IMG/VR virus record: IMGVR_UViG_2531839130_000014 | Strand: one strand, 5' to 3' | DNA from: a virus | Taxonomy: Duplodnaviria; Heunggongvirae; Uroviricota; Caudoviricetes | DNA: 36,967 nt | Part shown: piece by piece, positions 1 through 36,967 of the stretch | Position numbering within the stretch: the first letter of the stretch is position 1 | Layout: every line of letters begins with the position of its first letter | Made by a program: the position numbers and the translations under genes | Notes under the pieces: generated by a model | The model's database searches: none | Told to the model about the DNA's origin: nothing | Seen by the model: only the letters and a program-made list of their open reading frames with translations

Positions 1-1236
1 CTACGATAGCCGCGCATTCAACATGGCTACCTGTTCGTCGTTCATGTCATCAATCCACATACCGTAAATTTCATACACCATCTGCGCAGTTTCATGTCCC
101 ATCTGGCTGGCTATAAATGCCGGGTTCGCTCCTGCCGTCAACAGCCAGCAGGCAAAAGTATGCCGCGTATGGTACGGATTACGGCGGCGAATACCAGCAC
201 GTTTTACTGCTGCATTCCACCTTGCCCCCAAACTGCTTACCGAGTAATAAGGTTTCTGTTTTCCGTTACACACCCTGGGCATGAAAACAAAATGCAGTTT
301 TTGCTTTTCGGTTCTGCCGTACTCCCGATGATAAAAGGTGATTTCGCTTTTGCGATGATGCCCGGTCAGTTTGTATTGCTCCTTCAGTGCTTCAAGAGCA
401 GGCTGCAGTAATGTTACCGTCCGGATCCCGGCATTTGTTTTTGGGGGACCGAACATATCCAGTATCGTCAGGTTTCTTCTGACATTCACAGTTCCCTTCT
501 CGAAATCCACATCCTCCCACGCCAGAGCTGCCAGTTCCCCGTGACGAAGCCCGGAGTAAACGGCAAATTTCCACAAGTTCTGGCTCTGTCCTTTTTCACT
601 TTCCATTAATGCATTGAATTCTGTTCTAGATAACGGATCTGGCTTTATTCTGTTTCGCTGTAATTTTTTTACTCCTTCAAATGGTTTGTTTGATATAAAT
701 CCCGACTGATAAGCAAAACGTAACAAAGAACAGAGCAGGGCGATATAGTTATCAACTGTGCGCACTGTTCTTCCTTTTTTGTTAGATCTTGGATTATCCA
801 GGTAAAGCGTTTCTCCATGCAACAGTTCATTCCGGTAATTTAAGATATCGCTATAACGAATATGTGATATCGGGGTACTTTCAGAAATTATTATCCTGAG
901 TGTTTTTAATTGTGATTTCGTTTTCTTCATTGTGTTTGTTGTTAACTCTGTCTCTTTAATTTTTGCCCAGATATCACAAAGCTCCCCGAATGTTTTTATG
1001 ACCCTCGTTGTCACCATTTTTGCCCCAGTGCTGGACTGGGGAAAACGTCTTAAATACTCGAATTCGCCGGAATTGATTTCGTGAACTATCAACGCTCTTA
1101 AATTCCCGGCTTTTTTAATATTACTGTTAGTAACCTCCCAGCCTTTCAATGTTTCCCGACATCGTTTTCCTCGAAACATGAACCAGATGCGAATGTATTT
1201 ACCCCGAATCTCGACACCTGTTGGTAATTTAGACAT
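1..1236 (-). CDS. intR: Phage tyrosine integrase, Rac prophage IntR-like; complete 411 aa, stop codon at window positions 1-3
   Basis: 411-aa ORF whose N-terminus MSKLPTGVEIRGKYIRIWFMFRGKRCRETLKGWE matches recalled Rac IntR. The C-terminal region has tyrosine recombinase features (R..HxxR..Y region: NPYHTRHTFACWLLTAGANPAFIASQMGHETAQMVYEIYG). Confidence 0.9.
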   Translation of the reverse strand: MSKLPTGVEIRGKYIRIWFMFRGKRCRETLKGWEVTNSNIKKAGNLRALIVHEINSGEFEYLRRFPQSSTGAKMVTTRVIKTFGELCDIWAKIKETELTTNTMKKTKSQLKTLRIIISESTPISHIRYSDILNYRNELLHGETLYLDNPRSNKKGRTVRTVDNYIALLCSLLRFAYQSGFISNKPFEGVKKLQRNRIKPDPLSRTEFNALMESEKGQSQNLWKFAVYSGLRHGELAALAWEDVDFEKGTVNVRRNLTILDMFGPPKTNAGIRTVTLLQPALEALKEQYKLTGHHRKSEITFYHREYGRTEKQKLHFVFMPRVCNGKQKPYYSVSSLGARWNAAVKRAGIRRRNPYHTRHTFACWLLTAGANPAFIASQMGHETAQMVYEIYGMWIDDMNDEQVAMLNARLS

Positions 1237-1237
1237 A

Positions 1238-1453
1238 TCATGAGTCTTTGATAAACTGATTTATCTTCGGATAGTTGTACCAGATAATCCCTCGCTTGCT
1301 GTCTGGCTTACCTAAAGGAGATACTCGTTTGAAGTGAAAGCCTTCCACCCAGCAATTCTGACGGTATGCTTCAATTTGTCTGGCCCCCAGACCAGTACGA
1401 AGCATCAGACCGTATTCAACCATCCACTCTTCATTAAAAATCACTTGTGCCAT
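1238..1453 (-). CDS. ydaQ: Putative excisionase / DNA-binding protein (YdaQ/XisR-like), start taken at internal ATG ([10 protein letters not shown]...)
   Basis: Small ORF immediately upstream of the integrase on the same strand, the typical xis position. The listed ORF begins at a TTG at 1477; the ATG at 1453 is the more likely start. Confidence 0.55.
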
Positions 1454-1552
1454 CGCATCACCTCTGGCGGGCGACAATATTAGACTGAAATTGACGCCCG
1501 ACGTTGATTATTAATAATCAGCTATGAAGTTTTAATTTGAATACAATGCAAC

Positions 1553-1741
1553 TCACGAGGACAGAAGTTTCTCGCAATTAAAATTTATCAGTTTTACTTT
1601 CTGCTCTCTGGAAACGCCTGCTTCTTTTTTCCCTGAGAGCATTTTTTCGCATTCTGATTTCGTTAATTTAGATTTTGAATATCTTGTCCAGTTAGTAGGT
1701 GTGCCACCTTCCTTTTCAATAGTGGCGGTAATTTTATACAT
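1553..1741 (-). CDS. Hypothetical small protein (YdaC-like by synteny)
   Basis: ORF between the excisionase-like gene and ralR. An ATG at 1739-1741 sits 2 nt upstream of the ralR stop; the longer listed ORF (to 1813) would overlap ralR by 80 nt. Confidence 0.4.
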   Translation of the reverse strand: MYKITATIEKEGGTPTNWTRYSKSKLTKSECEKMLSGKKEAGVSREQKVKLINFNCEKLLSS

Positions 1742-1928
1742 GAACACCTCCATTATTATTTCCAGTAGTTCGTTTATTCCATCTTGCAAGTGCTTCTTTT
1801 TCACTTCCACCATAACCGGTTCGGGATTCGCATCCGTTACACTTCGCTCGGTAATATCCTGAAATGGCTTTCACCGTTACTGATGGACAACCACAAAATG
1901 GACATGGTTTGACTTTTTCATACCGCAT
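1734..1928 (-). CDS. ralR: RalR (Lar) restriction-alleviation protein / type I toxin, small Cys-rich DNA-targeting protein
   Basis: Translation MRYEKVKPCPFCGCPSVTVKAISGYYRAKCNGCESRTGYGGSEKEALARWNKRTTGNNNGGVHV closely matches recalled Rac RalR, in the expected position upstream of recT. Confidence 0.75.
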   Translation of the reverse strand: MRYEKVKPCPFCGCPSVTVKAISGYYRAKCNGCESRTGYGGSEKEALARWNKRTTGNNNGGVHV

Positions 1929-1991
1929 TGTCTTTTCTCTCATAAAATAAAGTTTTGTTATGGCGGTGAGGCTACACCGCCATAGTAAATA

Positions 1992-3044
1992 TCAGGAGCC
2001 GATATATTCTGGTTTCATATCTGTCAGTGTCGTTTTATACGCCTCATATAATTCTCCCAGATGTGGTCGTGCAGCATTCAGCGTATTTTCCAGAGCAGTA
2101 AATTTTTGTTCTGCTTCCGGATCACCTGATGAAGGCAGGTCATTTATCATCTTCTCAATACGGGCAATAGCATTGAGACGGTGATGACGCTGAACCACTT
2201 TTCCTTTAAGTTCCGTATAGAGAGCGCCAAGTGTATTTTTATGCTCTTCCACTTCCTGCCGAAGTGCTGTTGTTTCTTCGGTGCTTTGTGCCTGCTCAAT
2301 ACGTTCACGGAAAGCACTGATCCAGTTTTCCCCGGCATCCTGCTCAATAATTGTTGTTTCACGTTCCGTACGGCAGGCGGATGTGTTTTTATGTTCCTGA
2401 ACCGGATTAATGATTTTTTCCTGTGGTTCGTCCAGTTCGTCCCGGGTGTACACTCCAAGAATCACTTCAGGGCTATAAAGGCGCGCCCAGCGTTTCAGTG
2501 CCAGATAGGCAAGCTGCTGACGAGGATCATCGGCCCATAACGTTGAGTTACGTGTTCTGGCCTGCGCCAGAAGTAACTCCAGTATGCGTGGTTTGCTCTC
2601 TCCGCGTAGTGTTGCCTGGACGCGAACTCCGATCCCGTTTTCATCTGCCAGCTTCCAGCCAGGTACACGATATTCTTTCCCTTTGTCGTTCTTCCTGATT
2701 TCAAATTTCCCGATAATTTTTTCCCACGGCCCGAACCAGTCATATTCAATACGCCCGGTTAGCGGCCCACGAGTACTGATTACGGCATTAACCAGTTGCG
2801 CTTCATATCCGAGCACACCATTCACAACGAAAGTTTTCTGAGCTACTGCGTAAGGATTCATTTGCCACTGCATCGCCTGCATGGTGATGGCCATGCAGTC
2901 TGATGGATTTCCTCGGAGGTGTTCCGGTACAGTAGCCATGCCGGAAGCCATTACCTGAGAAAACGTCTGAATTGCAGCCAGAGACTGAGGGCTGAACACC
3001 GCAACATTAGAGTTAATATTTTCTTGTTGAGTTAATTCGTTCAT
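1992..3044 (-). CDS. Putative phage single-strand annealing protein (RecT/Red-beta superfamily), not the K-12 RecT allele
   Basis: 350-aa ORF directly downstream of the exonuclease gene on the same strand (recE-recT-type operon). Start at 3044 is preceded by GAGGAAGGA. The central region (NPYAVAQKTFVVNGVLGYEAQLVNAVI...) resembles the annealing-protein core; family assignment is by context and pattern, not a search. Confidence 0.5.
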   Translation of the reverse strand: MNELTQQENINSNVAVFSPQSLAAIQTFSQVMASGMATVPEHLRGNPSDCMAITMQAMQWQMNPYAVAQKTFVVNGVLGYEAQLVNAVISTRGPLTGRIEYDWFGPWEKIIGKFEIRKNDKGKEYRVPGWKLADENGIGVRVQATLRGESKPRILELLLAQARTRNSTLWADDPRQQLAYLALKRWARLYSPEVILGVYTRDELDEPQEKIINPVQEHKNTSACRTERETTIIEQDAGENWISAFRERIEQAQSTEETTALRQEVEEHKNTLGALYTELKGKVVQRHHRLNAIARIEKMINDLPSSGDPEAEQKFTALENTLNAARPHLGELYEAYKTTLTDMKPEYIGS

Positions 3045-3055
3045 TGTGTCCTTCC

Positions 3056-4728
3056 TCAGATGCTCAGTGCTTCAAGACGGCGAAGATCAAAGTCGTTTAA
3101 TTCGTCGGTATAACTTTCGGTAATCGGTGCTGGCCAGTTGTTTGTCTCCAGCGCTTCGTTTATCTGTCGTAGCGTCCGGCGATATTCCTGTCGACCAAGT
3201 TCCAGGAGTTCCTGCGAGGCTTCCACGACTGCCACCCAGTGATAGCCAGCATCTTTGTTGACGAAGATCCAGAAAAATTTGTCCAGGTTTGCCACATCGC
3301 AATACATTGCGGCGCTGAGGTGATAATCACGCTCAATAATTTCACGGTGCAGGCGATCTTTAAGTCGTTCCTGCCGCACATAACCGAGGCTGACTGACTT
3401 CACGTCAGCGCAAATGCTTTCGTATGGCAGCCGGATTTCGATATCAGGACGGACCCTAATTTCCAGCCCGGTTTCTTCATCAAACCCGAAATAGCTGATT
3501 TCAGATTTGCGATCCGGGTGGTTGAGTAGCCTTGCTGCATCGGTATTGTTTTGCAGTGCCGCGTGAATATTTTTTGCCTGTTCATACATATCCGGACTGA
3601 TAAACGTTTTCCCGGCGTTTTCTTCTTGCTGGCGTTTTTGCCAGTCCTCCAGTGTCACCAGGTCCGGGCGAATTTTCCGTGCGATTTCGGTTAATTGCTC
3701 TTTTGTGCCACTGATGTTGTAAGGCAAAGATTTAGCACGTTCTTTTTTTGCCAGTTCTGGGTCTACAGTTTCAATTTGATCCAGAAGCTGCTCCCGTGCT
3801 CCACTGGTTTTCAACAGAGGAGGGAGGCTTGCGTTGTATTCTTTAATACAGGCTTTCATTGCTGATGCTGTGTGTTTTTCCCCCTCAGGAATACGCCGAA
3901 ATTCCTCCGGAAGCGAACCGTAAAGGATGCCTGTTTCTTCGGCCCCAGCGCTTACCGACAGTGGCTGTATAAGAGTGCTGTTGTAGCTTTCGATCCACTC
4001 TTTCATCTGCTCTGGTGTCATCAGTGATGGCAGACTGGCATTATGTTTTTTAATGATGGTGATCAGTTCGTTAGAAGTAGTAACCACATATTCAGGAACC
4101 GGTACCGGAATGGCATATTCATCAGCGAATTTATCCGTTTCCAGAACATAGCTGTGAATGATCCGCCCACGCAGCAATGCATCACTTTCCTCGTTCGGGA
4201 TAGTTCCGGCAATGTGCCGCCCGTGGTAATACATCAGACTGATGCGGGCATCCTTCAGCATTGTGCTGCTTATTCCGTTGGCGGAGTGATAAACCTCGTT
4301 CGGGAGGTTTTCATAGCGACCAGGCTCGAAATATGACGGCCACATGATTTCAGTTGCTACATGAGCTGACGCTTCACCAGTTTCATCACTGCAATCGTGA
4401 TGCGGATGGTTGCCAGCGTTCTCCTTGTGCGGATGTTCAGCGCCTTCCATTTCCTCCGGATCTTTTTCCTGAGATTCATCCAGATTTTCTCCATCGAATG
4501 TTTCCTGGTATGTTGCGTCGCCCATCACCGCACCACAGTCAGGGCAGTTATCCCCGCCAGTCTGACCGCAGGCATTGCAGACTATTTCCGGTTCCCGTTG
4601 CACTACTGGCTCAGGTTGTTTCACATCCTGACTGGTTTTTTCCGTTTCTGGCTGGTTCTGGTTCACAGAATCGCGAGTCTGGATCCCCTTAAACCATTTC
4701 GGATCGTTCGGGTCGCTAATTCCGTCAA
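3056..4728 (-). pseudogene. RecE-like PD-(D/E)XK exonuclease (exodeoxyribonuclease VIII family), C-terminal 557 codons; 5' part apparently removed by the Mu-like insertion
   Basis: The frame is open from the stop at 3056 right up to the Mu-like end at 4729 with no ATG in the first ~70 flanking codons. The first four codons of the listed ORF (GTG start at 4741) are Mu-end sequence, and the next in-frame stop upstream lies inside Mu DNA (4775-4777). Nuclease-like motifs are present (EVYHSANGISSTMLKD, PDIEIR...ADVKS) plus a CxxC...CxxC cluster. Confidence 0.55.
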
Positions 4729-4900
4729 TGTATTGATTCACTTGAAGTACGAAAAAAACCGGGAGGACATTGGATTATTCGGGATTTGGCGGGATTAGAT
4801 TTAGTGGGGCTTGCAAGCCTGTAGGACAGATTTTAGCCGTTACATCTTGAAACGCGAAAGATTGTTGGAAACAGCTTTTGATTCATTAAAGACACGAAAA
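4729..4900. repeat. Mu-type left end (attL) with transposase-binding end sites (L1 at about 4733-4755; further consensus-like sites near 4826-4850 and 4879-4900)
   Basis: Matches to the MuA end-site consensus TGNTTCAYTNNAARYRCGAAAR: TGATTCACTTGAAGTACGAAAAA at the terminus and TGATTCATTAAAGACACGAAAA at 4879-4900. The 5 bp flanking the end (4724-4728, GTCAA) fit the Mu target consensus N-Y-S-R-N. Confidence 0.8.
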
Positions 4901-5067
4901 GCAATTACTTCACGCATCATTTCAAGTACAGCTTCAAAAATGCTTCAAAAACGGTAACAACCAGGCTTTCAGCAAGTGATGTGTGTCAAAAACAATCATC
5001 ACTGTTTGGGTATCTTACATATGTAATTGCCTGGAGTGAAGTTTATGTCTTAGCTATTACCTGGTTG

Positions 5068-5592
5068 TTATACAGCTTTCTTTACATCGTTTTCTCTTAC
5101 AGGGAAATTATGTTCTTTGCCTTCATACTGAGACAAAATCTCTCTCACTTTTTCCGGTGGTAATGCCTGAAGAGTTTGCAGGGTTTTCTGTTGCTCCACA
5201 GTAATCCCTAATGCCTCTAATGCCTTATCTTTACTGACAATTGTAGGCATAAGTCCTTTAATCCCTGCCACACGAATGATCTCCACAGCTGCGGCCTGCT
5301 CATCTGGTGTTAAGAAGCTCATTGCATAAATTAGCCTCTCATCAACTGTATGGGCGATTGATGTATGCACTGGTTTATCAGAAAGTGAGGCTCCTTTAAT
5401 GGCCCTGCGTGTTTCTTCTGGCAGACTGTTGATGTGATACTCATAAGCGACACCTTTCCCACCGTGACGCTGACGTTTTACCCAATCTTCCGCCACAGCT
5501 TTCCTGGTAATGTTAGTCGCCAACTTTGGTACACCAGGCATCCCTTCCAGCTCTTTCGCATTAAACCATTCTTTGATTTCAAAAGACATCAT
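5068..5592 (-). CDS. c: Mu-type lysogenic repressor (c / Repc-like)
   Basis: Leftward 174-aa ORF next to the left end. Its N-terminus ([60 protein letters not shown]) is clearly homologous to the N-terminus of the adjacent transposase ([59 protein letters not shown]), the known Mu repressor/MuA enhancer-binding relationship. Confidence 0.85.
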   Translation of the reverse strand: MMSFEIKEWFNAKELEGMPGVPKLATNITRKAVAEDWVKRQRHGGKGVAYEYHINSLPEETRRAIKGASLSDKPVHTSIAHTVDERLIYAMSFLTPDEQAAAVEIIRVAGIKGLMPTIVSKDKALEALGITVEQQKTLQTLQALPPEKVREILSQYEGKEHNFPVRENDVKKAV

Positions 5593-5777
5593 TTAAAATC
5601 CTAGTGATTTCAATAGAGACAAAATAAATTCATATAAAAATCATGCTGTTATATGAAATCATGGCAAATCCTTTCAAATCACTATTGATTTGAAAGTGAT
5701 TCCACACTACATTGCACGATATGCCGTGAGCTACTTTATAGCGTAGCTCGCGGGGGAATCTGAAAGGATTACATGAA
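5593..5777. promoter_or_regulatory. Divergent early control region: operators, Pe/Pc promoters and expected transpositional enhancer (IAS)
   Basis: 185-bp AT-rich spacer between divergent c and ner. Perfect 11-4-11 palindrome CTTTCAAATCA-CTAT-TGATTTGAAAG at 5671-5696; related half-sites TGATTTCAA at about 5602 and AATCCTTTCA / TGAAAGGATT at 5667 and 5762. It lies about 0.86-1.05 kb from the left end, as in Mu. Confidence 0.6.
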
Positions 5778-5999
5778 ATGCATATGAATAAAAGAACTAA
5801 CCGCCAAGATTGGCACAGAGCTGACATCGTTGCAGAGCTACGAAAACGCAATATGTCACTAGCTGAATTGGGAAGATCTAATCATCTTTCGTCTTCAACA
5901 TTAAAAAATGCTTTGGATAAGAGATATCCGAAAGCGGAGAAAATCATTGCAGATGCACTGGGAATGACACCGCAAGATATTTGGCCGTCTCGATACTAG
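5778..5999 (+). CDS. ner: Ner, DNA-binding negative regulator of early transcription
   Basis: 73-aa ORF with ...[23 protein letters not shown]...[24 protein letters not shown], matching the Ner family signature, immediately upstream of the transposase. Confidence 0.85.
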
Positions 6000-6006
6000 G
6001 TGCGCT

Positions 6007-7995
6007 ATGAAAGAATGGTATACAGCAAAAGAGTTGCTCGGTTTGGCAGGTTTACCAAAGCAAGCCACTAACATTACACGTAAGGCACAAAGAGAAGGCT
6101 GGGAGTTCAGACAGGTTGCAGGGACTAAAGGTGTATCATTTGAATTCAATATCAAATCATTCCCTGTCGCATTACGTGCTGAAATTCTGTTGCAACAAGG
6201 GAGAATTGAAACAAGCCTGGGCCGTTTTGAAATCGCCCGCCCCACGCTGGAAGCCCATGATTATGATCGTGAGGTGCTGTGGAGCAAATGGGATAAAGCC
6301 AGCGATTCCCAGCGCAGACTTGCTGAAAAATGGTTGCCTGCGGTTCAGGCTGCAGACGAAATGCTGAACCAGGGGATTTCAACGAAAACGGCTTTTGCGA
6401 CCGTTGCAGGGCATTACCAGGTCAGCGCATCCACTTTGCGGGACAAGTATTACCAGGTACAGAAGTTTGCGAAGCCTGACTGGGCGGCTGCACTTGTTGA
6501 TGGACGTGGTGCATCCCGTCGCAATGTTCACAAAAGTGAATTTGACGAGGATGCCTGGCAGTTTCTGATTGCAGATTATCTGCGACCGGAAAAACCCGCC
6601 TTCCGCAAATGTTATGAGCGTCTGGAACTGGCAGCCCGCGAGCATGGCTGGAGTATTCCCTCCCGTGCCACGGCCTTTCGCCGGATTCAGCAACTGGACG
6701 AGGCAATGGTTGTTGCCTGTCGTGAAGGTGAACATGCACTGATGCATCTGATACCGGCACAGCAGCGAACTGTGGAACACCTGGACGCCATGCAGTGGAT
6801 CAACGGCGACGGTTATCTGCATAACGTCTTTGTACGCTGGTTTAACGGTGATGTGATCCGCCCGAAAACATGGTTCTGGCAGGATGTGAAAACCCGAAAA
6901 ATTCTGGGCTGGCGCTGCGATGTGAGCGAGAACATTGATTCAATTCGCCTCTCGTTCATGGATGTTGTGACTCGCTACGGTATCCCGGAGGATTTTCACA
7001 TCACCATTGATAACACCCGTGGTGCTGCGAATAAATGGCTGACGGGAGGCGCGCCCAATCGCTACCGCTTTAAGGTGAAAGAAGACGATCCAAAGGGATT
7101 GTTTTTACTGATGGGTGCGAAAATGCACTGGACAAGCGTTGTTGCCGGTAAAGGCTGGGGCCAGGCAAAACCTGTTGAACGTGCTTTCGGTGTTGGTGGG
7201 CTTGAGGAATACGTTGATAAGCATCCGGCACTGGCTGGCGCATATACGGGGCCAAATCCGCAGGCAAAACCTGATAACTATGGCAACCGCGCTGTTGATG
7301 CAGAGCTGTTTCTGAAAAACCTTGCCGAAGGTGTGGCGATGTTCAATGCCAGAACAGGCCGTGAAACAGAAATGTGCGGGGGCAAACTCTCGTTTGATGA
7401 TGTTTTCGAGCGTGAATACGCCAGAACGATTGTGCGTAAGCCAACCGAAGAACAAAAACGGATGCTGTTACTGCCTGCCGAGGCGGTGAACGTTTCACGC
7501 AAAGGCGAGTTTACGCTTAAAGTTGGCGGCTCCCTTAAAGGCGCGAAAAACGTTTATTACAACATGGCATTAATGAATGCCGGCGTGAAAAAAGTTGTGG
7601 TCAGGTTTGATCCGCAGCAGCTACACAGCACGGTTTATTGTTACACCCTGGACGGTCGGTTTATCTGTGAAGCGGAATGTCTGGCACCTGTTGCGTTTAA
7701 TGATGCTGCGGCAGGCCGTGAATATCGCCGCCGCCAGAAACAACTGAAATCTGCGACGAAAGCAGCGATTAAGGCACAGAAACAAATGGATGCACTGGAA
7801 GTGGCAGAGCTGCTGCCGCAGATAGCCGAACCTGAAGCACCAGAATCACGAATTGTCGGCATTTTCCGGCCTTCCGGTAATACGGAACGGGTGAAGAATC
7901 AGGAGCGTGATGATGAATACGAAACTGAGCGTGATGAATATCTGAATCATTCGCTGGATATTCTGGAACAGAACAGACGTAAAAAAGCCATTTAA
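6007..7995 (+). CDS. A: MuA-type DDE transposase
   Basis: 662-aa ORF (Mu A is about 663 aa). It has the repressor-like N-terminal DNA-binding domain, a central catalytic region and a basic C-terminal tail, in the Mu position after ner. Confidence 0.93.
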
Positions 7996-8033
7996 TTAAC
8001 GTTTAAACAAAATTTAATTACGAGGTTATTCAG

Positions 8034-8972
8034 ATGAATATTTCCGATATTCGCGCAGGACTGCGCACGCTTGTAGAAAATGAAGAAACCACCTTTAAAC
8101 AAATTGCTCTTGAGAGCGGACTTTCTACCGGAACTATCAGTAGTTTTATCAATGATAAGTACAACGGGGATAACGAGCGTGTTTCACAAATGCTGCAACG
8201 CTGGCTGGAAAAATATCATGCAGTTGCAGAACTACCTGAACCGCCCCGCTTTGTGGAAACGCAGACGGTAAAACAAATCTGGACAAGTATGCGTTTTGCC
8301 AGCCTGACTGAAAGTATTGCTGTTGTATGTGGCAATCCTGGTGTGGGCAAAACCGAAGCGGCCCGTGAATATCGCCGCACCAATAACAATGTCTGGATGA
8401 TCACCATTACGCCATCCTGCGCCAGTGTTCTGGAATGTCTTACTGAACTGGCGTTTGAGCTGGGAATGAATGACGCACCACGCCGTAAAGGGCCACTTTC
8501 CCGTGCCCTGCGACGTCGCCTTGAAGGTACACAGGGGCTGGTTATCATCGACGAAGCTGATCATCTTGGTGCCGAAGTTCTGGAAGAACTCCGCCTGTTA
8601 CAGGAATCAACCCGCACTGGCCTTGTGCTGATGGGAAATCACCGGGTTTATTCAAATATGACGGGGGGTAACAGAACGGTTGAATTTGCCCGTCTGTTTT
8701 CCCGTATTGCAAAGCGCACTGCAATTAATAAAACAAAAAAAGCCGATGTAAAAGCTATTGCGGATGCCTGGCAGATTAACGGCGAAAATGAACTGGAGTT
8801 ATTACAGCAGATTGCGCAGAAACCAGGTGCGCTTCGCATTCTGAATCATTCACTTCGCCTTGCCGCCATGACGGCTCACGGTAAAGGTGAGCGTGTTAAC
8901 GAAGATTATCTGCGTCAGGCTTTCCGTGAATTAGACCTGGACGTTGATATTTCAACGCTGCTGCGTAATTAA
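8034..8972 (+). CDS. B: MuB-type AAA+ ATPase, transposition target-DNA activator
   Basis: 312-aa ORF with Walker A GNPGVGKTEA and Walker B-like LVIIDEADHL. N-terminus MNISDIRAGLRTLVENEETTFKQIALESGLSTG matches recalled Mu B. Confidence 0.9.
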   Translation: MNISDIRAGLRTLVENEETTFKQIALESGLSTGTISSFINDKYNGDNERVSQMLQRWLEKYHAVAELPEPPRFVETQTVKQIWTSMRFASLTESIAVVCGNPGVGKTEAAREYRRTNNNVWMITITPSCASVLECLTELAFELGMNDAPRRKGPLSRALRRRLEGTQGLVIIDEADHLGAEVLEELRLLQESTRTGLVLMGNHRVYSNMTGGNRTVEFARLFSRIAKRTAINKTKKADVKAIADAWQINGENELELLQQIAQKPGALRILNHSLRLAAMTAHGKGERVNEDYLRQAFRELDLDVDISTLLRN

Positions 8973-8987
8973 GAAGGAGAAGAAATT

Positions 8988-9215
8988 ATGATGGCCCGAA
9001 ATATAAAAATGGCAACGGATGCGCAGAACTGGTTACAGGCGCGCGGGAGTCATGTAAATGAATCATATCTCGGCGTGGCGCGTCCGATTCTTGAAATCAC
9101 TTACCCACCGGTGGAACTGGTAAAAAACGCGGTCAGGATTATGGAGCATAAGTCCGGGGTGGCCCGTTCTGTATGGACGGCCCGTCTTAATGGTTGTCAG
9201 ATTATCTGGAGATAA
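8988..9215 (+). CDS. Small early protein in the kil position (Kil-like by synteny only)
   Basis: 75-aa ORF directly after B with AAGGAGAAG upstream. Mu encodes the 74-aa Kil at this position; no sequence-level recognition. Confidence 0.35.
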
Positions 9216-9217
9216 CG

Positions 9218-9439
9218 ATGTGTATTAAAGCTGAAAAATATATTGAATGGGTTAAACACTGTCAGTGCCACGGGGTGCCGCTGACGACATATAAATGCCC
9301 CGGATGCGGTGAACAGATTATGACGCAATGCTCACACGAAAAGGAAATTTGGGATTCCCTGACATGTTGTCCGTGGTGCAGCGCAGTTTTCTTTAAGCAG
9401 GTAAAAGGCGCGAAGGTAAAAGCCAGCGCAGTTATTTAG
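9218..9439 (+). CDS. Hypothetical Cys-rich (zinc-binding-like) early protein
   Basis: ORF with CxC...CPGCGEQ...CCPWC pattern. Start chosen at the internal ATG after GGAGATAACG; the longer listed ORF would overlap the upstream gene. Confidence 0.4.
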   Translation: MCIKAEKYIEWVKHCQCHGVPLTTYKCPGCGEQIMTQCSHEKEIWDSLTCCPWCSAVFFKQVKGAKVKASAVI

Positions 9440-9459
9440 AATCAATAAGGAGAAGAAAA

Positions 9460-9729
9460 ATGGCAAAAGTAATCTTTGAATTTAACAATACAAGAAATAT
9501 TGAGTTTCAGGAAAATGGAGGTTTTGCCGTAAATATGAATGTGCGACTGGAAGAATCCTCACCTGAGGACCAGACCGGGCCACATGATGTAATGGCAGGC
9601 ATCATCAAGAGCATGGCTCCTGAAATCATTAAAAAAGCGACCGAGGAGTTGTTGAAATCAGCCAGGGAGCTTGGGCTGGAAGCCGAGGGGGAATTATTCA
9701 GCTATAACCCGAATACAGCCAGACATTAA
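9460..9729 (+). CDS. Hypothetical early protein
   Basis: 89-aa ORF with AAGGAGAAG about 8 nt upstream, co-oriented in the early operon. Confidence 0.5.
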   Translation: MAKVIFEFNNTRNIEFQENGGFAVNMNVRLEESSPEDQTGPHDVMAGIIKSMAPEIIKKATEELLKSARELGLEAEGELFSYNPNTARH

Positions 9730-9749
9730 TTCGCAAAGGAACGCTGACA

Positions 9750-10169
9750 ATGAACGTCAAAATCCGAAATGAAATTCAGGCATTAATCCGAATTCAGGAA
9801 CGCAATAACAACGGTGGTGAATTACGCGAGTTTATTTGCGCCCGGAAAGTTGATGATTGTGGTGAAAAGACTTACCTGATTGCTTTCGACCATTACAGCA
9901 TTTGTGCGCGTTATTGCGGCGAAAGCATATCCCGCGCCATTGCATTTGGCGGTGCGTTCAACGTGGATTTATGGGAGTACGTCATGGACCGGGAATACAT
10001 CTGCGCATCAGACCCTGAGGCCCGTGAAATGTGGCAGCGTATCTGGCGCGATTACCGGTTAATGGCAAAAGGCTGGGCGCGCTGCTGTTATTCCTCGCTT
10101 GCCCTGAAAGCGGTTCAGTTATCGCTGCGGCATATTCCGGCATCACTGCGCGAGCCTCTGCTGTACTGA
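9750..10169 (+). CDS. Hypothetical early protein
   Basis: 139-aa ORF tightly packed in the early operon; no recognisable domain. Confidence 0.45.
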   Translation: MNVKIRNEIQALIRIQERNNNGGELREFICARKVDDCGEKTYLIAFDHYSICARYCGESISRAIAFGGAFNVDLWEYVMDREYICASDPEAREMWQRIWRDYRLMAKGWARCCYSSLALKAVQLSLRHIPASLREPLLY

Positions 10170-10469
10170 ATGGTGGCTGACATGAAGTGTAATCGTAAGC
10201 GCTGGTCACGCGAAGACCGGGAATTTATCGAAGCCAACGTCGGGAAAATGACCGTTGAAGAAATGGCGGAAAAACTGAAAGTCGCCACAACCGCCCTCCG
10301 GGCACATGCCAGAAGGCACGGAATATCATTGTGTGTATACCGAATCAGTGAACACGACAAATATTTATGTCGTGAACTTTATAAAGAAGGGCTGGATATT
10401 CATGTCATTGCCCGAAAGATGGAATTAAGCAATCGAGCTGTATCCAGCATTGTATACAGCGGATATTAA
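10170..10469 (+). CDS. Hypothetical early protein with possible helix-turn-helix
   Basis: 99-aa ORF whose ATG abuts the upstream stop (TGAATG). Segment MTVEEMAEKLKVATTALRAHARRHG resembles an HTH. Confidence 0.45.
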   Translation: MVADMKCNRKRWSREDREFIEANVGKMTVEEMAEKLKVATTALRAHARRHGISLCVYRISEHDKYLCRELYKEGLDIHVIARKMELSNRAVSSIVYSGY

Positions 10470-10488
10470 TTAACAGGAGCTTTAATTT

Positions 10489-11013
10489 ATGGCTAAACCA
10501 GCAAAACGTATCAAGAGTGCCGCAGCGGCTTATGTGCCACAAAACCGCGATGCGGTGATTACCGATATTAAACGCATCGGGGATTTACAGCGCGAAGCAT
10601 CACGTCTGGAAACGGAAATGAATGATGCCATCGCGGAAATTACGGAGAAATTTGCGGCCCGGATTGCACCGATTAAAACCGATATTGAAACCCTTTCAAA
10701 AGGCGTTCAGGGATGGTGTGAAGCGAACCGCGACGAACTGACGAACGGCGGCAAAGTGAAGACGGCGAATCTTGTCACCGGTGATGTATCGTGGCGGGTC
10801 CGTCCACCATCAGTAAGTATTCGTGGTATGGATGCAGTGATGGAAACGCTGGAGCGTCTTGGCCTGCAACGCTTTATTCGCACGAAGCAGGAAATCAACA
10901 AGGAGGCGATTTTACTGGAACCAAAAGCCGTCGCAGGTGTTGCCGGAATTACGGTTAAATCGGGAATTGAAGATTTTTCCATTATTCCGTTTGAACAGGA
11001 AGCCGGTATTTAA
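10489..11013 (+). CDS. gam: Gam, Mu-type host-nuclease inhibitor (Ku-like DNA-end-binding protein)
   Basis: 174-aa ORF starting MAKPAKRIKSAAAAYVPQNRDAVITDIKRIGDLQREASRLETEMNDAIAEI, matching recalled Mu Gam; AGGAG RBS at 10475-10479. Confidence 0.85.
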   Translation: MAKPAKRIKSAAAAYVPQNRDAVITDIKRIGDLQREASRLETEMNDAIAEITEKFAARIAPIKTDIETLSKGVQGWCEANRDELTNGGKVKTANLVTGDVSWRVRPPSVSIRGMDAVMETLERLGLQRFIRTKQEINKEAILLEPKAVAGVAGITVKSGIEDFSIIPFEQEAGI

Positions 11014-11111
11014 TACCACCATTAATATTTAATTAATTCACATTCTTTTAATTATGGCGCGATGCGTCAGGGGATTGCTCGCGCCTGAAACAGATTACTG
11101 AGGAATAAAAC

Positions 11112-11651
11112 ATGGTTGATGCAAAAATTCTGAATGGTGTCAGCACATTATTACGGGCTTACGGACGCCTGACCTGCGGGGTTCTGGCTGAAAAAATGCA
11201 GATGCCACCCTCCGCAATGGTGTATTTCCTGCGTGATGCGGTTGATGCCGGAGTGCTCACCGAATGCAACGGATTTTATGACGTTCCGCGCCCGCGTCAG
11301 ACGCCGCCGGTAAGACGAAACGCAACTGAGCAGCCTGCTGTTGATGATGCGGTGTGGTGCAACTGGCGTCGCTCATTACCCTGGGTGGAAGGTAATACCA
11401 TCCCCGCACTGGCAAAAGAGTTTGCGACAGGCGTACTGACCTGTGAGTCCGTTCACATCGTTGCAGAAGTGGATGACGAGATGTGCAAACAGGGAATGCC
11501 CCGTTTTGTGATGGCTTATATCGATATCCGGCTGGGGCGGTTTATTTGCAGTTCCAGCGCCTGGAATATCACCGACCATGTACTGCGTTATCTCATCATT
11601 GATTTTTCATCAGCACCGGGTGTGGTGCAGGAGGCTGGTTGTGAAATTTGA
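11112..11651 (+). CDS. Hypothetical early protein
   Basis: 179-aa ORF with GAGGAATAAAAC upstream; no recognisable domain. Confidence 0.45.
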   Translation: MVDAKILNGVSTLLRAYGRLTCGVLAEKMQMPPSAMVYFLRDAVDAGVLTECNGFYDVPRPRQTPPVRRNATEQPAVDDAVWCNWRRSLPWVEGNTIPALAKEFATGVLTCESVHIVAEVDDEMCKQGMPRFVMAYIDIRLGRFICSSSAWNITDHVLRYLIIDFSSAPGVVQEAGCEI

Positions 11652-12336
11652 AGACTGGGGTATTGATAAAAGTTGTGGCCGGGACGTCCTGGTGTACAAA
11701 AACTGTAGCGTGATTGAAGGAGAAGATGCCTGGCAGGTTCTGGATATACTTCGTTCTGCTTTATGCAGAGCTGGCTATGTTACGCCAGCGTCAGTTAATG
11801 GCGGAACTGCCACTACCTGTATCAGAAAGCAACTTTATAGTTTTTATACAGCCTACAACCGATGGTTAAAGAATGGGGCAATGGAGACGGGCGATGATGT
11901 ATTTACCCGGGCTGCCGGATTATGTGCCAATGCTTACGATTATTTTGAATCAACCGGTGCAGACAGTGAAGCCGCATTAGAACAATTACATGCGGACTTT
12001 ATCTCAGCAGGGCTGAATGAGAAATTGCCATTTAACCGGGACAGCAAACATTACAGAAACGAAAGCAAATTGGCCAGATGCCACCTGAATTCAGCACGTG
12101 TGGCATGGGTTGAAAAACACTGTATTAGTTCTGATTCAGAAATAACGGGGAAAAAGACAGTCGGTGAAAATTCGTATTCGTGGCTGGGGACATTCACCAC
12201 GGTGAAACAGGAATGCCCGACCTGCGGTAATGAAAACCCTGAATATCTGAAAGAGTGCCCTCATTGTGGTGGGCAGAAATGCAACCACTGCGATATGGGC
12301 GATGACACGGCGTGCATGAATTGTGAAGGTGAGTGA
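11641..12336 (+). CDS. Hypothetical early protein with C-terminal zinc-ribbon-like Cys cluster (start uncertain)
   Basis: Long ORF (listed from 11578) ending CPTCGNENPEYLKECPHCGGQKCNHCDMGDDTACMNCEGE. A GTG at 11641 overlapping the upstream stop is a plausible start. Confidence 0.4.
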   Translation: MKFEDWGIDKSCGRDVLVYKNCSVIEGEDAWQVLDILRSALCRAGYVTPASVNGGTATTCIRKQLYSFYTAYNRWLKNGAMETGDDVFTRAAGLCANAYDYFESTGADSEAALEQLHADFISAGLNEKLPFNRDSKHYRNESKLARCHLNSARVAWVEKHCISSDSEITGKKTVGENSYSWLGTFTTVKQECPTCGNENPEYLKECPHCGGQKCNHCDMGDDTACMNCEGE

Positions 12337-12337
12337 T

Positions 12338-12649
12338 ATGAATAATGGTGTATTTTCAAAATCAGAAGAGCTTGCCGCCCTGCTGATTGCCGGTGGTTTG
12401 CCGAAAAAAGAAGTGCATGACTTTGTGAATTTTGTATATGAGCCGTCTCATGAAAAAGCTATTGATGAAGTCATGGCGTACCGGTTTGGCATTATTGCTG
12501 AGTCACTGAGTCCTCACTGGATTATTGAAAATCTCCGCACTATTGCTGATGGTAACGATAAAGTGGCGGCTGTCGCCGCCCTTGATGTGCTGCAACGTAT
12601 GAACCGGGAACTATTCAATCCCGAGTTTCTTTTTAAGAAACGAGGTTAA
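12338..12649 (+). CDS. Hypothetical early protein
   Basis: About 103-aa ORF; the ATG at 12338 overlaps the upstream stop region. Confidence 0.45.
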   Translation: MNNGVFSKSEELAALLIAGGLPKKEVHDFVNFVYEPSHEKAIDEVMAYRFGIIAESLSPHWIIENLRTIADGNDKVAAVAALDVLQRMNRELFNPEFLFKKRG

Positions 12650-13027
12650 CCACTGTTTGCCGACGTCTGTTACGAGCGTCATCGGGGCGTCGGCAAGGTC
12701 CTGTTTTATGCGCTCAAGAATGGGTTTTTGATGTAGTGCTTTCGCAAAATCATGACCATCTTGTGTAAGTCTGACACTGGTGCCTGAATATGAATATCCG
12801 AGGCTTGTTGGGGTGAGACCAATGCTTTTTGCGGTGCCTGTTTCCAGATATCTGTTGCTGATAAAACCATTTTCAACCAGCAACAGAAGATGGAAAACCA
12901 GCTTCTGATGGCTGTCGCTGTGCCGCTGAGAACGCTCCCAGCCGACATCTTCCAGTCGAATGAATGCGGTGTCGGCCTCCAGAAAAACATCAAATATTCT
13001 GGCTATCTCGTCATAATCAATTTTCAT
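12611..13027 (-). CDS. Hypothetical protein encoded antisense to the early operon (possible DUF2513-like; candidate moron)
   Basis: 138-aa minus-strand ORF with balanced, globular-looking composition (MKIDYDEIARIFDVFLEADTAFIRLEDVGW...). AAGGA lies about 8 nt upstream of its ATG on the minus strand. Its start is 30 bp from the gemA start and its 3' end overlaps the upstream plus-strand gene convergently. Confidence 0.5.
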   Translation of the reverse strand: MKIDYDEIARIFDVFLEADTAFIRLEDVGWERSQRHSDSHQKLVFHLLLLVENGFISNRYLETGTAKSIGLTPTSLGYSYSGTSVRLTQDGHDFAKALHQKPILERIKQDLADAPMTLVTDVGKQWLTSFLKKKLGIE

Positions 13028-13057
13028 ATCTCATTCCTTAATATGAGAGGTGAGCAA

Positions 13058-13609
13058 ATGAATCGCACATCGCTTATTAAATTAATCCATGTCGCCCGTC
13101 GGGAGCTACAACTCGACGATGACACTTACCGCGCCTTTCTGATGCAGAAAACGGGCAAAACCAGTTGCCGCGAGCTGACGGTTACGCAACTGGAACAGAC
13201 GCTCGATGCAATGAAAGAACGCGGCTTTAAGAAGCTGAATAAACATCCACGTCGCCGCTTTAAGGAACATGTCACGCCCCGCGAGAAGGTGTACAAAGTC
13301 TGGCAGCAGATGGCAGAAGACGGTTTTATTACCGATGGCGGTGATGTGGCGCTGGATAAATATGTTCAGCGCCTGACCGCGAAACGCAACGGCGGACAGG
13401 GCGTTTCCACACTGGCGTGGTGTCATGGCGACACGCTGCTGACAGTCCTCGAAACACTCAAGCAGTGGCACATCCGCTGTATTCGTGAAGCCTTTTCCCG
13501 TCACGGGCTTCCATTGCCGGTCAGTCCGTCCGGTCGTGAACTGCGCGGCTATGATGCCATGACGGCGGCTTATGCCCATGCCAGAAAGACGCGGAGGATG
13601 GCACAATGA
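13058..13609 (+). CDS. gemA: GemA-like protein (Mu gp16 family)
   Basis: ORF starting MNRTSLIKLIHVARRELQLDDDTYRAFLMQKTGKTSCRELT with GAGAGG RBS at 13045-13050, immediately upstream of mor as in Mu. Confidence 0.75.
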   Translation: MNRTSLIKLIHVARRELQLDDDTYRAFLMQKTGKTSCRELTVTQLEQTLDAMKERGFKKLNKHPRRRFKEHVTPREKVYKVWQQMAEDGFITDGGDVALDKYVQRLTAKRNGGQGVSTLAWCHGDTLLTVLETLKQWHIRCIREAFSRHGLPLPVSPSGRELRGYDAMTAAYAHARKTRRMAQ

Positions 13610-13995
13610 CGGAAGATTTATTTGGTGATTTGCAGGATGACACCATCCTGGCACATCTTGACAATCCCGCAGAGGATACGTCACGCTTTCCGGCACTGCT
13701 GGCGGAGCTGAACGATTTACTACGCGGGGAATTGTCCCGGCTGGGTGTTGATCCTGCCCATTCACTGGAGATTGTTGTGGCTATCTGTAAGCATCTGGGC
13801 GGCGGTCAGGTCTACATTCCACGCGGTCAGGTTCTGGACTCGCTGATTCGGGATTTGCGTATCTGGAATGATTTTAACGGTCGCAACGTCAGCGAACTGA
13901 CCACCCGTTATGGTGTCACTTTCAATACGGTTTACAAGGCCATTCGCCGGATGCGACGGCTGAAATACCGCCAGTACCAGCCCTCACTTCTGTAA
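13606..13995 (+). CDS. mor: Mor, middle-operon transcriptional activator (Mor/C family)
   Basis: 129-aa ORF (Mu Mor is 129 aa). Its C-terminal half (FNGRNVSELTTRYGVTFNTVYKAIRR) parallels that of the downstream C protein (FNGRNMEELRRQYRLSQPQIYQIIARQRK). Confidence 0.85.
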   Translation: MTEDLFGDLQDDTILAHLDNPAEDTSRFPALLAELNDLLRGELSRLGVDPAHSLEIVVAICKHLGGGQVYIPRGQVLDSLIRDLRIWNDFNGRNVSELTTRYGVTFNTVYKAIRRMRRLKYRQYQPSLL

Positions 13996-14000
13996 ACAGT

Positions 14001-14026
14001 AAAGCCGGTTAATCCGGCTTTTTTTA
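14001..14026 (+). terminator. Rho-independent terminator after mor (end of early transcript)
   Basis: Hairpin AGCCGG-ttaa-CCGGCT followed by a run of 8 T. Confidence 0.6.
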
Positions 14027-14072
14027 CGTCCTCAATATCCTGTGATGAATAACCGTACCGGGGAAAATCATC
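14027..14072 (+). promoter_or_regulatory. Expected position of the Mor-dependent middle promoter (Pm)
   Basis: Short spacer between the early terminator and the first middle-operon ORF; assignment by Mu synteny only. Confidence 0.3.
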
Positions 14073-14291
14073 ATGGGTAAAGGCTGGAATGCATCCTTTC
14101 ATCTTGGCAGACGTGAGCGGCTGCGTCAGGAGGTTTTGCGCCGTGTCGCCGGTGGGCCACGTCCTGCGCCCCGCGACTATACCGGTCATGATGGCACCCA
14201 CGGCAGTTATTACATGAAAGGCTGGCAGTCAGTTGATATGCCGGAAATTCTTCATCATTGCCTGCTTTACAGGGAGAAACATTATGTCTGA
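14073..14291 (+). CDS. Hypothetical middle-operon protein
   Basis: 72-aa ORF between mor and C. Confidence 0.4.
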   Translation: MGKGWNASFHLGRRERLRQEVLRRVAGGPRPAPRDYTGHDGTHGSYYMKGWQSVDMPEILHHCLLYREKHYV

Positions 14292-14646
14292 GCGTTCTGC
14301 TCGTCAGTGGCCTGATTTTTTATCGGTGGTATTACTGGCGCTGTTATTGTGGATAAGTCTGTTTTGTGGCTGGCGCGCGCTGATGTTTTGCTGTGCCTCG
14401 GTTTTCAGTGTTGCTTTATGTGTTGCCGGTGATTATCTGGATGCGCTGATAATGAGCTGCCGGGTGCCTGAACATTTTGCCCGGTTCGTCTGGCCTCTGA
14501 CCTGGCTGGGGGGGCTGTCCGGGCTGGGATTAGCCGTGATGGCAACGTCTCAACTGAAAACGGGTCCTGAGTATGTCATCTGGGCGCTGGCCGGATTGCT
14601 GACGTTCTGGCTCTCCTTTCGTTTTCGCGCTCGTCTGTTCGGGTAA
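14284..14646 (+). CDS. Hypothetical multi-pass membrane protein (middle operon)
   Basis: ATG at 14284 preceded by AGGGAG. Several hydrophobic helices (LSVVLLALLLWISLFCGW, VFSVALCVAG, WPLTWLGGLSGLGLAVMA, VIWALAGLLTFWLSF). Confidence 0.5.
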   Translation: MSERSARQWPDFLSVVLLALLLWISLFCGWRALMFCCASVFSVALCVAGDYLDALIMSCRVPEHFARFVWPLTWLGGLSGLGLAVMATSQLKTGPEYVIWALAGLLTFWLSFRFRARLFG

Positions 14647-14655
14647 AGGGGCACC

Positions 14656-14775
14656 ATGTACAGAAAATTCAGTGATGAATGTTTCGGGCCGTCCACGCTG
14701 ATTAATGCGATAAAAGTGATTGCCCTTGTGGTTCTGATAACCATCAGTGCCGTGGTGTATCTTTTTGTCTGTTAA
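14656..14775 (+). CDS. Possible 39-aa small membrane protein
   Basis: Short ORF MYRKFSDECFGPSTLINAIKVIALVVLITISAVVYLFVC with one hydrophobic helix, below the ORF-track size cutoff; found by reading the frame. Confidence 0.3.
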   Translation: MYRKFSDECFGPSTLINAIKVIALVVLITISAVVYLFVC

Positions 14776-14787
14776 CCGGGGGAAAAT

Positions 14788-15210
14788 ATGCAGCATGATT
14801 TATTTGAACACGATCCGGCAATTCGCCAGTTAATCGGGCATATTGATAACATCCCGGCCCCGGAACTGGAATCACGCTGGCCCCGTTCAGTGGTTGATCT
14901 GATTGATATTCTGGAAAACGAACTGAAACGCCAGAACGTCAGCAATCCCCGTGAGCTTGCCCGTAAACAGGCCGTTGCCCTGTCCTGTTTTCTGGGCGGG
15001 CGGCAGTTTTACATCCCCTGCGGCGATACGATCCTGACCGCGTTACGCGACGATTTGCTTTACTGCCAGTTCAATGGTCGTAACATGGAAGAACTGCGTC
15101 GCCAGTATCGCCTGTCCCAGCCGCAGATCTACCAGATTATTGCCCGCCAGAGAAAGCTGCATACACGACGTCATCAGCCTGATCTGTTCTCACCTGAAAG
15201 CCCAAAATAA
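14788..15210 (+). CDS. C: C, late-gene transcriptional activator (Mor/C family)
   Basis: 140-aa ORF (Mu C is 140 aa), paralogous to Mor, located before the lysis and morphogenesis genes. Confidence 0.85.
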   Translation: MQHDLFEHDPAIRQLIGHIDNIPAPELESRWPRSVVDLIDILENELKRQNVSNPRELARKQAVALSCFLGGRQFYIPCGDTILTALRDDLLYCQFNGRNMEELRRQYRLSQPQIYQIIARQRKLHTRRHQPDLFSPESPK

Positions 15211-15234
15211 CCGGCATCCTGCCGGTTATTTCCT
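15209..15234 (+). terminator. Putative terminator after C (end of middle transcript)
   Basis: Hairpin AACCGGCA-tcc-TGCCGGTT immediately after the stop, followed by a weak T-rich tract. Confidence 0.45.
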
Positions 15235-15301
15235 GTCACCATAATCCCGCACCTGCCATCTGATTTTTTAGACTGCCATCAGCGCATTTTTTCAGGGAAG
15301 C
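15235..15301 (+). promoter_or_regulatory. Expected C-dependent late promoter (Plys) region
   Basis: Intergenic spacer upstream of lys; assignment by Mu synteny only. Confidence 0.3.
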
Positions 15302-15820
15302 ATGATGGCGGGGATACCAAAAAAACTGAAAGCCGCACTGCTGGCGGCAACGATTGCCGGTGGCGGTGTGGGTGGTTATCAGGAAATGACCCGTCAGTCT
15401 CTGATCCATCTGGAAAATATCGCTTATATGCCTTACCGCGATATTGCCGGTGTGCTTACGGTCTGTGTGGGACATACCGGGCCGGATATCGAAATGCGCC
15501 GTTACAGCCATGCGGAGTGTATGGCTCTTCTCGACAGTGATTTAAAACCGGTTTATGCGGCAATCGATCGTCTTGTCAGGGTGCCGCTGACGCCATATCA
15601 GAAAACGGCGCTGGCAACGTTTATTTTCAACACCGGTGTTACCGCATTCAGTAAATCAACGCTGCTGAAAAAACTCAATGCCGGTGATTACGCCGGAGCG
15701 CGTGACCAGATGGCCCGCTGGGTGTTTGCCGCAGGCCATAAATGGAAAGGACTGATGAACCGTCGCGAAGTGGAAATGGCTATCTGGAATATCAGGGGGG
15801 CGGATGACCTTCGCCAGTAA
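15302..15820 (+). CDS. lys: SAR endolysin (T4-lysozyme-like glycosidase with N-terminal signal-anchor-release segment)
   Basis: 172-aa ORF with N-terminal weakly hydrophobic Gly/Ala-rich segment KAALLAATIAGGGVGGY followed by a lysozyme-like domain; first late gene as in Mu. Confidence 0.8.
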   Translation: MMAGIPKKLKAALLAATIAGGGVGGYQEMTRQSLIHLENIAYMPYRDIAGVLTVCVGHTGPDIEMRRYSHAECMALLDSDLKPVYAAIDRLVRVPLTPYQKTALATFIFNTGVTAFSKSTLLKKLNAGDYAGARDQMARWVFAAGHKWKGLMNRREVEMAIWNIRGADDLRQ

Positions 15821-16190
15821 AAGTTTACTGCTGGCTGCCGTGTTTGCCGCCGTTCTGTCCGGGGTGTTGTGGCACAGGCTGGACAGCACCCGCCACGATA
15901 ACCAGACGCTGCGCCGTGAATTACAGACGGAGCAACAGGCCCGCCACACTGCTGAATGGTTGTTACACGGTCAGGAACAGACGATGCAGGTATTTTCCGC
16001 TATCCGTGCCGCAAATCGTGCCGCACGGCTGGCAGACGAGACAGAACATCATGATGCAAAACAAAAAATTACAACCGCCATTACCGGTGACAATTGCAGC
16101 ACTCGTCCTGTGCCTGCCGTTGCTGCTGACAGGTTGCGGGAACTCGAAAAACGCACCCGTGCCATCGGTGGTGCTCCAGCCCGAAACTGA
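15804..16190 (+). CDS. Inner-membrane spanin subunit (i-spanin, Rz-like)
   Basis: N-terminal TM helix SLLLAAVFAAVLSGVLW followed by a charged, coiled-coil-like periplasmic region; immediately after the endolysin. Confidence 0.6.
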   Translation: MTFASKSLLLAAVFAAVLSGVLWHRLDSTRHDNQTLRRELQTEQQARHTAEWLLHGQEQTMQVFSAIRAANRAARLADETEHHDAKQKITTAITGDNCSTRPVPAVAADRLRELEKRTRAIGGAPARN

Positions 16191-16392
16191 TGCAGAACTG
16201 ACGGAAGCAACGCCCGTTCCGCCCATGCCACAGCCCCTGACGTGGGGAGCATCCCTTCTCTGGAATGCTGACCTGTTGATGGCGCTCGGGCAGTGCAACC
16301 GCGACAAGGCATCAGTCCGGGAACAGGAGACCCGAAGGAAAGAAATTTATGAACGAAGACCAGAACCGGGCGCTGGCGCTGCTGCTCGCTGA
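16051..16392 (+). CDS. Outer-membrane spanin subunit (o-spanin lipoprotein), overlapped architecture
   Basis: An ATG within the i-spanin gene in another frame gives MMQNKKLQPPLPVTIAALVLCLPLLLTGCGN: signal peptide plus lipobox LLTGC and a Pro-rich mature part, extending past the i-spanin stop. Confidence 0.5.
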   Translation: MMQNKKLQPPLPVTIAALVLCLPLLLTGCGNSKNAPVPSVVLQPETDAELTEATPVPPMPQPLTWGASLLWNADLLMALGQCNRDKASVREQETRRKEIYERRPEPGAGAAAR

Positions 16393-16543
16393 ACTCTGGC
16401 AGGGGGATACCCGTGATATTCCCCGCCCGGCGGCGTATGACCCGCCTGTATTGTGTGCCGGTTGCGGTCGTGAGCTGCGGCCTGATGTGCTGAGACAGCA
16501 GCCGATGGCGAACTACTGCCACTGGTGCCGTGGAGCAGAATAA
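16349..16543 (+). CDS. Small C4 zinc-finger protein (TraR/DksA-like)
   Basis: 64-aa ORF with CAGCG...(x18)...CHWC motif. Confidence 0.5.
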   Translation: MNEDQNRALALLLAELWQGDTRDIPRPAAYDPPVLCAGCGRELRPDVLRQQPMANYCHWCRGAE

Positions 16544-16842
16544 TGGATTTGATTTCAGTTTTAGCGTTATGGCCTTACCTGTTGCCTGTTGTGGCCGGTG
16601 GGGCCGTCTGGGCGATGCGTCGTAGTTTTGCCAGCACCGAGCGTGTGGAGCGTCTTGAAAACCGGATGACCGAAATGGAAACCCGCTACGCCAGCATCCC
16701 CGGCACAGAAGATGTACACGAAATGCGCCTGCGAATTGCAGAGCTGTCCGGTGATATCCGGGTGCTGTCCCAGCGGGTGCAGTCATTTTCCCATCAACTG
16801 GAGCTGCTGCTTGAAAACGCAGTAAACCGGAGTAATTCATGA
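16543..16842 (+). CDS. Hypothetical membrane-anchored coiled-coil protein (Mu gp25 position)
   Basis: ATG at 16543; N-terminal hydrophobic helix LISVLALWPYLLPVVAGGAVWA then a coiled-coil-like region. Confidence 0.5.
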   Translation: MDLISVLALWPYLLPVVAGGAVWAMRRSFASTERVERLENRMTEMETRYASIPGTEDVHEMRLRIAELSGDIRVLSQRVQSFSHQLELLLENAVNRSNS

Positions 16843-17129
16843 TTAACGATATTCTGACCGAAGACCGTCGTCTGGTCATCCTGCGTTCCCTGATGGACTG
16901 CAATAACGAAGCCAACGAATCCATCCTTCAGGACTGTCTGGATGCATACGGACACAACGTTTCCCGCGATGTGGTTCGCGGCCAGATTGACTGGCTGGCA
17001 GAGCAGCAACTGGTCACCGTGGAAAACCTGCGCGGCTTTTATGTCGTAACGCTGACTTCCCGGGGTCAGGATGTGGCAGAAGGTCGTGCCCGCGTTGCCG
17101 GTGTCAAGCGTCCTCGTCCCCGTGCATGA
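16839..17129 (+). CDS. Hypothetical protein (Mu gp26 position)
   Basis: 96-aa ORF overlapping its neighbours by 4 nt, in the pre-terminase block. Confidence 0.5.
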   Translation: MINDILTEDRRLVILRSLMDCNNEANESILQDCLDAYGHNVSRDVVRGQIDWLAEQQLVTVENLRGFYVVTLTSRGQDVAEGRARVAGVKRPRPRA

Positions 17130-17140
17130 CAGGAGGCGTG

Positions 17141-17716
17141 ATGGACAGGAAAACACGGGGCCGGGCTTCAAAAGTGGATTTACTGCCGGAAAACGTACGT
17201 AAAACGCTGCATGAAATGCTGCGTGATAAAGCGATCCCACAGGCCCGCATTCTGGAAGAAATTAACGCACTGATTGAAGACGCAGGCCTGCCGGATGAGA
17301 TGAAACTCTCCCGTTCCGGTCTGAACCGTTACGCGACGAACGTCGAGCAGGTAGGCCATAACCTGCGACAGATGCGTGAAATGACGTCAGCACTGACCGC
17401 AGAACTTGGCGACAAGCCAATGGGAGAAACCACAAAGCTGATTCTGGAAATGGCCCGCAGCCAGCTTTTTAAGGCCATGATGCGGCAAATCGAAAACCCG
17501 GAATCTGACGTGGATATTGACCTGCTGAAAAATGCCATGCTGGCGGCACAGCGTCTGGAATCCACGGCAATGTCCAGCCACCGGCGCGAGAAAGAAATCC
17601 GCCAGGCATTCGCAGAAGAAGCGGCAAACGCCGTCAGTGAAGAACTGCGCGGGCAGGATGGCATCAGCGAAGAGCTGGAGCAGCGTATCCGTGATGTGCT
17701 GCTGGGTAAGGCATGA
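17141..17716 (+). CDS. Putative terminase small subunit (Mu gp27-like)
   Basis: ATG at 17141 preceded by a perfect AGGAGG; acidic/basic helical protein immediately upstream of the large terminase gene. Confidence 0.55.
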   Translation: MDRKTRGRASKVDLLPENVRKTLHEMLRDKAIPQARILEEINALIEDAGLPDEMKLSRSGLNRYATNVEQVGHNLRQMREMTSALTAELGDKPMGETTKLILEMARSQLFKAMMRQIENPESDVDIDLLKNAMLAAQRLESTAMSSHRREKEIRQAFAEEAANAVSEELRGQDGISEELEQRIRDVLLGKA

Positions 17717-17723
17717 GAGGGTT

Positions 17724-19379
17724 ATGAACACCAGAGAAAACAATCTTAAAGCCCTTCATGCGCCCCGCAAAATCAACCTGCGTGAGGAAGCCGGACTGCT
17801 CGGCGTGAATATCGTGACCGATATCGGGGAAGCACAGCCCCGCAATGAACCGGTTTTTCTGGGCTATCAGCGCCGCTGGTTTGAGGATGAAAGCCAGATT
17901 TGCATCGCTGAAAAATCCCGTCGTACCGGTCTGACATGGGCTGAAGCGGGCCGCAATGTCATGACGGCCGCAAAGCCGAAGCGTCGCGGTGGTCGCAACG
18001 TCTTTTATGTGGGTTCCCGTCAGGAAATGGCGCTGGAATACATCGCCGCCTGTGCCCTGTTTGCCCGCGCCTTTAACCAGCTGGCAAAGGCTGACGTCTG
18101 GGAGCAGACCTTCTGGGACAGCGACAAAAAAGAAGAAATCCTCACCTACATGATCCGCTTTCCGAACAGCGGATTTAAGATACAGGCGCTGTCAAGCCGT
18201 CCGTCTAACCTGCGTGGTTTGCAGGGGGACGTGGTGATTGATGAGGCGGCATTCCATGAAGCCCTGGACGAACTGCTGAAAGCGGCCTTTGCACTAAACA
18301 TGTGGGGTGCCAGCGTGCGCATCATATCGACACATAACGGCGTCGATAACCTGTTTAACCAGTACATTCAGGATGCGCGCGAGGGGCGCAAGGATTACAG
18401 CGTTCACCGCATCACGCTGGATGATGCCATCGCTGACGGGTTGTACCGGCGTATCTGTTACGTCACGAATCAGCCGTGGTCGCCGGAAGCGGAAAAAGCC
18501 TGGCGTGATGGCCTGTACCGGAATGCGCCGAATAAAGAGAGCGCCGACGAGGAATACGGCTGCATTCCTAAAAAATCCGGGGGCGCTTATCTGTCACGCG
18601 TGCTGATTGAAGCTGCCATGACACCCGCGCGGGATATCCCGGTTCTGCGTTTTGAAGCCCCGGACGATTTTGAATCGCTGACACCACAAATGCGCCACGG
18701 CATCGTTCAGGACTGGTGTGAACAGGAGCTGCTCCCGTTGCTCGATGCGCTGTCGCCGCTCAATAAACACGTACTGGGCGAAGACTTTGCACGCCGTGGC
18801 GACCTGACGGTGTTTGTGCCGCTTGCCATCACGCCTGACTTACGCAAACGCGAATGTTTCCGCGTGGAGCTGCGTAATGTGACCTATGACCAGCAGCGAC
18901 AAATCCTTTTATTCATTCTGTCCCGTTTGCCCCGTTTTACCGGCGCTGCATTTGATGCCACCGGTAACGGCGGTTATCTGGCAGAAGCCGCCCGTCTGAT
19001 TTATGGCCCGGAGATGATCGACTGTGTGAATCTGACCGCATCCTGGTATCAGGAGTGGATGCCCAAACTGAAAGGCGAGTTTGAGGCGCAGAACATCACG
19101 ATTGCCCGGCACCAGACCACACTTGATGACCTGCTCCACATCAAGGTGGACAAAGGTATTCCGCAGATTGATAAGGGGCGCACAAAAGATGAAGGTGGTA
19201 AAGGCCGACGACATGGCGACTTTGCCGTGGCGCTCTGTATGGCTGTCAGGGCGTCTTATATGAATGGTTTTGTTATCGACGAGGACAGCGTTCGTCCGCT
19301 ACCACCACGCCACCGTGGTGATGATGTTGATAACGATGATTTTGATGATTATCACCAGTTTGAACGAGGGGGCTGGTAA
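17724..19379 (+). CDS. Terminase large subunit (Mu gp28-like)
   Basis: About 551-aa ORF starting MNTRENNLKA with GAGAGG RBS, directly upstream of the portal gene. Confidence 0.75.
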   Translation: MNTRENNLKALHAPRKINLREEAGLLGVNIVTDIGEAQPRNEPVFLGYQRRWFEDESQICIAEKSRRTGLTWAEAGRNVMTAAKPKRRGGRNVFYVGSRQEMALEYIAACALFARAFNQLAKADVWEQTFWDSDKKEEILTYMIRFPNSGFKIQALSSRPSNLRGLQGDVVIDEAAFHEALDELLKAAFALNMWGASVRIISTHNGVDNLFNQYIQDAREGRKDYSVHRITLDDAIADGLYRRICYVTNQPWSPEAEKAWRDGLYRNAPNKESADEEYGCIPKKSGGAYLSRVLIEAAMTPARDIPVLRFEAPDDFESLTPQMRHGIVQDWCEQELLPLLDALSPLNKHVLGEDFARRGDLTVFVPLAITPDLRKRECFRVELRNVTYDQQRQILLFILSRLPRFTGAAFDATGNGGYLAEAARLIYGPEMIDCVNLTASWYQEWMPKLKGEFEAQNITIARHQTTLDDLLHIKVDKGIPQIDKGRTKDEGGKGRRHGDFAVALCMAVRASYMNGFVIDEDSVRPLPPRHRGDDVDNDDFDDYHQFERGGW

Positions 19380-20917
19380 TGGGCCGTATTCTGGATATTT
19401 CCGGGCAGCCGTTTGATTTTGACGATGAAATGCAGACCCGCAGCGATGAGCTGGCAATGGTCATGAAGCGTACGCAGGAGCATCCTTCCAGTGGTGTGAC
19501 GCCGAACCGGGCCGCGCAGATGCTGCGTGATGCCGAACGCGGTGATCTGACCGCACAGGCTGACCTGGCCTTTGATATGGAAGAAAAGGACACCCACCTT
19601 TTTTCCGAACTGAGCAAACGCCGGCTTGCCATTCAGGCGCTGGAATGGCGCATCGCTCCGGCACGTGATGCCAGCGCACAGGAGAAAAAAGACGCCGACA
19701 TGCTGAATGAATATCTGCATGATGCGGCGTGGTTTGAAGATGCCCTGTTTGATGCCGGTGATGCCATTCTCAAGGGTTATTCCATGCAGGAGATTGAATG
19801 GGGATGGCTGGGCAAAATGCGCGTGCCGGTGGCGCTGCATCATCGCGATCCGGCGCTGTTCTGTGCGAACCCCGACAATCTGAACGAATTACGCCTGTGT
19901 GATGCGTCTTATCACGGGCTGGAGCTGCAACCGTTCGGCTGGTTTATGCACCGGGCCAAATCCCGCACCGGGTACGTTGGCACCAATGGCCTTGTGCGCA
20001 CGCTTATCTGGCCTTTTATTTTTAAAAACTATTCCGTGCGTGATTTTGCAGAGTTTCTGGAAATTTACGGACTCCCCATGCGCGTCGGTAAATATCCGAC
20101 CGGCTCCACGAACCGTGAGAAAGCCACGCTGATGCAGGCCGTGATGGATATCGGGCGACGTGCCGGTGGCATTATTCCGATGGGGATGACGCTGGATTTT
20201 CAGAGCGCCGCAGATGGTCAGTCAGACCCCTTTATGGCGATGATTGGCTGGGCAGAAAAAGCGATTTCAAAAGCCATTCTGGGCGGCACCCTGACCACAG
20301 AGGCCGGCGATAAAGGTGCACGGTCGCTGGGTGAAGTGCATGATGAGGTTCGCCGGGAAATCCGTAACGCGGATGTGGGCCAGCTTGCCCGCAGTATTAA
20401 CCGTGACCTGATTTATCCCCTGCTGGCACTGAACAGTGACAGCACCATTGATATTAACCGCCTGCCGGGCATTGTGTTTGATACCAGTGAAGCGGGTGAT
20501 ATTACGGCACTGTCTGACGCCATTCCGAAACTGGCGGCGGGAATGCGTATTCCGGTCTCCTGGATACAGGAAAAACTCCATATTCCACAGCCGGTCGGTG
20601 ACGAAGCCGTGTTTACTGCTCAACCGGTTGTCCCGGATAACGGTCCGCAGAAAGAAGCCGCATTATCCGCTGAAGATATCCCGCAGGAGGATGATATCGA
20701 CCGGATGGGCGTGTCACCGGAAGACTGGCAGCGTTCGGTTGATCCCCTGCTGAAACCCGTCATTTTTTCTGTGCTGAAAGATGGCCCGGAAGCCGCCATG
20801 AACAAAGCCGCTTCATTATATCCGCAGATGGATGATGCAGAACTTATCGACATGCTGACCCGTGCCATTTTTGTTGCCGATATATGGGGGCGTCTGGATG
20901 CCGCAGCAGACCATTGA
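19379..20917 (+). CDS. Portal protein (Mu gp29 / H-like)
   Basis: 512-aa ORF following the terminase, with an acidic C-terminal region. Confidence 0.8.
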   Translation: MGRILDISGQPFDFDDEMQTRSDELAMVMKRTQEHPSSGVTPNRAAQMLRDAERGDLTAQADLAFDMEEKDTHLFSELSKRRLAIQALEWRIAPARDASAQEKKDADMLNEYLHDAAWFEDALFDAGDAILKGYSMQEIEWGWLGKMRVPVALHHRDPALFCANPDNLNELRLCDASYHGLELQPFGWFMHRAKSRTGYVGTNGLVRTLIWPFIFKNYSVRDFAEFLEIYGLPMRVGKYPTGSTNREKATLMQAVMDIGRRAGGIIPMGMTLDFQSAADGQSDPFMAMIGWAEKAISKAILGGTLTTEAGDKGARSLGEVHDEVRREIRNADVGQLARSINRDLIYPLLALNSDSTIDINRLPGIVFDTSEAGDITALSDAIPKLAAGMRIPVSWIQEKLHIPQPVGDEAVFTAQPVVPDNGPQKEAALSAEDIPQEDDIDRMGVSPEDWQRSVDPLLKPVIFSVLKDGPEAAMNKAASLYPQMDDAELIDMLTRAIFVADIWGRLDAAADH

Positions 20918-22217
20918 TCTGGCGTATGCCGCACGCCTCCCGCCAAAGGAGGCTGTCGCGTATTTCCGCGCCAAAGGCTACAACATCACCTGGAACTGGT
21001 ACGAACAACTGGCAGACGCGCACGCCCGCGCCTTTACCGTTGCCAAAGCCACCCGGATGGATGTACTGACCACAATCCGTGAGGAAGTGGAGCGGGCTGT
21101 CAGTGAAGGTATCACCCGTGAGGAATTTACCCGCACACTGGCCCCCCGGCTGCAAAAACTCGGATGGTGGGGAAAACAAATCATCGTGGATACAGACGGA
21201 AACGCGAAGAAAATTGAGCTGGGCAGTCCGCGTCGTCTGGCAACCATTTATGACGTCAACACCCGTACAGCATATGCGGCGGGACGTTATGCGCAGATGA
21301 TGAACACGGCGGACCTGTATCCGTACTGGCAGTATGTCGCCGTTATGGACAGCAGAACGCGCCCGGAACATGCGCGGCTGCACAATGTGGTTTTCCGGTA
21401 TGACGACATTTTCTGGCAGACGCATTACCCGCCGAACGGCTGGCGCTGCCGCTGTCGCGTCCGGGCGCTGTCTGCGGCCCGCATGAAAGAACTGGGGCTA
21501 CAGGTCAGTTATGGTGCGTCATTCATGAATACCCGCGAAGTGGATGCCGGTACGGATGAAAGCACCGGCGAGATTTTCCGCACATCGTCAACCACGTTTG
21601 ACAACGGTCAGGTAAAAATGACGCCGGATGTGGGCTGGTCATATAACCCCGGTTCGGCAGCATTTGGTACGGATCAGGCACTGATTCGAAAACTGGTGGA
21701 AATTCACGACGCGCAGCTGCGTGAGCAGGTTGTGCAGACGCTGAATAACAGCCGGGAGCGTCAGCTTGCTTTTTCCCTCTGGCTTAAACGCCTGGCAGGA
21801 TCACGTCAGACCGGTCATGAAATCCGGGCGCTGGGTTTTATGACGGGATCCGTGGCTGAAGCCGTACATCAGCGCACCGGGAATATGCCAGCCCGTCTGC
21901 TTGTGATGAACGGGAAAAGTCTGGCGACCACTGCTGATGCCGCCCTGAAACCGGAAGATTTACAGCGTCTGCCGTCGCTGATGGCAAAACCACAGGCGGT
22001 ATTGTGGGACAGGGAGAACCACCAGTTGCTGTATGTTGTGGCAACCCGCGACGGCACTGCAAAAGTTGTGGTCAGAACATCGCAGGCTGTCAGCAAACAG
22101 AATGACCGGGCGGATGTGCTGGTCAGTATCAGCCGCGTATCTGCACAGTCGCTTGAAGCCGCGATTGCTGACGGGATGATTGACGTACTGGAGGGGCATG
22201 TGGAGGTGAATAAGTGA
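20898..22217 (+). CDS. Head morphogenesis protein (Mu F-like minor head protein)
   Basis: About 439-aa ORF after the portal gene, start taken at the in-frame ATG at 20898. Confidence 0.75.
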   Translation: MPQQTIDLAYAARLPPKEAVAYFRAKGYNITWNWYEQLADAHARAFTVAKATRMDVLTTIREEVERAVSEGITREEFTRTLAPRLQKLGWWGKQIIVDTDGNAKKIELGSPRRLATIYDVNTRTAYAAGRYAQMMNTADLYPYWQYVAVMDSRTRPEHARLHNVVFRYDDIFWQTHYPPNGWRCRCRVRALSAARMKELGLQVSYGASFMNTREVDAGTDESTGEIFRTSSTTFDNGQVKMTPDVGWSYNPGSAAFGTDQALIRKLVEIHDAQLREQVVQTLNNSRERQLAFSLWLKRLAGSRQTGHEIRALGFMTGSVAEAVHQRTGNMPARLLVMNGKSLATTADAALKPEDLQRLPSLMAKPQAVLWDRENHQLLYVVATRDGTAKVVVRTSQAVSKQNDRADVLVSISRVSAQSLEAAIADGMIDVLEGHVEVNK

Positions 22218-22684
22218 GTCTTGATATGAACGTTGCCGTGGATGTGCGACGTATTCAGCTTGCGCTGGATGAACTGGGAACCGTCACACGTGACCGCGCC
22301 ATTCCCCGTGTGATGTCTGCGGCGCTGCTGTCATCCACGGAACAGGCATTTGAACGGCAGGCAGATCCGGATACAGGGAAAGGCTGGGAAGCATGGAGCG
22401 ATTCGTGGCAGGCATGGCGTCAGGATCATGGTTTTGTTCCGGGCAGTATTCTTACCCTGCATGGCGATCTGGCACGCAGTATTACCACCGATTATGGACA
22501 GGATTATGCCCTGATTGGTTCGCCAAAAATTTATGCTGCCATTCATCAGTGGGGCGGTACACCCGATATGGCACCCCGCCCGGCAGGCGTTCCTGCGCGT
22601 CCTTATATGGGGCTGGATAAGACCGGGGAACAGGAAATTTTTGATGCCATCAGAAAACGCGTCAGCGCCGCTCTGAGGCAATAA
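22214..22684 (+). CDS. Virion morphogenesis protein (Mu G-like)
   Basis: 156-aa ORF after the F-like gene; GTG start preceded by GGAGGTG. Confidence 0.65.
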   Translation: MSLDMNVAVDVRRIQLALDELGTVTRDRAIPRVMSAALLSSTEQAFERQADPDTGKGWEAWSDSWQAWRQDHGFVPGSILTLHGDLARSITTDYGQDYALIGSPKIYAAIHQWGGTPDMAPRPAGVPARPYMGLDKTGEQEIFDAIRKRVSAALRQ

Positions 22685-22880
22685 ACAGAATCAGGCATAA
22701 AATCAGCTGCACAGATTTTTTAAAACGCGCCACGGGATTTTTAAACCGGTATTTAACGGTGTATGAATCCCGTTTTATCTTCCTTCCACTTTCTTTCTCC
22801 AGTACTCAAATAGCATAACCCCAGATTTTCCCGCACCTCCCGCAAACTGACTGCTCACAAACCATGATGAGCAGCAGGAC
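22685..22880. promoter_or_regulatory. G-I intergenic region: expected C-dependent late promoter (PI) and candidate central strong gyrase site
   Basis: 196-bp AT-rich non-coding gap, the longest in the late region, lying 17.96-18.15 kb from the left end at 4729. Confidence 0.35.
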
Positions 22881-23966
22881 ATGAAAAAACACGCGATTGG
22901 CATTGCCGCACTGAGTGCGCTGTCCATTGACGATGACGGCTGGTGCCAGCTATTGCCTGCCGGTCATTTCAGTGCCCGTGATGGTCGCCCGTTTGATGTG
23001 ACAGGTGGTCAGGGGTGGTTCATCGACGGTGAGATTGCCGGGCGTCTGGTTGAAGGCGTTCGCGCGCTCAACCAGGACGTACTGATTGATTACGAGCATA
23101 ACCAGCTACGTAAGGACAAAGGATTACCCCCGGAACAACTCGTCGCGGCTGGCTGGTTTAACGCCGATGAAATGCAGTGGCGTGAAGGTGAAGGATTATT
23201 TATCCACCCACGCTGGACGGCGGCGGCGCAGCAGCGCATCGATGACGGCGAATTTGGTTATCTCTCTGCGGTTTTTCCGTATGACACCGCCACCGGTGCG
23301 GTGCTGCAAATCCGCCTTGCTGCGCTGACCAATGACCCCGGTGCCACCGGCATGAAAAAGCTGACCGCACTGGCGGCAGACCTTCCCGACATCCTTCAAC
23401 AGGAGAACAAACCCATGAATGAAACGCTGCGCAAGCTGCTTGCGCGTCTTGGAGTGACGGTCCCCGAAAATGCAGACATCACCGATGAACAGGCCAGTGC
23501 GGCCCTGAGTGCGCTTGATGCACTCGAAACAGATGCCGGAAAAGTGGCGTCGTTATCCGCCGAACTGGAAAAGGCACAGAAAGCCGCCGTTGACCTGACG
23601 AAATACGTCCCGGTGGAAAGCTACAACGCCCTGCGTGATGAACTGGCACAGGCGACTGCACAAAGCGCCGCAGCCAGCCTGAGCGCCGTTCTGGACAAGG
23701 CGGAACAGGAAGGCCGCATTTTCAAAAGCGAACGCACTTACCTGGAACAGCTTGGCGGTCAGATTGGCGTGGCGGCACTGTCGGCACAGCTTGAGGAAAA
23801 ACAGCCCATCGCTGCGTTATCTGCCATGCAGACCACCACAGCGAAAAAACCGTCACAGGAAAAACCGGCGGTGGCGGTGCTGTCTGCTGATGAACAGGCA
23901 GCAGTGAAGGCGCTCGGCATTACTGAGGCTGAGTATCTGAAAATGAAACAGGAACAAGAAAAATGA
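22881..23966 (+). CDS. Head maturation protease / scaffold protein (Mu I-like)
   Basis: 361-aa ORF with an N-terminal protease-like region and a C-terminal Ala/Gln-rich helical scaffold-like region, upstream of the major head gene. Confidence 0.75.
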   Translation: MKKHAIGIAALSALSIDDDGWCQLLPAGHFSARDGRPFDVTGGQGWFIDGEIAGRLVEGVRALNQDVLIDYEHNQLRKDKGLPPEQLVAAGWFNADEMQWREGEGLFIHPRWTAAAQQRIDDGEFGYLSAVFPYDTATGAVLQIRLAALTNDPGATGMKKLTALAADLPDILQQENKPMNETLRKLLARLGVTVPENADITDEQASAALSALDALETDAGKVASLSAELEKAQKAAVDLTKYVPVESYNALRDELAQATAQSAAASLSAVLDKAEQEGRIFKSERTYLEQLGGQIGVAALSAQLEEKQPIAALSAMQTTTAKKPSQEKPAVAVLSADEQAAVKALGITEAEYLKMKQEQEK

Positions 23967-24880
23967 TTGTCACCCCGGCATCCATTAAAGCCCTGATGAC
24001 CTCCTGGCGTAAGGATTTTCAGGGCGGTCTTGAAGACGCCCCGTCGCAGTACAGCAGAATTGCAATGGCGGTGAACTCTTCCACCCGCAGCAATACCTAT
24101 GGCTGGCTGGGTAAATTCCCGACCCTGAAAGAATGGGTGGGTAAGCGAACCATTCAGCAAATGCAAGCGCATGGCTACTCCATCGCCAATAAAACGTTTG
24201 AAGGCACCGTGGGTATTTCCCGTGATGACTTCGAGGATGACAATCTGGGTATTTATGCGCCGATTTTTCAGGAGATGGGGCGTTCTGCGGCAGTTCAGCC
24301 GGATGAGCTGATTTTTAAACTTCTGAAAGATGGCTTTACCCAGCACTGCTATGACGGTCAGAACTTCTTCGACAAGGAGCATCCGGTATATCCGAATGTG
24401 GACGGCACGGGCGACGTAAAGAATACCTCTAACATCGTTGAACAGGACAGCTTCAGTGGTCTGCCGTTCTATCTGCTGGACTGCTCCCGCGCAGTCAAAC
24501 CGCTGATTTTCCAGGAGCGCCGCAAACCCGAACTGGTCGCACGTACCCGTATCGATGACGACCACGTTTTTATGGATAACGAGTTCCTGTTTGGTGCCAG
24601 CGCCCGGCGTGCTGCCGGTTACGGCTTCTGGCAGATGGCTGTCGCGGTAAAAGGCGATCTGACGCTGGATAACCTCTGGAAGGGCTGGCAACTGATGCGC
24701 TCTTTTGAAGGTGATGGCGGTAAGAAGCTGGGCCTGAAGCCGACGCATATCGTTGTACCGGTCGGGCTGGAAAAAGCCGCAGAGCAACTGCTTAACCGTG
24801 AACTGTTCGCGGATGGCAATACCACCGTCTCCAACGAGATGAAGGGCAAGCTGCAACTGGTTGTCGCTGACTACCTGTAA
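23963..24880 (+). CDS. Major head (capsid) protein (Mu T-like)
   Basis: 305-aa ORF overlapping the protease/scaffold gene by 4 nt, followed by a strong terminator. Confidence 0.8.
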   Translation: MIVTPASIKALMTSWRKDFQGGLEDAPSQYSRIAMAVNSSTRSNTYGWLGKFPTLKEWVGKRTIQQMQAHGYSIANKTFEGTVGISRDDFEDDNLGIYAPIFQEMGRSAAVQPDELIFKLLKDGFTQHCYDGQNFFDKEHPVYPNVDGTGDVKNTSNIVEQDSFSGLPFYLLDCSRAVKPLIFQERRKPELVARTRIDDDHVFMDNEFLFGASARRAAGYGFWQMAVAVKGDLTLDNLWKGWQLMRSFEGDGGKKLGLKPTHIVVPVGLEKAAEQLLNRELFADGNTTVSNEMKGKLQLVVADYL

Positions 24881-24886
24881 CCGTCA

Positions 24887-24914
24887 TTAAAAGGCGGTTC
24901 AGACCGCCTTTTAA
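24887..24914 (+). terminator. Rho-independent terminator after the major head gene
   Basis: Hairpin AAAAGGCGGT-tcag-ACCGCCTTTT. Confidence 0.55.
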
Positions 24915-24946
24915 CCTGATATAAAGGAAAAGGAGGAGCATGTGTT

Positions 24947-25357
24947 ATGTCAGGGACTTCGCTTAATTCACAACGGCTGGACACTTCTCGCATCACTTGC
25001 ACGGCGATTATTAAATGCCTTCGTCCGGTCTACCGCCGCGCCGGAATCGCCTTTACACGTGGCGAAAACACCGTGGAAGTCACCGAAGAACAACTGGCGA
25101 TCATTCGTGCCGACAGCGTGCTGTCTGTGGTATCTGCATCGTCAGCAGAAACGCTCGCTGAGGCTGGGGGGCTGGACGTTCTGGGTGTGGGCGATCTGAA
25201 CGCCCGTATCCGTGCGACCCTTGCCGGTCTGGATAAGGCAAACCCGGAACACTTTACCGCAGGGGGAGAACCCAAAGTGAAAGCCGTCAGTGCGGCGCTG
25301 GGGGAACCGGTGAGCAGTGCGCAAATCAAAGCGGCGCTGGCTGAGGCGGATGCATGA
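24947..25357 (+). CDS. Hypothetical head-associated protein (Mu gp35 position)
   Basis: 136-aa ORF, first gene of the head-tail joining block. Confidence 0.45.
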   Translation: MSGTSLNSQRLDTSRITCTAIIKCLRPVYRRAGIAFTRGENTVEVTEEQLAIIRADSVLSVVSASSAETLAEAGGLDVLGVGDLNARIRATLAGLDKANPEHFTAGGEPKVKAVSAALGEPVSSAQIKAALAEADA

Positions 25358-25779
25358 ATTACGCGACGGTAAATGACCTGTGCGCCCGCTATACACGTAC
25401 GCGGCTGGATATTCTCACCCGCCCTAAAACAGCGGACGGGCAGCCGGATGATGCCGTGGCAGAACAGGCACTGGCAGATGCCTCGGCCTTTATTGATGGC
25501 TATCTCGCCGCGCGCTTTGTTCTGCCGCTTACCGTCGTCCCCTCACTGCTGAAACGGCAGTGTTGCGTGGTGGCCTGGTTTTATCTGAATGAATCACAAC
25601 CCACCGAGCAGATCACCGCAACTTACAGGGACACGGTGCGCTGGCTGGAACAGGTACGTGATGGCAAAACAGATCCGGGTGTGGAAAGCAGGACGGCAGC
25701 CTCTCCGGAGGGAGAGGATCTTGTGCAGATTCAGTCTGATCCACCTGTTTTTTCACGAAAACAGAAGGGGTTTATCTGA
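25354..25779 (+). CDS. Hypothetical head-tail joining protein (Mu gp36-like)
   Basis: 141-aa ORF overlapping its neighbours by 1-4 nt. Confidence 0.55.
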   Translation: MNYATVNDLCARYTRTRLDILTRPKTADGQPDDAVAEQALADASAFIDGYLAARFVLPLTVVPSLLKRQCCVVAWFYLNESQPTEQITATYRDTVRWLEQVRDGKTDPGVESRTAASPEGEDLVQIQSDPPVFSRKQKGFI

Positions 25780-26327
25780 TGCTGGAAGAAACCGAAGCCG
25801 CACTGCTGGCGCGCGTTCGTGAGTTGTTTGGGGCAACCCTGCGGCAGGTGGAACCCCTTACCGGCACATGGACTAACGAGGATGTACACCGTCTCTTTCT
25901 GGCCCCGCCATCGGTATTTCTGGCATGGATGGGCTGTGGTGAGGGGCGTACGCGTCGGGAAGTTGAAAGTCGCTGGGCATTTTTTGTCGTGGCGGAGTTG
26001 CTGAACGGGGAACCGGTAAACCGGCCCGGTATTTATCAGATTGTGGAGCGACTGATTGCCGGTGTTAACGGTCAGACGTTTGGCCAGACCACCGGGATGA
26101 GACTGACGCAGGTCAGAAATCTTTGTGACGACAACCGTATCAATGCCGGCGTGGTGCTTTACGGCGTTCTGTTGAGTGGCACTACCCCGCTGCCGTCCGT
26201 GGTGGACATGGATTCGCTGGATGATTACGAGCGTCACTGGCAGACCTGGAAACTCCCGGCCGAAACCCCGGAATTTGCCGCACATATCAATGTGAATCAG
26301 GAAAAGGATAATGATGCTGAAAATTAA
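25779..26327 (+). CDS. Hypothetical head-tail joining / tail completion protein (Mu gp37-like)
   Basis: 182-aa ORF in conserved position before the sheath gene. Confidence 0.55.
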   Translation: MLEETEAALLARVRELFGATLRQVEPLTGTWTNEDVHRLFLAPPSVFLAWMGCGEGRTRREVESRWAFFVVAELLNGEPVNRPGIYQIVERLIAGVNGQTFGQTTGMRLTQVRNLCDDNRINAGVVLYGVLLSGTTPLPSVVDMDSLDDYERHWQTWKLPAETPEFAAHINVNQEKDNDAEN

Positions 26328-26541
26328 ACCCGCAGAGGGAAAAACCATCCGTGACCCGCTCACGATGGAATTACTGGCGCCTGAGGGAGAAGAAAAGCCC
26401 CGTAACAGTTTCTGGATACGTCGCCTTGTAGCCGGTGATGTGGTTGAAGTCGGGAGCACCGAAAACACTGATGTGGTTGAAGTCGGGAGCACCGAAAACA
26501 CGGCGGATGATACCGACGCTGCGCTGAAAAAAACGGAGTAA
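26311..26541 (+). CDS. Hypothetical small acidic protein (Mu gp38 position) containing an internal 11-aa tandem duplication
   Basis: 76-aa ORF; sequence ...GDVVEVGSTENTDVVEVGSTENTADD... Confidence 0.55.
   Translation: MMLKIKPAEGKTIRDPLTMELLAPEGEEKPRNSFWIRRLVAGDVVEVGSTENTDVVEVGSTENTADDTDAALKKTE
26437..26502. repeat. Two tandem copies of a 33-bp direct repeat (GATGTGGTTGAAGTCGGGAGCACCGAAAACAC-N) inside a coding region
   Basis: Copies at 26437-26469 and 26470-26502 differ only at the last base; in-frame, encoding DVVEVGSTENT twice. Confidence 0.9.
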
Positions 26542-26547
26542 ATCGAA

Positions 26548-28047
26548 ATGAGCGATATTTCATTTAACGCGATCCCGCCAGATGTTCGCGTTCCTCTGGC
26601 GTATATCGAATTTGATAACAGTAATGCCGTCAGCGGAACACCGGCCCCCCGTCAGCGCGTGCTGATGTTCGGGCAAAGCAATAAGGGGGCCAGTGCGGCA
26701 CCAGACGTGCCTGTCCGTATCCGTTCCGGCTCACAGGCCAGTGCGGCGTTTGGTCAGGGTTCCATGCTGGCACTGATGGCAGATGCATTCCTGAAAGCTA
26801 ACCGCGTGGCGGAGCTGTGGTGTATTCCGCAGGCGAAAAACCCCGGTAATACTATCTCTAAAACTACTGTCGGTTTAATCACACTGTCAGGAACGGCAAC
26901 CGAAAACGGCTCGCTTGTGACTTACATTGCCGGTCAGCGACTGGCGGTATCCGTCGCAGCAGGTACCAAGGGATCGAAGCTGGCTGGCCTGCTGACTGAC
27001 CGAATCAACGGTCATCCTGATTTGCCGGTGAAGGCAGTATTGCTCTCAACCACGCCGGATGATGCCGGCGCTACAGATATAGTTCTGACTGCAAAATTTA
27101 CGGGTGCATTATCTGCCGTGGATGTGCGCTGGAACTATTACGCGGGTGAAACCACCCCTTACGGGATTATCACGGCATTCAAAGCCGAATCCCGGAAATA
27201 CATCAACCCGGATATCAGCGCAAGTATCGCGGGAATGGGCGATCTGCAATACAAATATATTGTGATGCCCTATACCGATGAACCGAACCTGAATCTGTTA
27301 CGCACTGAATTGCAGGAACGCTGGGGACCGGTCAGTCAGGCTGATGGCTTTGCCGTGACAGTGCTGTCCGGCACGTATGGGGATATTTCCACGTTTGGTG
27401 TCAGACGTAATGACCATCTGATTTCCTGTATGGGGATTGCCGGTGCACCGGAACCGTCATATCTGTACGCCGCCACCCTGTGTGCCGTTGCCAGCCAGGC
27501 GCTTTCCATCGACCCGGCGCGTCCACTCCAGACGCTGACGTTGCCCGGAAGAATGCCGCCTGCGGTGGGGGATCGTTTCACCTGGTCAGAACGTAATGCG
27601 CTGCTGTTTGACGGCATCTCCACGTTTAACGTGAATGATGGTGGTGAAATGCAGATTGAACGCATGATCACGATGTACCGCACGAACAAGTACGGTGACA
27701 GCGATCCGTCTTATCTGAACGTGAATACCATCGCCACGCTGAGTTATCTGCGTTATTCGCTGCGAACCCGCATCACGCAGAAATTCCCGAACCACAAGCT
27801 GGCAAGTGATGGCACCCGCTTTGCCACCGGTCAGGCCGTGGTGACGCCATCCGTGATCAAAACGGAGCTGCTGGCACTGTTTGAAGAATGGGAAAACGCC
27901 GGACTGGTCGAGGATTTCGACACGTTCAAAGAGGAGCTGTATGTGGCACGTAACAAGGACGACAAAGACCGTCTTGATGTGCTGTGCGGCCCGAATCTGA
28001 TTAACCAGTTCCGCATTTTCGCGGCACAAGTTCAGTTCATTCTGTAA
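26548..28047 (+). CDS. L: Contractile tail sheath protein (Mu L-like)
   Basis: 499-aa ORF immediately upstream of a 118-aa tube-like gene; size and position fit a myovirus sheath. Confidence 0.8.
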
Positions 28048-28056
28048 GGAGCATTT

Positions 28057-28413
28057 ATGGCTGGAAATCAGCGTCAGGGGGTGGCGTTCATCCGTGTCAA
28101 TGGCATGGAGCTTGAATCAATGGAAGGTGCCTCCTTCACGCCTTCCGGCACCACCCGTGAAGAAGTGACCGGCTCGCGGGTTTATGGCTGGAAAGGTAAA
28201 CCACGTGCCGCAAAAGTGGAATGCAAAATTCCGGGGGGCGGTCCCATCGGGCTGGATGAAATTATCGACTGGGAAAACATCACCGTCGAATTCCAGGCTG
28301 ATACCGGTGAAACCTGGATGCTGGCGAATGCCTGGCAGGCGGATGAACCGAAAAACGACGGCGGCGAAATTTCGCTGGTACTGACGGCAAAAAAAAGCAA
28401 ACGCATTGCATAA
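28057..28413 (+). CDS. M: Tail tube protein (Mu M-like)
   Basis: 118-aa ORF following the sheath gene. Confidence 0.75.
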   Translation: MAGNQRQGVAFIRVNGMELESMEGASFTPSGTTREEVTGSRVYGWKGKPRAAKVECKIPGGGPIGLDEIIDWENITVEFQADTGETWMLANAWQADEPKNDGGEISLVLTAKKSKRIA

Positions 28414-28422
28414 GGGGAAACA

Positions 28423-28857
28423 ATGGACGAAATGAATTTAAGTCCTGAAGCACAGGAACTGCGTGACAGTATTGTGGCTGAGCTTCAGTCCGGTGGCCTG
28501 AAACTGAAAGACGGCCTGGCGTTCGGCACCGGTGACGAGACTGAAATGCAGTATGACGTGACACTGCGTGAACTGACCGCAGGCGATCTGATTGATGCCC
28601 AGGCGGCGGCTGAAAAGCTGGTAATGAGCAAGGAAGGCCCGGTGCTGGTCAGTTCCCCGTCCCGGATGGGACTGGAAATGCTGCGCCGACAGATTGCCAG
28701 CGTGGGCTGCATCAAAGGCCCGTTATCGCTGGCGCTGATGCGCAAGCTGTCCGTCGATGACTTCCAGCGTCTGTCGCTGGCCACAGAGATGCACGACATG
28801 GCTGTGGCGGCATCGCTGACGCAAGAACGGGGGCGAGTGGCTGCGGTGCCGGAATGA
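28423..28857 (+). CDS. Tail assembly chaperone (Mu gp41 position)
   Basis: 144-aa acidic ORF between the tube and tape-measure genes, followed by a 144-bp gap containing a short open alternate frame. Confidence 0.55.
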   Translation: MDEMNLSPEAQELRDSIVAELQSGGLKLKDGLAFGTGDETEMQYDVTLRELTAGDLIDAQAAAEKLVMSKEGPVLVSSPSRMGLEMLRRQIASVGCIKGPLSLALMRKLSVDDFQRLSLATEMHDMAVAASLTQERGRVAAVPE

Positions 28858-29001
28858 TATTGAGAAAGCGGCGACAGCGATTGGCGTTATTCTGAAAAGT
28901 GGCCCGGAATGGGCCTTGTCTCTCCCGCTGTCCCGCTTTTTCCGGCACTGCCAGCAGGCTAAAACCCTCTCTCAATATCACCGTTAAATCAGGAAATCTC
29001 T

Positions 29002-31077
29002 ATGACCGGGAAACGCTTAAAGGCGTCTGTCATTATTGATCTTAATGGCAATCTTTCCCGGCGTTCCCGCGAGTATTCGAACCAGATAAACGCCCTGTCC
29101 CGTAGCGGACAAAGTTCCCTTCGTGCCCTGCGTATGGAGGTTGTGCGCGTTTCTGGTGCCATTGACAGAATGGGTTCACTGTCAACCCGTACATTCCGAA
29201 TGCTGTCAGCCGGGGCGCTGGGTATCGCTGGCGTGGGTTACACCGCCAATAAACTGTTTATTGGTGCCGCCGCCCAGCGTGAGCAGCAGATTATCGCCAT
29301 GAACTCGCTGTATCACGGCGATAAGGCCAGAGCACAGGCCATGATGGCGTGGGCGAAGCAGAACGCAAAAGAAACCACCTGGGGGCTGGGCGGCGTTCTG
29401 CAGGAAATCCGCACATCAACGGCGTTTGGCATGACTGACGCCCAGGTAAAACAGTTCATCACCATGCTACAGAATCAGGGCGCGATGCATGGCTGGGATT
29501 TACCCACCGCGCAGGGGGCTTCGTTACAGTTCAAACAGATGTTTGCCCGCCAGCAAATCACGGCGGCGGACGCCAACCTGCTGACCGGTTACGGTATCAA
29601 CGTTTACAAGGTGCTGGCAGATGCAACGGGTAAGGATGAGAAAAAAATCCGTAAGCTGGGTGAAAAAGGCAAGCTGGGCAAGAAAGCCATTCTGACGGTA
29701 TTCCGGACCCTGCTGGAGCAGTCAGAAGGCGCACAGGCGGCTGCCATGAACTCCTGGGACGGGATGATGGCCCAGATGGAGGGCAACCTGCTTGAGTTTC
29801 GCACGAAGGTGGCAAACAGCGGCCCCTTTGAAGAAATCAAGAACGAGATGCGCCGGGTGCTTAACTGGCACGATGCGGCGGATAAATCCGGGGAGCTGGA
29901 CGCACTGGCAGAAAACATTGGTCAGAAATTCCTGACCACGTTCAGAAAGGTAAAAATCGCGGCGCAGGAATTATGGCGCTGGCTGAAACCGGGTAAAGAT
30001 GCGCTGGCATGGGTTGACCAGAATATTGTCAGCCTGAAAAAACTGGCTGCTGTTCTGGTGTCTGTCTGGCTTGCCAATAAAGCCCTGAGAGCAGGCTGGG
30101 CCGTGGCAAAACCCTCATGGCAGGTTGCCAGTTATCCGTTTAAAACCGGGCGTCGTATGTGGCGCTGGATGCGAAACCGCAAACGTGGGCAGGCAGGTCT
30201 GCCGGTCCCGGATGCCATGACGTCTGAGACGCTGTTGCAGGGTATCGGCATTCAGCGTGTGTTTGTCACTAACTGGCCTCACGGGTTCGGCGGTTACGGA
30301 AGCGGTGGCCGTGGTGGTCGCACCCGGAAAGGCAAAGGCATGACGCCCCTGTTACCCCGCCAGCCGTTATTGCTGTCCGGGCCACAGCCGCTGGCATTAC
30401 CTGCACCACGCCCTGTTCTGGCATTACCCCCACCCGGCGTACCGGTAACGGCACGGCCTGCACCATTACCTTTACCCGGTAAATCCGGTCTTCTGAGCAG
30501 GCTTGCAGGCAGTGCTGCCGGGCAACTGGTTACGGGAGCGGTCGGAAAGCTGGCTGATGCCGGGCGTGCCGCTGGCGGGTGGTTTTCCGGTATCGGAAAC
30601 AAACTTGCAGGCAGTGCGATCGGTCGGGTTGTGACAAAAGGTGCCGGGGCGCTGGGCTGGATGGGGAAAGGCGCGGGGCGTGCGTTGTCACGTCTGGGTG
30701 GCCCGGTAATGGGGGCACTCCAGCTTGCCCCCGTCCTGATGGATGAGCAGGCGTCAACCCATGAAAAAGCAGGCGCAATTGGCAGTACAGCCGGTGCATG
30801 GCTCGGCGGTGCCGTTGGCAGCCTTGCCGGACCGCTGGGTACGGTTGCCGGTGCCACGCTGGGCAGTGTCGCCGGGGAGTATCTGGGCGGTTTTGTAACC
30901 GACCTGTATCAGAAGTGGACGGCCACGGATAAGGAACCGCAGGAGCAAAAAGTGAATGCGGAAGCCTCGCTGCGCGTCGAACTTGGCGAGGGGTTACGTC
31001 TGACCAGTTCCCGCGTCACCGAGGATGGTATGGGGCTGAATATTTACGCGGGCGATAACTACATTACAGGCTGGTAA
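29002..31077 (+). CDS. Tail tape measure protein
   Basis: 691-aa ORF with helical N-terminal part and a Gly/Ala-rich C-terminal part ([26 protein letters not shown]...), downstream of the chaperone. Confidence 0.8.
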
Positions 31078-31081
31078 AACC

Positions 31082-32569
31082 ATGTTTGAAGATGCTTTAA
31101 ATGCCGTTAATGCTGTCCGGGATAAAACCGGTGGAGGCAGGAAAACAACCGGCAAAGGCACGTTCCGTAACGTGCCGTTTCTCGTCATCGAGGAGCAAAA
31201 ACAGGCTGGCGGACGTCGTCTGGTTAAACGTGAGTACCCGTTACGTGATACCGGCGGTGTCAACGACCTGGGGAAAAAGCTTCGCTCCCGCACATTCAGC
31301 ATCTGCATTCTGAACAGCAACGCAGAGACTGCCAGAGATGAAGCGGGTGCGCTGATGGATGCTCTTGATGCTCCGGGTAGCGGTGAGCTGGTACATCCTG
31401 ATTTCGGCACTGTGGCCGTCATGGTGGATTCATGGGAATGCCGCACTAAAGCGGATGAACTGAATTATTACGCGTTCACCGTTACCGTTTATCCGTCGTT
31501 GCAGGATACTGCCCCGGACGCAGAGACAGACACCAGTGTAGCCGTACCGGCACAGTCCGTTGCTGTAACCGGTTCTCTGGGAGATACGCTGTCCTCTGTC
31601 TGGCAGACCGTAAAAGATGGCACTGCGGCGGCAACCGCCGTGATGGAAGCTGTAACCGGTGTCATCGATGATATCAGTGATGCGGTGGACAATCTGGGGG
31701 TTACGCAGACTGTCAGCGGTCTGATGGGATCGCTTTCTGCGATGAAAGGCTCTGTGACCGGCCTGATTAACCAGCCTGCCATGCTGGCCTCCTCGCTGAT
31801 GGGGGCGCTGTCCGGCGTTTCATCGTTATGCGATACCCGGACAGCATTTTCCACCTGGAACCGTCTGGCGCAGCGGTTCGAACGTCGCCATGCCGCCACC
31901 GCAGGCAGACAGGGGGCAATCACAACCTCGTACAACAGTCCGGTTGCAGAAAAAAATATTGCCACACTGAACTACGTCATGCTGGCAGCGGCGCAGACAT
32001 ACCGGGCAGAAGCTGCCAGCCAGGCACTGACTGCGGCACTGGATTTCAGTCGCCGGATGGATAATGCCGCCCGTGCACCTGTACTGGATGCCCCGTCCAC
32101 CACAACCGGCACAGCCAGCGGGGCCAGCAGCACATCTGCTACCGTCACACAGGGACAGTTACAGTTAACTGCCATAACCCCGGACGGCGGCTTTTCACAG
32201 GTATCCTTTTCAGACAGTGGTACAGCCACGCCCCCGGTATTTGAAAGTGTGTCCGATATCGGAAAAACAGCCGCCATGCTGGGGGCTGCGCTGGATACCG
32301 TCATTCTGACGGCATCTGAGCAGGGCTTTTCGACAGACAGCGTTCAGCTTACGCAACTGCGTCTGCTGGTTGTTGCCGACCTGGAAAAACGCGGGCTGCA
32401 ACTGGCGGGTAGTGAAACGCACCGTCTGCCGGAGACGATGCCTGCAATGGTGGCCCTGTACCGTTACACAGGAAACAGCCGGAACTGGCAACGGCTGGCC
32501 CGCAGGAACGGTATCAGCAACCCGTTGTTTGTTCCCGGTGGTGTCAGTATTGAGGTGATTAATGAGTAA
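31082..32569 (+). CDS. N: DNA circularisation protein N-like tail protein
   Basis: 495-aa ORF right after the tape measure gene, starting [39 protein letters not shown], as recalled for Mu N family proteins. Confidence 0.7.
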
Positions 32570-33695
32570 TACCGTCACGCTGCGAACGGATGGCAGGCTT
32601 TTTACCGGCTGGACGTCAGTCTCTGTCACCCGCTCGATTGAATCCGTAGCCGGATATTTTGAGCTGGGGGTGAACGTGCCACCGGGCACGGATTTATCCG
32701 GGCTGGCTCCGGGGAAGAAGTTCACGCTCGAAATCGGGGGGCAGATTGTCTGCACCGGTTATATCGATTCACGGCGACGCCAGATGACCGCTGACAGTAT
32801 GAAAATCACTGTCGCCGGACGTGACAAAACGGCTGACCTGATTGACTGTGCTGCCGTTTACAGTGGCGGACAGTGGAAAAACCGCACACTGGAGCAGATT
32901 GCGCGTGACCTGTGCGCCCCTTATGGCGTTACCGTTCGCTGGGAGCTGTCAGACAAGGAAAGCGCAGCGTCGTTTCCGTCTTTTACGCTTGACCATTCAG
33001 AAACGGTTTACGAAGCGCTGGTGCGGGCCTCCCGCGCACGTGGTGTACTGATGACCAGCAATGCCGCCGGAGAGCTGGTATTCAGCCGGGCTGCCAGTAC
33101 GGTCACTGATGAGCTGATCCTCGGGAAAAATCTGCTGACGGTGGATTTTGACGAAGATTTCCGTGACCGGTTCAGCGAATACATTGTCAAGGGTTATGCC
33201 CGCGCAAACGGCGCTGAGGGTGATGATATTGATGCGAAAAGTATCGTCTCCCGGAAAGGGACCGCCACTGACAGTGATGTAACCCGTTACAGACCGATGA
33301 TCATCATTGCCGACAGCAAAATTACGGCGAAGGATGCACAGGCCCGCGCCCTGCGTGAGCAACGCCGCAGACTGGCAAAATCCATCACCTTTGAGGCTGA
33401 AATTGACGGATGGACTCGCAAGGACGGGCAACTCTGGATGCCAAACCTGCTGGTCACTATTGATGCCTCGAAATATGCCATCAAAACCACGGAATTACTG
33501 GTCAGCAAAGTCACCCTGATACTGAATGACCAGGACGGGCTGAAAACCCGCGTCAGCCTTGCACCACGCGAAGGCTTTCTGGTGCCGGTTGAAAGCGACC
33601 GCAAATCCAGAGGGGATGGTAATGATGGCGTTGATGCGCTGGTTGAAGATTATTATCGCAGACACCCGGAGAAAACGCCGCCGTGGAAAGAGTAA
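32562..33695 (+). CDS. P: Tail / baseplate hub protein (Mu P-like)
   Basis: 377-aa ORF overlapping N by 8 nt. Confidence 0.7.
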
Positions 33696-33706
33696 ATGAT
33701 TCCGCC

Positions 33707-34276
33707 ATGAACCGCCTGCTGACACCGCTGATGCGTCGTGTGCGTCTGATGCTTGCGCGTGCCGTTGTTAACGTGATTAACGACGGGCGAAAGGTTCAGA
33801 ACCTGCAGGTCGGTCTGCTGGATGATGAGGAATCTGATGAAGTGGAGCGCCTGCAAAATTACGGGCATTTCAGCGTTCCTCTGCCGGGCGCAGAGGCGCT
33901 GATTGCCTGTGTGGGTGCACAACGTGATCAGGGGATTGCCGTTGTGGTGGAAGACCGCCGCTACCGCCCGACAAATCTTGAACCGGGTGATGCAGGCATT
34001 TACCACCACGAGGGGCATCGTATCAGGCTGACAAAGGACGGGCGCTGCATCATTACCTGTAAAACGGTTGAGATTTACGCTGATGAAAGCATGACCGTTG
34101 ATACACCCAGAACCACGTTTACCGGCGACGTTGAGATCCAGAAAGGTCTGGGCGTTAAAGGTAAAAGCCAGTTCGACAGCAATATTACTGCCCCGGATGC
34201 CATCATCAATGGCAAATCGACGGATAAGCATATCCACCGTGGCGACAGCGGCGGAACCACAGGGCCGATGCAATGA
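33707..34276 (+). CDS. Baseplate assembly / spike protein (gpV-like; Mu gp45 position)
   Basis: About 189-aa ORF, start taken at the ATG at 33707. Confidence 0.65.
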   Translation: MNRLLTPLMRRVRLMLARAVVNVINDGRKVQNLQVGLLDDEESDEVERLQNYGHFSVPLPGAEALIACVGAQRDQGIAVVVEDRRYRPTNLEPGDAGIYHHEGHRIRLTKDGRCIITCKTVEIYADESMTVDTPRTTFTGDVEIQKGLGVKGKSQFDSNITAPDAIINGKSTDKHIHRGDSGGTTGPMQ

Positions 34277-34710
34277 CCGATTTAGCCATTATCTGGACGA
34301 ACGGACGCGGCGATATTGCACAGGATGGCATTGATATGCTGACCGACGACAGTCTGACGACCGATGTGACAATCTCCCTGTTTACCGACCGGCGCGCGCT
34401 GGATTCTGACACGCTGCCGGATGGTTCAGATGATCGCCGTGGATGGTGGGGTGACAGTTACCGCGACCGCCCCATCGGTTCGCGGTTGTGGCTGTTATCA
34501 CGTGAAAAAGCCACACCGGATACGCTGGAACGCGCCAGAGGGTATGCCGAAGAGGCGCTGGAATGGCTGAAAACAGCGGGCCGGGTGAGTGCGATTAACG
34601 TCAGAGCGGAACAGTTACATCAGGGCTGGTTATACCTCTACATTGCACTGACATTACCGGATGGTTCCGTTATTCCTTATGAGTTTAAAGCAGCATTTAA
34701 CGGGGTTTAA
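34273..34710 (+). CDS. Baseplate protein (GP46-like; gpW-type position)
   Basis: 145-aa ORF overlapping its neighbours, in the baseplate module. Confidence 0.65.
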   Translation: MTDLAIIWTNGRGDIAQDGIDMLTDDSLTTDVTISLFTDRRALDSDTLPDGSDDRRGWWGDSYRDRPIGSRLWLLSREKATPDTLERARGYAEEALEWLKTAGRVSAINVRAEQLHQGWLYLYIALTLPDGSVIPYEFKAAFNGV

Positions 34711-35793
34711 ATGGCTTATTCACCACCGACATTATCATCGCTGATTGCCCGTACAGAACAGAATATTGAACAGCGCCTGCCGGGTAGCTGGCCTCAGGCC
34801 CGTGAAAAAACGCTGAGTGCCATTGCTTATGCTCAGGCGGGCCTTGCTGCCGGTTTTCACGAGCATATTTCATGGGTTGGACGGCAGATTATCCCGTCGA
34901 CAGCAGATGAAGATGAGTTGCTGGAGCACTGCCGGTTCTGGGGCGTGCGCCGCAAACAGGCGACAGCCGCCAGCGGCCCGCTGACTGTCACCACATCGGC
35001 AGCGACCACCATTCCTGCCGGTACACGCTGGCAGCGTGCTGATGGTGTGGTTTACAGCCTGGCTGATGCCATTGTGATTGACCGTGCAGGAACGACGGAA
35101 ATTACCGTTACCGCACTGGCTGCCGGTGAGGCAGGAAATACCGGTGAGAATACCCTTTTAACGTTGATCACCCCGGTTGCCAGTGTTGTTTCCGATGCCA
35201 TCACTGTAAAAGGGTTTTCCGGTGGAGCTGATATTGAGAGTGCAGCGGAGCTGCTGTCACGGCTGGAATATCGTGTCCAGTATCCTCCGTTCGGCGGTAA
35301 TCAGTTTGATTATGTTCGCTGGGCACGTGAAGTCAGCGGCGTTACCCGTGCCTGGTCTTTTCCGACATGGAAAGGCGGTGGCACAGTCGGGGTGACGTTT
35401 GTTATGGATAACCGGAGCAATATTTTTCCACAACCGGCAGATGTGGAACGCGTGGCGGATTATATCGCCGGTCATACTGACCCGATAACCGGCCTGATTG
35501 TCGGACAGCCTGATGGTGTAAATGTCACGGTATTTGCACCAAAGGCAAAGCCGGTAAATCCACGGATTTATATATCGCCGAAGACAGCCGAACTGAAACA
35601 GGCTATTACTCACGCCATTAATACCATGTTTTTTAATGAGGTGACGCCGGGCGGTGCACTTGCCCCCTCCCGTATTATCCGTGCGGTGGCAGGTGTTACC
35701 GGTCTGGATGATTTTGAAGTGCGTTTCCCGACAGACATCCAGCGTTCGGAGAATACGGAACTGTTAACACCGGGGACAATTGAATGGCTGTAA
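34711..35793 (+). CDS. Baseplate J-like protein (Mu gp47 position)
   Basis: 360-aa ORF in conserved position after the gpW-like gene. Confidence 0.75.
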   Translation: MAYSPPTLSSLIARTEQNIEQRLPGSWPQAREKTLSAIAYAQAGLAAGFHEHISWVGRQIIPSTADEDELLEHCRFWGVRRKQATAASGPLTVTTSAATTIPAGTRWQRADGVVYSLADAIVIDRAGTTEITVTALAAGEAGNTGENTLLTLITPVASVVSDAITVKGFSGGADIESAAELLSRLEYRVQYPPFGGNQFDYVRWAREVSGVTRAWSFPTWKGGGTVGVTFVMDNRSNIFPQPADVERVADYIAGHTDPITGLIVGQPDGVNVTVFAPKAKPVNPRIYISPKTAELKQAITHAINTMFFNEVTPGGALAPSRIIRAVAGVTGLDDFEVRFPTDIQRSENTELLTPGTIEWL

Positions 35794-36326
35794 CACCCTG
35801 GCAGACGGCCTTTCTGCAATTACTGCCGTCAGGGCTTGCCTGGAATAAAAGCCCCGACAGCAAATTATCTGCGCTGGCGCAGGCCATCAGCGACGTGATT
35901 ACCACTGCGGCGGATGATGCGCGGCAAATGCTGCGGGAGCGTTTCCCGTCCACATCCCGCTGGTATCTGGGTGAGTGGGAATCATTTCTGGGGTTGCCGG
36001 ACTGTACCAGCGAAAACGGCACCCTGTCCGAACGCCGGCGGGCTGCCGCGAATAAAATGCGTATGACCGGCAATCTGAGTCGGCGCTTTTATGAATGGCT
36101 GGCTGCGCAGTACGGTTTTACCGTCAGGCTGACGGATTCCACAGAAGGCCAGTGGGTTACGCAGGTCAATATTTACGGTATTAAAAATTATCGCAACGCA
36201 ACGGTGCTGGATAATGTTCTGACGCCGTTACGTGTTTATGAATCGGGTGCGCTGGAATGTTTACTGGAGAAATATAAACCCGCGCATCAGATTTATAAAT
36301 TTGTTTACCATGACGGAGATAACTAA
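35784..36326 (+). CDS. Tail protein (Mu gp48-like, baseplate wedge / tail fibre adaptor)
   Basis: 180-aa ORF between the baseplate J-like gene and the tail fibre gene. Confidence 0.65.
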   Translation: MAVTPWQTAFLQLLPSGLAWNKSPDSKLSALAQAISDVITTAADDARQMLRERFPSTSRWYLGEWESFLGLPDCTSENGTLSERRRAAANKMRMTGNLSRRFYEWLAAQYGFTVRLTDSTEGQWVTQVNIYGIKNYRNATVLDNVLTPLRVYESGALECLLEKYKPAHQIYKFVYHDGDN

Positions 36327-36967
36327 TGTTTTATATTGATAACGACAGCGGCGTAACCGTCATGCCGCCCGTATCCGCCCAGCGTAGTGCTATCGTTCGC
36401 TGGTTTTCAGAAGGTGACGGGAATAATGCTATCACATGGCCCGGCATGGACTGGTTTAATATTGTGCAGGCGGAGTTATTAAACACGCTGAAAGAAGCCG
36501 GTATTCAACCGGATAAAACAAAATTAAACCAGCTTGCACTGTCCATTAAAGCCATTATGAGCAATAACGCGCTGCTGATAAAAAATAACCTCAGCGAAAT
36601 TAAAATTGCCGGGGCATCAGCACAGCGTACAGCACGTGAAAATCTGGATATCTGGGATGCCAGCCTGAACAAAAAAGGCCTCGTTCAGCTAACCAGTGCC
36701 ACTGACAGCCCCAGTGAAACGCTGGCAGCCACCGCAAAAGCGGTGAAAATTGCGATGGATAATGCCAATGCCCGTCTGGCAAAAGACCGGAACGGAGCAG
36801 ATATTCCCAATAAGCCGCTGTTTATCCAAAACCTTGGTTTACAGGAAACGGTAAATCAGGCTTCTGGCGCATTACAGAAAAACCAGAACGGCGCAGATAT
36901 TCCGGGAAAAGATACCTTCACCAAAAATATTGGTGCCTGCCGCGCATATAGCGCATGGCTGAATATT
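36326..36967 (+). CDS. Tail fibre protein, N-terminal part (partial; runs off the window end)
   Basis: ATG at 36326 with the frame open to the last base (read by hand). Contains repeated fibre-type motifs (KDRNGADIPNKPLFIQNLGL and KNQNGADIPGKDTFTKNIG). Confidence 0.65.
   Translation, partial: MFYIDNDSGVTVMPPVSAQRSAIVRWFSEGDGNNAITWPGMDWFNIVQAELLNTLKEAGIQPDKTKLNQLALSIKAIMSNNALLIKNNLSEIKIAGASAQRTARENLDIWDASLNKKGLVQLTSATDSPSETLAATAKAVKIAMDNANARLAKDRNGADIPNKPLFIQNLGLQETVNQASGALQKNQNGADIPGKDTFTKNIGACRAYSAWLNI

Follow-up and report, generated by a model that had tools for sequence, protein, structure and literature searches.

A D108-type Mu prophage inserted in a Rac-family recE gene, and the predicted fate of leftward repressor transcription at its left end

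Results

The stretch of DNA analysed, referred to here as the window, is the whole 36,967-nt IMG/VR record IMGVR_UViG_2531839130_000014. Around the junction of interest, it holds the following genes and sequences:

1557..1735, plus strand: gene for the RalA antitoxin sRNA, antisense partner of ralR (RF02694, 219.6 bits, E=3e-53)
1734..1943, minus strand: ralR/Lar restriction-alleviation toxin gene (PF14354)
1992..3044, minus strand: gene for a RecT-family annealing protein of 350 aa (PF03837, E=6e-42)
3056..4741, minus strand: recE' ORF with a PDDEXK domain (PF12684, E=3e-14)
4724..4728, plus strand: host 5 bp adjoining the Mu left end (GTCAA), as read from the sequence
4729..4904, plus strand: Mu/D108 left end (attL), with the terminal TGTATTG at 4729
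5068..5592, minus strand: Mu/D108-type repressor gene c, 174 aa (PF02316, E=3e-51)

As the original prediction had it, c is transcribed leftward (5592→5068) toward the Mu end, with recE', recT, and ralR beyond it on the same strand, and all of its coordinates hold.

The left end of a Muvirus was recognised by a terminal 5'-TG, the MuA-binding sites L1-L3, and near-identity to a sequenced Muvirus, and the sequence from 4729 bears these marks. The first base of the Mu terminal TGTATTGATTCAC is exactly 4729, which corresponds to position 1 of D108 (GQ357916), and the two sequences are 99.1% identical over 1372 nt. The annotated MuA-binding sites at D108 positions 11-27 and 156-172 map to window positions 4739-4755 and 4884-4900, and the attL sequence is near-invariant among Mu, D108, and SfMu. 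The gene order is likewise that of a Muvirus, with c leftward and then ner-A-B rightward, as seen from the domains HTH_Tnp_Mu_1, HTH_35, DDE_2/Mu-transpos_C, and Phage-MuB_C. The Mu target consensus is N-Y-S-R-N, and the GTCAA next to the left end fits it; this is the left copy only, as the source contig ends within the prophage tail-fibre gene.

The recE'/Mu junction is natural and no assembly oddity of the window, because the exact 561-aa fused recE' ORF is on record in four contigs with the same neighbours, one of them being APYJ01000143.1 of the E. coli draft assembly GCA_000357145.2. The junction was found in 0 of 5,426 complete RefSeq E. coli genomes, and a search of 596 Gb of genome contigs with the 15-mer ATCTTTCGCGTTTCA, a pattern too short, retrieved chance matches only, in unrelated taxa.

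Beyond the junction lies a module of the Rac type, with a RecT-family annealase and a RecE-type PD-(D/E)XK domain bearing the catalytic His, Asp, and Asp-x-Lys, in the Rac synteny of ttcA and intR-xisR-(rcbA/RalA)-ralR-recT-recE. The ralR start used in RefSeq relatives corresponds to window position 1928. The recT gene is intact, and its product is 98.6% identical to RecT of the WP_001004412 type; a BLASTP comparison returned no similarity between it and K-12 RecT. Of a 1040-aa RecE, positions 3056-4728 retain the 557 C-terminal codons, with 96% identity to the intact recE in CP080235 (residues 482-1040), and the first 13 nt of the ORF (GTGAATCAATACA, 4741-4729) are Mu end sequence. The insertion interrupts recE at a point matching K-12 residue ~466, and the retained part corresponds to K-12 residues ~466-866, with the whole nuclease domain present. 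This domain matches structure 3H4R (E=8e-7), keeps the catalytic residues as H, D, and DVK, and is only 29% identical to K-12 RecE. We consider that the locus probably arose when a D108-type Mu prophage transposed, in the ordinary way, into a Rac-family recE in a natural E. coli. The recE'-recT-ralR genes are now ~37 kb from their native promoter.

The window's repressor differs from D108 c by two amino acids (N50Y and V80A), and several other natural prophages carry a c that is 100% identical to it. The best sigma-70-like match upstream of c is the following:

5640..5667, minus strand: candidate repressor promoter (Pc/PcM), TTGCCA-16-CATGAT

This candidate matches the consensus at 9 of 12 positions in the promoter scan, differs from D108 at 5664/5665, and lies ~900 nt inside the Mu end; over the region as a whole, promoter-like matches were no more frequent than in its shuffles. 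The Mu repressor promoter Pc is weak and autoregulated. That it fires is to be expected, since a lysogen with apparently intact A and B must express c continuously. Rep has been found to bind the Mu ends, and PcM to drive c (PMC3820752). A promoter created by the junction, or one directed outward from the Mu end, was also considered and rejected, as no minus-strand promoter-like site lies between 5100 and 1992; the only promoter-like match nearby (5136-5107, inside c) is at chance level.

The original prediction saw no obvious intrinsic terminator between the c stop and the Mu end, and this is true for canonical terminators, here defined by a short-loop G+C-rich hairpin followed at once by a 7-9-nt U-tract. 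A consensus scan of the minus strand from 5800 down to 1 returned no terminator-like site, and a relaxed scan returned weak hairpins only (-5 to -7.5 kcal/mol) beside short U-runs, so that neither scan places a canonical intrinsic terminator between c and ralR. The consensus-scanned stretch takes in minus-strand positions 4742-5067, where a predicted helix and a rut-like tract, each described below, are present.

Within Mu, c is followed by a 3' untranslated stretch of 339 nt with stops in all three frames. A helix and U-runs directly 3' of the c stop had been overlooked by the original prediction:

4947..5082, minus strand: conserved element of the c 3'UTR, containing a long-range helix (folding and lineage comparison)

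The 5' arm of the helix (5082-5060) consists of the last c codons, the stop codon, and CAACCAGG, and the 3' arm (4965-4947) of CCUGGUUGUUACCGUUUUU; the two enclose ~95 nt of variable hairpins, and GAAGCAUUUUUGAAG comes next. The helix is closed in both the MFE and the centroid folds and recurs in all 10 sequence variants compared, which represent five lineages, one of them with different arm sequences. Its cells are paired in 94% of cases, versus 22-55% in slid controls. Three compensatory pairs were counted, and a single lineage accounts for all of them; the observed percent paired and compensatory changes were equalled in 24-53 of 500 shuffles. RNAalifold, run on a MAFFT alignment of the helix region, gave a covariation term near zero. 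The covariation rests on five lineages, since neither a metagenome scan with the c-protein alignment nor a viral scan seeded with a divergent repressor (L148) yielded further c 3'UTR lineages, and Rfam returned no match in the c-attL region. The pairing is high, but because of the near-zero RNAalifold term and the weak shuffle statistics we do not claim the helix as proven.

We weighed the idea that the helix and its U-runs (5082-4944) form a dedicated, non-canonical terminator or insulator, which would stop c transcription before attL, and we judge it to be unlikely. The conservation of both arms around a divergent 95-nt interior argues for it, as do the presence of the helix in every lineage and the conserved (U)UUUGAA motifs 3' of it. 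In L165, a distant c homologue, the equivalent position directly 3' of the stop is occupied by a textbook GC-hairpin terminator, which fits the idea that such phages insulate their left end. Transcription read-through across Mu ends has also been reported to disturb transpososome assembly, hence the terminators in mini-Mu vectors (PMC3145075). However, the c 3'UTR element lacks the features that define an intrinsic terminator and is called by neither scan: its branched loop is ~95 nt long, the base of its stem is A/U-rich, 3 nt separate the stem from a U5 run (U3-4 in other lineages), and this U-run is predicted to pair with Lys codons of c. Because of the A/U-rich base and the mere 3-5 U after it, the helix may not terminate at all. 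The covariation statistics are weak, and other roles are conceivable for the helix, such as stabilising the 3' end of the mRNA or affecting the termination of c translation. Within the searchable literature, we found no paper that maps where the c transcript of Mu or D108 ends, none that describes transcription passing out of the Mu left end, and nothing on tmRNA and the Mu repressor.

A C-rich, G-poor, unstructured, and untranslated tract over attL, also overlooked by the original prediction, is the next feature that the leftward transcript would meet, and a run of seven U follows it:

4761..4840, minus strand: candidate Rho utilisation (rut) site, a C-rich/G-poor untranslated tract of the leftward transcript, called from composition
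4752..4758, minus strand: U7 run, possible pause site, just 3' of the C-rich stretch, with GTG 4741 lying 11 nt farther downstream

With a rut site taken to be ~80 nt of C-rich, G-poor, YC-rich, unstructured, and untranslated RNA, the tract at 4761..4840 has the expected composition. Its 80 nt hold 29 C, 10 G, and 21 YC dimers, and it ranks in the top 0.2-0.3% among all 80-nt windows on both strands of the 37-kb window (top 0.26% by YC count). Its unpaired probability of 0.67 is the highest, making it the least structured segment, and it has stops in all frames. No other stretch nearby looks as much like a Rho site, and attL is a strong rut candidate on the leftward transcript. The U7 run (4758-4752) was rejected as an intrinsic terminator, having no adjacent hairpin. 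Mu insertions are classically strongly polar, and Cardinale et al. in 2008 reportedly found that Rho silences transcription of the Rac prophage in K-12.

We then turn to whether a transcript that crossed this region could be translated. The recE' ORF is open from a GTG at 4741, which lies in the Mu end and lacks an SD (-2.4 kcal/mol); an in-frame TAA stands upstream at 4777, and an open frame leaves the Mu end over 12 codons and continues into recE'. A second candidate start lies inside recE':

4448..4457, minus strand: GGAGGAAATG, internal in-frame ATG 4450 with a strong SD 2 nt away (start/SD analysis and alignment)

ATG 4450 is codon 98, and its counterpart in K-12 RecE is a Met near residue 563; it aligns with the Met that opens the K-12 564-866 domain, and its GGAGG stands at 2-nt spacing. 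No in-frame recE' start has a properly spaced SD, and the remaining starts are all weak. The recT gene has its own RBS, GAGGAAGG, which overlaps the recE stop and forms a correctly spaced SD duplex of -8.3 kcal/mol. Translation of recT does not depend on that of recE', and even low RecT levels have measurable annealing activity.

The original prediction went on to propose possible sbcA-like activation by transcription from Pc across the Mu left end; spelled out, this would yield active, N-terminally truncated RecE' (from GTG 4741 or ATG 4450), RecT, and RalR, as a constitutive module tied to lysogeny. In E. coli K-12, sbcA activation of the Rac recET genes occurs through promoter-supplying deletions, point mutations, and Tn5 insertions, the deletions and Tn5 insertions acting via an upstream promoter, and RecE C-terminal fragments are active. 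The geometry at our locus agrees with this proposal: c is co-oriented with recE'-recT-ralR, no canonical terminator intervenes, the frame is open from the Mu end into a complete nuclease domain with its catalytic residues, and recT is intact with a good RBS. The K-12 RecE domain 564-866, which begins at the Met aligned with ATG 4450, replaces the full-length protein genetically (PMC11611040), and on this analogy the truncated RecE' may be an active nuclease. The analogy is limited by the 29% identity of the nuclease domain and the lack of BLASTP similarity between the RecT proteins, both being of another subtype than in K-12. For productive read-through and translation the proposal lacks support, and the sequence argues against them, given the structured element 3' of the c stop, the rut-like tract and U7 within the 339-nt untranslated leader, and the absence of a well-spaced SD for recE'. 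The weakness and autoregulation of Pc and the polarity of Mu insertions in general speak against it as well. Beyond the geometry, nothing was found in support of sbcA-like activation, and we regard such a module as very unlikely.

A more modest version is that a few transcripts escape attenuation and that recT is translated while recE' is not, which would give an annealase for oligo-recombination without exonuclease VIII. The contrast between the well-spaced recT SD and the lack of a usable one for recE' favours this, as does the 2 kb free of canonical terminators. Nevertheless, ~2 kb of un- or poorly translated RNA would favour Rho termination and decay, and the promoter scan detected no minus-strand promoter-like site inside recE' from which recT might otherwise be served. 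We hold this outcome to be decidedly unlikely.

Discussion

The explanation that we favour, and think probable, is a polar Mu insertion which cuts recE'-recT-ralR off from its own promoter, and from which an sbcA-like phenotype is not expected. Under this explanation, most Pc transcripts that pass the c stop would be lost before they become useful. They would first meet the conserved, stable 3'UTR structure and its short U-runs, and would then have to cross the 339 nt of untranslated RNA, whose last 80 nt, C-rich, G-poor, and unstructured, and the U7 after them have the features of Rho loading and pausing. Those entering the recE' frame would probably be left unshielded from Rho, since ribosomes are unlikely to load efficiently there. 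At most, a trace of RecT would be expected, owing to the good RBS that recT itself carries. As the RecE nuclease domain and recT are intact, low-level expression of the recombination genes is conceivable.

The locus resembles the sbcA strains of K-12 in its gene set and order, with recE-recT-ralR beside xisR-intR-ttcA, in an upstream rearrangement that puts a foreign promoter on the same strand, and in the K-12 finding that the RecE N-terminus is dispensable. It differs in that the promoter is here ~0.9 kb off, with the whole of c, a structured 3'UTR, and attL in between, in that recE' is not fused in frame to any translated gene, and in the subtype of the nuclease domain and RecT. A search of openly readable text found nothing on sbcA allele structure. 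The locus also resembles classical polar Mu/D108 insertions, with a bona fide Muvirus left end, an interrupted operon gene, and 5 flanking bp that fit the consensus. In contrast to those insertions, the target is itself a prophage gene, and by its orientation the insertion happens to bring the genes downstream into line with the one Mu promoter that is active in lysogeny.

Outward promoters of transposable elements (IS10 pOUT, IS50/Tn5, and the IS1/IS2/IS3 hybrid promoters) offer a further comparison, as a mobile element there feeds transcription to a silent neighbour; however, only tens of bases separate them from the end of the element, whereas the candidate here is ~900 nt inside. Rho-dependent polarity and the silencing of acquired DNA by Rho, including that of Rac, is similar in that C-rich/G-poor unstructured RNA stands upstream of a poorly translated prophage ORF, but in our case this is predicted from base composition only.

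If read-through were true, a cryptic recombination system would have come under the lysogeny promoter of a transposable phage. This would be nature's equivalent of the sbcA mutations known from the laboratory, and strains could differ in recombination and recombineering proficiency on account of it. A related proposal is that the only lysogeny-active Mu promoter drives a second, defective prophage's RecT (and RecE' from ATG 4450) at a low but functional level, which would tie recombination to Mu lysogeny, and, separately, that the helix at the c stop is an undescribed Mu-type RNA element; we consider this very doubtful. Such a helix could serve as an insulator or terminator, or as a regulator of how the repressor C-terminus is formed. 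As it stands, the locus is mainly a clean natural case of one prophage inactivated by the Mu-type insertion of another, and the helix and the candidate rut site over attL suggest how Mu-type phages may keep repressor transcription from crossing their left end.

A D108-type prophage within recE of a Rac-family prophage

The window opens with 4.7 kb from a Rac-family prophage, namely its integrase end, with all protein-coding genes on the minus strand, and from 4729 rightward the sequence is that of a D108-type Muvirus, 99.1% identical to D108 and beginning at D108 position 1. The locus adds one more example each of two familiar things, Muvirus insertion and the Rac-type recET-ralR module, and the coordinates in the original prediction are all correct. 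The features concerned are the following:

1-1236, minus strand: intR
1238-1477, minus strand: xisR
minus strand: DUF1187 (rcbA-like) ORF
1557-1735, plus strand: RalA antitoxin sRNA, antisense (Rfam RF02694, 219.6 bits)
1734-1943, minus strand: ralR/Lar
1992-3044, minus strand: RecT-family gene, 350 aa
3056-4741, minus strand: recE', the ORF left after the insertion, with a PDDEXK nuclease domain at its C-terminus
5592 to 5068, leftward: c, the Mu-type repressor gene
Also in the D108-type prophage: ner, A (662 aa) and B (312 aa)

An uninterrupted counterpart of the 4.7-kb segment, about 98% identical and adjoining ttcA, is found in at least 136 complete E. coli genomes; in one of these, CP080235, the intact recE is 3123 nt long and encodes 1040 aa. 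The insertion splits a Val codon between bases 1 and 2, at about residue 484 of this 1040-aa RecE, corresponding to about residue 466 of K-12 RecE. The Mu target consensus is N-Y-S-R-N, and the host pentamer GTCAA at the left junction agrees with it. Four contigs on record contain the exact fused 561-aa ORF, and in one of them, APYJ01000143.1 of the E. coli draft assembly GCA_000357145.2, the neighbours are identical; the junction is absent from complete RefSeq E. coli genomes. APYJ01000143.1 terminates within the prophage tail-fibre gene, in the neighbourhood of the invertible G region, which places the right end of the prophage, together with the N-terminal half of recE, on another contig. 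The window seems to represent the last 37 kb of APYJ01000143.1. The RalA gene is intact and faces the DUF1187/ralR overlap, and the RalR/RalA type I toxin-antitoxin pair is thus complete downstream of the insertion.

Transcription beyond the repressor gene

The original prediction was that read-through from the repressor promoter could activate the truncated recE'-recT module in the manner of sbcA. Four features define an operon activated in this way: an active upstream promoter, no termination, a translatable nuclease ORF, and activity. Bearing on the first and favouring the proposal, A and B are apparently intact, which implies that c is expressed in the host and hence that the repressor promoter fires. 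The -35-like hexamer upstream of c is TTGCCA, versus TTATCA in D108 (the difference lies at 5664-5665), and is nearer the consensus. The repressor differs from that of D108 by N50Y and V80A, and its allele is shared, at 100% identity, with several other natural prophages.

The absence of an obvious intrinsic terminator was borne out: a consensus scan of the minus strand, run from the operator region as far as intR, finds none, and a relaxed scan yields only weak hairpins (-5 to -7.5 kcal/mol) beside short U-runs. Directly after the c stop, a long-range helix is predicted in the leftward RNA (4947-5082, minus strand). Its 5' arm (5082-5060) consists of the last c codons, the stop codon and CAACCAGG, and pairs with CCUGGUUGUUACCGUUUUU (4965-4947) around an interior of about 95 nt containing smaller hairpins; GAAGCAUUUUUGAAG comes next. 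The helix closes in both the MFE and centroid folds, with z = -3.0 for the D108-type element. The two arms are conserved across Mu, D108, SfMu and two more lineages, in contrast to the divergent interior. The five lineages keeping the helix also include L014/L154 and L148, further Mu-type lineages; in L148, whose repressor homologue is only 57% identical, the helix is retained with different arm sequences. Pairing holds in 94% of cells, versus 22-55% in slid controls. Compensatory pairs number only three, all from the L148 lineage, and the shuffle control is weak, with 24-53 of 500 shuffles equalling the observed percent paired and compensatory changes. No Rfam family matches the element.

As an intrinsic terminator the helix was rejected, given its huge branched loop, a stem whose base is A/U-rich and a run of no more than 3-5 U. 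It might act as an insulator, stabilise the mRNA 3' end or regulate translation termination. Mu induction depends on tmRNA and the repressor C-terminus. No published mapping of the c transcript 3' end was found in the literature. A canonical terminator after c is missing in the enterobacterial Mu/D108 group and present in L165, a distant Mu-type lineage from a GC-rich host (repressor homologue with 31% identity), where a textbook A-tract/GC-hairpin/U-tract occupies the same position immediately after the repressor gene (L165:1525-1580).

Nearer the junction, the final 80 nt of untranslated RNA inside Mu (4840-4761, minus strand) contain 29 C, 10 G and 21 YC dimers, and both the C/G composition and the YC count fall in the top 0.2-0.3% of every 80-nt window on both strands of the 37-kb window. 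Within the leader this tract has the least structure, all three frames are closed from the c stop to the Mu end, and a U7 run follows at 4758-4752. In composition, such features are characteristic of a Rho loading site with a pause after it, making the tract a candidate rut site. The C-rich tract, which is the Mu attL region read leftward, is conserved in an alignment of Mu, D108 and SfMu, and any transcript exiting a Mu-type left end would bear such a rut-like tract.

Translation and coding capacity of the retained module

The recE' frame is open after an in-frame TAA at 4777. Its first start, GTG 4741, lies within the Mu end and has no Shine-Dalgarno sequence (-2.4 kcal/mol); a strong one occurs only before ATG 4450 (GGAGG, -9.5 kcal/mol), at a spacing of 2 nt, far under the optimum. 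The recT gene has GAGGAAGG at the correct spacing (-8.3 kcal/mol).

In favour of sbcA-like activation, the retained RecE segment keeps the whole nuclease domain, which aligns to 3H4R (the K-12 RecE crystal-structure domain) with the catalytic His, Asp and Asp-Val-Lys conserved. Furthermore, ATG 4450 matches in alignment the Met opening the K-12 RecE 564-866 domain, which can genetically replace full-length RecE (PMC11611040). However, identity to K-12 RecE across the nuclease domain is only 29%, and BLASTP finds no similarity between the 350-aa RecT and the 269-aa K-12 RecT, so the K-12 truncation data serve as an analogy. The likeness of this locus to sbcA activation is one of geometry and goes no further.

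Expected effect of the insertion

We instead consider the insertion most likely to be polar. It separates recE'-recT-ralR from the native promoter, now about 37 kb distant. Transcripts from the repressor promoter that pass the c stop would meet a structured 3'UTR and may then run into repressor bound at attL, the Mu left end; the repressor, Rep, binds Mu ends (PMC3820752). The ribosome-free C-rich tract would next be exposed to Rho, and any remaining transcripts would finally enter the poorly initiated recE' ORF. Given this series of obstacles, strong attenuation is expected at or shortly after the junction, and, on sequence grounds, recT would be reached by a trickle of transcripts at most. 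A polar effect would fit the classical polarity of Mu insertions, the silencing of Rac by Rho in K-12 and the terminators in mini-Mu vectors. Such vectors carry terminators, with the view that read-through transcription could disturb transpososome assembly (PMC3145075). That the recombination functions are coupled to Mu lysogeny, and/or that the c 3'UTR holds a new RNA element, seems to us improbable.

Relationships of the recombination module

Compared with K-12 Rac, the recombination module (1992-4728) is mosaic. The N-terminal two-thirds of RecE are K-12-like, with 66% identity as far as residue 734, and complete E. coli genomes carrying the alternative RecE nuclease/RecT module number at least 136. 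GenBank PP818812.1 (Actinobacillus phage vB_Apl-pPE4) also has a recE-recT segment, 96% identical over 3.2 kb. An E. coli Rac-type recE-recT is unexpected in a Pasteurellaceae phage and could be explained by host misassignment, contamination or recent transfer.

Follow-up and report, generated by a model that had tools for sequence, protein, structure and literature searches.

Insertion of a D108-type transposable prophage into recE of the Rac prophage in Escherichia coli

The Rac prophage and the left junction

The window, i.e. the whole stretch of 36,967 nucleotides that was analysed, starts at the stop codon of intR, which encodes the Rac integrase of 411 amino acids (1..1236, minus strand; Pfam Phage_integrase). 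On the same strand lie a gene for a RecT-family recombinase of 350 amino acids (1992..3044; Pfam PF03837 RecT) and, directly upstream of it, a 3’ fragment of recE (3056..4728). This fragment consists of 556 codons plus the stop codon, is 97.3% identical to annotated recE and encodes the PD-(D/E)XK nuclease domain (PF12684), with a weak match to the RecE nuclease structure 3H4R. Read leftwards from recE, the order is recT-family, ralR, DUF1187, xisR and intR, followed on the source contig by ttcA and dbpA. This gene arrangement is the same as that of Rac in strain EC11 and thus the host element is Rac itself. The 5’ fragment of recE is on a second contig (described below), where a RacC-like gene, kilR and a DicA/RacR-like repressor gene come after it. 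An earlier reading of this DNA (the sequence-only reading) had called the host a Rac-like prophage: a prophage it is, but not merely a similar one, as it is Rac at its usual site beside ttcA. Both this site and the order intR, xisR, DUF1187, ralR, recT, recE, racC-like, kilR, repressor are shared with the Rac recET region of E. coli; the differences are that recE is interrupted here and that the RecT-family gene has 350 codons. K-12 RecT is a protein of 269 amino acids, relative to which the 350-codon protein is a divergent or extended recombinase. Despite its Pfam RecT match, the gene at 1992-3044 has no NCBIfam match at E <= 1e-5; in strain EC11, a gene of equal length at the corresponding position is annotated as “RecT family recombinase”.

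At position 4729, recE gives way to phage DNA. From there onward the window reads TGTATTGATTCACTTGAAGTACGAAAAAAACC..., and alignment shows base 4729 to be nucleotide 1 of both D108 (Muvirus mu; GQ357916) and Mu (AF083977), exactly where a Mu left end had previously been placed. The phage left end (attL; 4729..5067, plus strand) is identical to that of D108 at 231 of 232 bases, and its first 54 nucleotides are the same in the window, D108 and Mu. It contains the cores of the L1, L2 and L3 transposase-binding sites (4744-4755, 4849-4860 and 4889-4900), at positions equivalent to those of the sites annotated in D108. The description of this end as near-canonical Mu was correct as to its Mu type, but it is not that of Mu proper: the first 360 nucleotides are only 79.6% identical to Mu, whereas the left 6,906 bp, including attL, c, ner, A and B, are 98.3% identical to D108. 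“D108-type” is therefore the more exact term.

On the other side of the junction, a megablast search with positions 3056-5400 found recE in 4,320 of 5,426 complete E. coli genomes. In all matches listed, recE, at up to 97.3% identity, ends at query base 1673, which is window position 4728, and none of the 5,426 genomes spans the 4728/4729 junction. Two independent searches thus break at the same base, which is not what a chance resemblance would give. A minus-strand open reading frame of 561 codons (3056-4741) runs across the junction; its sole start is a GTG at 4741, 13 nucleotides inside phage DNA, and the nearest in-frame stop upstream also lies within phage DNA. This agrees with the sequence-only reading, in which a RecE-like frame was open up to the junction and met a stop only inside the phage. 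The translation places the first in-frame ATG of the recE 3’ fragment at flanking codon 68, with none in the first 67, in keeping with the stretch of about 70 flanking codons previously said to lack one. The pentamer GTCAA abutting the phage (4724..4728) does match the Mu target consensus N-Y-S-R-N, as had been pointed out, but so would one in eight random pentamers and, by itself, this fit is weak evidence for insertion. The strong evidence is the duplication of GTCAA at the opposite end of the phage, of which the pentamer at 4724..4728 is the left copy.

The reciprocal junction and the rejoined recE gene

The last part of the window (36822..36967, plus strand) takes in the left inverted repeat of the invertible segment G together with 64 nucleotides from the start of G; because the window stops inside this segment, the right end of the phage lies outside it. 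The canonical Mu right-end 18-mer was not found in this phage lineage and a variant right end was therefore sought, using a degenerate pattern for the reciprocal junction. This pattern was derived from intact recE, which carries a single GTCAA, reading ...TTCCGTCAACAAATTC..., and it allowed either phage end and synonymous changes in the flank. It matched one IMG/VR contig, UViG_2531839130_000007 (45,691 bp, hereafter L015). On L015, GTCAA comes directly after the phage end ...GAGCCGGCTCA, and the 5’ part of recE comes next, the junction being ...CATGAGCCGGCTCA GTCAA CAAATTCACC...; written also as ...CTTTTCATGAGCCGGCTCA GTCAA CAAATTCACCACGTGATGCAGC..., the same junction has recE continuing after GTCAA. 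The phage ends in ...TCA at L015 4767, the second GTCAA occupies L015 4768-4772, and cores of the R-end transposase-binding sites are found at L015 4701, 4719 and 4741, so that the phage has TG...CA termini with transposase-binding sites at both ends. The recE 5’ fragment is an open reading frame of 485 codons ending ...AASRGEFVD, and it is closed by TGA, the terminal TCA of the phage in reverse complement. Thus, the second GTCAA and the 5’ part of recE that the sequence-only reading had proposed to look for beyond the right end are both seen. A left-junction 33-mer was not found in IMG/VR, and two matches to the predicted right junction in species-representative genomes, both in unrelated MAGs, were set aside as chance. 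At the start of L015, positions 1-231 are a reverse-complement copy of the gin-side flank and the G inverted repeat; such a palindrome is an assembly artefact to which invertible segments typically give rise, and it has no biological meaning.

We then removed the phage and one copy of GTCAA, i.e. we joined window 3056-4728 to L015 4773-6222. The rejoined recE is 3,123 nucleotides long and forms a single frame of 1,040 codons without internal stop. Aligned to annotated intact recE, the joined flanks are colinear and equal in length, matching in one piece (3,123 nucleotides each) with 100% coverage and 96.2-96.6% identity in the genomes listed; 88 complete genomes have a place covering at least 80% of the rejoined gene. 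On the NCBIfam equivalog NF007259 (exodeoxyribonuclease VIII; 877 positions, cut-off 1269 bits), the rejoined protein passes with 1336.5 bits over positions 1-874, while both fragments fall below the cut-off, the 5’ fragment with 733.7 bits over positions 1-479 and the 3’ fragment with 587.4 bits over positions 479-874. The earlier proposal of a transposition into the coding region of a recE-like gene is hence borne out by the 1,040-codon recE that the flanks restore. Homologues naturally starting near 4728 were also looked for and there were none, the homologues found reaching 468-485 codons further upstream. Compared with Rac of other strains, the recE gene described here is distinguished by its 1,040 codons and mosaic N-terminal region; the intact recE of EC11 has 1,023 codons (3,072 bp) and that of K-12 has 866.

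The mosaic structure of RecE is apparent from the pairing of the N-terminal domain PF06630 with differing C-terminal modules (PF12684, PF16473 and others). The N-terminal region occurs in versions of 468 and 485 residues (on contig L001 at 7669-9072 and on L015 at 4768-6222, respectively), and the phage is inserted within a few codons of the point at which the mosaic breaks. The databases contain many “partial” RecE fragments of 457-502 amino acids ending at this break point; such fragments are common because the gene is mosaic there. A homologue search with the 468-residue N-terminus of EC11 RecE did not return the expected fragment among its cluster representatives. When nine candidate exact 468-residue RecE prefixes were looked up, two were found to exist, P0121 (EFL7020968.1) and P0135 (HHW3400869.1), which share their last residue (...GEFVD) with the fragment from the insertion described here. 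Both are labelled “partial” and belong to a different recE allele; they may be truncations at a contig end or insertions at this same position, and they were given no weight.

Exact-sequence look-up assigned both halves of the gene to one strain. The 485-residue RecE fragment is recorded for E. coli P0299917.1 as ENA08738.1 and ENC35949.1, the longest contig listed for it having 45,691 bp, as does L015, and the 561-residue product of the window’s open reading frame is recorded for the same strain as ENA09706.1 and ENC35334.1. The pairing of the accessions (ENA08738 with ENA09706, ENC35949 with ENC35334) indicates two sibling isolates, each with both halves. The source contig APYJ01000143.1 and the window disagree at 3 of 11,074 nucleotides, and the contig ends 110 nucleotides earlier; since the two are not identical, the window comes from a sibling assembly. 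The two junctions are on different contigs and the G segment between them, at which the draft assemblies break, is spanned by no read or contig. The last 146 nucleotides of the window match L015 150-295 at 145 positions, the one mismatch being inside the G inverted repeat, and the window end also matches L015 3141-3222 in inverted orientation. From the 146-nucleotide overlap and the shared strain name, we infer that the two contigs are physically continuous across G.

The composite phage and its relatives

Window positions 4729-36967 and 4,472 bp on the second contig together make up a composite phage of 36,711 bp which, judged by its sequence, is a complete D108/Mu-type transposable prophage of about 36.7 kb. 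When 54 D108 proteins were searched against it, 47 had matches covering >97% of their length, while gp13 and gp38 were covered to 92-93%; gin and mom were matched in part, and gp12, gp14 and com had no match. The repressor gene c (5068..5592, minus strand) is of D108 type and encodes a protein of 174 amino acids, 98.9% identical to that of D108 (Pfam HTH_Tnp_Mu_1). It is followed on the plus strand by ner and the genes for transposase A (662 amino acids) and target activator B (312 amino acids) (5778..8972), which tblastn matched to D108 over their full length at 98.9-100% identity; A (98.9%) and B (100%) carry the Pfam domains DDE_2, Mu-transpos_C and Phage-MuB_C. From 13058 to 36821, gemA, mor, C and the lysis, head, tail and baseplate genes, up to the constant part of the tail-fibre gene S, are colinear with D108/Mu on the plus strand, with 96.6-96.8% identity by blastn over 23.8 kb and D108 proteins matched at full length.

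The phage is nearest to D108, with 97.5% identity over 95% of 23 kb, starting at D108 base 1, and at its right end it also has the D108-specific gene 56 (88.5% amino-acid identity). The right end, which terminates ...GAGCCGGCTCA, is however only 87% identical to that of D108. Further differences are that G is in the orientation opposite to that of the D108 reference, that one tail-fibre variable part is divergent, that gin-com-mom carries a deletion and that the early region at 11635-13057 is replaced. In the latter, an accessory region unlike D108 or Mu takes the place of gp12 and gp14, and only 183 nucleotides align by blastn. Its open reading frames (11578-12336 and 12323-12649 on the plus strand, 12611-13027 on the minus strand, i.e. 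opposite to the early operon) have matches to PHROGs 6418, 1988 and 585 alone, all of unknown function, and none has a Pfam or PADLOC match. With Mu, the phage shares genome size, gene order, TG...CA ends, the L and R transposase-binding sites and a 5-bp target duplication fitting N-Y-S-R-N, as well as the lack of site specificity, its relatives being found at many loci. In contrast to Mu, com and mom are lost, and, past the first 360 nucleotides of the phage, nothing aligns from 361 to 1466: because the immunity region is of D108 type, Mu aligns only from about 1.5 kb inwards.

In gin-com-mom, about 652 bp are deleted: com is gone entirely, gin has lost its 3’ end and mom its 5’ part. What is left is residues 1-161 of the 197 of gin, with positions 1-25 of the 45 of the HTH_7 profile, and residues 103-245 only of mom; gin, its HTH domain cut short, is thereby fused to the interior of mom. 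The fused region is at L015 3277-4136 and is also present on contigs L002, L003, L004, L006 and L007 at about 14166-15100. The G segment and its inverted repeats are present, and near-identical prophages carry G in both orientations. Inversion therefore probably continues in this lineage, via the truncated Gin or via an invertase acting in trans.

Relatives at other chromosomal sites (contigs L002-L008) have right ends of two kinds, either the canonical ...CGTGCGCCGCTTCA, which is accompanied by com and mom, or the variant ...CATGAGCCGGCTCA. Prophages at two further loci, in other strains (L004 and L006), are 100.000% identical to the last 11,184 nucleotides of the window, and the right arm is 99.96-99.98% identical over 4.6 kb to L003, L004 and L006. 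The loci concerned are L004 16212-20543 and L006 16000-16806. That on L004 adjoins the lom and tail-fibre genes of a lambdoid prophage and is hence a second case of a prophage within a prophage; another 100.000%-identical copy adjoins the gene for RNase I. Landing in another prophage is thus not unusual for this lineage, which, from the presence of near-identical copies at other sites, appears to have been active recently.

Transposition into recE and its consequences

We are highly confident that MuA/MuB transposition placed a D108/Mu-type phage in codon 485 of the 1,040-codon recE of Rac, in P0299917.1 and a sibling isolate. The structure is seen directly; the mechanism we infer from established Mu biology. 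The MuA transpososome would join the 3’ ends of the phage to target cuts staggered by 5 bp, and repair of the 5-bp gaps by the host would produce the GTCAA duplication. recE is split into a 5’ fragment of 485 amino acids and a 3’ fragment without start codon or promoter, with the nuclease domain intact, and the 3’ fragment and recT are severed from the Rac early promoter. As recET of Rac is normally repressed and silent, the cost of the insertion to the cell would probably be small.

Might the junction at 4728/4729 be an assembly chimera instead, in which a Rac contig was misjoined to a Mu-type prophage from elsewhere? The assemblies concerned are short-read drafts that break in G, and the start of L015 itself is a palindromic artefact involving the inverted repeat of G. 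But the same 561-residue junction open reading frame is found on four contigs, recE and the phage end have no repeat in common that could drive a misjoin, the join falls exactly at the first base of the phage, and the reciprocal junction with its 5-bp duplication is present on another contig of the same strain, all of which makes a chimera exceedingly improbable. We give just as little credence to a recE-like gene that is naturally short, starting near 4728 and merely abutting the prophage. Its C-terminal part alone does hold the nuclease domain, and shorter “partial” RecE proteins are numerous in the databases, but these entries are labelled as partial and are mostly on short contigs. Moreover, all close homologues in complete genomes run upstream through 4728, the fragment covers positions 479-874 of NF007259 with 587 bits against a cut-off of 1269, and the open reading frame has its only start inside phage DNA, the first 67 codons of the flank being free of ATG.

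A different scenario accepts the insertion but adds a subsequent Mu-mediated rearrangement, an adjacent deletion or inversion, after which the two flanks would no longer be the halves of one target. Mu replication generates precisely such events, and the continuity across G is deduced rather than spanned. The flanks, however, rejoin perfectly with a 5-bp duplication. A simple insertion leaves this signature, and an adjacent deletion or inversion would have erased it; we therefore regard this scenario as very improbable. Simple insertion by transposition into recE is thus the reading that we retain.

Whether the insertion could activate what remains of recET is a separate matter. The repressor gene c (5592 to 5068, minus strand) points toward the left end of the phage and the recE fragment, c is transcribed in lysogens, and no intrinsic terminator-like site was found on the minus strand between the stop codon of c and the recE fragment. 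A c transcript reading out of the phage might then express RecT together with an N-terminally truncated RecE containing the whole nuclease domain. Against this, no Shine-Dalgarno sequence or good ribosome-binding site can be read before the GTG at 4741, the first ATG is 68 codons into the recE flank, and the transcript would be likely to undergo Rho-dependent termination in attL, which is untranslated. We consider activation by read-out to be very unlikely. In classical K-12 genetics, sbcA mutations and Tn5 insertions in Rac switch on recE. The present case is similar in that transcription leading out of an element that lies upstream of the nuclease domain could enter recE-recT, and it differs in that the insertion is inside the coding region. 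Should read-out occur, it would be a natural counterpart of the sbcA activation of the RecET recombination pathway.

The insertion is an ordinary outcome of Mu biology and a fresh instance of a well-known process; a literature search for Mu-in-Rac or for named “nested prophage” cases returned nothing specific. Its value is mainly one of annotation, in that ENA09706.1 and ENA08738.1, recorded as “hypothetical” or “exodeoxyribonuclease VIII family”, are the halves of one recE, and in that a “phage region” of about 60 kb is two nested elements and not one. It opens no long-standing question. It provides a clean natural example of a transposable phage that landed in a silent cryptic prophage, and the lineage thereby documented is D108-like, without com and mom and with a truncated gin, and has apparently been mobile recently in E. 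coli.

What the first reader, a model, noticed from the sequence alone, without database searches (positions are those of the whole stretch)
9218..12649. Block of uncharacterised early-region genes, several Cys-rich, flanking gam
About eight tightly packed ORFs between B and gemA show no recognisable family apart from Gam. Two carry zinc-binding-like Cys clusters (CPGCGEQ...CCPWC; CPTCG...CPHCGG...C..C) and one has an HTH-like segment. In Mu this semi-essential region carries host-takeover functions, and it is the usual place for anti-defence genes.
Basis: partly seen in the sequence, partly recalled or inferred. Interest (0 to 1): 0.45.

Follow-up and report, generated by a model that had tools for sequence, protein, structure and literature searches.

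The report
Mu/D108 semi-essential early gene block
This is the long-known but still functionally unexplained "semi-essential" early gene block of a Mu/D108-type prophage of E. coli: most of its genes are identical to those of phage D108, and only the stretch after gene 11 holds swapped-in cassettes, one of them a three-part protein ending in a conserved eight-cysteine zinc module.

Summary
Window 9218-12649 carries eight tightly packed plus-strand genes with ribosome-binding sites, no internal stops in relatives, and pN/pS of 0.12-0.36 for seven of them (the eighth, orf103, is poorly sampled). The cysteine clusters and the HTH are real and conserved.

The block is not new. It is the semi-essential early (SEE) region of a Muvirus prophage, colinear with Mu and D108. 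gp6, gp7, gp8, gp9 and Gam are 100% identical to the D108 proteins, and gp11 is 92% identical to Mu gp11.

Differences from Mu and D108 start after gp11:
- A 530-nt cassette replaces gp12 with unrelated sequence that reads in frame into the gp13 zinc module, giving a 231-aa protein.
- orf103 replaces gp14.
- A minus-strand DUF2513-like gene replaces gp15.

All three cassettes occur in other E. coli Mu-like prophages, and the same gene order occurs in two IMG/VR contigs.

Among 54 related loci, kil, gam, gp9, gp11 and gp8 are near-core and the other slots are shuffled (36 architectures among the 55 loci, window included).

Profile, PDB-sequence, AlphaFold/Foldseek and PADLOC searches gave no function beyond Gam, HTH and zinc-ribbon folds. 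The anti-defence reading is untested. Interest is low to moderate.

The parts
8988..9215 (+). kil (context, just upstream of the finding): Mu/D108 Kil, septation inhibitor
   Evidence: 100% identical to D108 Kil; phrog_2743 'Kil protein', E 2.8e-43; present in 53/54 related loci
9218..9439 (+). gp6 (old name E5), 73 aa, basic, zinc-ribbon-like CPGC...CPWC
   Evidence: 100% identical to D108 gp6; phrog_3786, E 2e-40; sub-threshold FmdB zinc-ribbon hit TIGR02605, E 0.0011; C27/C30/C51/C54 conserved in 11-12 of 12 homologues; accessory, in 23/54 loci
9460..9729 (+). gp7 (E6), 89 aa, acidic (pI 4.8), D108 allele of a multi-allelic slot
   Evidence: 100% identical to D108 gp7 but only 18/73 identities to Mu gp7 and 35/89 to vB_YpM_5 gp7; Mu and D108 alleles fall in different PHROGs; at least 5 alleles seen in the slot; weak RraB hit E 0.0098, below cut-off
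9750..10169 (+). gp8 (E7), 139 aa, family restricted to enterobacterial Mu-like prophages; possible C-H-C-C metal site
   Evidence: 100% identical to D108 gp8; phrog_3690, E 4e-97; only 24 clusters in 5.8 billion proteins, all Enterobacterales where a source names the organism; C30/H48/C52/C56 kept in 32-38 of 38; in 40/54 loci
10170..10469 (+). gp9 (E8), 99 aa, basic, HTH DNA-binding protein with two HTH-like segments
   Evidence: 100% identical to D108 gp9; phrog_323 'transcriptional regulator, D5-like', E 7e-29; sub-threshold Pfam HTH hits at residues 22-49 and 69-95; in 48/54 loci
10489..11013 (+). gam: Ku-like DNA-end-binding protein that keeps RecBCD off phage DNA ends
   Evidence: Pfam PF07352, E 4e-42, 144 bits against a 28.3-bit cut-off; 100% identical to Mu and D108 Gam; function as described in PMC12407980
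11112..11651 (+). gp11, 179 aa: N-terminal winged-helix-like domain, variable linker, beta-rich Gp11_C domain. Its last ~5 codons already belong to the downstream cassette.
   Evidence: Pfam PF25754 Gp11_C, E 3e-39; 92% identical to Mu gp11; 223 clusters; AlphaFold mean pLDDT 60.7 with helices 4-17, 22-29, 33-45 and strands 113-162; homology to Mu/D108 ends at 11634
11635..12164 (+). 530-nt cassette that replaces Mu gp12 and is unrelated to it
   Evidence: blastn breakpoints against Mu, D108, vB_YpM_5 and two E. coli prophages; shared only with NZ_OZ040490 (94%); hhalign against Mu gp12 gives probability 0.1%
11641..12336 (+). 231-aa three-module protein: N-terminal part (res 1-52, 11641-11796), ~100-aa helical domain of unknown function (res 63-161, 11827-12123), Mu gp13-type 8-Cys zinc module (res 175-231, 12163-12333)
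   Evidence: phrog_6418 matched full length, E 2e-166; identical protein P0001 has 138 member sequences; the same 231-aa gene is annotated in NZ_OZ040490; in frame, with gp13's own RBS and ATG replaced; central domain has 559 representative clusters and no Pfam family; pLDDT above 90 for res 60-135
12338..12649 (+). orf103, acidic helical protein in the gp14 position; absent from Mu and D108
   Evidence: phrog_1988, E 6e-52; 88/99 identical to vB_YpM_5 'gp14a', no match in Mu or D108; in 23/54 loci
12611..13027 (-). 138-aa DUF2513-like gene on the opposite strand, lying in the cassette 12590-13057 that replaces Mu gp14/gp15. Convergent with orf103, overlapping it by 39 nt. Mostly outside the finding.
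   Evidence: phrog_585, E 3e-31; Pfam DUF2513 only 15.9 bits against a 29.6-bit cut-off; the corresponding 417-nt gene in NZ_CP151071, where this segment is 99.3% identical in DNA, is named 'DUF2513 domain-containing protein' by RefSeq; in 8/54 loci

Best explanation
The block is the semi-essential early (SEE) region of a D108-like Mu prophage. Shown: it lies between B/kil and gemA/mor on the early-operon strand, it is colinear with Mu and D108, and gp6, gp7, gp8, gp9 and Gam are 100% identical to D108's proteins.

From the literature: these genes are part of the long early transcript started at Pe. They are therefore made right after induction or infection, and at a low level in the lysogen.

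Inferred: except for Gam, which binds DNA ends and blocks RecBCD, the products work as small non-enzymatic binders rather than enzymes. No catalytic domain is detectable. What can be recognised are zinc ribbons (gp6, the gp13 module, perhaps gp8), HTH or winged-helix domains (gp9, gp11 N-terminus) and short helical domains. The near-core set (kil, gam, gp9, gp11, gp8) most likely tunes host DNA transactions and phage gene expression for transposition-replication.

Shown: the other slots (gp6, gp7, and everything between gp11 and gemA) are cassette-exchange sites where unrelated small genes replace one another by recombination in the conserved flanks. In this prophage one such exchange put a foreign N-terminal part (an N-terminal piece plus a widespread ~100-aa helical domain) in frame with the gp13 eight-cysteine module. 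The result is one 231-aa protein in place of separate gp12 and gp13.

What these cassettes do is not shown. My best guess is host-specific accessory functions: counter-defence, or modulation of host repair and replication proteins.
For: - Identity and colinearity with Mu and D108.
- Gam: Pfam at 144 bits.
- Real coding genes: pN/pS 0.12-0.36, no internal stops, RBS at each start.
- No enzymatic or defence family.
- No related solved structure by sequence.
- No related solved structure by fold.
- BFVD returns only uncharacterised phage proteins.
- Core versus accessory split and 36 architectures among 55 loci.
- Cassette breakpoints at 11634/11635, 12164/12165, 12589/12590 and 13057/13058.
- In-frame fusion with loss of gp13's own start.
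- The fusion recurs: P0001 has 138 members, it is annotated in NZ_OZ040490, and it is present in L011, L012, L025, L028 and L032.
- A stand-alone 129-aa form of the central domain sits in the same gp11-to-gemA slot in other Mu-like prophages.
- The gp13 module has 8 invariant Cys behind N-terminal parts of 0-215 aa.
Against: - The functional part is inference from the absence of catalytic signatures and from fold hints of modest confidence (mean pLDDT 69.9 and 60.7).
- Zinc binding is not shown.
- The 54 loci are the best Gam matches plus loci I fetched for other reasons. They are not independent, so the frequencies are rough. Genes outside my reference set are invisible in the architecture strings.
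- gp13 occurs without gp12 in L017 and L022, so the fusion does not prove that gp12-slot proteins and gp13 work together.
Confidence: 0.75

Rival explanations
1. Anti-defence island: the uncharacterised ORFs, above all those in the variable slots (gp6, gp7, the 231-aa fusion, orf103), are inhibitors of host immune systems, expressed early next to the RecBCD blocker Gam.
For: - The proteins are small, expressed early and lack enzymatic domains.
- Gene content turns over quickly at fixed slots, with non-homologous replacements, as in known anti-defence loci.
- Neighbour Gam antagonises RecBCD, and GamMu and GemA homologues determine sensitivity to Gabija in a Pseudomonas Mu-like phage (PMC12407980).
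- The central domain of the fusion also sits in the accessory early region of lambdoid prophages.
Against: - No similarity to a protein with a known function, anti-defence or otherwise, turned up in any library available here.
- The conserved members gp8, gp9 and gp11 behave like core genes, not arms-race genes.
- pN/pS is well below 1.
- Nothing was tested functionally, and no dedicated anti-defence library was at hand.
Confidence: 0.25
2. Phage-internal helpers and regulators: the conserved members (gp9, gp11, perhaps gp8) are DNA-binding factors that adjust Mu replication rate, immunity or early-to-middle timing. These are the classical Arm, Cim and Lig/Gem phenotypes that genetics mapped to this region (my own recollection of the older Mu literature, not checked here).
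For: - gp9 has HTH signatures.
- The gp11 model has a three-helix winged-helix-like N-domain whose best, non-significant, matches are Lrp/AsnC, MarR, MntR and BirA regulators.
- gp9, gp11 and gp8 are present in 48, 44 and 40 of 54 loci.
- gemA and mor, both regulatory, follow directly.
Against: - The fold matches are not significant (best E 0.24, TM 0.23).
- No target sites were identified.
- This reading does not explain the variable cassettes.
Confidence: 0.3
3. Lysogen-benefit or exclusion genes: part of the block, especially the opposite-strand DUF2513-like gene and perhaps orf103, is expressed from the prophage and protects the host against other phages or otherwise benefits it.
For: - The DUF2513-like gene is transcribed against the early operon, has its own RBS (AAGGA), and travels as a separate cassette found in 8/54 loci.
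- Low-level Pe transcription in lysogens, and the idea that some SE genes benefit the host, are in PMC3820752.
Against: - No PADLOC hit.
- No sigma-70-like promoter was found for the minus-strand gene.
- The plus-strand genes sit in a lytic operon.
Confidence: 0.15
4. The ORFs, or the 231-aa fusion, are artefacts: chance reading frames, or a frameshift or assembly error joining gp12 and gp13.
For: In Mu and D108, gp12 and gp13 are separate overlapping genes, so a fusion could look like an error.
Against: - The sequence upstream of the gp13 module is not gp12 at all.
- The same 231-aa protein is found in 138 member sequences and in independent assemblies.
- Diverged copies keep the frame, with pN/pS 0.36.
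- All ORFs have strong PHROG matches.
Confidence: 0.02

Closest known systems
Semi-essential early (SEE) region of Escherichia phages Mu and D108 (genes 6-15, formerly E5-E15)
   Same: Same position, strand and order between B/kil and gemA/mor. gp6, gp7, gp8, gp9 and Gam are 100% identical to D108, and gp11 is 92% identical to Mu.
   Different: gp12 is replaced by unrelated sequence fused to gp13. gp14 is replaced by orf103. gp15 is replaced by a DUF2513-like minus-strand gene.
Mu gp13 (60 aa, phrog_5584)
   Same: The C-terminal 56 residues of the 231-aa protein are 51-53/56 identical to Mu and D108 gp13, with all eight Cys.
   Different: Here it is not a separate gene. Its RBS and ATG are gone and it is the C-terminal domain of a larger protein. 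Such fusions were seen in 7 of 24 modules surveyed.
Mu-like prophages of E. coli and Salmonella carrying a 129-aa protein (P0004) as the only gene between gp11 and gemA
   Same: Same ~100-aa helical domain (about 60% identity) in the same slot.
   Different: Stand-alone, with no N-terminal extension and no zinc module.
Modular small early proteins of lambdoid prophages (region between the replication genes and ninR/Q, e.g. DUF551 fusions)
   Same: The ~100-aa domain recurs there, fused to other small domains such as DUF551 (P0008). The theme is the same: shuffled small domains of unknown function in a delayed-early accessory region.
   Different: Different phage type and partner domains; 42-50% identity only.
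DnaJ-type CxxCxGxG and double zinc-ribbon domains
   Same: Four CxxC pairs in about 40 residues; weak Pfam hits to DnaJ_CXXCXGXG, Zn_Ribbon_1 and DZR (E 0.014-0.039); the Foldseek top hits to the C-terminus are small zinc fingers.
   Different: All hits are below the family cut-offs and not significant. The spacing is much tighter than in DnaJ. No chaperone context.

Membership tests
Mu/D108 SEE region | Located between transposition genes A/B (plus kil) and gemA/mor, on the same strand | tested here: met
   B 8034-8972, kil 8988-9215, block 9218-12649, gemA 13058-13609, mor 13606-13995
Mu/D108 SEE region | Colinear and homologous with Mu/D108 genes 6-11 and containing gam | tested here: met
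   Window 8900-11634 aligns without break to D108 at 98%; protein identities 92-100%
Mu/D108 SEE region | Dispensable for plaque formation but affecting growth ('semi-essential') | not testable with these tools
   Needs deletion mutants. The literature describes the region this way (PMC3820752, PMC8705779).
Phage_Mu_Gam (PF07352) | Score above the Pfam gathering cut-off over the full domain | tested here: met
   144.1 bits against 28.3; residues 21-166 match profile positions 2-148 of 149
Gp11_C (PF25754) | Score above the Pfam gathering cut-off | tested here: met
   133.7 bits against 27; residues 90-166
Mu gp12 family (phrog_2314; Pfam Phage_Mu_Gp12 in newer releases) | Sequence or profile similarity of the gp12-slot protein to Mu gp12 | tested here: not met
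   No local alignment to Mu, D108 or YpM_5 gp12; different PHROGs; hhalign probability 0.1%
Mu gp13 family (phrog_5584) | C-x2-C-G-N ... C-P-x-C ... C-x2-C-D-M-G-D-D-x2-C-x2-C module with eight conserved Cys | tested here: met
   phrog_5584, E 1e-38 on residues 197-252 of the 252-aa maximal ORF (= residues 176-231 of the 231-aa protein); all 8 Cys invariant in 13 sequences
Mu gp13 family (phrog_5584) | Stand-alone 60-aa gene with its own start | tested here: not met
   gp13's RBS and ATG are replaced and the frame is continuous with the upstream cassette
Zinc ribbon (FmdB family TIGR02605) for gp6 | Score above the curated cut-off; two CxxC pairs conserved | tested here: inconclusive
   19 bits against a 31.3-bit cut-off, but the four Cys are conserved in 11-12 of 12 homologues; metal binding not testable
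RraB (PF06877) for gp7 | Score above the Pfam gathering cut-off | tested here: not met
   16.9 bits against 23.3, E 0.0098, half of the profile only; no RraB chain among PDB sequence hits
DUF2513 (PF10711) for the minus-strand gene | Score above the Pfam gathering cut-off | tested here: inconclusive
   15.9 bits against 29.6 in the local Pfam copy. RefSeq names the corresponding gene in NZ_CP151071 'DUF2513 domain-containing'; that segment is 99.3% identical in DNA.
Known anti-phage defence systems (PADLOC-DB 2.0) | Any component model matched | tested here: not met
   Only two chance-level hits to gp9 (E about 0.01); none for the other nine proteins
Known anti-defence protein families | Homology to a characterised inhibitor of a defence system | not tested
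   No dedicated anti-defence library was available. PHROG, Pfam, NCBIfam, PDB and BFVD searches gave no such name except Gam as 'host nuclease inhibitor'.

The most novel reading that the evidence does not exclude
The stretch between gp11 and gemA of Mu-like phages is a dedicated counter-defence cassette site. In this reading the gp13 eight-cysteine module is a shared docking domain for one host or phage partner, and it can be attached to interchangeable effector domains. The 231-aa protein would then be an undescribed modular inhibitor whose ~100-aa helical domain (559 representative clusters, no Pfam family, also found in lambdoid prophages) is a widespread and unrecognised anti-immune or host-modulating fold.
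Probability: 0.2. Interest if true: 0.6.

Novelty: already known. Interest (0 to 1): 0.25.

Why it matters
Mu is a model phage, yet about ten of its early genes still have no assigned function. This window does not change that, but the comparison helps choose which genes to test first.
- kil, gam, gp9, gp11 and gp8 are near-core.
- gp6, gp7 and everything between gp11 and gemA are exchangeable cassettes.
- gp13 is a portable eight-cysteine module that also occurs fused to unrelated N-terminal parts.
- The gp12-slot domain found here belongs to a large uncharacterised phage family.

If any of these prove to be counter-defence or host-repair modulators, Mu genetics would make the mechanism easy to study. 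As found, the block is an expected part of a D108-like prophage.

Tried and rejected
- Function by profile search: Pfam, PHROGs, NCBIfam and PADLOC on all ten proteins gave only Gam, Gp11_C, Kil, an HTH label for gp9 and sub-threshold zinc-ribbon hits.
- RraB-like gp7: one hit below cut-off and no support from PDB sequences. Not pursued with a structure because both prediction jobs went to the fusion protein and gp11.
- PDB sequence searches for gp7, gp8, gp9, gp11, the fusion and the DUF2513-like protein: nothing significant.
- AlphaFold plus Foldseek for the 231-aa protein: no PDB match below E 2. BFVD returned only uncharacterised phage proteins.
- AlphaFold plus Foldseek for gp11: mean pLDDT 60.7, best PDB E 0.24. 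The Lrp/AsnC-like architecture is a hint only.
- Distant homology between the new gp12-slot sequence and Mu gp12: rejected (hhalign probability 0.1%).
- gp12 and gp13 as an obligate pair, with the fusion as a Rosetta stone: weakened, because L017 and L022 have gp13 directly after gp11 with no gp12.
- Frameshift or assembly artefact for the fusion: rejected.
- RNA elements: only chance-level Rfam matches. Repeats are only shared RBS strings. No excess of promoter-like or terminator-like sites.
- Literature: no open paper assigns a function to Mu gp6-gp9 or gp11-gp15. 'DUF2513' returned no paper. A search on Mup locus tags returned only mouse urinary proteins.
- A structure model for gp8 was not attempted because its family is too shallow (24 clusters, mostly above 75% identity).

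Full report
**What the window is.**
Megablast of 9218-12649 finds Muvirus genomes only: D108 at 97.5%, Mu at 96%, plus SfMu and several Yersinia Mu-like phages. The annotated records show the same gene order: B, kil, 6, 7, 8, 9, gam, 11, 12, 13, 14, (15), gemA, mor.

The first 4728 bases of the window are not phage Mu but Rac prophage DNA (intR, xisR, ralR, recT, recE). So the window holds a Mu-like prophage inserted in recE of Rac and cut off at its right side. The repressor is at 5068-5592 (minus strand), A at 6007-7995 and B at 8034-8972.

**The observation.**
Eight plus-strand ORFs fill 9218-12649:
- gp6, 9218-9439
- gp7, 9460-9729
- gp8, 9750-10169
- gp9, 10170-10469
- gam, 10489-11013
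- gp11, 11112-11651
- a 231-aa ORF, 11641-12336
- orf103, 12338-12649

The 231-aa ORF starts at GTG 11641 behind GGAGG. The PHROG profile of 231 positions aligns from exactly that residue. Neighbours are separated by -11 to +20 nt, except for 98 nt between gam and gp11.

All eight match PHROG families at E 1e-29 or better. Diverged copies in related loci keep the frames open, and pooled pN/pS is 0.12-0.36. orf103 gives 0.78, but from only two almost identical sequences. These are real genes.

- In gp6, C27/C30/C51/C54 are kept in 11-12 of 12 distinct homologues down to 35% identity.
- In the C-terminal module of the 231-aa protein, all eight Cys are invariant in 13 sequences of 45-91% identity.

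The HTH ORF is gp9.

**How it compares with Mu and D108.**
gp6, gp7, gp8, gp9 and Gam are 100% identical to the D108 proteins. gp11 is 92% identical to Mu gp11. gp7 is the D108 allele: Mu carries an unrelated-looking protein of the same size in that slot (18/73 identities, a different PHROG).

Nucleotide homology to Mu and D108 runs unbroken from 8900 to 11634 and then stops. From there the layout is as follows.
- 11635-12164: a 530-nt segment shared only with an E. coli prophage in NZ_OZ040490 (94%).
- 12165-12347: homology to gp13 resumes.
- 12348-12589: present in vB_YpM_5 and several E. coli prophages, but not in Mu or D108.
- 12590-13057: shared only with a prophage in NZ_CP151071 (99.3%).
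- 13058 onward: gemA.

The prophage is therefore D108-like up to gp11, and a mosaic of cassettes known from other E. coli Mu-like prophages between gp11 and gemA.

**The gp12-slot/gp13 fusion.**
The new 530-nt segment includes the last few codons of gp11, a new RBS and a GTG start. It encodes sequence with no similarity to Mu gp12 (no local alignment; hhalign probability 0.1%).

It runs in frame into gp13, whose own RBS and ATG are replaced. The product has three modules:
- residues 1-52, found elsewhere in two small proteins;
- residues 63-161, a domain with 559 representative clusters at E ≤ 0.001, mostly stand-alone proteins of 100-110 aa;
- residues 175-231, the gp13 module.

The central domain has no Pfam family: 94 members were scanned and only zinc-ribbon hits to the tail appeared.

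The fusion is not an error. An identical protein represents 138 member sequences. RefSeq annotates the same 231-aa gene in NZ_OZ040490. It occurs in several independent contigs.

Context searches show the following.
- A 129-aa stand-alone form of the central domain is the only gene between gp11 and gemA in another lineage of Mu-like prophages.
- More distant relatives lie in the accessory early region of lambdoid prophages, one fused to DUF551.
- Another Mu-like prophage fuses the gp13 module to a different 215-aa N-terminal part.
- gp13 also occurs directly after gp11 with gp12 deleted, so gp12-slot proteins and gp13 are not obligate partners.

**Survey of related loci.**
I fetched 80 IMG/VR loci through Gam. 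Together with the annotated and context loci, I scored them by tblastn (at least 60% coverage) with a reference set of 25 proteins. Fifty-four loci besides the window contain both B and gemA.

| Gene or module | Loci (of 54) |
|---|---|
| kil | 53 |
| gam | 53 |
| gp9 | 48 |
| gp11 | 44 |
| gp8 | 40 |
| gp6 | 23 |
| orf103 | 23 |
| gp13 module (17 separate, 6 fused in these loci; the window's own module makes 7 fused of 24 scored) | 23 |
| gp7, D108 allele | 22 |
| gp7, vB_YpM_5 allele | 10 |
| gp7, Mu allele | 9 |
| gp7, two other alleles together | 7 |
| Mu-type gp12 | 16 |
| the new central domain | 14 |
| gp14 | 14 |
| gp15 | 13 |
| DUF5420 insert between gam and gp11 | 9 |
| DUF2513-like gene | 8 |

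The 55 loci, window included, fall into 36 architectures. The window's architecture recurs in L028 and L032.

The sample is biased and partly redundant, so the numbers are rough. The pattern is still clear: a near-core set plus a few slots where unrelated small genes replace one another.

**Function.**
Gam is the only protein with an established mechanism. It is a Ku-like dimer that binds DNA ends and blocks RecBCD loading (Pfam at 144 bits; description in PMC12407980). For the rest the results were these.
- PADLOC gave no family below E 0.01, only two weak gp9 hits near E 0.01.
- NCBIfam gave only sub-threshold zinc-ribbon and HTH or sigma-region-4 hits.
- PDB sequence searches found nothing significant.
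- The AlphaFold model of the fusion (mean pLDDT 69.9) has a confident helical core at residues 60-135 (pLDDT above 90) and a moderately confident zinc-ribbon tail. Foldseek found no PDB match below E 2 and only uncharacterised phage proteins in BFVD.
- The gp11 model (mean pLDDT 60.7) shows a three-helix winged-helix-like N-domain, a disordered variable linker and a beta-rich C-domain. The best PDB matches are Lrp/AsnC and MarR-type regulators, but none is significant (E 0.24 or worse).
- The gp8 family is confined to enterobacterial Mu-like prophages (24 clusters).

No open paper found here assigns functions to these genes. Two describe the region as largely unknown.

**Interpretation.**
Shown: this is the Mu/D108 SEE region. 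Its genes are real and conserved, it carries two or three zinc-type cysteine modules and at least one HTH protein, and the gp11-to-gemA stretch is a cassette-exchange site.

Inferred: the unknown products act as small binders of proteins or nucleic acids rather than as enzymes. The conserved ones serve the phage's own replication and regulation. The exchangeable ones serve host-specific accessory roles, with counter-defence as one plausible role.

**Novelty and score.**
The block rediscovers a feature known since the Mu early region was first sequenced, and five of its eight proteins are identical to D108's. The fusion protein and the cassette map are modest additions, and all of their parts already sit in public databases as hypothetical proteins. 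A Mu specialist would not be surprised. The value lies in choosing which genes to test first.

Noticed in passing
window 1-4728 (junction near 4729): The left flank is Rac prophage DNA (intR, xisR, ralR, recT, recE; 97.9% to many E. coli genomes). The Mu-like prophage is inserted inside recE, leaving a 561-aa truncated ORF at 3056-4741 on the minus strand. This is a prophage within a prophage, and it knocks out the Rac exonuclease VIII gene.
   Followed up: partly
window 12611-13027 (minus strand): A 138-aa DUF2513-like gene is transcribed against the early operon. It overlaps the 3' end of orf103 by 39 nt and has its own RBS. It belongs to a 468-nt cassette (12590-13057) that replaces Mu gp14/gp15 and is found in 8 of 54 related loci. 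No sigma-70-like promoter was found. It could be a prophage-expressed gene.
   Followed up: partly
window 11014-11111 (hairpin 11056-11086): The only sizeable intergenic gap of the block (98 nt, gam to gp11) is AT-rich and then holds a GC-rich hairpin, GGCGCGA...TCGCGCC, with no T-run after it (fold z-score -2.25). A DUF5420 gene lies between gam and gp11 in 9 of 54 related loci, including SfMu-type prophages.
   Followed up: partly
window 9750-10169 (gp8): gp8 has a conserved C30-x17-H48-x3-C52-x3-C56 pattern (kept in 32-38 of 38 homologues), while its other Cys vary.
   Followed up: partly
L017 6175-6895 and L022 6020-6740: In two IMG/VR Mu-like contigs gp12 is absent and gp11 (183 aa) is followed directly by the 60-aa gp13. 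So gp13 does not depend on a gp12-slot gene.
   Followed up: yes
L013 6001-6885; L015 6001-6654: Relatives of the ~100-aa central domain of the fusion lie in lambdoid prophages, between the replication genes and the ninR/Q region. One is fused to DUF551. This points to a widespread, unnamed early-gene domain of temperate enterobacterial phages.
   Followed up: partly
window 8967-8985 and 9440-9458: Nearly the same 19-nt string, AAT(T/C)AA(G/T)AAGGAGAAGAAA, precedes both kil and gp7. It is a shared strong RBS block, possibly a recombination joint for cassette exchange at the gp6 slot.
   Followed up: no
window 11634-11651: The cassette junction lies inside gp11. The last few codons of gp11 (…QEAGCEI, 179 aa instead of 176) travel with the downstream fusion cassette, as also seen in L005, L011 and L012.
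   Followed up: partly

Follow-up and report, generated by a model that had tools for sequence, protein, structure and literature searches.

A leftward DUF2513-family gene in the variable slot before gemA of a Mu-like prophage

Gene organization before gemA

The window, by which we mean the whole stretch of 36,967 nucleotides analysed here (IMG/VR record IMGVR_UViG_2531839130_000014), carries a Mu-like prophage whose left end lies at position 4729. Its plus strand encodes ner, A, B, Gam (10489-11013), GemA and Mor (13606-13995), while the repressor c is read from the minus strand. Directly before gemA lies an open reading frame (ORF) of leftward orientation, which faces gemA at its 5' end and overlaps a plus-strand gene at its 3' end. 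The features of this region are the following:

12338 (12323)..12649, plus strand: convergent partner gene, phrog_1988 (E 6e-52), 103 amino acids from the ATG at 12338, with its last ~85 nt inside the exchanged cassette
12563..13050: cassette exchanged relative to SfMu-type prophages, which carry gp14 and a leftward gp15 there; limits from the drop and return of DNA identity
12565..12580, minus strand: GC hairpin GGCGGC-GACA-GCCGCC, 30 nt beyond the stop codon of the leftward gene, in the AAVAAL codons of the partner
12611..12649: convergent overlap of the leftward gene and its plus-strand partner, 39 bp, with 0 substitutions relative to the SE11 allele
12611..13027, minus strand: leftward DUF2513-family gene (phrog_585), 138 amino acids, 15 kDa, product mildly acidic, ATG at 13027
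13028..13057: divergent spacer of 30 bp from the leftward ATG to the gemA ATG, with both ribosome-binding sites inside; from alignments
13035..13039, minus strand: Shine-Dalgarno motif AAGGA of the leftward gene, 7 nt 5' of its ATG; read from the sequence
13058..13609, plus strand: gemA (Pfam GemA, 8e-31); homology to Mu DNA resumes at its ribosome-binding site

The first-pass annotation had described a leftward ORF of 138 amino acids with its own Shine-Dalgarno motif, starting 30 bp from the gemA start and overlapping the upstream gene convergently, and both the coordinates and the AAGGA motif agree with this description. The end coordinate of 13057 given there corresponds to the ORF end at 13027 plus the 30-bp spacer to the gemA ATG. 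The ORF had also been presented as the sole antisense gene from ner to the tail fibre, and this holds, since the six other long minus-strand ORFs that were tested (193-365 amino acids) have no PHROG match. The only other genuine leftward gene of the prophage is repressor c, at 5068-5592.

The leftward ORF is a genuine gene

An allele from E. coli SE11, 95% identical to the leftward ORF, differs from it in the non-overlapping part by eight substitutions, all of them at codon position 3 of the minus frame, of which six leave the amino acid unchanged and the other two exchange E and D. Homologues of the ORF are full length and begin with MKID, and start, Shine-Dalgarno motif and length are conserved down to about 30% identity; in other lineages too, similar Shine-Dalgarno motifs precede the gene. 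A family profile run against 1.8 billion representatives retrieved 456 clusters at E≤1e-3, nearly all of them single-domain proteins of about 135 amino acids, and the AlphaFold2 model of the protein reaches a pLDDT of 88.5. Third-position substitutions, distant full-length homologues, number of clusters and model confidence together establish the leftward ORF as a genuine gene, far beyond what chance would produce. The opposite explanation, a chance ORF or a decaying and functionless shadow of plus-strand coding sequence, could appeal to the long minus-strand shadow ORFs, which are frequent in the window, and to the promoter scan, which found no promoter for the gene. It is contradicted by the same substitution pattern, by the conserved homologues, by the confident structure model and by the fact that positions 12650-13027 are covered by no plus-strand gene, and we consider it extremely improbable.

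A divergent branch of DUF2513 with a winged-helix fold

The N-terminus of the protein had been said to recall loosely DUF2513-type proteins, a resemblance that proves right at the family level. The Pfam model of DUF2513 (PF10711) aligns with residues 39-110 of the leftward protein at 15.9 bits (E 0.017), below its gathering threshold of 29.6 bits, and yet phrog_585 aligns with the protein end to end (E 3e-31) with the same length and domain layout, and identical E. coli proteins are labelled "DUF2513 domain-containing protein" by RefSeq/PGAP. Moreover, 46 of 59 diverse relatives drawn from the family profile match PF10711 at E≤0.01, the best at 9e-15, and precomputed PF10711 matches exist for five close relatives at 54% identity (P0005, P0009 and P0011-P0013) and for P0021 at 48% identity. 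Because the relatives, the PHROG profile and the PGAP name agree despite the sub-threshold Pfam score, we assign the protein, by sequence comparison, to a divergent branch of DUF2513.

DUF2513 (PF10711, phrog_585) comprises uncharacterised winged-helix proteins of bacteria and phages, and the AlphaFold2 model of the leftward protein likewise shows a predicted winged helix of the HTH clan. Residues conserved in the family include H46, D/E52, G70, R86-L-T and G91-H-D-F. Members of the family are acidic, with a median pI of 5.4 and a pI below 7 in 152 of 157, and the helix at residues 38-52, which takes the recognition position in the model, is acidic and hydrophobic, with none of the basic or polar residues that contact DNA. 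These two properties make classical operator DNA binding doubtful, even though the predicted winged-helix fold as such would be compatible with DNA binding too.

The fold resembles that of dimeric winged-helix DNA-binding proteins of the MarR, PadR and F93 types, but the leftward protein has no sequence match to these families. Sequence searches of Pfam, NCBIfam and the PDB gave no match to any regulator family, NCBIfam gave no match of any kind, and Foldseek against the PDB and BFVD returned nothing at E≤1e-3. Candidate PDB sequence matches obtained with two family profiles were discarded as noise. The fold scores are generic, and winged helices that bind proteins (RPA32, kleisins and ORC among them) equal those of the regulators. 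Neither DUF2513 nor PF10711 is mentioned in any paper of the searched literature. With about 450 clusters at 50% identity, none of them characterised, the family offers in this slot and its partner gene a concrete and cheap target for finding a function.

The slot before gemA in Mu, D108 and other Mu-like elements

The first-pass annotation had supposed, with some reserve, that Mu has no leftward gene at this position, and had named beforehand a leftward homologue there in Mu or D108 as the finding that would speak against its reading. The comparison revealed leftward genes at the position and no homology. In the RefSeq record of Mu (NC_000929), the leftward gene Mup15 (gp15; 7896..8162, 88 amino acids) lies in the same slot and on the same strand, head-to-head with gemA at a distance of 70 bp and convergently overlapping gp14. 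The same arrangement of gp14 and leftward gp15 is found in SfMu and in Yersinia phage vB_YpM_5. D108 has an unannotated leftward ORF of 119 amino acids in the gap between gp14 and gemA (NC_013594 7853-8212, minus strand; 1782-2141 of our locus L083), which belongs to phrog_38610 (8e-83) and has a weak phrog_32893 core in common with Mu gp15. The Mu and D108 genes (phrog_8747 and phrog_38610) thus share slot, strand, head-to-head position with gemA and convergent overlap with the DUF2513 gene, but are shorter, and the spacer to gemA, 30 bp in the window, measures 70 bp in Mu and contains a GC hairpin. Homology of the leftward protein to Mu gp15 or the D108 ORF was rejected (BLASTP E 0.24; hhalign probabilities of 0.4% and 1.6%), so that, judged from these searches, the Mu and D108 genes are analogues and not homologues of the DUF2513 gene.

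Annotations of Mu itself differ at this place: the updated GenBank record AF083977 has a plus-strand ORF, Mu_54 (7960-8127), where RefSeq has leftward Mup15, and annotates a "semi-early promoter" at 8151-8217, just 5' of gemA. In a codon-position test of gp15 on the minus strand versus Mu_54 on the plus strand, close alleles differed at too few sites for a decision, and a search of the protein collection returned only gp15 relatives of at least 94% identity. The D108 ORF and the clustering of IMG/VR sequences support the view that gp15 represents a real, diverging family, and comparison of the slot among phages may help to settle whether Mu gp15 is real.

How the slot is filled was surveyed at 79 GemA-bearing IMG/VR loci. 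ORFs of the gp15/D108 type, forming one cluster, occupy 18 of them and DUF2513 genes 13, whereas 27 have no leftward ORF; the others contain small ORFs in mostly singleton clusters with no family match, which are probably shadow ORFs. Among 5,426 complete E. coli genomes, a slot of the gp15 type was found in 32 and one of the DUF2513 type in 5. A profile scan of genome contigs with GemA yielded 9 distant loci only and was uninformative. The slot before gemA is therefore polymorphic and can be filled by the gp15 family or by DUF2513, which makes at least two occupants that are unrelated to each other. It is a standing feature of enterobacterial Mu-like phages, of which the window has the rarer occupant, and the DUF2513 gene is an accessory-gene variant in a variable slot and not a new type of element. 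The functions of the semi-essential early region of Mu, to which the slot belongs, are still largely unassigned.

Acquisition of the gene by cassette exchange

The leftward gene is absent from Mu, D108, SfMu and all other isolated phages in the collection whose DNA is near-identical here. Relative to Mu, DNA homology stops at the stop codon of gp13 and resumes at the ribosome-binding site of gemA. SfMu-type prophages have the order gp13, phrog_1988 gene, gp14, leftward gp15 and gemA, and relative to them homology fades within the final ~85 nt of phrog_1988 coding sequence and resumes at the Shine-Dalgarno motif of gemA; three arrangements of the slot were seen among the Mu-like loci compared. 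The C-terminus of the phrog_1988 protein in the window resembles the allele that adjoins DUF2513 in another E. coli prophage (L007-type). These break points and this resemblance indicate that the gp14-gp15 block was replaced by a cassette, and the comparison shows that the cassette, made up of the DUF2513 gene and the 3' end of its phrog_1988 partner, was acquired by homologous exchange. As a consequence of the replacement, a 30-bp spacer stands in for the ~70-bp spacer of Mu with its annotated semi-early promoter and GC hairpin (AF083977).

Morons are additional genes that have come to lie within an operon of a temperate phage, between its other genes, and that bring expression signals of their own. 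The proposal that the DUF2513 gene is one of them finds support in its presence or absence among close relatives at a discrete exchange point, in its site at an operon boundary and in relatives that occupy moron positions of lambdoid prophages. Other properties depart from the definition: the GC content of the gene (0.45-0.49) is like that of the adjacent early genes, so base composition is not deviant, no promoter or terminator of its own was detected, and it moves as part of a two-gene convergent pair.

A separate difference from Mu was seen upstream, at 11578-12336, where gp12 is replaced by unrelated sequence (~11639-12171) that continues in frame into the zinc ribbon of gp13 to give an ORF of 252 amino acids. 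A prophage of E. coli 22KM0354 has a near-identical DUF2513 cassette and yet keeps gp12 and gp13 of the Mu type, which makes the replacement of gp12 in the window a second, independent mosaic exchange.

The convergent partner and the genomic contexts of the family

The partner protein is all-alpha, with a poor AlphaFold2 model (pLDDT 58) and a weak motif resembling RuvA domain III and UBA domains at its N-terminus. It was compared with Mu gp14 and no homology was detected. Neither the partner nor the leftward protein has a match at E≤1 among the defence models of PADLOC-DB 2.0.

Prophages of E. coli and Salmonella, as well as viral contigs of IMG/VR, show the same order of a plus-strand partner, a leftward DUF2513 gene and a plus-strand gemA, with DUF2513 proteins that are only 40-62% identical. 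By profile search, 11 of 25 DUF2513 clusters have the partner as their convergent neighbour downstream, a count that uses downstream neighbours only, as a shadow ORF inside gemA, longer than gemA itself, confuses the calls of upstream genes. In the other 14 clusters DUF2513 is found without the partner, and in SfMu-type phages the partner is found without DUF2513. The pair also occurs in other myoviruses, between the baseplate spike gene (gpV apex motif) and the genes of the sheath initiator and baseplate J; there the partner reads with the baseplate operon and DUF2513 against it, which reproduces the geometry of the Mu-like early operons. A further copy of the pair lies 3' of two genes for Arc-like ribbon-helix-helix proteins. 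With recurrence in three unrelated genomic contexts, the phrog_1988/DUF2513 pair is portable, the convergent overlap is not incidental since the plus-strand neighbour travels with the DUF2513 gene, and the gene was probably exchanged as part of this two-gene pair.

More distant relatives reside elsewhere. One of 48% identity lies antisense between the Q antiterminator and holin genes of a Serratia lambdoid prophage, and relatives of 27-34% identity, co-oriented with the genes around them, occur near xis/int or in the interval from lysis to terminase genes. In marine metagenome contigs (L078 2899-5106 and L079 2828-5035), a relative of 40% identity is placed directly upstream of a CBASS operon, which encodes a CD-NTase cyclase and the Cap15 (2TM) effector; PDC-S19, SymE and an antitoxin belong to the same island. 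The link of the family to known defence systems consists of this association. Neighbourhoods of all these kinds are typical of accessory genes or of genes engaged in conflict.

Expression signals

The first-pass annotation had proposed a leftward promoter inside gemA, and this part of it found no support: a scan for consensus-like promoters found no site of sigma-70 type on the minus strand from 12200 to 15500, gemA included. Scans of both strands over the same interval and of three related loci gave nothing convincing for the leftward gene, and the spacers, at 20-30 bp in several lineages, are too short to contain a promoter carried by the cassette itself.

Downstream, the hairpin at 12565..12580 possibly forms the 3'-end structure of the putative leftward mRNA; its T-tail is weak, and the AAVAAL codons of the partner impose most of its sequence. 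Mu-like lineages retain the hairpin (also at 6441-6458 of L008), even in alleles that are not followed by DUF2513, and it is absent where the peptide motif differs; one synonymous compensatory change was observed (GCG/GCC to GCA/GCT). No convincing terminator was found for the leftward gene. On the other side, in relatives of the Salmonella type (L008 5952-5971, operon strand) the leftward gene and gemA are separated by a strong intrinsic terminator, GGCGGTG...CACCGCC plus a T-run, which is preceded by a promoter-like site, and the Mu spacer (~3370-3400 of L001) contains a similar hairpin with a weak tail, which the window does not have. The terminator and hairpin between the leftward gene and gemA in these relatives mark the slot as an operon boundary.

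The literature search found no transcriptome of a Mu lysogen. Published work cited in PMC3820752 reports constitutive expression of the gem operon in lysogens.

Possible functions of the leftward gene

The reading that we prefer, and that we regard as evenly poised between right and wrong, is that the accessory DUF2513 gene, placed leftward in the gemA slot, encodes a protein binder engaged in conflict, which is made in lysogeny and damped after induction. The gene, whose variable slot lies where the Pe early operon borders on the gemA-mor unit, would be transcribed independently of Pe, so that its product would be made while the operon is repressed; upon induction, head-on early transcription would damp it. 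The protein would act by binding another protein, or possibly a nucleic acid of an unusual kind, in conflict of the phage with its host or with other phages. Protein binding seems more likely than the action of a classical operator-binding repressor because no enzyme-like domain is present and because of the acidic, hydrophobic character of the predicted recognition helix. The sense-strand partner, whose production is presumably limited to lytic growth, may counteract the leftward protein or complement it.

We infer expression in the lysogen, head-on damping and a role in conflict from the geometry of the locus, from the family neighbourhoods and from the analogy with the Tha/Ith noncontiguous operon of Staphylococcus phage 80alpha, in which the antisense gene is an inhibitor lying inside the lysogeny operon (PMC11087260). 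Both systems place a small antisense gene in a phage operon, from which expression of sense and antisense genes in opposite states of the life cycle would follow, and Tha/Ith offers the logic of pairing a factor expressed in the lysogen with a counterpart of the lytic phase. They differ in that Tha/Ith is unrelated in sequence to the DUF2513 pair and that its antisense gene lies in a lysogeny operon, whereas here it lies in the lytic early operon.

Several results weigh against the conflict reading. The scans revealed no sigma-70 consensus promoter in 12200-15500 and the 20-30 bp spacers could accommodate none that is cassette-borne; neither a convincing terminator nor a PADLOC match was obtained, and GC content resembles that of the neighbours. 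The partner and DUF2513 each occur alone as well, the modelled fold would suit DNA binding, and the searched literature is silent on DUF2513. The gene might instead encode a local regulator, a winged-helix protein that would bind the spacer or 5' regions and control the "semi-early" gemA-mor unit and itself, replacing the displaced promoter region. MarR and PadR regulators are often divergently encoded, the model has a MarR/PadR-like fold, and many diverged Mu-like lineages preserve the head-to-head position with gemA; what the cassette replaces is exactly the stretch of Mu annotated as semi-early promoter, and phages of the L008 type have a promoter-like site and a strong terminator between the two genes. 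We nevertheless find this regulator unlikely, given the acidic family and a modelled recognition helix that seems devoid of DNA-contacting residues, the lack of sequence match to any regulator family, and the occurrence of the pair in a baseplate operon and of relatives next to CBASS or in the interval from Q to holin, sites that are all remote from any gemA.

The gene might also encode a factor of the lytic phase for counter-defence or host takeover, an early binder with its own promoter that inhibits a host protein, its antisense orientation being incidental. The small size, acidity and single domain of this phage protein, together with its lack of an enzymatic motif, would fit such a role, as would the hypervariability of the slot, expected of arms-race genes, and the semi-essential early region of Mu does hold host-directed functions such as Gam and Kil. 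But a position head-on to a strong early operon would hamper expression exactly when the factor is needed, and the relatives are found in moron sites of prophages and in a chromosomal defence island, not in strictly lytic phages, which leaves this role with a small share of the probability.

A more specific form of the conflict reading, built on analogy and in our view rather improbable, would make the pair a portable conflict module in which a winged-helix protein made in the lysogen blocks or senses incoming phages and the lytic-phase partner neutralises it, as a mirror image of Tha/Ith governed by a head-on switch. If this were true, the gemA slot would be a defence hotspot of Mu-like phages, with gp14/gp15 as an alternative system, and the logic of noncontiguous operons would reach from Staphylococcus phages to enterobacterial transposable phages; if it were false, the DUF2513 gene would be one more uncharacterised accessory gene.

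Additional observations

Two inverted repeats were noticed within the region. A perfect 9-bp repeat, TTGCCGACG / CGTCGGCAA, at 12657-12665 and 12688-12696 with 22 nt between its arms, lies in the 3'-terminal part of the leftward ORF, immediately beyond the stop codon of the partner, and a second one, of 10 bp, is located at 12851-12887. At the left end of the prophage, a flanking minus-strand ORF of 561 amino acids (3056-4741) runs 13 bp past position 4729 into the prophage end (4729-4741; left-end sequence 4729-4751), an extension which suggests that the prophage interrupts a host gene. Finally, the DUF2513 gene is present at 97.9% identity in CP088505.1 (33434-33811), a 52-kb E. coli sequence filed as a non-mobilizable plasmid, and this copy may belong to a Mu-like element that exists on, or as, an extrachromosomal contig.

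Follow-up and report, generated by a model that had tools for sequence, protein, structure and literature searches.

Among strong gyrase sites (SGSs), that of bacteriophage Mu has been studied most, and biochemical and cryo-EM work on gyrase uses it as a standard substrate. The Mu site has been divided into a left arm (positions -65 to -26), which can be dispensed with or replaced, a G-segment core (-25 to +25) and a right arm (+26 to +85), which is essential over its first 40 nt (PMC6463007). Gyrase cuts the Mu site at 5'-A/AATCA and, on the other strand, at 5'-T/GATTT, and both of the structural papers that give these positions state that they agree with earlier biochemical and Topo-Seq mapping (PMC9886550, PMC11626157). 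The right arm wraps the C-terminal domain of GyrA and presents the T-segment (PMC6463007, PMC11626157, PMC13284261). Deletion of the SGS from Mu delays replication by about 100 min, a central position is optimal, and loss or displacement of the site cuts end-proximity 30-fold or 3-7-fold, respectively. The Mu site works only in the Mu sequence context, and the gyrase sites of pSC101 par and pBR322 are reported not to be full substitutes for it. These plasmid SGSs and the Topo-Seq gyrase motif, in which a central cleavage region is flanked by G+C/A+T variation phased at 10.5 bp, are elements of about 130 bp of the same kind as the Mu site, and their likeness to it is one of kind only. When scored with the Topo-Seq motif, the SGS has the top score in the Mu genome and the third in an E. 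coli genome that carries it.

The stretch of DNA analyzed here (the window, 36,967 nucleotides in all; IMG/VR record IMGVR_UViG_2531839130_000014) carries a Mu/D108-type prophage of E. coli, the prophage part of which is co-linear with D108, Mu and SfMu across the window at 95-97.5% identity. It encodes a Mu-type repressor (5068-5592, minus strand), transposase A (6007-7995) and B (8034-8972). On the basis of sequence comparison, we consider it highly probable that the gap between the homologues of Mu genes G and I in this prophage is the central SGS of a Mu/D108-type transposable element, and that the site shares the G-I region with a terminator and the C-dependent late promoter PI. Since the feature was known before, the present work is an annotation of the Mu SGS and no discovery, and its importance is small beyond correct annotation.

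The G-I gap and the anatomy of the site

The preliminary description of this DNA had placed a candidate strong gyrase site in positions 22685-22880, a 196-bp non-coding gap between the Mu G and Mu I homologues. The features of the gap and its surroundings are listed here, with positions relative to the predicted gyrase dyad in parentheses.

22214..22684, + strand: gene G homologue (virion morphogenesis / neck protein), 156 aa; PF05069, E 7.8e-42; co-linear with Mu gp31/G
About 22638-22787 (~150 bp), no strand assigned: whole predicted SGS, anatomy transferred from PMC6463007
22638..22677 (-65 to -26), no strand assigned: predicted SGS left arm, coordinates transferred from PMC6463007; reported to be dispensable
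22678..22727 (-25 to +25), no strand assigned: predicted SGS core (gate or G segment); 22708 is its one mismatch to Mu
22701..22704, no strand assigned: 4-nt stagger AATC between the two predicted scissile bonds; cut sequences from PMC9886550 and PMC11626157
22708 (+6), no strand assigned: C to T relative to Mu and D108, from alignments; creates the palindrome CAGCTG
22728..22787 (+26 to +85), no strand assigned: predicted SGS right arm, with phased A/T blocks; same as Mu over 22709-22785
22732..22781, + strand: intrinsic-terminator-like hairpin after G, arms 22732-22751 and 22754-22773, then TTTTATCTT; overlaps the SGS right arm
22802..22868, + strand: late promoter PI of the I-Z-T head operon; Mu annotation 17977-18043, 100% identical
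22869-22871: ribosome-binding site of I, Mu annotation transferred
22881..23966, + strand: gene I homologue (head maturation protease/scaffold; Mu-like prophage I protein), 361 aa; PF10123, E 3.4e-97; co-linear with Mu gp32/I

The gap is real and is flanked by G and I as described earlier, with the PF05069 gene ending at 22684 and the PF10123 gene starting at 22881. It is also, as had been claimed, the largest in the late region; when the gaps between co-linear genes are ranked from the ORF list, the next two measure 158 bp (16191-16348) and 144 bp (28858-29001). The earlier characterization of the sequence as AT-rich with T-tracts holds only in a modest sense, the gap having 56% A+T vs 48% for the window, a value at the 98.7th percentile when 196-bp windows of the late region are compared and at the 89th when all are; T-tracts occur at 22716-22721, 22738-22742, 22752-22754 and 22773-22776.

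An alignment to the Mu SGS had been proposed as a check on the candidate. When it was made against Mu AF083977 17860-18055 (a window coordinate is the Mu coordinate + 4825), 194 of the 196 bases of the gap were the same, and the features that Mu records annotate there, namely a gyrase cut site, a terminator, the late promoter PI and the I ribosome-binding site, fell at homologous positions. The two differences are a C to T at 22708 (+6) and a T to C at 22786 (+84), where D108 also has C, and they are the only mismatches to Mu in the whole of the predicted SGS (22638-22787); to the right of the dyad the match is complete from +7 to +83. The Mu SGS itself (AF083977 about 17813-17962) has the same cleavage sequence, right arm, G and I flanks, terminator and PI. 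The candidate gyrase site is therefore borne out by its near-identity to Mu, its context and its position.

A wider segment (22600-22960) used as a BLAST query against phage records aligned over its full length with 13 Muvirus genomes at 97.8-99.2% identity, including Mu at 99.2% over 361 bases. D108, SfMu, Mu_3F6, the Yersinia vB_YpM phages and Mu-like prophages of E. coli are all within the same 97.8-99.4% range over these 361 bases. The SGS region is carried by 44 of 5,426 complete E. coli genomes, and 13 loci with the SGS core pattern were found in IMG/VR; a search with the 34-mer of the core gave zero matches in 185,579 species-representative genomes.

The cleavage sequence with its 4-nt stagger, CATAAAATCAGC, is intact at 22696-22707, and gyrase would be expected to cut the top strand of the window at 22700/22701 and its bottom strand at 22704/22705, around a dyad at 22702/22703 (CATAA/AATC/AGC). 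The 'gyrase cut site' in the GenBank records of Mu (AF083977/NC_000929, 17879..17880) corresponds to window 22704/22705 and represents the bottom-strand bond only. The top strand is cut 4 nt further left, and a naive reading of the GenBank feature would misplace the 4-nt stagger. Taking 17879..17880 as the top-strand cut, which would put 22708 inside the stagger and change it from AGCC to AGCT, is ruled out by the published cut sequences (PMC9886550, PMC11626157). With the GenBank feature assigned to the bottom strand and AATC as the stagger, the change at 22708 is located at +6, outside the stagger.

These coordinates require some adjustment of the interval that had been proposed for the gyrase site. 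The interval begins 18 bp to the left of the dyad, and the predicted site begins earlier still, within G; the final ~47 bp of the G homologue (about 22638-22684) hold the SGS left arm and the beginning of the core. Within the interval the gyrase assignment stands for the left ~100 bp, while the right third (22802-22868) is the PI promoter.

Two compositional measures were obtained in addition to the alignments. Among 60-bp windows, the right arm reaches the 97th percentile for A/T periodicity at 10-11 bp, and the local maximum reaches the 99.3rd. Against a Topo-Seq-like template, which is a crude G+C/A+T pattern drawn from the published 133-bp consensus and not the real weight matrix, the site takes rank 279 among 73,670 placements across the window (top 0.4%, z about 2.7), which counts neither for nor against an SGS.

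One relative has an ORF annotated across this stretch, and the conservation of the gap might on that account be attributed to coding for a small protein. The ORF is 'gene 31.5' of D108 (42 aa; CDS 17914-18042), the sole ORF annotated here in a relative, and it corresponds to window 22691-22819. Where D108 has the ATG start codon, the window and Mu both read ATA, and the ORF is accordingly not conserved; moreover, the ORF list has no + strand ORF of at least 50 aa inside the gap, and the Mu records have no gene there. We give almost no credence to a coding explanation, and the annotation of D108 gene 31.5 across the gyrase site is probably spurious. A search of the gap region with Rfam gave zero family matches.

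The terminator and the late promoter

The right arm of the predicted SGS is overlapped by a hairpin that lies 48 nt past the G stop codon. As RNA, the segment 22732-22773 folds with -19.8 kcal/mol (z -3.8; 0 of 200 shuffles were as stable) and is followed by UUUUAUCUU. The TransTermHP terminator of Mu (17908-17953) maps to window 22733-22778, and the hairpin is the terminator that is annotated in Mu after G, where it ends the preceding late operon. A simple terminator scan did not call the hairpin, which has an interrupted long stem and a loop above the limit of the scan.

To the right of the hairpin is PI, which had also been expected in the G-I gap and is present there as a fully identical copy of the late promoter annotated in Mu. 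For the annotation of this mapped late promoter, the Mu record cites PMID 2522923. A promoter scan found no sigma-70-like promoter in the gap region, as would be expected since PI is activator-dependent (predicted to be C-dependent). The PI leader also contains a perfect 7-bp inverted repeat, CTGCTCA-N10-TGAGCAG (22851-22874), just 5' of the Shine-Dalgarno sequence of gene I; the related prophage of E. coli SE11 has one mismatch in an arm of this repeat.

Position within the prophage

The left terminus of the prophage is seen directly in the window.

4729..4780, + strand: prophage left end (attL terminus), with TGTATTGATTCACTTGAAGTACG at 4729; base 1 of D108 aligns here

The Mu left terminus TGTATTGATTCACTTGAAG starts at 4729, and the gap measured from this base spans 17,957-18,152 bp, in agreement with the 17.96-18.15 kb given in the preliminary description. 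The prophage sits in recE of the Rac prophage of E. coli, with its junction at 4728/4729 preceded by the 5 bp GTCAA. To its left, all on the minus strand, are intR (1-1236), recT (1992-3044) and a remnant of recE (3056-4741), and this left flank is 97.9% identical to Rac of E. coli A30. The prophage is a mosaic. Its left end is D108-like, and so is its repressor (the alignment with D108 starts at base 1, that with Mu only at 1519); the SGS left core has the Mu haplotype at -16, -8 and -4, the positions at which the D108-side left core differs. An identical repressor occurs in 4,190 blocks of the sequence collection.

Where the window stops, 32.2 kb into the prophage, the right end has not yet been reached. 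The right end was sought in related contigs by way of gp48 (35784-36326), the last complete gene in the window. Two of these contigs, L026 and L028, are 100% identical to window 25784-36967 (11,184 overlapping bases), and five related contigs with differing host flanks part from each other right after ...GAGCCGGCTCA, which points to a right terminus at window-equivalent 41,439, or 4,472 bp beyond the end of the window. From these relatives, the prophage would be 36,711 bp long, with the dyad 17,974 bp from its left end and 18,737 bp from its right end, at a fraction of 0.490. The central position that had been predicted for the gap is thereby upheld through L026 and L028. As the window itself is without a right end, centrality rests on relatives with other insertion sites; searches by way of the repressor or gp48 gave no contig with the recE flank or the GTCAA target of the prophage's own insertion. 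For comparison, Mu has its site at 0.487, D108 at 0.481 and the complete prophage of E. coli elppa5 at 0.485.

The right parts of the two identical contigs differ from Mu in several respects. In 14166-15656 of these contigs (window-equivalent about 39,949-41,439), the com and mom genes are absent, and there are a 148-aa ORF without a Pfam match and a 171-aa invertase-like gene; the right terminus reads ...GAGCCGGCTCA vs ...GCGCCGCTTCA in Mu. The prophage in the window differs from Mu by its D108-type left end and repressor and, as judged from its identical relatives, by a right end without com and mom.

The known functions of the Mu site, carried over from published Mu work by near-identity, provide a scheme for what the site might do in this prophage. 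Host DNA gyrase would bind about 150 bp centered on the dyad, cleave at A/AATCA and T/GATTT, and wrap the phased, A/T-rich right arm (22728-22787) around a GyrA C-terminal domain so as to present the T-segment. Supercoiling of high processivity would follow, and from a site at mid-position a plectoneme might grow with the SGS at its apex and, at its base, the two prophage ends, which are about 37 kb apart. Ends joined in this way could proceed to transposase-mediated synapsis and to prompt replicative transposition after induction, and the SGS might also keep the prophage as a separate supercoiled domain. An intact central SGS would mean that the prophage keeps the cis-element for efficient end synapsis. 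Sequence identity, gene context and position are the parts of this case that are seen directly, and it is from the near-identity to the Mu SGS that we infer gyrase binding, cleavage and biological effect.

The scheme presupposes a prophage in which the site still has a role, and it might be argued instead that the site is intact but a relic in a defective prophage. The missing com and mom genes and altered right terminus of the relatives that are identical to the right part of the window would be compatible with such a state, as would the frameshifted genes in several related prophages. In the window, however, transposase A, B, the repressor and the head and tail genes are all full-length ORFs, and the occurrence of this type of prophage at many insertion sites indicates recent transposition. 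We regard a relic as unlikely.

Natural variation and the base at +6

Variation around the site was examined in 24 retrieved copies that represent 15 distinct Mu-family sequences. Among the latter, 11 sites are variable in -65..-1 vs 2 in +1..+65, where the invariance of +7 to +27 is by construction, that segment having served as an anchor (the IMG/VR loci were fetched with the pattern -7 to +27). The left arm varies at 6 of its 40 positions in the 15 distinct sequences, and the stretch of the right arm from +26 to +65 varies at 1 of 40 among the relatives. Variation that is mostly to the left of the dyad fits the published findings of a dispensable left arm and an essential right arm, but the conservation of the right arm could also come from the overlapping terminator. 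The E. coli SE11 prophage, which is 79% identical, retains GATAAAATCA; its T-tracts are spaced by 21 and 12 bp vs 22 and 14, and the bases between them are changed. When the SE11 counterpart is folded, the hairpin is found to be kept alongside the T-tract spacing, and the terminator and the right arm are not separated by this comparison.

Three of the 15 distinct sequences have a T at 22708, namely that shared by the window and IMG/VR locus L016, that of E. coli elppa5 and that of E. coli 2014C-3075, and this T is found on three different left-core haplotypes. Such a distribution marks the base as a standing natural polymorphism. The elppa5 copy belongs to a complete prophage of 36,588 bp that is flanked by a 5-bp target duplication (ATGGG). 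Position 22708 lies in the gate segment and adjoins the +7G/+8C step, at which gyrase reportedly kinks the DNA (PMC6463007).

The location of the changed base beside the +7/+8 bend, together with the stable terminator hairpin and PI that fill much of the gap, could be taken to mean that the gap is a mere spacer with a terminator and a promoter, its gyrase site having been weakened or lost through the C-to-T change at +6. We consider this most unlikely. All of the other bases from -65 to +83 match Mu, the essentials reported for the Mu site are the right arm and the core and not the +6 base, and the presence of the T allele on three left-core haplotypes, including a complete prophage with a target duplication, argues that the change is tolerated.

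A subtler role for the +6 base can be imagined, in that the natural C/T difference might tune the strength of the site. If this were true, Mu-type prophages would hold alleles suited to the gyrase activity or supercoiling set-points of their hosts. We think such tuning doubtful, and the precedent for it is in laboratory mutations: the nuB mutations, a few bases away, tune the strength of the site, with nuB1 at +3 and nuB103 at -3 according to the legend of Fig. 7 in PMC6463007. The nuB1 base given in that legend conflicts with the GenBank sequence of Mu. The alleles that occur naturally at +6 and within the left core make up a small panel on which the influence of gate-segment sequence on gyrase could be studied.

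An allelic difference is also present in material used for the Mu site in the laboratory. The 133-bp 'Mu SGS' of Sutormin et al. 2018 came from plasmid pMP1000, which was also the source of the Mu217 cryo-EM DNA. Relative to the GenBank sequence of Mu, the pMP1000 fragment has a G to C at +4 (window-equivalent 22706), and it is probably not wild type but a nuB allele.
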